A stretch of DNA of 32,000 nucleotides from Paenibacillus sanfengchensis. Lineage in GTDB: Bacteria > Bacillota > Bacilli > Paenibacillales > Paenibacillaceae. Where the stretch lies: positions 340,143-372,142 of the forward strand of contig NZ_JBAGJC010000005.1 of assembly GCF_036864765.1 (NCBI RefSeq). The letters run 5' to 3'. The notes beneath the pieces were generated by a model, which did no database searches, was not told the DNA's origin, and worked only from the letters and a program-made list of their open reading frames with translations. The first letter of the stretch is position 1; every line of letters begins with the position of its first letter. Below are positions 1 to 32,000 of the stretch, one piece after another. Made by a program: the position numbers and the translations under genes.

Positions 1-401
1 TCAGCCTGCCGGTAGCCATCCGGGAGAGCGAGACGAGAATCGCCTCGGACATCGCCAGCTGCGGTCCGGCCTTCATCGCTTTTATTCTTCAGCAATGGGC
101 GCAAGAGGCCGCAAGACTCACGGGAATCACCCTCCCCGAGGCGGTCAGGCTGGGGGCAGAAATGCTGCACGGCACGGGCAAACTGTTGACCGAGGGCGGC
201 TTCACACCGCAGGAACTGCAACGGCGGGTCGCGGTCCCGGGCGGCGTGACCGCGGAAGGCATCGCCGTGCTGGAAAACGGGCTTCAGGATGTTTTTCAGC
301 GGCTCATTCAAACGACCCACCGGAAGTACGACGAGGATCTGGGCCGGCTCGATGTTCTGTTCGGCACGGAACCGGGAATCGCCCCGGACAAGGAAGCTTA
401 G
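1..401 (+). CDS. C-terminal part of a pyrroline-5-carboxylate reductase family protein (ProC/ComER-like); the 5' end lies outside the window
   Basis: Frame 3 is open from base 3 to the TAG at 399-401. The translation ...[44 protein letters not shown]...[20 protein letters not shown]... resembles the C-terminal dimerisation domain of P5C reductases (PGG-T-x-x-G-x-x-x-LE). Confidence 0.7.
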
Positions 402-2839
402 CCGACGACGATGTTTACAAGCTTGCCGGGCACGGCGATCACTTTCCGGACCGTCTTGCCTTCCACCGCCTGCTTCACGTTCGGAAGGGCAAACGCATGC
501 TCCTGCATGGCCGCTTGGTCCAGGTCCTTGGAAATCTTCGTCCGGTCGACGATTTTGCCGTTGACCTGGACGACGATTTCCACTTCGGCGTCCACCGTCC
601 AAGCCTCGTCATAAGTCGGCCATGGTTCATAGGTCACCGTCTCTTTGTGGCCCAGGCTCTCCCACAATTCTTCCGCCAGATGCGGCGCCAACGGGGACAG
701 CATTTGCACGAAGTTCTCCGCCGCCGCTTTCGGAACAACATCAGTCTTATAGGCTTCGTTGACAAAAATCATCAGTTGGCTGATCGCCGTGTTGAAACGC
801 AATGCTTCGAAATCTTCCGTTACCTTTTTGACCGTCTTATGCCAGGTCCGCTTGAATTCGTCGCTGCCTTCGCCGTCCACAATCTTCGCGTTCAGACCAC
901 CGTCCTCGGCCACAAACAAGCGCCAAACGCGGGACAAGAAGCGGTGAGTCCCTTCAACGCCGTTGGCGTTCCAAGGCTTGGTCGCTTCCAGCGGCCCCAT
1001 GAACATTTCGTAAACCCGCAGCGTATCCGCCCCGTACTCGTTCACAATTTCGTCCGGATTGATGACATTCCCGCGCGACTTGCTCATCTTCTCATTGTTC
1101 GTACCGAGAATCATCCCTTGGTTGACCAGCTTGTGGAACGGTTCCTTCGTCGACACGACGCCGAGATCGTAGAGGACTTTATGCCAGAACCGCGCATACA
1201 GCAGGTGAAGAACCGCGTGTTCGGCTCCGCCGATGTACAAATCGACCGGCAGCCATTCCTGCTGCTTCTCCATGGAGCAAAGCTCCTTGTCATTGTGCGG
1301 ATCAATATACCGCAAGTAGTACCAGCAGCTTCCCGCCCACTGCGGCATCGTATTCGTTTCCCGGCGGGCCGGCATCCCGGTTTCCGGATCGGTCGTGTTC
1401 ACCCACTCGGTTACATTGGCCAGCGGGGATTCTCCCGTACCGGACGGCTTGATCGCTTCCACATCCGGCAGAACGAGCGGAAGCTGATCTTCCGGCACCG
1501 GCTTCATCGTGCCGTCTTCCAGATGGAGAATCGGAATCGGCTCGCCCCAGTACCGCTGCCGGCTGAACAGCCAATCGCGCAGACGGTAGGTTATTTTGCC
1601 TTTCCCCTTACCGTTCTCTTCGAGCCAGGCTATCATTTTCTTGATCGCCTCTTCATTGCGCAATCCGTTGAGGAAGTCGGAATTCACATGCGGTCCGTCC
1701 CCGGCATATGCCTCTTTGGACAAATCGCCGCCTTCCACCACTTCGATAATCGGCAGATCGAACTGCTTGGCGAATTCGTAGTCGCGCTCATCATGACCCG
1801 GCACGGCCATTATCGCTCCGGTCCCGTATCCGGCAAGCACGTAATCCGCAATCCAGATCGGCAGCTTGGCCCCGTTCACCGGGTTTACGGCATAAGCGCC
1901 GGTGAATACACCGGTCTTCTCCTTCGCCAAATCGGTCCGCTCCAGATCGCTCTTGCGCGCCGCCTGCTCCTGGTAAGCCTTTACGGCTTCGCGCTGCGCT
2001 TCGGTCGTGATCTTCTCCACCAATTCATGCTCGGGAGCCAGCACCGCGTAGCTTGCGCCAAACAAGGTGTCGGGGCGGGTCGTAAACACGGTGAGCGAGT
2101 CCTCATTCCCCTCAATCGAGAATACCACTTCCGCGCCTTCGGATTTGCCGATCCAGTTGCGCTGCATATCCTTGATGCTTTCGGACCAATCAAGCTCTTC
2201 CAGATCCTCGAGCAAACGCTCGGCATACTCCGTAATTTTCAACACCCACTGGCGCATCGGCTTCCGGATGACCGGATGTCCGCCGCGTTCGCTCTTGCCG
2301 TCGATGACTTCCTCGTTGGCCAACACTGTTCCGAGGGCAGGGCACCAGTTCACCGGCACTTCGGCCACGTAAGCCAAGCCCTTCTTGTAAAGCTGGATGA
2401 AAATCCACTGCGTCCATTTATAGTACTCCGGATCGGTCGTACTGATCTCCCGGTCCCAATCGTACGAGAAACCGAGCGATTTGATCTGGCGCCGGAAGTT
2501 GTTGATATTCTTGACCGTGATATCCCGCGGGTGCTCGCCGGTATCCAGGGCGTGCTGCTCCGCCGGCAGACCGAAGGCATCCCAGCCCATCGGATGAAGC
2601 ACATTATAGCCGCGCATCCGCTTGAAGCGGGATACGATATCCGTAGCCGTATAGCCTTCCGGATGGCCTACATGCAGCCCCGCGCCGGAAGGGTAAGGGA
2701 ACATATCCAACGCGTAAAACTTCGGTTTCCCCTCATCTTCTTTCGTTTTAAACGTTTTATTGTTCTCCCAGTAAGCTTGCCATTTCGGTTCGATGTTTTG
2801 GGCTTGGTAAACGTCGTGTGGCACGTTTTTGTCCGCCAT
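398..2839 (-). CDS. leuS: Leucine--tRNA ligase (class I LeuRS)
   Basis: An 824-aa ORF carries the class I signatures ([16 protein letters not shown] = HIGH region; KMSKSRGN = KMSKS) and LeuRS-type CP1/editing sequence. The start is placed at the ATG at 2839 ([11 protein letters not shown]...), preceded by GGGAGG (2848-2853) with 8-nt spacing. The track start at 2872 lacks an SD. Confidence 0.97.
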
Positions 2840-2892
2840 AATGTAATCCTCCCTAAAATCATTCATTGTCAAATATATCCTGTGCAGAATAT

Positions 2893-2938
2893 AAAAAAAC
2901 CTCCCGATCCATAGCGTATCATCGCTAGGGACGAGAGG
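2893..2938 (-). terminator. Intrinsic terminator (expression platform) of the leuS T-box
   Basis: Minus strand reads CCTCTCGTCCCTAG-(loop)-CTATGGATCGGGAGG followed by TTTTTTT (plus A-run 2893-2899). The 5' arm overlaps sequence that could alternatively pair with the T-box motif to form the antiterminator. Confidence 0.85.
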
Positions 2939-3150
2939 AAATTTCCCGTGGTACCACCCTAGTTAGCGTCGGACATGCTTTGTCGTTCGCTCCCTTTACA
3001 CCCTTAACGCGGGTAAGACGATGATGTTTTGCATCATAACTCCGAGGCGAGTTCATCTCCATTCTCCAACCGGCTTGCACCAAACACCGGCTCTCTGGGT
3101 GGCAGAATCGAAAACTAATATTCCTCTTCAAAGTTTAATCAATTTGCAAT
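2893..3150 (-). promoter_or_regulatory. T-box leader (tRNA-Leu sensing riboswitch) of leuS
   Basis: The minus strand carries the conserved T-box sequence AGGGTGGTACCACGG (plus coordinates 2946-2960) directly upstream of a terminator hairpin plus U7. Stem I elements are present: AGAGAG...GGTGCAAGCC. A candidate specifier is GAA-CUC-G, with the CUC Leu codon at plus 3049-3051. The leader lies between a sigmaA-like promoter and the leuS SD. Confidence 0.9.
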
Positions 3151-3163
3151 TAAATCACCATCC

Positions 3164-3192
3164 ATTATATAAAACCAAACAGCCGCCGTCAA
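3164..3192 (-). promoter_or_regulatory. SigmaA-type promoter for the leuS leader
   Basis: Minus strand reads TTGACG (plus 3187-3192), a 17-nt spacer, then TATAAT (plus 3164-3169). It sits just upstream of T-box stem I. Confidence 0.75.
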
Positions 3193-3239
3193 TGGGGCCG
3201 GACTGAATCGCAAGCCCACAAAAAACATGAAAAACCCCC

Positions 3240-3267
3240 TTTACAGTTCGAGGGAAAGGAGTATAAT
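3240..3267 (+). promoter_or_regulatory. SigmaA-type promoter for tRNA-Pro
   Basis: TTTACA (3240-3245), a 16-nt spacer, then TATAAT (3262-3267), about 35 nt upstream of the tRNA 5' end. It is divergent from the leuS promoter. Confidence 0.65.
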
Positions 3268-3301
3268 TTATTAATGTTTCCACCATTTATTTTTTCGTTG
3301 C

Positions 3302-3378
3302 CGAGACGTGGCTCAGCTTGGTAGAGCGCTTGCTTCGGGAGCAAGAGGTCGCAGGTTCAAATCCTGTCGTCTCGACCA
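3302..3378 (+). tRNA. tRNA-Pro (anticodon CGG), with encoded CCA
   Basis: A hand-folded cloverleaf fits: acceptor CGAGACG/CGTCTCG, D arm GCTC-AGCTTGGTA-GAGC, anticodon arm CTTGC-TTCGGGA-GCAAG (anticodon CGG, G37), variable AGGTC, T arm GCAGG-TTCAAAT-CCTGT, discriminator A, CCA. The C1-G72 pair is typical of bacterial tRNA-Pro. Confidence 0.92.
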
Positions 3379-3391
3379 TTATAAAATCAAC

Positions 3392-3421
3392 GGTTGCGGG
3401 GCTTTTGACCGCAACTTTTTT
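3392..3421 (+). terminator. Intrinsic terminator after tRNA-Pro
   Basis: GGTTGCGG (3392-3399) / CCGCAAC (3409-3415) hairpin followed by TTTTTT (3416-3421). Confidence 0.85.
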
Positions 3422-3465
3422 ATGCTCAAAAACGCTGAATGTACCAACCGTGTACCAACGGATTT

Positions 3466-3514
3466 AAAAAAACGGAGAAGAGGAGCTTTCGTTAGTTCGA
3501 GCAAGCTCCTCTTC
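3466..3514 (-). terminator. Intrinsic terminator for the minus-strand small-gene strip
   Basis: An 11-bp perfect stem GAAGAGGAGCT (3477-3487) / AGCTCCTCTTC (3504-3514). On the minus strand it is followed by a U-run (plus A-run 3466-3472). It lies just downstream of the RHH-like ORF ending at 3573. Confidence 0.75.
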
Positions 3515-3572
3515 GCTTATCTTACTTGAAATCCTGAAAGCAACTCGCTTCGTTTACGAGCCGCTTCCTTCT

Positions 3573-3752
3573 TTATTTTTGGAGATCGTTATATTCCATC
3601 TCAATCCCTCTGCTCACGATATCTTAACATGTCATATTCAGCTTCTCAGCGGAAGCATCGAGCTTGCTCATCATTTCTTGATCGACACGTACTTCAATCT
3701 TTTCACTTTTGGGATTGTCAGATGGAGGACGCCCCATCTTTTTGAACGACAT
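3573..3752 (-). pseudogene. Ribbon-helix-helix (CopG/MobC-like) small protein gene interrupted by an in-frame TAA
   Basis: An ATG at 3752 follows a GGGGTGA SD. The translation is MSFKKMGRPPSDNPKSEKIEVRVDQEMMSKLDASAEKLNMTC-stop(TAA, plus 3624-3626)-DIVSRGIEMEYNDLQK-stop. The MGRPP...E(I/V)R(V/L)...LD..A.KLN... pattern is typical of Firmicute RHH proteins. The ORF is absent from the track because it is under 60 aa. Confidence 0.55.
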
Positions 3753-4110
3753 GGCTTCACCCCGCTATTCGCCCAACACCCGGTTCACCGCGTCAAGCAT
3801 CGCCTGGATGGAATCCTGGTCCAACAAAATACTGACTCCCTTCGGAACCCGTTACGCCACTCATGATCGAAATCCGCAAACCTCTCATTTTCGGCAAGTT
3901 GGAAGAACTCGCATTTTTTCAAATCCTGCCAGAAACGAACCGAAGCCTGTCCGGCCAAATAAGTCACCTGAACCAAACCTCCGCCAAGTAAATACAAGCA
4001 GTTTTTTGGGGCTGCGCGGTGCTGATAAATTGACCTCCGTTAACTGAACGGGGTGCCTGATCTCTTCCCTGGACAACTCCAGCGATAGTATCTGATAGGT
4101 GTCCCCATCA
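3753..4110 (-). pseudogene. Decayed gene of unknown family (reading frame broken across three minus-strand frames)
   Basis: Overlapping minus-strand ORF pieces lie in different frames: 3885-4076, 3785-3997, and a third frame ending ...VPKGVSILLDQDSIQAMLDAVNRVLGE-stop immediately before the RHH start. This pattern is expected for frameshift decay. No family was recognised. Confidence 0.35.
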
Positions 4111-4119
4111 ACGATTAGC

Positions 4120-4339
4120 TTAATAAACGCGCATCTCTTCGTCTTCCGCCGGAAGGATAATCACGGTGTCCGTTCCCAACCAAAGGCTCGCGCCGTAAAA
4201 AAATTGACCCAATGCCGTCATAGTTTGCGAAAATCTGGTTAAGGTCCGCTTTTTCCATGCGGAAATCCGGGTGGTCGAAAACCAATCTCGCCTCCCCGAC
4301 ATATTCAATTAAACCGCTGCCCCTAGTCCAATCCATCAC
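4120..4339 (-). pseudogene. Small ORF of unknown function split by a frameshift in a homopolymer run
   Basis: Track ORFs 4115-4339 and 4120-4308 (both minus) join into one 71-aa ORF if one base is removed from the 7-nt homopolymer at 4197-4203. The joined product is MDWTRGSGLIEYVGEARLVFDHPDFRMEKADLNQIFANYDGIGSIF|YGASLWLGTDTVIILPAEDEEMRVY. Confidence 0.4.
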
Positions 4340-4846
4340 GGCTCCTCCAAATTGATATTTCGGTTATATCTATAAATTCTGTTTATTTTCAGATATTCCC
4401 CTCAAAGTTCAGGAAAGCTTAAAATCGTTCTCCACATGGCAATCAGCAATCATTTTCTCCCATTATATAACATTCGTTCCTTTATTTGCAGAAACATTCA
4501 GAAAAATTCAGAAAAATCCAGGAAATATAAGCAATAATGAGATATATTGTATTATTTGGCATTATATATATTATTTTTAAATTTTATGTTTATATTTAAA
4601 CATTGAGCAAATTGGGCATTAGAACTAAGATTAAAACCGCTACAAAATTCCAATTAAAGGAAGAAGGGAAGACTGTCAAAAAATGATGGATAACGCAAGG
4701 TCGTCATGCTCAGTGTTTTTTTCGCTGTAATTTCCGATGCCATGGAACTCAAAGCAGGTGTGGTTCTTAAATCTGAGGAAAACACGAAATAAAATGCAGT
4801 CACGGATTTTTTTGTCTTAAACACAACGAAAGGATTGTGAGTGTTT

Positions 4847-6031
4847 ATGAAAAAAGTTGCACTAGTAAGCCCATTGAGAACGGCGGTCGGCTCCTTTAAC
4901 AAAACCCTTGCGCCTTTAAGCGCTCCCGAACTGGGGGCCAACGTGATGACAGCATGCCTTCAGCAAAGCAAACTAGAGCCGGCTAAGATTGATCAAGTCT
5001 TTCTGGGAAATGTCCTTCAGGCGGGCGTTGGCCAGAACCCCGCCAGACAGGCGGCGCTCAAAGCCGACATCCCCATCGATGTGCCCGCATCAACGATCAA
5101 CACGGTTTGCGGTTCAGGACTTCATGCCATTGCATTAGCTTACGAATCCATATTGGCGGAGCAAAGCAGCATCGTCATGGCCGGAGGCATGGAGAGCATG
5201 TCCAACGCCCCTTATCTGCTAAGCGATGCCCGAAACGGCTACAGACTGGGCAACGGCGAACTGGTCGACTCCTTGGTGAACGACGGCCTTACGTGCCCGA
5301 TCAACAAATACCATATGGGAATTACCGCAGAAAATGTTGCCGAAAAATATAAAATTTCTAGACTTGAACAGGATGGATTTTCCTACCAAAGCCAGATAAA
5401 GGCCGCGGAAGCCAGAAACAAAAAGGTTTTTGCGGAACAGATCGTTCCGGTCACGATCAAAACCAAAAAAGAAACGATCAGTTTCGCGGAAGACGAACAC
5501 GTAAGAGGAGATACCACCAAGGAAAAACTCTCCAGTTTAAAGCCCGCGTTTAAGAAGGACGGAACGGTTACCGCGGGAAATGCTTCGGGAATCAATGATG
5601 GTGCGGCGGCCGTACTCGTCGTATCGGAAGACAAATGTAAAGGGCTTGCGTTAAAACCGCTGGCATATATCAAGGGTTACTCGTTGGTCGGCGTCGATCC
5701 CGCCTATATGGGAATGGGACCGGTGAAAGCCATTTCGTCGCTTCTTAAACGCCAGGGAATGTCCATCGATGACATCGATCTTTTTGAAATTAATGAAGCC
5801 TTCGCCGCGCAAGCAGTTGCGGTATTGAAGGAGCTTGGGATCCGTCCGGACAAGGTCAATGTTAATGGCGGCGCAATCGCAATCGGGCATCCTGTCGGGG
5901 CAAGCGGCGCTAGAATATTGGTTACGCTGGTTCACGAAATGATACGAAGATCTTCACGTTACGGCATAGCCTCGTTATGCATCGGAACGGGCATGGGAAT
6001 CGCGATGCTGGTTGAGAATGCACTCATTTAA
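4847..6031 (+). CDS. thl: Acetyl-CoA C-acetyltransferase (biosynthetic thiolase)
   Basis: Thiolase signatures are present: VPASTINTVCGSGLHAI (active-site Cys region), NASGINDGAAA, NVNGGAIAIGHPVGASGAR and CIGTGMGIA near the C-terminus. The start is the ATG at 4847 (or the GTG at 4841) after GAAAGGA. Confidence 0.93.
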   Translation: MKKVALVSPLRTAVGSFNKTLAPLSAPELGANVMTACLQQSKLEPAKIDQVFLGNVLQAGVGQNPARQAALKADIPIDVPASTINTVCGSGLHAIALAYESILAEQSSIVMAGGMESMSNAPYLLSDARNGYRLGNGELVDSLVNDGLTCPINKYHMGITAENVAEKYKISRLEQDGFSYQSQIKAAEARNKKVFAEQIVPVTIKTKKETISFAEDEHVRGDTTKEKLSSLKPAFKKDGTVTAGNASGINDGAAAVLVVSEDKCKGLALKPLAYIKGYSLVGVDPAYMGMGPVKAISSLLKRQGMSIDDIDLFEINEAFAAQAVAVLKELGIRPDKVNVNGGAIAIGHPVGASGARILVTLVHEMIRRSSRYGIASLCIGTGMGIAMLVENALI

Positions 6032-6056
6032 CTAAAAAAGGGAGAGCGAGATCGTT

Positions 6057-6803
6057 ATGAATCAAAAAGAGGTACTTTCACTGCAATCGATGCCTGCGGC
6101 CAGCGCCAGTTACGGACGACCGCCATGCCGTTTCATTAACCGGGAATTTTTTATCATTACTTATGAATCCGATCCCGCCGCGATTAGACAGGCGGTCCCA
6201 GAACCGCTTGAGCCGGACGGAAGCAACACCGTTTCGTATGAGTGGATCAAGATGCCCGATTCGTCCGGTTTGGGAAGCTATGAGGAAAGCGGGATTGTTA
6301 TTCCGTGTACTTTTCAAGGAAAGCCGTGCAATTTTGTCGCGCAAATGTATTTGGACAACGCACCCGCTATTCTCGGGGGACGGGAAATCTGGGGATTTCC
6401 GAAAAAATGGGCGAAACCTCGCTTGAGAGTCGAAGAAACCGAGACGCTGACGGGCACACTGCACTATAATAACGTCCTGGTGGCCGTGGGAACGATGCCT
6501 TTCAAATATCACATTCTCGATGAAGCGGAAACGGCTAAATCGATCGCCAAAACCCAGGTTAATTTAAAATTGATCCCCGATGTTGACGGCACTCCGAAAA
6601 TCGCTCAGTTAGTGGCGTATAATCTGGAAAACATCACGGTAAAAGGCGCCTGGTCAGGGCCCTCCAGATTATTCCTGGTCCCCCATGTCAATGCCCCTGT
6701 GGCCGACTTGCCAGTGAAAGCTTATGTTGGCGGAAAACATTTTATCGCCGATTTAACGCTGCCCTATGCGAGAGTCATCCACGATTATCTCCAAGAAAGT
6801 TAG
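6057..6803 (+). CDS. adc: Acetoacetate decarboxylase
   Basis: The protein is collinear with clostridial Adc as recalled from memory: P..FINREFF.I.Y..D..A.R..VPEPLE, Y.ESG..IP, MYLDN.PAI.GGRE..GFPKK (the Lys-Lys pair holding the Schiff-base Lys), NLKLIPDVDGTPKI, W.GP.RL.L..H..AP.ADLPVK, and LPYARVIHDYL at the end. Confidence 0.9.
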   Translation: MNQKEVLSLQSMPAASASYGRPPCRFINREFFIITYESDPAAIRQAVPEPLEPDGSNTVSYEWIKMPDSSGLGSYEESGIVIPCTFQGKPCNFVAQMYLDNAPAILGGREIWGFPKKWAKPRLRVEETETLTGTLHYNNVLVAVGTMPFKYHILDEAETAKSIAKTQVNLKLIPDVDGTPKIAQLVAYNLENITVKGAWSGPSRLFLVPHVNAPVADLPVKAYVGGKHFIADLTLPYARVIHDYLQES

Positions 6804-6836
6804 TTTCCCTAAAAATCAAATAAGGGTGGGAGAAAC

Positions 6837-7496
6837 ATGATGAACAAAATCATCTCTGCGGAAGAAGCGGTTAAGAAGGTGAAAGACGGGGATACGGTGA
6901 TGGTCGGCGGTTTTCTCGCCGGAGGTTATCCGGAAGAGCTGGTGCGCGCGCTGGTCGACACTAATTCCGCCGGCAATCTAACCGTAATTTCCAACGACAC
7001 GGGCACATCGGAACTATCGATCTATGAGCTTGTGAAAAGCGGCCGAGTAAAGCGGATTTTTGCTTCCTACATCGGCGCCAATCCGGAAACAGGAAGACTC
7101 CTGATGACGAAAGAAGCGGATGTGCAGCTCTTCCCGCAAGGCACGCTCGCGGAAAAAATCCGCGCGGGAGGAGCGGGCTTGGGCGGTGTTTTAACCCCTG
7201 TAGGCGTAGGCACCGTTGTCGAGGCAGGTAAACAGAAGCTGGAGATAGACGGACGGGAATATTTGCTGGAGCTACCGCTCAAAGCGGACGTGGCGTTAAT
7301 TCGCGCCCATAAGGGGGATGAAGCGGGGAACCTGGTCATCAACGGCTCTTCACGCAACTTCAATATCATTATGGCAACGGCGGCCGAGTATGTCATTGCA
7401 CAGACGGACGAATACGTAAAGGCAGGGGACATTGATCCCAATCATGTCAACGTCCCCGGAATCTTTGTCGATGCGATCGTAAAGGTGGGAGATTAA
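6837..7496 (+). CDS. ctfA: Acetoacetate/3-oxoacid CoA-transferase subunit A
   Basis: Family I CoA-transferase alpha subunit pattern: ...DGDTVMVGGF.., SNDTG, ..GTLAEKIRAGGAGLGGVLTPVGVGT.., ..ALIRAHKGDEAGNL... The second ATG at 6840 has better SD spacing (GGGTGGGAG). Confidence 0.9.
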   Translation: MMNKIISAEEAVKKVKDGDTVMVGGFLAGGYPEELVRALVDTNSAGNLTVISNDTGTSELSIYELVKSGRVKRIFASYIGANPETGRLLMTKEADVQLFPQGTLAEKIRAGGAGLGGVLTPVGVGTVVEAGKQKLEIDGREYLLELPLKADVALIRAHKGDEAGNLVINGSSRNFNIIMATAAEYVIAQTDEYVKAGDIDPNHVNVPGIFVDAIVKVGD

Positions 7497-7498
7497 GC

Positions 7499-8155
7499 AT
7501 GAATAACCGAGAATTAATCGTTAGAAGAATAGCCCGGGAATTTAAAGACGGCGATATCGTCAACCTTGGAATCGGCCTGCCTACCATGGCGGTGGACTAT
7601 ATCCCCGAAAACGTGCATATTACGCTGCAGGCTGAGAATGGAATTGTCGGCGTAGGTCCCAAAGCGGCTCAGGGAAAGGAAAGACTCGATTGTATCGATG
7701 CTGGCGGAAACTACGTAACTACCGTAAAAGGAGCTTGTTTTATCGACAGTACGCTATCTTTTTCCATTATTCGCGGAGGGCATGTAGACATCACCGTTCT
7801 GGGCGCCCTGGAGGTCGATGAGCAAGGCAACCTGGCAAGCTGGATGATTCCCGGGAAAAAAGTGCCGGGTATGGGCGGGGCCATGGATTTGGTGGTTGGA
7901 GCCAAGCGGGTGATCGTAGCCATGGAGCATCTGACCAAAGACGGAGCGCCGAAAATCCTGAAAACCTGCAAGCTCCCCCTAACCGCCGTAAATGTTGTAA
8001 AGACCATCGTTACCGAAATGGCCGTCATCGATGTGATTCCAGGCAAAGGGCTGCTACTGAAGGAAATCGCTTCGGGTTTGTCGGTGGAAGACGTTCAGAA
8101 GGCAACCGAGGCTAAGCTGATGGTTTCACCGGATTTGAAGGCTATTGCAGTGTAA
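7499..8155 (+). CDS. ctfB: Acetoacetate/3-oxoacid CoA-transferase subunit B
   Basis: Beta-subunit pattern: VNLGIGLPT, LQAENGIVG (ENG motif with the catalytic Glu), IRGGHVDITVLGALEVD..GNLA.W..PGK.VPGMGGAMDLV.GAKRVIV.MEH. The start lies 2 nt after the ctfA stop. Confidence 0.9.
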   Translation: MNNRELIVRRIAREFKDGDIVNLGIGLPTMAVDYIPENVHITLQAENGIVGVGPKAAQGKERLDCIDAGGNYVTTVKGACFIDSTLSFSIIRGGHVDITVLGALEVDEQGNLASWMIPGKKVPGMGGAMDLVVGAKRVIVAMEHLTKDGAPKILKTCKLPLTAVNVVKTIVTEMAVIDVIPGKGLLLKEIASGLSVEDVQKATEAKLMVSPDLKAIAV

Positions 8156-8167
8156 ATCATAGAAGTG

Positions 8168-8215
8168 GAACAAGCCCTCAAGGAAATCAGCTTCCCGAAG
8201 GGGCTTGTTCTTTTT
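8168..8215 (+). terminator. Intrinsic terminator of the thl-adc-ctfAB operon
   Basis: GAACAAGCCC (8168-8177) / GGGCTTGTTC (8201-8210) stem followed by TTTTT (8211-8215). Confidence 0.85.
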
Positions 8216-8300
8216 CGTATTAGTTTGTCGTCACCTTTACCTTGTAAGGATCCGTAATGCCTATCCGTTCATTTGAAGGAAATAGAGGGAATTTATATCA

Positions 8301-9299
8301 CTATGTTCTCCCTACAGATTGATACGAAAGGAAACCCGTGAGGCGCACTGTAGATGGTTTACGAGGTAGCTTTTTCAGCGCTTCCACCAACTTCACGTCT
8401 ACCCGGTCCTCCCGCGTGACGAAATAACGGACGGAGCGGTTTATACTACACCCACTCTTACTCAGCCCAAATACGTCCACTTCCGTATTCGGATCGCCCA
8501 CATACCCATACAACGTCGGGTTATTCCCCGCCAGCCCGATCGGGTCCTGCTGCGTATAAATCCCTTCATGCGGCGAGTAATAGCGGAAGCGGTTGTAGTA
8601 TAGCCCCGTTTCCACGTCCTCGTATTGACCCGGGTATCGGAACGGGCAATCGGATCTCTTGCCACGGAGATAAATTCCGCGGATATCCCCGTAAATGTCC
8701 AATTCGGCGGCCCATACGCGTTCCCCGTGTGCATCATACATCTCTACCGGGGTGCCCAGGTGGTCGGTGATGATACTGTATGTCCCGTTGACCGTGATTT
8801 TGGCGGCCGGCCGGAAGGTTCCGTCTTCAAACACCCAGGTCGTCAGGCTCGCGGGGGCGGGTTCTTGCGCAACAGCGGGTTGAGCTAGCAGGTACTTAAA
8901 TTTTTCTGCCGCTCCTTGAGGTGCAGCTAAAGCAGCAGATTCAGGGTTTCCTTCCTGCTCTCCTGGTTTACTCTCCGCTGCCCACTCATGCAAAATCTGG
9001 TTCCCGTCCCATATATAGCGGTATACTACGCCGTTGAAGCGCTTCTCAATCCGGCGGCCCATGCTGTCGTAGGTGAACACCACTTCCTGTCCGTCCGGGC
9101 GCACCACTTTGCTCATCATGCCGTTGTCGTAATACTCGTAACGCCAGCGAGTTTTGTCCGGGTCCACCTTTTCGATCAGTTGGCCTTCCTCGTCATAGCT
9201 GTACTTCGTTCCTTTGAACTCTAGCAAGCGCCCGCCCGCGCCATATTTCCGGTCCGTGCGCAGGCCGCAACTGTACAGGTTCCCGACATCGTCCGTCAT
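8301..9299 (-). CDS. Orphan Rhs C-terminal cassette (Rhs core end plus an alternative short C-terminal tail); no N-terminal part
   Basis: The 332-aa ORF is about 95% identical, by eye, to the corresponding stretch of the 1914-aa Rhs protein up to ...DPIGLAGNNPTLYGYVGDPN. It then diverges: TEVDVFGL|SKSGCSINRSVRYFVTREDRVDVKLVEALKKLPRKPSTVRLTGFLSYQSVGRT. Rhs-like coding sequence continues upstream of the ATG to about 9356 (DFTLTWIGSSNEFGSLFRM), where an in-frame stop precedes it. Confidence 0.8.
   Translation of the reverse strand: MTDDVGNLYSCGLRTDRKYGAGGRLLEFKGTKYSYDEEGQLIEKVDPDKTRWRYEYYDNGMMSKVVRPDGQEVVFTYDSMGRRIEKRFNGVVYRYIWDGNQILHEWAAESKPGEQEGNPESAALAAPQGAAEKFKYLLAQPAVAQEPAPASLTTWVFEDGTFRPAAKITVNGTYSIITDHLGTPVEMYDAHGERVWAAELDIYGDIRGIYLRGKRSDCPFRYPGQYEDVETGLYYNRFRYYSPHEGIYTQQDPIGLAGNNPTLYGYVGDPNTEVDVFGLSKSGCSINRSVRYFVTREDRVDVKLVEALKKLPRKPSTVRLTGFLSYQSVGRT
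8487..9293. repeat. Direct repeat copy A (orphan rhs) of an approximately 807-bp near-identical segment
   Basis: Aligns without indels to 11252-12058 at a constant offset of 2765 bp at both ends, with only scattered substitutions. Confidence 0.9.
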
Positions 9300-9413
9300 C
9301 CGGAACAGGCTGCCGAACTCGTTGCTCGATCCGATCCAAGTTAGGGTGAAGTCCCTTTTTTATGCCCAGAATTTCTTGTCGTACAAAGAATCAAATTTAT
9401 GAAAAATGCTCAT

Positions 9414-9444
9414 AAAAAAATAGCTGTCGAGACTCCTCGACAGC
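9414..9444 (-). terminator. Intrinsic terminator after the 193-aa immunity-like gene
   Basis: GCTGTCGAG (9423-9431) / CTCGACAGC (9436-9444) hairpin with loop ACTC. On the minus strand it is followed by a U-run (plus A-run 9414-9420). Confidence 0.85.
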
Positions 9445-9461
9445 CTTAACCCTATAATAAC

Positions 9462-10043
9462 CTAACGCTCCGGATCTACTCTAAAATTGTATTGGTCAAT
9501 ACTTTTTGAAAAATCGAAATTTGGTAATGCTTCTCTTTCTTGTAGCTCAAGTAAGTAACCACATTCCGCTGAATATCCCTTATTCGGTTCGCAAAAACCA
9601 ACAATACGAACTCCATAGCATCCATTCTTTAGCTTTATAGCATCGCTTGAGCTTGACCTATTCTCTTGAAAAAAGTCATAATCCATGTAAAAACTGGGAT
9701 CCCAATAAATAATAGATTCTATATCTGACACGACCAACTTTCCGCTTGTAACTGTAAGAGGAAATAACCTTTCTGTTTCGAATATCTTCCATCCCTCCGG
9801 GATAATCTGTTTGTTACTATTGCTATTATTGATATAAATAGTATAGTCAATATCCGGTATTGGATAAATCGGGATTATAACTCCTTGATATATAGCTTCC
9901 TCGCCTACAAGCTCGTGCTCATAAAAATAGGTAACTAAATCTGAGCTTACTATCCCGTTATCCTTAACAAATCTATCTAAGTTAGCAGGGTCAAATATAA
10001 CAATTCCTTGCATATGAAGTGTTAATTGAAGTTTACTTGTCAT
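9462..10043 (-). CDS. Hypothetical protein, candidate orphan immunity protein (AT-rich, no cognate toxin upstream)
   Basis: A 193-195-aa ORF. The ATG at 10043 lies 9 nt after AGGAGG; the track start is the GTG at 10049. It is markedly AT-rich compared with flanking rhs DNA, has no signal peptide or TM segment, and lies between an Rhs scar and the orphan Rhs cassette. No family was recognised. Confidence 0.6.
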   Translation of the reverse strand: MTSKLQLTLHMQGIVIFDPANLDRFVKDNGIVSSDLVTYFYEHELVGEEAIYQGVIIPIYPIPDIDYTIYINNSNSNKQIIPEGWKIFETERLFPLTVTSGKLVVSDIESIIYWDPSFYMDYDFFQENRSSSSDAIKLKNGCYGVRIVGFCEPNKGYSAECGYLLELQEREALPNFDFSKSIDQYNFRVDPER

Positions 10044-10116
10044 GGGCACTTACCTCCTAGCATTTTCACTTGCTTCTTATTCCATTTTAAGGATTTATCG
10101 AGAGCTCCCTTTATAG

Positions 10117-10278
10117 TTATATTTTTTGCCAGAATTTCACCAGTATCGCGTATCTTAAGATAGCCTCTTTGCGGTTGCCGAGTTCATCGTACGTGCTGGC
10201 GACCCAATAATAGTCCCACCATTTCTTGACCAGGCTGCCGAACTCCAGCCGAACGCCGTTCCACAAGACTGCAAACAT
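10117..10278 (-). pseudogene. Rhs-repeat scar (53-codon remnant)
   Basis: Minus-strand translation is MFAVLWNGVRLEFGSLVKKWWDYYWVASTYDELGNRKEAILRYAILVKFWQKI-stop. The central part parallels LEYDATGRLIKEWRDRYWIASTYDELGNRKEI of the main Rhs protein, and the DNA at 10166-10262 resembles 12481-12580. It is below the 60-aa track threshold. Confidence 0.7.
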
Positions 10279-10328
10279 ATTTTCTTATAAATACCAATCC
10301 ACCGAATATTGTACAAGTAATTTCGCTT

Positions 10329-10389
10329 AAAACACAAAAACACATGTAAAGAAAAGAGCTATACATTTTCTTTACATGTGTTGTGTTTT
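10329..10389. terminator. Long near-perfect hairpin downstream of the immunity gene (bidirectional terminator-like)
   Basis: AAAACACAAAAACACATGTAAAGAAAA (10329-10355) pairs with TTTTCTTTACATGTGTTGTGTTTT (10366-10389). The flanks are A/T-rich on both sides. Confidence 0.75.
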
Positions 10390-10472
10390 AACTAGCTAAA
10401 TCAAGATTGAAAAATACAAAATTATTTGAGCAACACTTTTTGTTAAATTTAAAAAATATACTTTGACCCTAG

Positions 10473-10820
10473 TTATTCAGGATAATCATCATATACCCCA
10501 TTTGAAGTAAAATATTTAATTGTAAATTTTATTATGTTATCTTCCAAATCTATTTCTGGATCAAAAATTTTTAAATTATTTTGTCGCAATTTTAGTTTAT
10601 AGGATTGAATCTCAGTTACAATATCATCTAATAAACTAATTGAAAAATCATCGACACATCCCCAATATTCTCTTGTAAGTTCGATTAATTCTTCAGGAAG
10701 ATTATTTTTTAAGATGTCTCCCTGAAAATGATATTCCATATCGAATTCTTGAATTTCAATATAGGCTAGATCTTTATTTAATTTCTCAGAAAAAATGTAA
10801 TCATATTTATAAGCGAGCAT
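10473..10820 (-). CDS. Putative cognate immunity protein of the Rhs C-terminal toxin
   Basis: A 115-aa acidic ORF starts 2 nt after the rhs stop and shares the AT-rich composition of the toxin-encoding 3' end of rhs. No family was recognised. Confidence 0.7.
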   Translation of the reverse strand: MLAYKYDYIFSEKLNKDLAYIEIQEFDMEYHFQGDILKNNLPEELIELTREYWGCVDDFSISLLDDIVTEIQSYKLKLRQNNLKIFDPEIDLEDNIIKFTIKYFTSNGVYDDYPE

Positions 10821-10822
10821 TT

Positions 10823-13800
10823 TTAACCTCCTTTACAAGAGAATTTCCCTGAGAGATTTTGTAAATTACTCTCTGTAAAACCTACAAAACCTTGTGGGTG
10901 TGTTAATCGAGCATGATTTTCACCCAGTCTTCCTTTTTTAGATGGATCATGTATAACATCAAATCCAGATTCTCTAATTTTTTCAACAGATGACCCTTTA
11001 ATTGAAGTTAGTTCTACTTGTCGTTCAGGAAACGCACTATTCCAAATTTCCTGTGCATGTTCTGCATTATTCGCCCTTATTAATGAAATTCCATTCGGAT
11101 TCAATCTTCCTTTCGATGCTGCTTCAATTTCACGTTGATTTGGTAAGAAAGCTTGTATTCCTTTCTCTTGAGAAATTCTAAAAACCCTTGTACCATCTGG
11201 TAACGGTGAGCCAGGTATTAATTCTAGTAGTCCAAACGTATCGATAGAACTATTCGGATCACCCACATACCCATACAACGTCGGGTTATTCCCCGCCAGC
11301 CCGATCGGGTCCTGCTGCGTATACATTCCTTCATGCGACGAGTAGTAGCGGAAGCGGTTGTAGTACAGCCCCGTTTCCACGTCCTCGTATTGACCCGGGT
11401 ATCGGAACGGGCAATCGGATCTCTTGCCCCGCAGATAAATCCCGCGGATATCCCCGTAAATATCCAATTCGGCGGCCCAGACGCGTTCCCCTTGCTCATC
11501 ATACATCTCTACCGGGGTGCCCAGGTGGTCGGTGATGATACTGTATGTCCCGTTGGCCGTGATTTTGGCGGCCGGGCGGAAGGTTCCGTCTTCAAACACC
11601 CAGGTCGTCAGGCTCGCGGGGTCGGGTTCTTGCGCAACAGTGGGTTGAGCTAGCAGGTACTTAAATTTTTCTGCCGCTCCTTGAGGTGCAGCTAAAGCAG
11701 CAGATTCAGGGTTTCCTTCCTGCTCTCCTGGTTTACTCTCCGCTGCCCACTCATGCAAAATCTGGTTCCCGTCCCATATATAGCAGTATACTACGCCTTT
11801 GAAGCGCTTCTCAATCCGGCGGCCCAAGCTGTCGTACGTGAACACCACTTCCTGGCCGTCCGGCCGCACGACTTTGCTCATCATGCCGTTGGCGTAATAC
11901 TCGTAACGCCAGCGAGTTTTGTCCGGGTCCACCTTTTCGATCAGTTGACCCTCCTCGTCATAGCTGTACTTCGTTCCTTCGAACTCCAGCAAGCGCCCGC
12001 CCGCGCCATATTTCCGGTCCGTGCGCAGGCCGCAGCTGTATAGGTTCCCGACATCGTCGACCATGCGGAAGATTTTATTAAACTCATTGCTGGCCCCAAT
12101 CAGGGTGCCGAAATCGTCATAGTTATAGCTGATTTGTTTGCCGGTCAGTTCGTTCGTCAGTGATTTCAGCCTGTAGTTGATATCCCAGGCATACCTTCTC
12201 TTCCGGCTTTCCCGGCCGCCGATGTTTACGCTATGCCGCTCCGGTCTGCCGGCGATGTCGTATTGCCATCGGCTCACTACGCCGCCGGGGAGCAACCTTT
12301 CGATCTCTTGCCCCAGCTTGTTGTAAGACATCTGCGCCGTCCATGGCATGGCCGTTCCCGCCGAGGCCGTTCCGGGATCAGCCTGCTCTTGTCCCTGCCC
12401 TTTTTGCTCGGCCTGCAACTGGCTGATCTGGCCCAGCACATCCCGGTCCATCCTGATTTGTGCACCCAGGCTGCTGTTTATTTCCTTTCGGTTACCGAGT
12501 TCATCATACGTGCTGGCGATCCAATAACGGTCCCGCCATTCCTTGATCAGGCGACCGGTCGCATCATACTCCAGCTTGATCGCAGCAAACGGATTGGAGG
12601 TCTCCAACAAAACTCCGATCCGGTTGTACCTGAACGTTTCGCTCAAACCGTCGCTATAGTCTGTCTGAGTCACACGGCCCATCTCATCATAACTGAAAGC
12701 CGACCACCGGCCGCCGGGACGCTCCACTCTCTCCAGCATCCCACCCGGGCTGCGCACATATTGTCTGACAATGCCGTCAAACCCGGTTTCCCGCACAATT
12801 TCGCCGTTCGCGTCACGTTCAAGCACATAGCGCTCCCCGTGCTCATTCACGACCGCAGTCAGCTCTTCCTCGTTGTTGTAGACCAGCTCAACCCGCTTGC
12901 CTTTGGCTTCGCGCCAGGTCAACTGGCCGAGCGGAGTATACCCGAAAGTGACGCGCAGCTTGGCATCCTCCGCGGCGATCACTTCCTCATACGCATTGTA
13001 CCGCAACTTGACCACATTGCCGTCCGGCAGCTCCGCGCGAACCACGCGGCCCAGCGCGTCATATTCCAGGCTTTGCTTTGCGCCGAGAGGGTTCGTCTCC
13101 TGAACCATCTCGCCCCGGTTATTATAGCGCCACTCGGCACTCGATCCGTCCGCAAGCGTCATCCGGGTTAAATTGCAGTGGTCGTCATAAGCCAGGAGCG
13201 TCGCCGCCCCCGACGGGTTACGCACCTCGCGAATCCGGTGGTGTTCATCATACGCGAACGTCGCAACCGTCCCTTCGGGGCCGATGATTCTGTATAATCT
13301 CCCCCGTTCGTCATACACCCACGACTGACTACCGCCTTCCGGGTCGGTCACCTGCAGCAACTGCCCCTGCTCGCTGTACTTATACTGCCAACTGCCGCCG
13401 TCCGGCTGGATCGTCCGCACCAATTGCCCGAGCTCGTCGTACACATACTCCGTCTTCCGGCCGTCCGGGTCCGTTTCGCTGAGCAGGTCGGCCGTATCGC
13501 TGTACGTATATTCGGTGCGGCCGCCCAGCGGGTTGACGATCGCCGTACAATAATAGTCCGGGGTATATTCATACCTTGTCGTATGCCCCTGGCTGTTCGT
13601 CACCTCATTGTACCCGTCAAAATAGGCGATTCGCCCTTCCAACAACCCATCTTCGCCCCACGTATGCACACAGCGCGCGCCGGTGGTAGGGCCGTCATAA
13701 CGCCAGTAAAAACGGTATCCGTTGCGGTCCTTCTTCCCAATCAGCAGATGCTGGTCATAGGTTTGATACGTGGTCTGTCCCAGCGCGTCCGTAATGGCGA

Positions 13801-16567
13801 CCAGATCGCCCGCTTCGTTATACCGGTACTGCACCAGCACCTCGCGCTGCTCACTCAGCCGGCTGTCCGGGTTTGTGCGGTACACATGAGTGACCTTCGT
13901 GATCCTCCCCGCAGCATCCGTATCGACCTCCAGCACACGTCCCACACTGTCTATGACCTGCTGCAAAAAGCCCCGCTCATCATAATGCAGCTCAATCCGC
14001 TGACCAAGTTCGTTTTCCACCCGCACCAACTGGTACGGGACGGAGGTATCCTCCTCCGCATCGTCAACCGCCACCGGATGCCGTGTTGCCCCCGCCGACA
14101 GCGTCTCCGCCTTTGTCCTTGTCTCCTCTCCCGATGCCGAGCCTGCAGAGAACGATGCGGTAGCCTCCGAGCCGAAACTAACCCCGGGCACGGGCGCAAA
14201 ATAATACGTCAACCGCCGCTCATGCTCATACAGCGCGTAGTTGTGCCCCAGGCGGCGCAGTGTCAGCCGCTCGGCGCGGTTAAACGTCTCCACGCGGCCA
14301 CGGTGCAGCAGTTCGAACGCCGCCGCCCGGCCATCGCCGAGCAGCACCCCGATGCCCTCCTTCAGCACGGCGAGGCGCATATCGAGGGCATGATGCACAC
14401 CGTGACCGAGCCAGCCGCGGTACCCGCTGTCGCTGATCCACCGGCGCTCCCAGACCAAGGGCAGGGGGCCGGGGAACTCGAAGTCCGTGGCCTGGCTTAT
14501 CATCCGTCCGGTAATTAAATCCACAGGCTCAAAGCCCCATTTACAGAACTTCTCACTTAACCCTTCTGTACATGTGAAATTTTTCAGCACCTTGTGATTC
14601 AAAGCGGTCAGCGCTTTGTGTAAACCGGATTTTTCCAAGGCCGCCTGCACCAGCTTGCCCGTTCGCTCCGCCAGCTCGTCCTGCATTTTCGCCAGTTTTT
14701 CCGCGACCTGCTTCTGAATGACATCGGTCTGGCCCACGACCTTTTTCGCGGCCGTAAGCACCTTGTCCATTTGGCTTTTGCCCAGCTTCAGGACCTTCTC
14801 CCCGCCAAACTTCACTACCGCCTTGCCGATCTTGCTCGCGGCCTTCCCCGCCAGACGGGCGGCGCCAAAGGCGTCCCCGACCCCGGGGATCATGCATACG
14901 AGCGACAGACCCGCGCCTACAACATCCCCGCGAGCCAGGCTGATCCCCGCGTTGAGCACATCGAACACCGCGCCGACGCCGGGCAGCATGCCCAGTACGT
15001 CCAGACCGGTCTGGATCTTGTCCCAGAACCCTTCTTTTTCCTTATCGATCTTCGCCTGCTCGGCTTCCGGATTGGTCAGCTTCTCAAACGGCTGCCGATC
15101 CCGGCCTTCGGCCACAATGACCTGACCGGCGATTTCCACATTGTCGTTTATGATCATGCTGCCGCCCTTGCCGACGACGATGATTTCCTCTTCCGCGATC
15201 GCCTGAAACTGCTTGAACCCGCTAAAATCGATTTTCTCCGGTGCCATCCAGACGATATCCTGTTCACTGTGCAGCTCGATCCCCGTGCCCTCATGAATCG
15301 ACAAGTACAGCGAGCCCTCTTTGGCCGTAAAAGAAATGTCCTGCAGTCCCAGTACAAAATCCTTGCCATAGCTGGTAGTAAACGATTTTACCGTGGAATC
15401 GGCCATTTTCTGACCGGCTTTGGCGGACGCTTCTCCGCCGGCGGACAAAGGCGTGCGCACCGAATTGATCAGCATCGCGTCGTCCTCGTCTTTGCCCGGG
15501 AAATACAGCTTGACCCGCGACCCCACCTGCGGCATCGTATGCAGCAAATGGCTGAACGGCGAAGAATAAGGGAACCAGACGGCTTCCGCTTCACTCTGCT
15601 CCGGATCGATATCCAGATGTACTTTGGCCATATTGGGAGCAACACCGATAACCTTGCCTTCTAACGCCAGCCCGACCAAATACGGATTGTACCGCTGGTT
15701 TTGCCGGATCCCTTCGGGCAGCGCACACAAATAATCAAACTCGAGAATGCCTTTACGGAGTTCCGCCTCCAGCCCCATGACCGTAAACCACACGCCGCCA
15801 AGCTCCACCTGATCACCCAACTGAAGCAGTTGCTCCAGCCTGACCACACAACGGGTAAAAGAGTTCTCCCGCAGTCTCTCGTTCGGCGCCGCGATCGCGG
15901 TCAGGAAGGCATCCACCTCCCGTCCGAGCCGATAGGCCGTCCCTTCCGGCAGCTTCAACCGGCCGGATCGGGCGGGAGCTCCGATCCAGATCCGCGCCTC
16001 ATCCCCGGAGACGTCCGGCGTCAACACCGCCCCCGCGTGGGAAGCGACCCGCTGCAGAAACTCCCAATCCGTCTCTTCGTACTGAAGCAGCAGCTTCCCG
16101 ATTGGCCGCGACGTATCGAACGCATTTTCCTGAAGGCGGTGGCTGTAAGGAGATAACACTTCGTCGATCACTTCGCGGTAACGCATATTTAGCTGCTGAA
16201 ACGAACGGCTTTTCCGTTCGATGTCCAGTTGATAGGTTGGCGAAATCACGACCAGTTCGATGTGCTGATTGTTTTGCACCTCATGCAGCTCAAGCTGATG
16301 AAGCTGTCCCAGAAACAGCGGATAGTCCGGGAGACCGCCCCGGCCGTGTCCCCATAATCCGACGCGGTCGCCACTGCTTGCCCGCTCGACGATTTCTTCG
16401 CCGTTATGCTCCGGCAGTAATCCCCGCAGCATTAACCGCGCGTGATTGCCCGGATGGCGGATGATCTTGATCCCCTCCAGGCGAAGCCGGCCGTACGGCC
16501 ATGTTAGATATAGATCCCCAAGCGTAAGGCTCACGGGCTCACTTCTTTGTACTTTTTGCTCCAGCAT
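10823..16567 (-). CDS. VgrG/gp5-like spike domain fused to an Rhs/YD-repeat polymorphic toxin
   Basis: A 1914-aa ORF starting after the AAAGGAGGAG SD. The layout by residue is as follows. Aa 1-490 are paralogous to the 501-aa spike-like ORF (LLQYEETDWEFLQRVASH; VWFPYSS...MPQVGSRVKLYFPGKDEDDA). Aa about 520-580 form a Gly-zipper segment (GMLPGVGAVFDVLNAG...CMIPGVGDAFGAA). Aa about 680-730 read DLITGRMISQATDFEFPGPLPLVWERRW (Rhs-associated N-terminal plug-type motif). Many YD repeats follow (Y.YD..G.L). The core end is DPIGLAGNNPTLYGYVGDPNSSIDTFGL, followed by a 134-aa AT-rich C-terminal domain (10826-11227). Confidence 0.92.
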   Translation of the reverse strand: MLEQKVQRSEPVSLTLGDLYLTWPYGRLRLEGIKIIRHPGNHARLMLRGLLPEHNGEEIVERASSGDRVGLWGHGRGGLPDYPLFLGQLHQLELHEVQNNQHIELVVISPTYQLDIERKSRSFQQLNMRYREVIDEVLSPYSHRLQENAFDTSRPIGKLLLQYEETDWEFLQRVASHAGAVLTPDVSGDEARIWIGAPARSGRLKLPEGTAYRLGREVDAFLTAIAAPNERLRENSFTRCVVRLEQLLQLGDQVELGGVWFTVMGLEAELRKGILEFDYLCALPEGIRQNQRYNPYLVGLALEGKVIGVAPNMAKVHLDIDPEQSEAEAVWFPYSSPFSHLLHTMPQVGSRVKLYFPGKDEDDAMLINSVRTPLSAGGEASAKAGQKMADSTVKSFTTSYGKDFVLGLQDISFTAKEGSLYLSIHEGTGIELHSEQDIVWMAPEKIDFSGFKQFQAIAEEEIIVVGKGGSMIINDNVEIAGQVIVAEGRDRQPFEKLTNPEAEQAKIDKEKEGFWDKIQTGLDVLGMLPGVGAVFDVLNAGISLARGDVVGAGLSLVCMIPGVGDAFGAARLAGKAASKIGKAVVKFGGEKVLKLGKSQMDKVLTAAKKVVGQTDVIQKQVAEKLAKMQDELAERTGKLVQAALEKSGLHKALTALNHKVLKNFTCTEGLSEKFCKWGFEPVDLITGRMISQATDFEFPGPLPLVWERRWISDSGYRGWLGHGVHHALDMRLAVLKEGIGVLLGDGRAAAFELLHRGRVETFNRAERLTLRRLGHNYALYEHERRLTYYFAPVPGVSFGSEATASFSAGSASGEETRTKAETLSAGATRHPVAVDDAEEDTSVPYQLVRVENELGQRIELHYDERGFLQQVIDSVGRVLEVDTDAAGRITKVTHVYRTNPDSRLSEQREVLVQYRYNEAGDLVAITDALGQTTYQTYDQHLLIGKKDRNGYRFYWRYDGPTTGARCVHTWGEDGLLEGRIAYFDGYNEVTNSQGHTTRYEYTPDYYCTAIVNPLGGRTEYTYSDTADLLSETDPDGRKTEYVYDELGQLVRTIQPDGGSWQYKYSEQGQLLQVTDPEGGSQSWVYDERGRLYRIIGPEGTVATFAYDEHHRIREVRNPSGAATLLAYDDHCNLTRMTLADGSSAEWRYNNRGEMVQETNPLGAKQSLEYDALGRVVRAELPDGNVVKLRYNAYEEVIAAEDAKLRVTFGYTPLGQLTWREAKGKRVELVYNNEEELTAVVNEHGERYVLERDANGEIVRETGFDGIVRQYVRSPGGMLERVERPGGRWSAFSYDEMGRVTQTDYSDGLSETFRYNRIGVLLETSNPFAAIKLEYDATGRLIKEWRDRYWIASTYDELGNRKEINSSLGAQIRMDRDVLGQISQLQAEQKGQGQEQADPGTASAGTAMPWTAQMSYNKLGQEIERLLPGGVVSRWQYDIAGRPERHSVNIGGRESRKRRYAWDINYRLKSLTNELTGKQISYNYDDFGTLIGASNEFNKIFRMVDDVGNLYSCGLRTDRKYGAGGRLLEFEGTKYSYDEEGQLIEKVDPDKTRWRYEYYANGMMSKVVRPDGQEVVFTYDSLGRRIEKRFKGVVYCYIWDGNQILHEWAAESKPGEQEGNPESAALAAPQGAAEKFKYLLAQPTVAQEPDPASLTTWVFEDGTFRPAAKITANGTYSIITDHLGTPVEMYDEQGERVWAAELDIYGDIRGIYLRGKRSDCPFRYPGQYEDVETGLYYNRFRYYSSHEGMYTQQDPIGLAGNNPTLYGYVGDPNSSIDTFGLLELIPGSPLPDGTRVFRISQEKGIQAFLPNQREIEAASKGRLNPNGISLIRANNAEHAQEIWNSAFPERQVELTSIKGSSVEKIRESGFDVIHDPSKKGRLGENHARLTHPQGFVGFTESNLQNLSGKFSCKGG
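11252..12058. repeat. Direct repeat copy B (inside the main rhs gene)
   Basis: Partner of 8487-9293 (see above). It covers the last Rhs-core repeats up to the GDPN codons that precede the toxin domain. Confidence 0.9.
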
Positions 16568-16585
16568 GCCGCTCCTCCTTTCCCT

Positions 16586-16969
16586 TTATTTCTGGCCGTC
16601 GTCTTCCACATAAATGATGCCGTTCTCATGGTGTGCGCAAGTGACATAAGAGCAACTTAGCAGCGCAGGCTTGTCCTCAACCATTAAATCCGGCTTGCCG
16701 TTCACCCACTCCATATGCACATCGGGCTCGCACGGCTTGTCCCTCGCTTCGCATACCCCGAAGGTGGAAATATTGTCCTCGATCTTGCTGTCCCCCACAT
16801 TCATCAGCGGTTGACCTTTTATGTACATGCCGTGACTCGTCGGCAGATTCAGCATGTTCGGATGACTGCCGCACGCACAGCGCAGCATCGCCCCGCGCAC
16901 CACGTAGCTGAACTCCTCGGTGGCCGACTCCTGCACAACGGTGCGTGTTCCTTTTGCAGATGCCATCAT
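16586..16969 (-). CDS. DUF4280-type (PAAR-like) protein
   Basis: A 127-aa protein: VVRGAMLRCACGSHPNMLNLPTSHGMYIKGQPLMNVGDSKIEDNISTFGVCEARDKPCEPDVHMEWVNGKPDLMVEDKPALLSCSYVTCAHHENGIIYVEDDGQ. It matches the remembered DUF4280 layout (GA.L.C..G..P..L.V...., FG.C....C.P....W......, C..GG.I.....GQ). The SD is GAGGGGGA. Confidence 0.8.
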   Translation of the reverse strand: MMASAKGTRTVVQESATEEFSYVVRGAMLRCACGSHPNMLNLPTSHGMYIKGQPLMNVGDSKIEDNISTFGVCEARDKPCEPDVHMEWVNGKPDLMVEDKPALLSCSYVTCAHHENGIIYVEDDGQK

Positions 16970-16983
16970 TTAGTCCCCCTCAC

Positions 16984-17502
16984 TTAAAATTTCGATCCAC
17001 CGTCCACTTCCACGGGGGTGAAGTGCAGCCCCGAATAAGCCCGGCGCAGCAGACTTTCGGCCACGTCCAGATGGACGATGACCTGCCCTTCCGCGCACAA
17101 GATCCGCTCGCTCCCCAGCCGTCTTCCGTCCAACACGCATGCGGTCACATGACCGAACCGGTCGCGTCGGCTTCGATCCAATAACACTTCCCGCTCCCTC
17201 GGTTCCAAAAACCAGTAAAGCTCCTGCCGCTTGGCCTCTTTGGCCGTCAAAATAACGGAGGTCCAGTTCAGACCGGCTTCATACAATTCCAACAGTTGCT
17301 TCATCCGGTTTGACACCATACGGCGCGGCTTCTCGACATAATCGAGGAAACGAACCTCCGCATCTTCCCGCACATACAAACTGTTGCTCGTCTGTCCGCC
17401 GCGCTCGCCGCCCGTACCGCTTAAACCATCCCGCCGGCCGCCGATCACGAGCAGCGGTTTGCTCCGTTTATCCTGCTCCAGCAAAAAATAGTGCACCGCC
17501 AT
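16984..17502 (-). CDS. Hypothetical protein (172 aa), operon member of unknown family
   Basis: The ORF starts 8 nt after the upstream stop (ATG at 17502 or GTG at 17496, after AAAGGGGG). It has no TM segment or signal peptide and begins M(A)VHYFLLEQD. Its position between the pentapeptide and PAAR-like genes suggests an adaptor, chaperone or immunity role (inference only). Confidence 0.6.
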   Translation of the reverse strand: MAVHYFLLEQDKRSKPLLVIGGRRDGLSGTGGERGGQTSNSLYVREDAEVRFLDYVEKPRRMVSNRMKQLLELYEAGLNWTSVILTAKEAKRQELYWFLEPREREVLLDRSRRDRFGHVTACVLDGRRLGSERILCAEGQVIVHLDVAESLLRRAYSGLHFTPVEVDGGSKF

Positions 17503-17510
17503 CCCCCTTT

Positions 17511-18632
17511 CTATTCACCCGCCGGTACGGGAACGCCGCTGTCGTCCTCTTCCATCCAGACGACGCTGCGTTTCTGTTCTTCGCTAAGCCGCCAATGGAC
17601 GGCATCCCGCTTCAGGATCGCGGCTCCGGCCATATGCGCTCCCCGGAAATCGGCCCCGGCCAGATCGGCGTACAGCAGGTTGGCGCCTTCGAGATTAGCG
17701 CCGTTAAAGCGAACGCCGCCAAGCCCCAGCACCATCCCCTCGTGGATAAACCGTTCGCCGCCCACAGCTTCCGTCAGCCGGGCGCCGCGCAGATCGCTGC
17801 CGCTAAAATCGGCATCGTACAGCAGGCTCTGACTCAGGTCGGCGCCGGTCAGGATGCCGCGGCTAAAATCGGTGCCGATGCAGACGCTCCGATTTAGACG
17901 AGCCCCGCTAAAATCGCTCCGCTCACAATGGCTGTAGCGCAAATCGAGGTGCTCATAATTCCCTCCGCTCAAGTTCAGGCCCCGAAAATCGCTGTTCATG
18001 TAACCATTCGGCCATTTTTGCTCCAGCCACCGTTTCAGGGCCGCCGCATCCTTGTCCGCCACGTCTTCCATCCAGATTGGTTCGCTGAAATCCTTGTATT
18101 CCCCGGTACGGAATCGGAGCACACCGGCCCGCTCCACCTGCCGGAACTCCGGCAGGGCGATCAGCTGCGGCACGAGCCGGCGCACCCATTCTCTGACATA
18201 CTGATGCAAAACCGTGATCTCCCGCAGCAAGATCGCTTCCTGCTCCATCTCGGGCACCGTGCCGGACAGCTTTGTGCCGAGTTCCCGCTTAAAAGAATGC
18301 AGCAGCGGATAAAGCCACGACAGCTCAATCATCTCCACGCATTCGTTCCGGTCGACATACCAGCGATCATCGTAAGCTTCCAGGCTGTACACCAGCCTTC
18401 CCTGCAGCAACCAGGAACGTAAATAAGAAAAATGAACAAATGCGATTCCGGCCTTCGTCCCGTCTTCCTGCTGCTTGCGGATGCGTAAGAAGAGCCTGCG
18501 GAACGCCGCGATCAGCTCGCCGTTATGCGCCTCCATCCTCCCGGCCCGCCAAAACTTGTCGGCTTCTTGCAGCAGCGCATCCCGCAGCCGGGTAACCTCT
18601 CGTTCTACCGAATCCGTCAAGGTCAACCCCAT
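17511..18632 (-). CDS. Pentapeptide-repeat protein with an approximately 210-aa N-terminal domain of unknown family
   Basis: The C-terminal half contains runs of A(D/N)LXX-type pentapeptides: FRGLNLSGGNYEHLDLRYSHCERSDFSGARLNRSVCIGTDFSRGILTGADLSQSLLYDADFSGSDLRGARL and FNGANLEGANLLYADLAGADFRGAHMAGA. The SD is AGGAGGAGGG. Confidence 0.85.
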   Translation of the reverse strand: MGLTLTDSVEREVTRLRDALLQEADKFWRAGRMEAHNGELIAAFRRLFLRIRKQQEDGTKAGIAFVHFSYLRSWLLQGRLVYSLEAYDDRWYVDRNECVEMIELSWLYPLLHSFKRELGTKLSGTVPEMEQEAILLREITVLHQYVREWVRRLVPQLIALPEFRQVERAGVLRFRTGEYKDFSEPIWMEDVADKDAAALKRWLEQKWPNGYMNSDFRGLNLSGGNYEHLDLRYSHCERSDFSGARLNRSVCIGTDFSRGILTGADLSQSLLYDADFSGSDLRGARLTEAVGGERFIHEGMVLGLGGVRFNGANLEGANLLYADLAGADFRGAHMAGAAILKRDAVHWRLSEEQKRSVVWMEEDDSGVPVPAGE

Positions 18633-18646
18633 CCCTCCTCCTAATC

Positions 18647-20152
18647 CTAGTTGTTCCGCACCTGGTTTCCTTTGAGTGCGACATCGTTCTCGATCACAAG
18701 CGAACTGTCCTTACAGCTCATTTCCACCTTTTCGCTTGCCGCCAATGTGATATTCTTCGATTGCAGAATCACATTTTCCGTCGCGGTTACCTTGATATCC
18801 TTGCTGCTGGTCAGCGTGATGCCGTTCTCGTCCTCCAGCAAAATCGATACGCCGTTCCCCGAAATCATAATGTAGTCCGGCGCCAGTACGATCATTTTGC
18901 CGTTCTTTGTTTTGAGCGTTTTGATTTCCGGGTCCTGCATCGGATCGCCGCCGGAACCAGCCGAACCGCCGGAGCCGCCACCACTCGCACCTGCACTTGC
19001 GCCCGAGCCCGCTGCCGCGCCGGCCTCTCCCCCGGCTGTCCCGCTTCCCGGGGTGCCGCCCGCTTTCGCCACCGAGCTGGTGGCAAAGGCGTCCTTCTCC
19101 TCATGCGTCGGAAAGTATATCCGCACCTGGTCCCCCTGCTCCGGCATGAAGTACCAGCCCGCATTGTCCGCGGACGCATAAATCGTCGAGTACGGCAGCC
19201 AGCAGGCGCCTCCTTCATCCTGTGACGCGTCCATGTTCAGATGCACCTTGACCGTGTCCTTGCTGACGGCCAGCACCTTCCCCTGGACCGAAGCTCCGAC
19301 GATGGTGCTGTTGTACTGTTTGGGAACGACCAGGCCGCCTTCTCTGGCGAGCGTATATCTGCGCTTGAATTCCCCTTGCTCCAGCATCATCACGACCTCG
19401 CTGACAAGCAGCTTGCTTCCGGCAAATTCCACCTCATGCCCGAGATCCAGCACTTGGGGCGATTCCACCTCGTAAAATACGAAATCATGCTGCGAGACCC
19501 CGGGAATACGGGTGCGCAGCGCCTGCTGATACAAATCCATCCGCTTTTTGACGCGGTAATTGTGCACGGTCAGCTTGCCTTTGCTGCCGAGCCGGGGCAA
19601 CCCGATATAGCATAATATCCGCTCATCCATAGCGGCCGGGACCACCCCTGTGTAAAAATGCGAGGCCAGCCGCTTAAGCAGTTGCCAATCGCTTTCCCGA
19701 TACTGCAAAATCATGCTTTCCAGCGAGGAGCCGTTAGAGGCATAATCGATGAAATCGGCCTGAGGATAAGCGTCGACCACCTGATTCATCACGGACCGGT
19801 AAGCGAGGCCGATCTGCTGGAAAGAACGGTCCACCGGCTTGACGTCCAGCTTGTAGGTGGACGATACCGCCCGGGCGGAAATGGAGTACACCCCGTTCAC
19901 CATTTGAACTTCCACATCCAGGATCATGCCGTGGAACAACGTCACCCGCTTGCCTTCCCCGTCGACTTCTTTTACCACGATCTCCGTCTGCGCGTCGGCC
20001 ATCTGCACATAACTGTCCTTGCAGCTTTCCGGAACGATCCCTTTAAAAGTCAGCCTTACATGTTCATTCATCCGCTTCTCGATCTTCAGTTCCTGAAGCT
20101 GCTTGAGCTCAAACGGTTCGATCACAATGTATGAATTCTGCGTTCCTTCCAT
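18647..20152 (-). CDS. VgrG/gpD-gp5-like spike protein (no cargo domain)
   Basis: A 501-aa protein with a hub motif MILQYRESDWQLLKRLASHF. It has an OB-fold block GASVQGKVLAVSKDTVKVHLNMD....CWLPYSTIYA...GWYFMPEQGDQVRIYFPTHEEKDAF. A 42-aa Gly/Ala/Ser linker spans aa 362-403. The C-terminus has a short repetitive beta-strand pattern (ITLTSSKDIKVTATENVILQSKNITLAASEKVEMSCKDSSLVIEND) like a spike beta-helix. Confidence 0.85.
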   Translation of the reverse strand: MEGTQNSYIVIEPFELKQLQELKIEKRMNEHVRLTFKGIVPESCKDSYVQMADAQTEIVVKEVDGEGKRVTLFHGMILDVEVQMVNGVYSISARAVSSTYKLDVKPVDRSFQQIGLAYRSVMNQVVDAYPQADFIDYASNGSSLESMILQYRESDWQLLKRLASHFYTGVVPAAMDERILCYIGLPRLGSKGKLTVHNYRVKKRMDLYQQALRTRIPGVSQHDFVFYEVESPQVLDLGHEVEFAGSKLLVSEVVMMLEQGEFKRRYTLAREGGLVVPKQYNSTIVGASVQGKVLAVSKDTVKVHLNMDASQDEGGACWLPYSTIYASADNAGWYFMPEQGDQVRIYFPTHEEKDAFATSSVAKAGGTPGSGTAGGEAGAAAGSGASAGASGGGSGGSAGSGGDPMQDPEIKTLKTKNGKMIVLAPDYIMISGNGVSILLEDENGITLTSSKDIKVTATENVILQSKNITLAASEKVEMSCKDSSLVIENDVALKGNQVRNN

Positions 20153-20155
20153 CCT

Positions 20156-20827
20156 TTAGCCCTCCCCTTCGCCTTCCTGTCCGCTCACCTGCAAGGAAGC
20201 CATGATGCCGTGAGCGATCGGACGCCATAACTTCATCTCTTTCTCCATGCAATTCACCCCGAAGAAGATCCCTTTTTGTTCCCAGGCCATAAAAAAAGTC
20301 AAGTTATAGATATTGCCATCCATCGCCGGAGACACCAGCTCATAATAACCGGCCAATTTCTTGGGTGGCGGCAATTCTTCCGCCGTATTGGCCACGCCCA
20401 GTTCCAGCACCCCGTCCGACAGCCAGGAAGCATTGGGCTGCATGCGTTTCAGCATCTTGAGCAGTTCCTGCTGATACACCTCCAGCTCATCGTCAAACAG
20501 CCGATTGTCCGTGGGGTTGACCGTAACGTTCACCGTCAGGGAATCATTGGTGTAGATCAGCTTGGGCCTCCGGTCGGACGGGTATTTGATCCGGGCATAG
20601 GCCTCCGGCATTTCGGTAAAAGACGCCGGCAAGCGCAAGCTCACCCGTTCCGGAATCACCTCCAATTCTGCAAATTCCAGCGTTTCCTCTTCAAGTTCCA
20701 GCTCTCCGGCCCGGACCGCTTGGGTCACTTCCGGAATGGAAAGCCGATGCTCTCTAAGCTGTTCCCGCTCCTGCCGATCCTCCTCCCGAATCAATTTGAG
20801 GAACTGTTCATCCATAAATGGGGTCAT
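20156..20827 (-). CDS. Hypothetical protein (223 aa), first gene of the spike/Rhs operon
   Basis: The start is placed at the ATG at 20827 (MTPFMDEQF...), 5 nt after GGAAGAGGTG; the track start at 20866 is a TTG without an SD. It has an acidic N-terminal helix-like region and a Glu/Gly tail. Its stop lies 3 nt before the next start. No family was recognised. Confidence 0.65.
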   Translation of the reverse strand: MTPFMDEQFLKLIREEDRQEREQLREHRLSIPEVTQAVRAGELELEEETLEFAELEVIPERVSLRLPASFTEMPEAYARIKYPSDRRPKLIYTNDSLTVNVTVNPTDNRLFDDELEVYQQELLKMLKRMQPNASWLSDGVLELGVANTAEELPPPKKLAGYYELVSPAMDGNIYNLTFFMAWEQKGIFFGVNCMEKEMKLWRPIAHGIMASLQVSGQEGEGEG

Positions 20828-20906
20828 GCAAGCACCTCTTCCGCCTATGTACTCTTTTTCGGCCAAGCCGACTTCGCCTAGCCTCTTGCCTAATTCCGCC
20901 AGCTAC

Positions 20907-20957
20907 AAAAAAACAGCGACGTTCCCGGGGTGCACAAGCCTAGGAAGCAATCGCTGT
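20907..20957 (-). terminator. Hairpin plus U7 upstream of the spike/Rhs operon (upstream terminator or leader attenuator)
   Basis: Minus strand reads ACAGCGA (plus 20951-20957) ... TCGCTGT (plus 20913-20919) enclosing a partly paired 31-nt loop, followed by TTTTTTT (plus A-run 20907-20913). It lies about 80 nt upstream of the first operon start. Confidence 0.45.
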
Positions 20958-21324
20958 AGATGCCGTGCCAAAGTCAACGACTAAGCACTTATTTATGTAT
21001 ATCGGAATAATATTCCAATTGCTTTACACATTTCTCCGTAATTTGGGCCATTTTCCCAATACGAAATAAAATTAAAAAATTCCCTATATAAGTTGAACTT
21101 AAGATTTACCAATAGGCTAGAGTGTGAAATGATTCTGGAGAAGCGAAGCGTTCGCCTTTGTGACTGGATTTCAACCATTTAAAATTAATTAAAGAAATCC
21201 GGGAGCAACAGCGATCGGAAGAACATTTCACACGGCGGCCACACATGTAAATCAATAGTTCAATTTATATAACAATTGCCCTTATATCTCGCGGTAGAGT
21301 AACATAGTAGCGAGGTGATCGATC

Positions 21325-21693
21325 ATGCACACATTGCTCGCACTCGGCGGAATCATGATGTTTCTTGCCGTGGCGCTTGGCGCTTTCGGCGCGCATGCCT
21401 TGAAGCACAAGCTGACAGGGGATAAGCAAAAAACTTATCAGACCGGTGTCCAATATCATTTGGCCCATAGTTTGGGGCTGCTGCTGTTGGGGATCCTTGC
21501 GGGGGAAATCGCCGACCCTTCCCTGATCATTTGGGCCGGATGGCTCCTTTTGGCCGGTATCGTATTATTCTCCGGGAGCCTATATGCCCTGAGCATTTCG
21601 GGCATCCGTAAACTCGGCGCGATCACCCCCTTGGGCGGCCTCTGTTTCCTGGCGGGCTGGCTGATCGTCGTGATCGCCGCTGTAAACGGGTAG
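21325..21693 (+). CDS. ywdK: DUF423/UPF0382 family small membrane protein
   Basis: A 122-aa protein with four hydrophobic segments: GAFGAHALK motif, YQTGVQYHLAHSLGLL, and LFSGSLY..S. The SD is GAGGTGA. It lies next to ung, as in B. subtilis (recalled synteny). Confidence 0.85.
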   Translation: MHTLLALGGIMMFLAVALGAFGAHALKHKLTGDKQKTYQTGVQYHLAHSLGLLLLGILAGEIADPSLIIWAGWLLLAGIVLFSGSLYALSISGIRKLGAITPLGGLCFLAGWLIVVIAAVNG

Positions 21694-21796
21694 GAGGGGA
21701 GCTACAGCCCTATGGCATAATTAACGGGAGGAAATCCCGTTAATTCCATTCCCGATGATCGGCTCTCTGCCGCCCCAGTCGAACTTGGCGCAACGC

Positions 21797-21833
21797 AAAT
21801 AGACCGACTGCCTGCAAAGACAGCGGTCTATTT
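21797..21833. terminator. Bidirectional terminator between ywdK and ung
   Basis: AAATAGACCG (21797-21806) / CGGTCTATTT (21824-21833) stem. T-rich sequence follows on the plus strand, and TTTGCGTTG follows on the minus strand. A second 11-bp perfect hairpin without a U-tract lies at 21719-21745. Confidence 0.7.
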
Positions 21834-21846
21834 ACCATTTTCTATT

Positions 21847-22515
21847 TTACATGGTTGGCAAAGTCCAATCGATCGGTCCCAGGCCATTCTCCTTGAGAAA
21901 TTCATTGGTCTGCGAGAACGGCCGGCTGCCCAAAAAACCGCGGTGCGCGGAAAGCGGACTCGGATGCGGGGAGCGGATGACTTTATGGCGGCGGCGGTCG
22001 ATAAAGGCACCTTTCTGCTGGGCATAGCTCCCCCAAAGGATAAACACGAGCGGTTCATTGCGCTCATTCAGCTTCATCATGATCGCGTCCGTGAACCGCT
22101 CCCAGCCAAGTCCTTTGTGCGAATTGGGCTGGCCCTCACGCACCGTGAGCACGGCGTTCAGCATCAACACGCCCTGCTCTGCCCAATGCAGCAGATATCC
22201 GTGATTCGGAGCCGGGATCCCGAGGTCGGATTCCAGTTCCTTATAGATATTTTGCAGCGAAGGCGGAATGCGCACCCCGGGCATGACCGAGAAGCTGAGT
22301 CCGTGCGCTTGCCCCGGTCCATGGTAAGGGTCCTGCCCAAGGATGACCACCCTCGTCCGCTCATAAGGCGTCAGCTTCAGCGCCGAGAAAAGCAGCTCTT
22401 TGGGCGGATAGACGGTATGCAGCTTGTACTCCCTGGCCAACGCGTATCTTAACTCCTGAAAATAAGATTTCTGTGTCTCTTCCTGCAAAACTTCATCCCA
22501 ATCATTTCCAAACAT
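21847..22515 (-). CDS. ung: Uracil-DNA glycosylase (family 1)
   Basis: VVILGQDPYHGPGQAHGLSFSV (water-activating loop), GVLMLNAVLTV, and HPSPLSA (Leu-intercalation loop). The start is placed at the ATG at 22515 (MFGNDWDEVL), which matches the usual N-terminus. The track start at 22533 is a GTG. Confidence 0.95.
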   Translation of the reverse strand: MFGNDWDEVLQEETQKSYFQELRYALAREYKLHTVYPPKELLFSALKLTPYERTRVVILGQDPYHGPGQAHGLSFSVMPGVRIPPSLQNIYKELESDLGIPAPNHGYLLHWAEQGVLMLNAVLTVREGQPNSHKGLGWERFTDAIMMKLNERNEPLVFILWGSYAQQKGAFIDRRRHKVIRSPHPSPLSAHRGFLGSRPFSQTNEFLKENGLGPIDWTLPTM

Positions 22516-22641
22516 ATCGTTTCCAACCTCCACTCCAACCTCTCTAGTATTCCATTCTAGCGAAGCCTGCGGAATCTAGCAAACAAAAACCGACTTGAGA
22601 GCCTGCCAGGCCCAAGGCAAAGCCTATAGGCGGCAGCCGGC

Positions 22642-23466
22642 TCAGTCCCTTTTCTGCTTACGGTACTGCAGGGGGGAGCGGCCGGTAATTTTTTTGAATA
22701 CCCTCCCAAAATGGGCGATACTGTCAAAGCCCGCTTCCTCTGCGATTCTGGTAATCTTCCAATCCGTCCGGGCCAATAGAGTCTGCGCCTCGCGAACCCG
22801 TATGTAAGTTAAGTATTCGACCACGGTAAACCCGGTAACCTGCTTGAAAATCCGGCACAAATAAGTGGTCCCGATAAAAAAGCGCTCCGCAATGTCCTCA
22901 AGCTTCAATGGCTCGGCATAGTGCCCATTCAAATACTCCACGATCCGGTAAACCCGCTGCTGCCGCTCCGTATTTTCCGGCTTAACGGGCTCCGTCCTTG
23001 CCTCCCGAATCCGGCCGAGCAGAATCAGCAGCTGGGCCAGCAACGTCTGGAGGTACGGACCTTGCCATAGTCGGCCTTCCTTTTCTTCCCGCAGCATCAG
23101 AAACAACAAGTCCGCGATCCTCCCCTGTTCCTGGACGCTCGGCCGCAGCAAATAACTTTCGCCCCGGAACAGAGGGAGACTCCCCAGTCCCATCTCCAGA
23201 AAGGGCCGAACAGAGGCATCGTCGAAATTGACCAGAATCCGTTCATGCGGGTTTTCGCCCTTCCCGGTGGTCCGATGAAGCTGATTTTTATGAATGAATA
23301 CAATGTCGCCCGCCTGAAGGGCATATACCCGGTCATGGATGTAGTAAAACCTTTCCCCGGCCAACAAATAATAGATTTCATAGGTATCGTGCATATGGTT
23401 GGAGTCCATATTAAACGGCCCGGTACGTTTCATTTTTTCAACACTCAGAATCGGCGCATGAGCCAT
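22642..23466 (-). CDS. AraC family transcriptional regulator (cupin sensor plus HTH)
   Basis: The N-terminal cupin reads HMHDTYEIYYLLAGERFYYI...GDIVFI. The C-terminal part carries the AraC double HTH (LEDIAERFFIGTTYLCRIFKQVTGFTVVEYLTYIRVREAQTLL...ITRIAEEAGFDSIAHFGRVFKKITGRSPLQYRK). The ATG at 23466 has GGAGGA 8 nt upstream; the track start is at 23484. Confidence 0.9.
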   Translation of the reverse strand: MAHAPILSVEKMKRTGPFNMDSNHMHDTYEIYYLLAGERFYYIHDRVYALQAGDIVFIHKNQLHRTTGKGENPHERILVNFDDASVRPFLEMGLGSLPLFRGESYLLRPSVQEQGRIADLLFLMLREEKEGRLWQGPYLQTLLAQLLILLGRIREARTEPVKPENTERQQRVYRIVEYLNGHYAEPLKLEDIAERFFIGTTYLCRIFKQVTGFTVVEYLTYIRVREAQTLLARTDWKITRIAEEAGFDSIAHFGRVFKKITGRSPLQYRKQKRD

Positions 23467-23597
23467 ATACGTCATCCTCCGCATTCAAATCGGATAATAT
23501 ATGCATACTTTTTCACCGAATAAGCAGGAAATGTTTAGAAATTTGCATTTTATATACTATAAGATAGATCCAAGTTCATGTAAATGGAGGGATCGTC

Positions 23598-24884
23598 TTG
23601 GTTAAAAAGAGATACGCGATCGTGGGCGTTGGCGGAAGGGCGGAATTTTTTTACAGCGCGCTGGCCACGACTTATAAGGAAACCACGGAACTGGTCGCCA
23701 TCTGCGATGTCAACCAAACGCGAATGAATTATGCGAACGAACTGTTGAGAGACAAGTACGGTTATCCCCCTGTTCCCGCCTATAAAGCGGAATACTTCGA
23801 GAAAATGATCCGGGAGCGGACACCGGACGTGGTTCTTGTATGTACGATTGACCGGACCCACCATAAATACATCACCCACGCGATGGAGCTTGGCTGCGAT
23901 GTGATTACGGAGAAACCCATGACCATCGATGCGGAAAAGTGCCGGGATATTTTCGAGGCGATCGGGCGAACGGGCCGGCAATTACGGGTGACGTTCAATT
24001 ACAGGTATGCGCCGCATAATACGAAGATCCGGGAGTTGATCCTGGACGGGGCGATTGGAGAGGTGCTGTCCGTCAACTTTGAATGGCTGCTGAATACCGA
24101 GCATGGAGCCGACTATTTCCGCAGATGGCACCGCGATAAACGCAATAGCGGAGGCTTGCTCGTCCATAAATCGACCCACCATTTCGACTTGATGAACTTT
24201 TGGCTCGCTTCGCAGCCCGATACGGTTTTTGCGATGGGAGATTTGCGGTTCTATGGAAAGGAGAACGCCGAGAAACGGGGAGTCACGCAATTCTATCAAC
24301 GCGCCTACGGAAGCCCGGCGGCCGAGAGCGATCCCTTCGCCCTTCACCTGGACCGGAATGAGCATTTAAAGCGGATGTACCTTGAGGCCGAACATGAGGA
24401 CGGGTACCAGCGGGACCAAAGTGTCTTTGGCGACAACATCAGCATTGAAGATACGATGAGCGTGATGGTGAAATACAAAAATAAAACCGTCATGAACTAC
24501 TCGCTCAACGCCTACATGCCTTGGGAGGGGTTTATCGTTGTGTTTAACGGAACCCGCGGACGCCTGGAGGTGCGCGTTACGGAACAGTCCTACGTCAACT
24601 CCGGCGGAAAGAAGGAGAACGAAGGCGCGCTTGGAGGCATCCGGATGACAGTCTATCCTCATTTCGGAGAGCCTTATCGGGTAAGCATCGAGCAGGGCGC
24701 GGGCGGCCACGGCGGAGGTGACCCCCTCCTGCTTCGGGACCTGTTCGGCCATGCCGAGCCCGACCGGTTCAATCGGTCCGCTTCCCATATCGATGGGGCG
24801 CTGTCCATTATGACCGGTATCGCCGCCAATCGGTCCATGCAAACGGGACATCCGGTGAAAATCGACGAGCTTTGGAAAGGCTGA
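23598..24884 (+). CDS. Gfo/Idh/MocA family oxidoreductase
   Basis: An N-terminal Rossmann segment YAIVGVGGRA, the EKP motif (VITEKPM), and a C-terminal alpha/beta domain. The TTG start at 23598 lies 6 nt after GGAGGG. Confidence 0.88.
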   Translation: MVKKRYAIVGVGGRAEFFYSALATTYKETTELVAICDVNQTRMNYANELLRDKYGYPPVPAYKAEYFEKMIRERTPDVVLVCTIDRTHHKYITHAMELGCDVITEKPMTIDAEKCRDIFEAIGRTGRQLRVTFNYRYAPHNTKIRELILDGAIGEVLSVNFEWLLNTEHGADYFRRWHRDKRNSGGLLVHKSTHHFDLMNFWLASQPDTVFAMGDLRFYGKENAEKRGVTQFYQRAYGSPAAESDPFALHLDRNEHLKRMYLEAEHEDGYQRDQSVFGDNISIEDTMSVMVKYKNKTVMNYSLNAYMPWEGFIVVFNGTRGRLEVRVTEQSYVNSGGKKENEGALGGIRMTVYPHFGEPYRVSIEQGAGGHGGGDPLLLRDLFGHAEPDRFNRSASHIDGALSIMTGIAANRSMQTGHPVKIDELWKG

Positions 24885-24972
24885 AACTGGCGTATTTACA
24901 ACTCGGAAAGAGCACCAGAAAATGCCATAGCAGATGCAATTATGGTATAATGAATAGGCAATAGAAAAGGCG

Positions 24973-25008
24973 AATAGACCGCCCTCATCCAAAGGTTGCG
25001 GTCTATTT
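24973..25008 (+). terminator. Terminator-like hairpin after the oxidoreductase gene
   Basis: AATAGACCGC (24973-24982) / GCGGTCTATT (24998-25007) followed by TCT, a weak U-tract. The arms are the same sequence as those of the hairpin at 21797-21833. Confidence 0.55.
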
Positions 25009-25137
25009 CTGACTGTCAAGCCGTAAAGCCGCCGCCCTTAAAAGCGGCTATTGCATCCGGAACCGTGTTAGCTGCACGGTTCCCTTTGCATTGTTCGTAT
25101 CTTCTACCCAAACTATACCACGATTGGATCAAAATCA

Positions 25138-25163
25138 AAACCACCCGTGTGAACGGGTGGTTT
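25138..25163. terminator. GC-rich hairpin with A/T-rich flanks (possible bidirectional terminator)
   Basis: CCACCCG (25141-25147) / CGGGTGG (25154-25160), extended by A-T pairs. AAAATCAAAA lies upstream and TTTGCTCT downstream. Confidence 0.45.
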
Positions 25164-25311
25164 GCTCTAAGGCTATAAGCCTTTATTACCGGCTCGCGTC
25201 TAAAGGCGCTAGCTTTCACTACGTTCAAGCTACTATACCGCTGCCGCTTTTGACTACCCCATGAAGGGGTGCGATTATTACTAGCACCCCGTCAAACAAC
25301 CTTGATAACAT

Positions 25312-25500
25312 AAAATCCCTGCATATCTGCATGCTTTTTTCCTGTTTGGACTCAAAATTTCTAAATACCTGCAAATCTGCAGGAATTTTCGACGAAACCG
25401 GCTCGTTTCTCTAAAATCGCTGGAAATGCCTGCAGATTTGCATCTTTTTTCGCATTCCCTCGGGAATCGGCTTAAATACCTGCAGATTTTCATCTTTTTG
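25312..25500. repeat. Four copies of a palindrome-containing repeat (AAAT-N-CCTGCA-N4-TGCA-..-CTTTTTT), arranged as two units of about 111 bp
   Basis: The cores are CCTGCATATCTGCA (25318), CCTGCAAATCTGCAGG (25368), CCTGCAGATTTGCA (25429) and CCTGCAGATTTTCA (25479). Spacings are 50, 61 and 50 bp. Each core is preceded by (A/T)AAAT(A/G/C) and most are followed by a T-run. Confidence 0.8.
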
Positions 25501-25658
25501 GAGTTGGAAGCTTGGAAGCACACTAGGCGCCTCTTTGGATGTGACATATCACTTCCATTAGCCATTAAGCCACCCTTTTCCTTTCGTTATACATCGTAGC
25601 TTGAACACTCCTATGATAACGACCCCATCAGGTGGTTTTTGGCTATAAGCATCACTAC

Positions 25659-25688
25659 ACCACCCGCATAGCAGGTGGTTTTTTGTTT
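25659..25688 (+). terminator. Terminator-like hairpin with a U-tract in the gene-free region
   Basis: ACCACC (25659-25664) / GGTGGT (25674-25679) followed by TTTTTTGTTT. The stem is short (6 bp). Confidence 0.4.
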
Positions 25689-25852
25689 CGCACGCTTCGC
25701 CAGCTCAACTGGCTAGAGCCCCAAATAAAAAGCGGCCGCCATCCTTAGTTAAACTTCTCGACGGACAAATCCGCGATCGGCTGCCCAAGACAAAAATCCC
25801 GATGGCCGATTTCCCAACTTACAGAAATTGAACCTAGAAACCAAACCCAGCC

Positions 25853-26662
25853 TCAATTTCCGGCGCTCTCATACCGCCGCAGGCCGATGCGCAAGATCAG
25901 CAAAGCCAGGCCGACGAAATAAGCGGCCACGAGCGGACTCAGCCACCCCCACCAGCTCCAGGGCTCTCTGCCGAACAGCGCGGCGGCCGGAAAGAAGCTG
26001 ACGAACGCAAACGGAACGACGATGGAAATGAACAACTGCAGCCCCATGGAAAAAATCGTAATCGGGTATTTGGCGAATTCGCCCAAATTATGAATCATGA
26101 CCGGGAAGGCGTTGCCGCTGCTCCGTATCCAAAAAGCCGAGCAATTCGCGGCCAGGTTGATCGCGACCCGGATCGTCATTGCCGAGGCGAACAGCAGAAG
26201 CGCCATAAAGATGGTCTGAAGATTCCACACGATATCGATATGGGACAGCGACATCGCGATGATCGCCCCGCCGATCACGATATTTCCGAGCCCGTTCATC
26301 CCGATCCCCGTGCAGAAAATCTGCAGAACGATCGGCACCGGCCGAACCAGGTAACGGTCCAGCTCCCCCAAGTTAACCAGACGAAGCATCCGCCAGGTGC
26401 CTTCAAAAAACAGTGAGCCGAAGCCCTCCGAAACATAAATCGCCGCGTACATAAAAGCGATCTCCCAAAGCCCCCAGCCCTGAATGTCGGGAATCCGGGA
26501 AAAAACCACCCACAAAAACAGGAAGCCGGTGATTTGAGTCAAGGCGGCGGCTCCGATCATAATGTAGAAATCGGCGGAATACTCCATCATCGCCTTCAAC
26601 TGCTGGCTATAAAGACGCCAGTATAAATAAAGAATCCGCCGCGGTGAATTTTTGATCGACAT
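25853..26662 (-). CDS. ABC-2 type transporter permease (second permease of the operon)
   Basis: A polytopic membrane protein with about 6 hydrophobic segments, similar in layout to the upstream permease. The ATG at 26662 (MSIKNSP...) lies 4 nt after GGAGGA and 1 nt after the upstream stop. The track start at 26674 lacks an SD. Confidence 0.8.
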   Translation of the reverse strand: MSIKNSPRRILYLYWRLYSQQLKAMMEYSADFYIMIGAAALTQITGFLFLWVVFSRIPDIQGWGLWEIAFMYAAIYVSEGFGSLFFEGTWRMLRLVNLGELDRYLVRPVPIVLQIFCTGIGMNGLGNIVIGGAIIAMSLSHIDIVWNLQTIFMALLLFASAMTIRVAINLAANCSAFWIRSSGNAFPVMIHNLGEFAKYPITIFSMGLQLFISIVVPFAFVSFFPAAALFGREPWSWWGWLSPLVAAYFVGLALLILRIGLRRYESAGN

Positions 26663-26663
26663 T

Positions 26664-27455
26664 TTATCCTCCATGAATCGTGATTTGCTGGACGGCCCCG
26701 GACCACATCCACTTACCGAGCAGCCACAGCAGAACGATCCAGATCCACTGGATCCCGATCAGTCGCAGCGCCTCGCTTCCCTCCGTCATTCCGAGACCGA
26801 TCGTCACCGGCGTATTGACAATCCCCTGGAACGGAAGCAGCATCGCCGCCGATTGCAGCCAGGAAGGGAAGAACGCCAGCGGCGCAAGCGCCCCGGACAA
26901 CAGATTGGTGATCGCCGTTCTCGCCCAGTAGATGCCGAAGCCGCTGGTGGTCCAGAAGCAGAGCAAGGCCGACAAATAGACGATGCCGAACTTGACCAGA
27001 ATCGATGAAGCCATGCTAAGCAGGAACAACAGCAGTGTCACCGCATCGCTCGGGAGCGAAACCCCCAGGGTGAACACCGCCCCCAAACCGATGAGCAGGC
27101 AGCTCAGCAGCCCTTCCAGGACACAGGAGCCAAGGGATTCCGCCAGCCTGGCTTTTTGAAACTGAATCGGGCGAAGCAGGTCCATCATGACGCTGCCGTC
27201 GATAATTTTGTTGGTGATGCTCGATTCCGAATAATAGGACAGCATGGAGTTCACGAAAAAGGTAATCAGCAGGTACGATTGCATCTGTTCCCACGTAAAG
27301 CCGGAAAGCTCCGCCCTTCCGGTATAGATGGCCTGCCAGAGGCAGTACATCGCGATCAGCCCGATAAAATTGGCCAAAAAGTTCAATATAAAAGATAGCC
27401 GGTAAGCGAGCGTATTCTGCATGGAACAGAGTGCCAGGGAAAGGTATTTTTTCAT
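26664..27455 (-). CDS. ABC-2 type transporter permease (first permease)
   Basis: A 263-aa polytopic membrane protein. Its ATG at 27455 lies 6 nt after the frameshift-corrected ATPase stop codon (plus 27462-27464). Confidence 0.8.
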   Translation of the reverse strand: MKKYLSLALCSMQNTLAYRLSFILNFLANFIGLIAMYCLWQAIYTGRAELSGFTWEQMQSYLLITFFVNSMLSYYSESSITNKIIDGSVMMDLLRPIQFQKARLAESLGSCVLEGLLSCLLIGLGAVFTLGVSLPSDAVTLLLFLLSMASSILVKFGIVYLSALLCFWTTSGFGIYWARTAITNLLSGALAPLAFFPSWLQSAAMLLPFQGIVNTPVTIGLGMTEGSEALRLIGIQWIWIVLLWLLGKWMWSGAVQQITIHGG

Positions 27456-27461
27456 GACCGG

Positions 27462-28515
27462 TCAGGCGCTCCCCCTTCCCGCCAGCGATAAGGACTCGGA
27501 ATCCAGTTGGCCCTCGTAAACTTGGCGGATGATCTCCTCGATGCTTGGGCTCGTCGATGCGAAAATCGACGACTTCGCCCCGGCTCATTAGCCGCTTGAC
27601 GATATCGCTGGCCGTACAGCGGAAGCGGTCGAACCGAATGGATAAGGATAGCGTGCCCTGACTCTGCTCCTCTGCGGGCCGGACGACCCGGACATCGGGA
27701 AGATCCCGAAACAGGCTCTCCGCTTCCGGAATCGGTGAACTCAGCTGCATATGTATCGTTCGCTCACGCGCAAACGCGTCCTTAACTTCCCGCAGTTTGC
27801 CGTCGTATATGATCCGGCCTTGGTCGATAATGATAAGCCGCTCGCATAAATCCTCAATATCCCCCAGATCATGCGTGGTCAATAGCATCGTTGTGCCTTT
27901 ATTGCGGTTCATTTCCTTAATAAAGTCCCGAATCCGGTGCTTGACCGCCACATCAAGGCCGATCGTCGGCTCATCCAGATAGACGATTTTGGGATCATGC
28001 AGCAGAGCTGCGGCCAGATCGGCCCTCATCCGCTGACCGAGCGACAGCTTGCGGGCGGATAAATGAAGAAAATCCTCCATCCCGAGCAGTTCTGCAAACG
28101 CATCCATGTTTCTTTTGAACGTTTCCGGCGGCACCTGATAGATATCCCGGAGCAGCCCGAGCGATTCGCGAACCGGGATGTCCCACCACAGCTGGGTCCG
28201 TTGGCCAAAAACCGCCCCGATCCGCTGAGCGTTCTCCATCCGCTGCTTGTGGGGGACAAGCCCGTCCACCCGAATTTCACCACCGGACGGTACCAGCACG
28301 CCGCTAAGCATTTTGATCGTCGTCGACTTGCCCGCGCCGTTGGGCCCGACATAGGCGACGGTCTCCCCTTCCTCGATGGTCAGATCGATCCCCTCCACCG
28401 CGTATTTGTCGCGATAGCGCTGGGTAAACAAATGCTTGACCGCCCCGGCCAACCCAGGTTCTTTCACCGCCTGCCGGAATACCTTCCGCAGGCCTTTCGT
28501 TTCAATCAGACTCAA
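27462..28515 (-). CDS. ABC transporter ATP-binding protein carrying an apparent 1-nt insertion about 27 codons before its natural stop
   Basis: Walker A GPNGAGKST, signature LSLGQRMR, Walker B IVYLDEPTIGLD and an H-loop TTHD are present. After ...VVDFRIDEP the track frame runs on for about 170 more codons across the next gene. Shifting by one base at 27545-27546 gives SIEEIIRQVYEGQLDSESLSLAGRGSA-stop at 27462-27464, a typical C-terminus ending just before the permease start. The TTG start at 28515 follows GGAAGGGA. Confidence 0.85.
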
Positions 28516-28717
28516 GTGGCAATCCCTTCCTTTTGGCTTCCAATTCCTTACTATTATAAAAGAAAGCCGGCCGCCTTCCTACCCTAAAAATTAGGGAACT
28601 TATCCCCTACTTTTTTAAACTCAATGCAGCACCGAGGCACAATTAGACAATTCTATCGCCACCCGCTATGATGTGGACAAATGAACCGTTGCATGCGGCT
28701 GCGGGAAAGGAGGAACC

Positions 28718-29545
28718 ATGAATTCTTTTTATCAAAACTGGAAGTTGGATCAAGGGCTGCCGATGGTCATTCACCGGTCCGCGGACCTCGATTTTTATCC
28801 CCACTTCCATGCCGAGGTGGAATTCGTTTATGTCGAGTCGGGCGAGATCCGGATCGGAGTCAATAAGGAAAGCCGGCTTCTCGGTCAAGGCGATATGGCC
28901 GTCATCGGCAGCAACGATATTCACTTCTACGACAGCAGGGGCCTTAACTCTGTGATTATCATCGCTATTTTTCATCCGGAGATGGTCGGCAAAGCATTGG
29001 GGTGGCCTGCCGGCGTCCGCTTTGCCTCCCCGTTTATTTGCGGCCAGCAGCATGATCTCGCCCCGCTGATTCATCCACTGCTGGAGAGGACCCTACGCGA
29101 AAAAAGAGACGCCCTGCGCGGCCATGAATTGTTCATTCAGGCCAGCTTGGCCGAACTGTGCGGAACGCTGCTGCGCCAGCTTGACATCATCTCCGTTCCG
29201 CCGGCTCAGGATGAGGCCGATCCCGGGCGGGATCGCATTCAACAGATCCTCTCCTATATCGAGAACCATTACCGGGAGGACTTGTCCGTCGAGACGATTT
29301 CGGCTCACTTTCAAATGGGTCCCTCTTATTTTTGTCGTATGTTTAAAAAGAACGTCGGCATGAATTTCAAAACGTTTCTCCATACGATTCGGGTGCACAG
29401 CGCCAAAAGAATGTTGGAAAACAGCGCCGCCAGCATCACCGAAATCGCGCTGGAATGCGGATTCGGCAGCATCCGCACTTTTAACAGGGTGTACCGGGAA
29501 TTTCAGGGGCATTCCCCGTCCGCATACCGCAAGGAGACGAAATGA
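28718..29545 (+). CDS. AraC family transcriptional regulator (cupin plus HTH)
   Basis: The cupin reads FYPHFHAEVEFVYVESGEIRI...GDMAVI. The AraC HTH reads VETISAHFQMGPSYFCRMFKKNVGMNFKTFLHTIRVHSAKRMLE...ITEIALECGFGSIRTFNRVYREFQGHSPSAYRK. The SD is AAAGGAGGA. The gene is divergent from the ABC operon. Confidence 0.9.
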   Translation: MNSFYQNWKLDQGLPMVIHRSADLDFYPHFHAEVEFVYVESGEIRIGVNKESRLLGQGDMAVIGSNDIHFYDSRGLNSVIIIAIFHPEMVGKALGWPAGVRFASPFICGQQHDLAPLIHPLLERTLREKRDALRGHELFIQASLAELCGTLLRQLDIISVPPAQDEADPGRDRIQQILSYIENHYREDLSVETISAHFQMGPSYFCRMFKKNVGMNFKTFLHTIRVHSAKRMLENSAASITEIALECGFGSIRTFNRVYREFQGHSPSAYRKETK

Positions 29546-29680
29546 ACAGTGCCTGAGTGCAATTTTTGACCAGTTTGGGAGCATAAAGTGGCGAGAGATT
29601 CGCCGCTCAGTTTTTTTATAATAGGGGTAGCCTGAAGATTGATTTTGAAATAGCCAAATCATCCGTGATGGAGGAATTCT

Positions 29681-30847
29681 ATGAATCAGTTGCGCATAGG
29701 TATGATCGGTTACAAGTTTATGGGAAAAGCCCACAGCAATGCCTATCGTTCCCTCCCGATGTTTTTCCCCCAAGCGGTAAAACCCGAAATGGCCGTCCTG
29801 TGCGGAAGAGACGGCAAGGCCGTGGCCGAAGCGGCGGATCAAATGGGCTGGCAGGCTTATGTCACCGACTGGAAGGAGCTGGTCGTTCGGGACGATATCG
29901 ATTTGATCGACATCAACGCCCCTAGCAACGCGCATAAGGAAATCGCGCTGGCTGCCGCCCGGGCCGGGAAGCATATTTTTTGCGAAAAACCGTTAGCGCT
30001 TACACTGGGGGACGCCCGCGAGATACTGGAGGCCGCCGAGGAATCCGGGGTTCTCCACATGGTCGGCTTCAACTACCGGTTCTCTCCCGCGGTCCAGCTG
30101 GCCAAGAAGCTACTCGAAAGCGGCCGGCTCGGGAAAATTTATCATTTCCGGGCCTGGTTTCTTCAGGACTGGATTCTCGATCCGGACTTCCCGCTCGTAT
30201 GGCGGCTGCAGAAGGAGATCGCGGGTTCCGGCTCCCACGGCGACCTCGGGGCGCACCTGATCGACCTCGCTCACTACCTGGTCGGCGATATTCGCGAAGT
30301 GATCGGGATGAGTGAAACCTTCATCAAGGAGCGGCCGCTGGCCGAAGAAATGACCGGGCTCAGCGCCAAAGGCGCCAAAGGGAAAGATGCGCCGAAAGGC
30401 CCGGTCACCGTGGACGACGCCACGCTGTTTCTGGCCCGTTTCGAGAACGGGGCGCTGGGAAGCTTCGAGGCGACGCGGTTTGCGGCCGGACACCGCAGCA
30501 CGAACGCGTTTGAAATTAACGGAAGCCTGGGCAGCGTGAGGTTTGATTTTGAACGGATGAACGAGCTGGAGGTTTATTTTACCTCCGACGAGGAGGACGT
30601 GCAGGGCTTCCGGCGCGTGCTGGCTACCGATCCGGCGCATCCATACGCCGAGGCCTGGTGGCCCCCGGGCCATACGATCGGCTTTGAACACACCTTCATC
30701 CATGAAGTGCTGGAGCTCACCCAGGCGATTTCCGAAGGGCGCAACCCGGTACCGAACTTCCGGGACGGTGTGCGGTGCCAGGCGGTGCTGGAAGCGGTGG
30801 AGCGTTCGGTTCTCGAACGCCGCTGGGTCGGCCTTGCGGAAATGTAG
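29681..30847 (+). CDS. Gfo/Idh/MocA family oxidoreductase
   Basis: IGMIGYKFMGKAH Rossmann start, the CEKPLA motif, and a GFNYRF dimerisation-domain start. The SD is GGAGGA. Confidence 0.9.
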   Translation: MNQLRIGMIGYKFMGKAHSNAYRSLPMFFPQAVKPEMAVLCGRDGKAVAEAADQMGWQAYVTDWKELVVRDDIDLIDINAPSNAHKEIALAAARAGKHIFCEKPLALTLGDAREILEAAEESGVLHMVGFNYRFSPAVQLAKKLLESGRLGKIYHFRAWFLQDWILDPDFPLVWRLQKEIAGSGSHGDLGAHLIDLAHYLVGDIREVIGMSETFIKERPLAEEMTGLSAKGAKGKDAPKGPVTVDDATLFLARFENGALGSFEATRFAAGHRSTNAFEINGSLGSVRFDFERMNELEVYFTSDEEDVQGFRRVLATDPAHPYAEAWWPPGHTIGFEHTFIHEVLELTQAISEGRNPVPNFRDGVRCQAVLEAVERSVLERRWVGLAEM

Positions 30848-30899
30848 AAACCAATCAGAGGACCGGTTGGATCCGGTTTTAAGGAGACGAGGGATAAAC

Positions 30900-31631
30900 A
30901 TGAAAAAAGCGCTGATTGTATGGGGCGGCTGGGACGGTCATGAGCCGGAGCAAGTGGCGGCGATTTTTGCCGGCATCCTGCGGGAACACCGGTTCGAGGT
31001 GGAGGTCTCGGATACGCTGGAGGCTTACGCCGATGCCGAGAAACTGCTAGGGCTGGATTTAATCGTCCCGGTATGGACGATGGGAGACATCGCCCAGCAA
31101 CTGGTGAACAACGTGTCCGCCGCCGTCCAGGCCGGGACCGGGCTCGCCGGCTGCCATGGCGGGATGGGCGATTCCTTCCGCAGCAACGTGGACTGGCAGT
31201 TTATGACCGGCGGCCAATGGGTGGCGCATCCCGGAAACGACGGGGTCGAGTACAAAGTGGAGATCAAGCAGAGCTCCAGCCCGCTGGTGGACGGCATGGA
31301 CGACTTCCTCGTCCGGACGGAACAATACTATCTTCACGTAGACCCCGCCGTCGAGGTGCTGGCGACAACCCGGTTTCCCGTGGCGGACGGACCGCACCGT
31401 TTCAACAAAGCGGTCGACATGCCCGTCGTATGGACCAAGCGTTGGGGGCACGGGCGCGTCTATTACAACTCGCTGGGCCACCATGCCGACATCGTCGAAC
31501 TCCCCCCCGTAAAAGAACTGATGACCCGGGGACTGCTGTGGGCGGCCGAGGGCAAGAACCTGGCCCTTTCCCAAAGCCGAGGCACCGGCTCAAGCTACAC
31601 CGGGATGGGCGACAGCCAGTATCGGGCATAG
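30900..31631 (+). CDS. ThuA domain protein (trehalose-utilisation-like, class I glutamine amidotransferase-like fold)
   Basis: MKKALIVWGGWDGHEP..., ...VAHPG..., ...WTKRWGHGRVYYNSLGH... are typical of ThuA-like proteins. The start is placed at the ATG at 30900 after AAGGAGA; the track ORF start at 30684 overlaps the upstream gene. Confidence 0.85.
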   Translation: MKKALIVWGGWDGHEPEQVAAIFAGILREHRFEVEVSDTLEAYADAEKLLGLDLIVPVWTMGDIAQQLVNNVSAAVQAGTGLAGCHGGMGDSFRSNVDWQFMTGGQWVAHPGNDGVEYKVEIKQSSSPLVDGMDDFLVRTEQYYLHVDPAVEVLATTRFPVADGPHRFNKAVDMPVVWTKRWGHGRVYYNSLGHHADIVELPPVKELMTRGLLWAAEGKNLALSQSRGTGSSYTGMGDSQYRA

Positions 31632-31647
31632 GGAGGAGAAATTGAGG

Positions 31648-32000
31648 ATGAACATGGAGACGAACCGCAACATGGACAAGATCAAAATCGGAATTATCGG
31701 CTGCGGCAAAATCAGCGGCATTTATATGGAAAACTGCCAAAAATTCAGCGTTCTCGATCTGGTCGCCTGCGCGGATTTAAATCCGGAACGCGCCCGGGAG
31801 CAAGCCGCCGCTTACGGCATTCCCCGGGCGTGCACGCCCGAGGAACTGCTGGCCGATCCGGACATCCGGCTCGTGCTGAACCTGACGATCCCGGCCGTGC
31901 ACGCCGAAGTCAGCCTGAGGGCGCTGGAAGCGGGCAAGCATGTTTACGTCGAGAAGCCGCTCGCCATTTCGCTGGAAGACGGGCGGCGGGTGCTCGAGGC
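31648..32000 (+). CDS. Gfo/Idh/MocA family oxidoreductase, N-terminal part (continues beyond the window)
   Basis: The ATG at 31648 lies 9 nt after GGGAGGAG. The translation is MNMETNRNMDKIKIGIIGCGKISGIYMENC...ALEAGKHVYVEKPLAISLEDG, with a Rossmann GxGxxS and the EKP motif. The frame stays open to the window end. Confidence 0.85.
   Translation, partial: MNMETNRNMDKIKIGIIGCGKISGIYMENCQKFSVLDLVACADLNPERAREQAAAYGIPRACTPEELLADPDIRLVLNLTIPAVHAEVSLRALEAGKHVYVEKPLAISLEDGRRVLE

Follow-up and report, generated by a model that had tools for sequence, protein, structure and literature searches.

A VgrG-type spike joined to an Rhs cage and a toxin in a conserved gene cassette of Paenibacillus and other Bacillota

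The stretch of Paenibacillus sanfengchensis DNA analysed here (32,000 nucleotides, hereafter the window) encodes a single polypeptide of 1914 amino acids in which, as an initial annotation had proposed, a complete VgrG-type spike leads into a Gly-rich hydrophobic segment and then into a full Rhs cage with its toxin, an architecture that recurs in many genomes. We consider it probable that this gene is an effector-carrying ('evolved') VgrG of a spike-based polymorphic-toxin system specific to Gram-positive Bacillota, and that the window holds, in Paenibacillus, an auxiliary effector cassette of that system.

Architecture of the fusion protein

The gene is one ORF, uninterrupted across 5.7 kb, whose ATG is preceded by a GGAGG Shine-Dalgarno sequence. 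Its parts, delimited using Pfam, AlphaFold2, Foldseek and phmmer, are the following:

10823..16567, (-): whole fusion ORF (spike, hydrophobic segment, helical linker, DUF6531 plug, Rhs cage, autoprotease motif, toxin)
15098..16567, (-): aa 1-490, spike of the VgrG/Afp8 type, with gp27-like hub, OB fold and short beta-helix (AlphaFold2 and Foldseek)
14843..15007, (-): aa 521-575, hydrophobic Gly-zipper hairpin, two (M)(L/I)PGVG motifs around an RGD turn (hydropathy, motif conservation)
14531..14842, (-): aa 576-679, Lys-rich linker, predicted helical (long AlphaFold2 helices at low confidence; composition)
14315..14530, (-): aa 680-751, DUF6531, N-terminal plug of the Rhs cage, starting FE/PVDLITGR (Pfam, E 1.4e-21)
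11312..14314, (-): aa 752-1752, YD-repeat shell of the Rhs cage (RHS_repeat, E 1e-70)
11228..11311, (-): aa 1753-1780, Rhs C-terminal aspartyl autoprotease motif, predicted site of toxin release, DPIGL-x18-DPNSSIDTFGL (sequence; inside Rhs_assc_core)
10826..11227, (-): aa 1781-1914, polymorphic toxin domain of an unnamed family (134 aa; GC 0.36 against 0.58 in the Rhs core)

The ORF and the features listed for it in the initial annotation all lie where they had been placed, and the assignment of aa 520-580 to nt 14828-15010 is right. The protein indeed begins without a signal peptide, its first 40 residues reaching a maximum 19-residue Kyte-Doolittle hydropathy of 0.34, and without an LXG/WXG-type N-terminus: Pfam detected no T7SS substrate domain (LXG/WXG100) in the fusion at E<=0.1, and AlphaFold2 models the N-terminus as the spike hub.

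In the AlphaFold2 model, which has a pLDDT of ~90 over aa 10-490, this region adopts the fold of a VgrG/TssI-type central spike, the class common to T6SS VgrG, Afp8/Pvc8 and phage gp27-gp5. Compared by Foldseek with solved CIS, T6SS, Afp8 and Pvc8 spikes, it aligned over 550-650 columns at E values of 1e-25 to 1e-19 (7aef_q, 1e-25; 8gra_G, 7e-23; 6rbk_C, 2e-21; 4mtk_A, 2e-21; 6j0m_A, 4e-21), and it scored 35-37 bits against Pfam Phage_GPD, above the gathering cutoff of 30.1; aa 1-490, previously called spike-like, match spike families by fold and by this Pfam model. Relatives of this N-terminal domain carry Ntox30, EndoU, TNT, deaminase, HNH/WHH and DNase tails, a variety that points to a toxin-carrying role of the family.

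The frame implied by the initial annotation, in which the protein would be a specialised VgrG of a canonical Gram-negative T6SS, did not hold up. The domain logic equals that of Gram-negative VgrG-Rhs fusions, and among Rhs cores it is those of the T6SS that come nearest to that of the fusion: phmmer matched aa 680-1780 (~1100 aa) to solved ones at E 1e-63, with aa 845-1780 aligning continuously to residues 957-1879 of 8qja_A. However, in this solved VgrG-Rhs protein of Advenella mimigardefordensis the Rhs part alone is matched and the spike part is not, while the fusion falls far short of the cutoffs of the curated T6SS VgrG models (26.7 bits against a cutoff of 186, and 21.1 against 122), with NCBIfam TIGR03361, TIGR01646 and VgrG_rel among the models that it fails. 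Taxonomy contradicts the Gram-negative frame as well, the host being a Paenibacillus, the best relatives of the fusion residing in Paenibacillus dendritiformis (86%) and P. massiliensis (82%), and the close relatives of spike and cassette all belonging to Paenibacillus and other Bacillota. TssB, TssC, TssM and ClpV are absent from the window, which holds no T6SS core gene, and none of the parts sought (TssB/C sheath, Hcp, TssE-G and TssK baseplate, TssJLM, ClpV) was found there or within 10 kb in 77 related loci. We give this explanation virtually no credence and keep to a Bacillota-specific system.

Hydropathy along the protein peaks directly behind the spike, in aa 521-575 (KD19 1.69, which is marginal for a TM helix, with D and R residues within), a segment containing MLPGVGAVF at aa 527-535 and MIPGVGDAF at aa 559-567. 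The motif [ILMV]PxxG..GD..[ILMV]PxxG is kept in 22 related ORFs, whether or not these bear Rhs repeats, the hydrophobic maximum comes directly after the spike in 38 of 49 related spike-toxin proteins, and distant relatives have a true TM helix at the equivalent position. A predicted hydrophobic or TM segment right behind the spike is therefore a trait of the family, and the relatives lend comparative support to the earlier suggestion that the Gly-zipper is a membrane element. The accompanying assignment of the Gly-rich segment to the pre-toxin domain PT-TG (PF14449) failed in Pfam, which returned no match at E<=10 in aa 481-700, none in the full protein and none at E<=0.001 in 62 relatives.

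The Rhs part bears out what had been read from its motifs. The DLITGR motif, in PVDLITGR from aa 681, falls within DUF6531; the YD repeats give 10 RHS-repeat matches (E 1e-70); and the core end, with DPIGL at aa 1753 and DTFGL at aa 1776-1780 ahead of the 134-aa tail, lies in an Rhs_assc_core match at aa 1715-1780 (59.4 bits, cutoff 32.5). Identification of the fusion's domains, the Rhs matches included, is far above chance level. As judged from the sequence, the YD-repeat shell with its N-terminal plug is long enough for a closed cage, and the C-terminus fits an Rhs core with a DPxGL-x18-DPxx...GL motif and a variable toxin, for which cleavage is predicted. At the other end of the cage, T6SS RhsA is cleaved before a Pro at a place equivalent to FE/PVDLITGR, with catalytic residues that are unresolved even for RhsA (PMC8765631); N-terminal autocleavage was not predictable here by sequence, the TseI glutamates at +7/+8 being G and R.

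The initial annotation had also allowed for the ORF being two genes joined by an assembly or sequencing error. Other Bacillota, however, have at least 16 spike::Rhs fusions of full length (ORFs of 1809-2538 aa in loci L002-L011, L016-L018, L021, L059 and L076, plus one of 1835 aa in L080), and since the same architecture recurs in many genomes, the join is not an error. A broader form of this alternative is that the gene is either two misassembled genes or a decaying, non-functional remnant. The closest orthologue, in L001, has an in-frame TAG at codon 465, which indicates that such genes can decay, and an orphan Rhs fragment lies near the fusion in the window; against this, the collinear architecture is intact in those at least 16 other genomes, the 5.7 kb frame here is unbroken behind a good Shine-Dalgarno sequence, and the operon spacing is tight (2-18 nt). 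An artefact or a dead gene is very improbable.

Toxin tail, candidate immunity genes and probable toxin exchange

The toxin domain has 70 homologues among 1.8 billion representatives, and most of these, including every long carrier, match at the C-terminus. The 40 members that were scanned include Rhs, PAAR, prePAAR and PT-HINT proteins as carriers, and no Pfam family covers the domain in them. Its near-invariant residues include R17, E33, R85, H105, R107 and H110. Downstream of it the window contains:

10473..10820, (-): candidate immunity protein, 115 aa, GC 0.25, 2 nt 3' of the toxin, GGAGG before the start
9462..10049, (-): 195-aa low-GC gene (GC 0.355), last of the operon, Shine-Dalgarno present
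9422..9445, (-): intrinsic-terminator-like hairpin, 10-bp stem then T run, closing the operon directly after its last gene
8301..9305, (-): orphan Rhs C-terminal fragment with an alternative short tail (Pfam RHS matches)

We infer that the 115-aa protein is a candidate immunity protein, which would shield sibling cells. It has no homologue in the first 77 related loci (L001-L077), as is expected of one half of a polymorphic toxin-immunity pair, and no family match in Pfam or PHROGs. The 195-aa gene, a possible second or orphan immunity gene, has no Pfam family match and one weak homologue (24% identity), which lies 3' of the Rhs gene in L008. The hairpin behind it is the strongest terminator-like site in the region, where the count of such sites overall is not above chance.

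The orphan Rhs fragment lies beyond this hairpin and has no Shine-Dalgarno sequence, and its positions 8486-9305 are 95.6% identical to the fusion DNA for aa 1500-1772; it is probably a silent cassette for toxin replacement through recombination. Identity between the fusion and its L001 orthologue falls from ~85% to 13% exactly at the DPIGL...DTFGL site. Because of the orphan copy, the low-GC tail and this break against the closest orthologue, the toxin appears to have been acquired by recombination at the end of the Rhs core, and further toxins would be gained in the same way.

The operon and its six-gene cassette

The fusion belongs to a seven-gene operon, in which it is accompanied by genes for a DUF1795-like chaperone candidate, a core VgrG, the pentapeptide-repeat and 172-aa proteins and the DUF4280 tip, and by candidate immunity genes; intergenic distances are 2-18 nt. 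The six genes from the chaperone candidate to the spike-toxin gene form a cassette that is kept in order in ~65 of the 77 related loci, across Bacilli, Clostridia and Negativicutes. Its upstream members are:

20156..20866, (-): first operon gene, DUF1795/DcrB-like, 236 aa from a TTG (profile match; position kept in 65 loci)
18647..20152, (-): core VgrG-like spike, 501 aa, without effector extension (Pfam Phage_base_V; weaker Phage_GPD and DUF2345)
17511..18632, (-): pentapeptide-repeat protein, 373 aa (Pfam Pentapeptide, E 5.6e-22; kept in 67 loci)
16984..17502, (-): conserved 172-aa protein (kept in 67 loci)
16586..16969, (-): PAAR-like tip protein, 127 aa, matched by Pfam DUF4280 over its full length (E 2.3e-24)

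The true start of the first gene is probably the ATG at 20827 (MTPFMDEQ...). A profile of 38 orthologues of its product matched DcrB (13cz_A, E 5.5e-5) and DUF1795 (6e8a_A, E 1.5e-4) over nearly the full domain, these being DcrB-type members of DUF1795 and not Eag chaperones themselves, and Pfam DcrB was matched weakly by two of the 38. The DUF1795/DcrB superfamily includes the T6SS Eag chaperones, which bind effector TM domains, and the first gene product could serve the fusion's hydrophobic segment as an Eag-type chaperone.

The core VgrG is collinear with aa 1-490 of the fusion (29% identity, E 7e-59). In 66 of 69 cases the upstream VgrG of a related locus is closer to the core VgrG of the window than to the fusion, and so the core VgrG constitutes a conserved lineage. 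The pentapeptide-repeat protein begins with a domain of ~200 aa without family assignment. For the 172-aa protein, the AlphaFold2 model is moderate (pLDDT 67), its best fold match, the Myxococcus immunity protein MXAN_0049 (6a4c), is a weak lead at E 0.043, the Pfam match to Imm11 is weak, and a profile search of solved structures returned nothing. The DUF4280 gene is kept in 70 loci, immediately 5' of the effector VgrG gene. A PHROGs scan of nine items of the window, namely all five cassette genes upstream of the fusion, its spike and toxin segments, and both genes downstream, gave nothing useful.

Export and relation to known delivery systems

In ~40% of the related loci the cassette adjoins a conserved cluster encoding kinase, FHA, PP2C, DnaJ and Hsp70-like ATPase proteins; each of the proteins c8, c7, c6 and c5 is encoded directly upstream of the cassette in 28-31 of the 77 loci, and in several species with two cassette loci sampled, c5-c8 stand alongside one only. 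The extended cluster has the same make-up in P. thiaminolyticus, Brevibacillus, Lysinibacillus and Aneurinibacillus, in the order Ser/Thr kinase, 722-aa protein, 141-aa protein, DnaJ, two FHA proteins, two PP2C phosphatases, c8, c7, an 880-aa Hsp70-like ATPase and c5, followed by the DUF1795-like, VgrG, pentapeptide-repeat, 172-aa and DUF4280 genes, and the ATPase cluster is strongly conserved (58-91% identity across genera). By tblastn, the window has no homologue of c5-c8.

No sheath, baseplate or membrane channel was recognised in this main cluster, and all cassette and c5-c8 proteins, except regulators, lack TM segments. In sequence-profile searches of solved structures the 722-aa, c8, c7 and c5 families gave no meaningful match (c5, c7 and c8 none at all, while an LRR-repeat match of the 722-aa family was spurious), and the Hsp70-like protein gave weak matches, all to the Hsp70 nucleotide-binding domain. 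The 141-aa protein has a sub-threshold match to Pfam TssD/Hcp (E 0.0034; 17.7 bits against a cutoff of 25.8). No homologue of the 722-aa or 141-aa protein was found by tblastn in 50,697 phage records, and no plasmid-borne Hsp70-like gene was found. The names that NCBI gives to proteins of this cluster ('transcriptional regulator', 'membrane-associated protease 1', 'normocyte-binding protein', 'serine protease') are in our judgement uninformative, and the part of the literature that we covered contained no account of the Bacillota cluster.

One way in which the spike-toxin could be delivered is as cargo of a phage-tail-like particle, be it an eCIS, a tailocin or a defective prophage tail, with genes at another place in the genome; the spike-toxin would replace or join the particle's own spike. 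PBSX-like tail elements are common in Bacillota, such cargo is implied by the NCBI label 'contractile injection system protein, VgrG/Pvc8 family', the best fold matches are eCIS spikes (AlgoCIS 7aef_q, Anabaena CIS 7b5h, Afp8, Pvc8), and the window lacks any apparatus. However, the spike domain has no tblastn homologue in the 50,697 phage records, none of the 77 loci has a gene cluster for sheath, tube or baseplate within 10 kb, and the cassette adjoins instead a non-phage cluster that includes the Hsp70-like ATPase; a 2021 survey, in the portion available to us, likewise reports no eCIS/T6SS genes near Firmicute Phage_GPD/DUF4280 pairs (PMC8651086). We regard a phage-tail particle as unlikely.

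Alternatively, there may be no dedicated export machine, and the protein would be released by lysis or a holin-type route, after which the spike-tip-hydrophobic module would act alone in the manner of a bacteriocin (trimerising, envelope-binding, membrane-inserting). The fusion has no signal peptide, no channel is evident among the cassette and c5-c8 proteins, and the cassette in the window stands alone, all of which would agree with such release, whereas the six-gene cassette and the strongly conserved ATPase cluster imply an assembled machine, the kinase/FHA/PP2C module is typical of secretion systems triggered post-translationally, and no lysis genes are linked to the cassette. This route, too, seems improbable to us.

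We return to a dedicated apparatus and propose tentatively, with somewhat less than even confidence, that the cassette is an auxiliary effector module of an undescribed spike-based delivery apparatus in monoderm Bacillota, a Gram-positive counterpart of the T6SS with a threonine-phosphorylation switch, a J-domain/Hsp70-type motor in place of ClpV, and VgrG::TMD::Rhs 'megaspikes' among its projectiles. For the fusion itself the mechanism belongs to the reading that we consider probable, an effector-carrying VgrG of a Bacillota system: aa 1-490, which have the fold of a VgrG-type spike, would trimerise, alone or together with the core VgrG encoded upstream, and the DUF4280 protein, by the known role of its family, would cap the tip. 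By the architecture of the protein, the Rhs cage hangs from the spike through the tether predicted to be helical; three such cages on one spike may clash. The tether begins with the Gly-zipper hairpin, which, by analogy with prePAAR-TMD-Rhs effectors and Eag chaperones, may be shielded in the producer by the DUF1795-like first gene product and later enter the target membrane, aiding toxin crossing, while the autoprotease motif (DPIGL...DTFGL) would free the 134-aa toxin within the cage. Export would depend on the cluster that adjoins such cassettes in other genomes and is absent from the window; export by this main cluster is unproven.

The delivery of toxins by spike or PAAR proteins is seen as a mechanism of Gram-negative bacteria (T6SS) or of phage-tail particles, and Gram-positive interbacterial toxins are assigned to Sec, T7SS and other routes. 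Bacillus subtilis WapA resembles the fusion in being a Gram-positive Rhs protein whose cage ends in a polymorphic toxin, and its immunity gene has a candidate counterpart in the Paenibacillus operon, but WapA has a Sec signal peptide and cell-wall-binding repeats, whereas the fusion lacks both and has a spike instead.

The VgrG-Rhs fusion as such is already described in Gram-negatives: a 2024 preprint, as far as its accessible portion goes, reports 107 such fusions and a trimeric 'megaspike' (10.1101/2024.02.26.582050). The A. mimigardefordensis megaspike (PDB 8qja; same preprint) likewise combines a complete VgrG, an Rhs cage and a C-terminal toxin, followed by an immunity gene where the Paenibacillus fusion has a candidate one, but it comes from a Gram-negative T6SS host whereas ours is monoderm, and the two spike parts do not match in sequence. 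That accessible portion also mentions no hydrophobic segment between spike and cage, which the Paenibacillus fusion has, and the Paenibacillus operon additionally encodes a plain VgrG as its second spike, together with the DUF4280 tip and the DUF1795-like protein. The class I prePAAR-TMD-Rhs effectors, exemplified by Pseudomonas protegens RhsA (PMC8765631), have their parts in the same order as the fusion, from a spike-binding module through a Gly-rich hydrophobic segment (TM in those effectors, a putative membrane element in the fusion) to Rhs cage and toxin, and share with it the C-terminal aspartyl autoprotease motif; their operons hold a DUF1795-superfamily gene, to which the first gene here is a candidate counterpart. 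They differ in that the Paenibacillus N-terminal module is a whole VgrG and not prePAAR-PAAR (Pfam found no PAAR or prePAAR in the fusion, the PAAR-like DUF4280 being a separate gene), and in that the candidate chaperone matches DcrB-type DUF1795 members only.

The eCIS spikes Afp8/Pvc8 and AlgoCIS Alg8 are the best structural matches to aa 1-490, yet their genes lie within operons for sheath, tube and baseplate, and they carry no fused toxin (Zhang et al. 2012, PMC3482391), whereas the Paenibacillus locus has no linked operon of this kind, eCIS genes for sheath, tube, baseplate and tail-measure/terminator being absent from the window and the 77 loci. The Firmicute Phage_GPD and DUF4280 (PAAR_H2) pairs of PMC8651086 represent the same gene neighbourhood as the Paenibacillus cassette; the portion of that survey available to us gives this adjacency only, with no cassette order, spike-toxin fusions, hydrophobic segment, DUF1795-like gene or kinase/FHA/PP2C/DnaJ/Hsp70-like cluster. 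The operon, the ordered six-gene cassette, the hydrophobic segment as a family trait and the adjoining kinase/FHA/PP2C/DnaJ/Hsp70-like cluster are newly found here.

For curation, the analysis yields an unnamed toxin domain family and a set of misannotated genes. For the biology of these bacteria, it reveals a monoderm with a complete set of spike, tip, candidate chaperone and Rhs toxin and no recognisable sheath or tube. On a modest reading, the design of TM segment, DUF1795 chaperone and Rhs cage would have been built independently on a VgrG scaffold; if the main cluster does carry out export, it would represent a new secretion system to which many polymorphic toxins are attached and whose regulatory switch can be tested.

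Architecture of the spike-Rhs-toxin polypeptide

The gene at 10823-16567 (reverse strand) is a single uninterrupted ORF of 1914 aa, as the initial annotation had proposed, and its ATG is preceded by the ribosome-binding site GGAGG. Its first 40 residues contain no hydrophobic stretch, peaking at 0.34 in Kyte-Doolittle hydropathy with a 19-residue window (KD19), and Pfam found neither an LXG nor a WXG domain, in agreement with the proposed lack of a signal peptide and of an LXG/WXG-type N-terminus. The motifs that had been read by eye were all located, together with the following domains.

Domains and motifs of the fusion (amino acid positions)
104-181: Phage_GPD, over the Pfam gathering score
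527-535: MLPGVGAVF, first of the two PGVG repeats
559-567: MIPGVGDAF, second PGVG repeat
680-751: DUF6531, E 1.4e-21
from 681: PVDLITGR, which includes the DLITGR motif
ten RHS repeats, E 1e-70, the RHS family being matched as well
1715-1780: Rhs_assc_core (Pfam/NCBIfam scan)
from 1753 and from 1776: DPIGL and DTFGL, end of the Rhs core
after the core end: tail of 134 aa

The spike-like character claimed for aa 1-490 was borne out by an AlphaFold2 model of this region, built from 62 sequences, which displayed a layout of hub, OB fold and beta-helix with a pLDDT of ~90 over aa 10-490; aa 491-680 were modelled as helices at low confidence. A Foldseek search of the PDB with the spike returned central spikes only.

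Foldseek matches to the spike
AlgoCIS 7aef_q, E 1e-25
Anabaena CIS 7b5h
T6SS VgrG 8gra_G and 4mtk_A, E about 1e-21
Afp8 6rbk_C
Pvc8 6j0m_A

The modelled fold thus identifies aa 1-490 as a real spike. Curated sequence models of T6SS VgrG scored it far under threshold, and so it has the VgrG fold without belonging to the T6SS VgrGs at the sequence level.

Searching with the spike domain in one genome per species yielded 492 relatives, and 77 loci were retained (L001-L077), all from Bacillota. The closest over aa 1-680 are those of Paenibacillus dendritiformis (86% identity) and, at 82%, P. massiliensis subsp. panacisoli, which places the window in Paenibacillus. The possibility that two genes had been joined by an assembly or sequencing error was ruled out, since the same collinear architecture recurs in other Bacillota: spike-DUF6531-Rhs ORFs of 1809-2538 aa were found in Paenibacillus, Fredinandcohnia, Lysinibacillus, Brevibacillus and Acetatifactor (L002-L011, L016-L018, L021, L059 and L076), and a further spike-Rhs ORF of 1835 aa, with an AHH nuclease tail, in L. 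sphaericus (L080). The closest orthologue, from P. dendritiformis G25-126 (L001), is also collinear and carries one in-frame TAG at codon 465 (7261-7263 of that locus), a single change relative to the AAG of the window, which might be due to pseudogene formation, strain variation or an error in sequencing.

Over the entire fusion, hydropathy peaks in the Gly-rich segment, at aa 521-575 (KD19 1.69). The pattern [ILMV]PxxG...GD...[ILMV]PxxG is kept in 22 related spike-toxin ORFs, whether Rhs is present or absent, and the region following the spike peaks at a KD19 of at least 1.4 in 38 of 49 relatives (each of at least 700 aa), and nothing else in the protein exceeds this peak in nearly all cases; in distant spike-toxin relatives it is a clear TM helix (KD19 2.2-3.1). 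The order of spike, hydrophobic segment and toxin is thus a design of the family. The tentative assignment of the segment to the pre-toxin TG domain (PT-TG) was not supported, as Pfam gave no match in the segment at E<=10 and no PT-TG match in the full fusion or in 62 relatives; a 2026 paper lists VgrG among PT-TG partners.

Toxin tails and a toxin-replacement layout

As a module, the spike domain traffics polymorphic toxins: among its relatives of 900-1050 aa there are tails of the Ntox30, EndoU, TNT, deaminase, WHH/HNH, colicin-DNase, Endonuclease_NS and Tox-HDC types. Identity between the fusion and its closest orthologue is ~85% as far as aa 1780 and 13% beyond, and GC content is 0.36 in the toxin tail, 0.58 in the Rhs core and 0.25 in the downstream 115-aa gene.

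Toxin tail and downstream Rhs features (window positions)
10826-11227: toxin tail, 134 aa, unnamed C-terminal toxin domain family
9422-9445: strong terminator-like hairpin
8301-9305: orphan Rhs C-terminal fragment, downstream of the fusion and beyond the hairpin
8486-9305: copy, within this fragment, of Rhs core codons 1500-1772 (the last 273), 95.6% DNA identity

Homologues of the toxin tail numbered 70 in 1.8 billion representative proteins, and most of them, every long carrier included, match at the C-terminus. A scan of 40 members showed the tail on Rhs, PAAR, prePAAR and PT-HINT proteins, among others, and uncovered by any Pfam family; conserved R, E and H-x-R-x-x-H residues characterize it. 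The orphan fragment ends in a different short tail and has no ribosome-binding site before it. Together, the low-GC variable tail and the orphan Rhs copy constitute the classic layout of Rhs toxin replacement.

The orphan fragment adjoins the end of an acetoacetate/acetone operon, and other genes on this side of the window are as follows, the T-box leader indicating that the 824-aa product is probably an aminoacyl-tRNA synthetase.

Other window genes
95-2914 (+): 939-aa ORF, an Arg-rich antisense artefact
398-2872 (-): the real gene opposite it, 824 aa
2924-3140: T-box leader, 122 bits, preceding the 824-aa gene
3302-3375 (+): tRNA gene
4841-8155: operon of thiolase, acetoacetate decarboxylase and two CoA transferase subunits (acetoacetate/acetone pathway)

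A conserved six-gene cassette

The fusion is the sixth gene of an operon whose genes are spaced by 2-18 nt.

Operon genes, all on the reverse strand
1: DUF1795/DcrB-like protein, 236 aa
2: plain VgrG, 501 aa, 29% identical to the spike of the fusion and collinear with it
3: pentapeptide-repeat protein
4: 172-aa protein
5: DUF4280 PAAR-like protein
6: spike-Rhs-toxin fusion
end: low-GC genes of 115 aa and 195 aa, then a terminator

A profile of gene 1 orthologues matched DcrB (E 5.5e-5) and, at E 1.5e-4, a DUF1795 protein, in both cases over almost the full length; the DUF1795 superfamily includes the Eag chaperones, which bind T6SS effectors at their TM segments. The best fold match of the 172-aa protein, a weak one, was the Myxococcus immunity protein MXAN_0049. 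The first six genes occur in the same order in ~65 of the 77 loci, spanning Bacilli, Clostridia and Negativicutes, and in 66 of 69 cases the upstream VgrG is nearer to the 501-aa paralogue of the window than to the fusion. The upstream VgrG thus forms a conserved lineage, and the downstream, effector-carrying VgrG is the variable one. The flanks of the cassette are not shared between the window and L001 or L002 (a further related locus).

The 501-aa core VgrG (18647-20152) bears a Gly/Ser/Ala low-complexity insert at aa 365-405, where the spike of the fusion has a low-confidence loop (aa 373-386). The DUF4280 tip protein of some cassettes carries a fused toxin of its own (17200-18624 in L082 and 17295-18242 in L078, two further loci), in one case Endonuclease_NS, followed by a YezG-like immunity gene, and so the tip and the second VgrG are alternative toxin carriers.

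Known systems and a candidate export cluster

VgrG-Rhs fusions as such are already known: 107 are reported in a 2024 preprint, which shows that the A. mimigardefordensis VgrG-Rhs trimerizes into a spike bearing three Rhs cores and is cut into a VgrG and an Rhs part (10.1101/2024.02.26.582050). The A. mimigardefordensis chain (8qja) was matched by the Rhs part of our fusion only and not by its spike part, and so the VgrG::Rhs fusion of the window probably arose independently. N-terminal cleavage of T6SS RhsA takes place ahead of a proline where the plug begins (PMC8765631). The fusion has FE/PVDLITGR at the equivalent place but lacks the TseI-type glutamates, and so its N-terminal cleavage is not predictable from sequence. 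A 2021 PAAR survey noted Firmicute Phage_GPD genes beside DUF4280, with eCIS/T6SS genes not nearby, and speculated on an unidentified phage-like system (PMC8651086). In architecture, the fusion is a monoderm 'megaspike' of the VgrG::Rhs kind that contains a hydrophobic segment and has a DUF1795-like partner.

Four further conserved genes on the same strand, c8, c7, c6 and c5, directly precede the cassette in 28-31 of the 77 loci.

Genes and locations of the linked cluster
c8: about 430 aa
c7: about 235 aa
c6: about 880 aa, actin/Hsp70-type ATPase motifs
c5: about 261 aa
conserved cluster: L061, 1-9265; L078, L079, L080 and L082, each about 1-13500; L052, 1100-19600

Relatives of the Hsp70-like ATPase c6 number at least 1975 at E<=1e-10, and the best 120 of them, from several genera, are 58-99% identical to the query (58-91% across genera). 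In P. thiaminolyticus, Brevibacillus, L. sphaericus and Aneurinibacillus, the genes around c6 show that the cluster continues upstream, giving the order Ser/Thr kinase, 722-aa protein, 141-aa protein, DnaJ, membrane FHA protein, second FHA protein, PP2C, PP2C/TM/TPR, c8, c7, c6 and c5. In several species with two sampled cassette loci (in some cases from different strains), c5-c8 lie alongside just one, resembling the T6SS pattern of main clusters and auxiliary vgrG clusters; the window contains no c5-c8 homologue, and its cassette is thus of the auxiliary type.

Sequence searches of the cluster revealed no sheath or tube; the 141-aa protein gave a sub-threshold Pfam match to TssD/Hcp (E 0.0034). 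The 722-aa, c8, c7 and c5 families had no meaningful match among solved structures, and the 722-aa and 141-aa proteins had none among phages. In Acetivibrio alkalicellulosi (L081, 6462-19259), c8, c7, c6 and c5 occur without an adjoining VgrG cassette and are followed by a transposase, a kinase and a 697-aa distant relative of the 722-aa protein; this cluster is a rearranged or reduced variant. The public names of the L080 and L082 cluster proteins (P0261-P0302) seem wrong or empty: 'transcriptional regulator' for the 722-aa protein, 'membrane-associated protease 1' for the 141-aa protein, 'normocyte-binding protein' for c8, 'serine protease' for the 172-aa homologue and 'molecular chaperone' for c6. 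The literature searched, an incomplete selection, held no description of the cassette or of the kinase/FHA/PP2C/DnaJ/Hsp70-like cluster.

For the export and firing of such a spike by a Gram-positive cell, the main question raised by these data, the conserved cluster linked to the cassettes offers a concrete candidate machine that can be tested.
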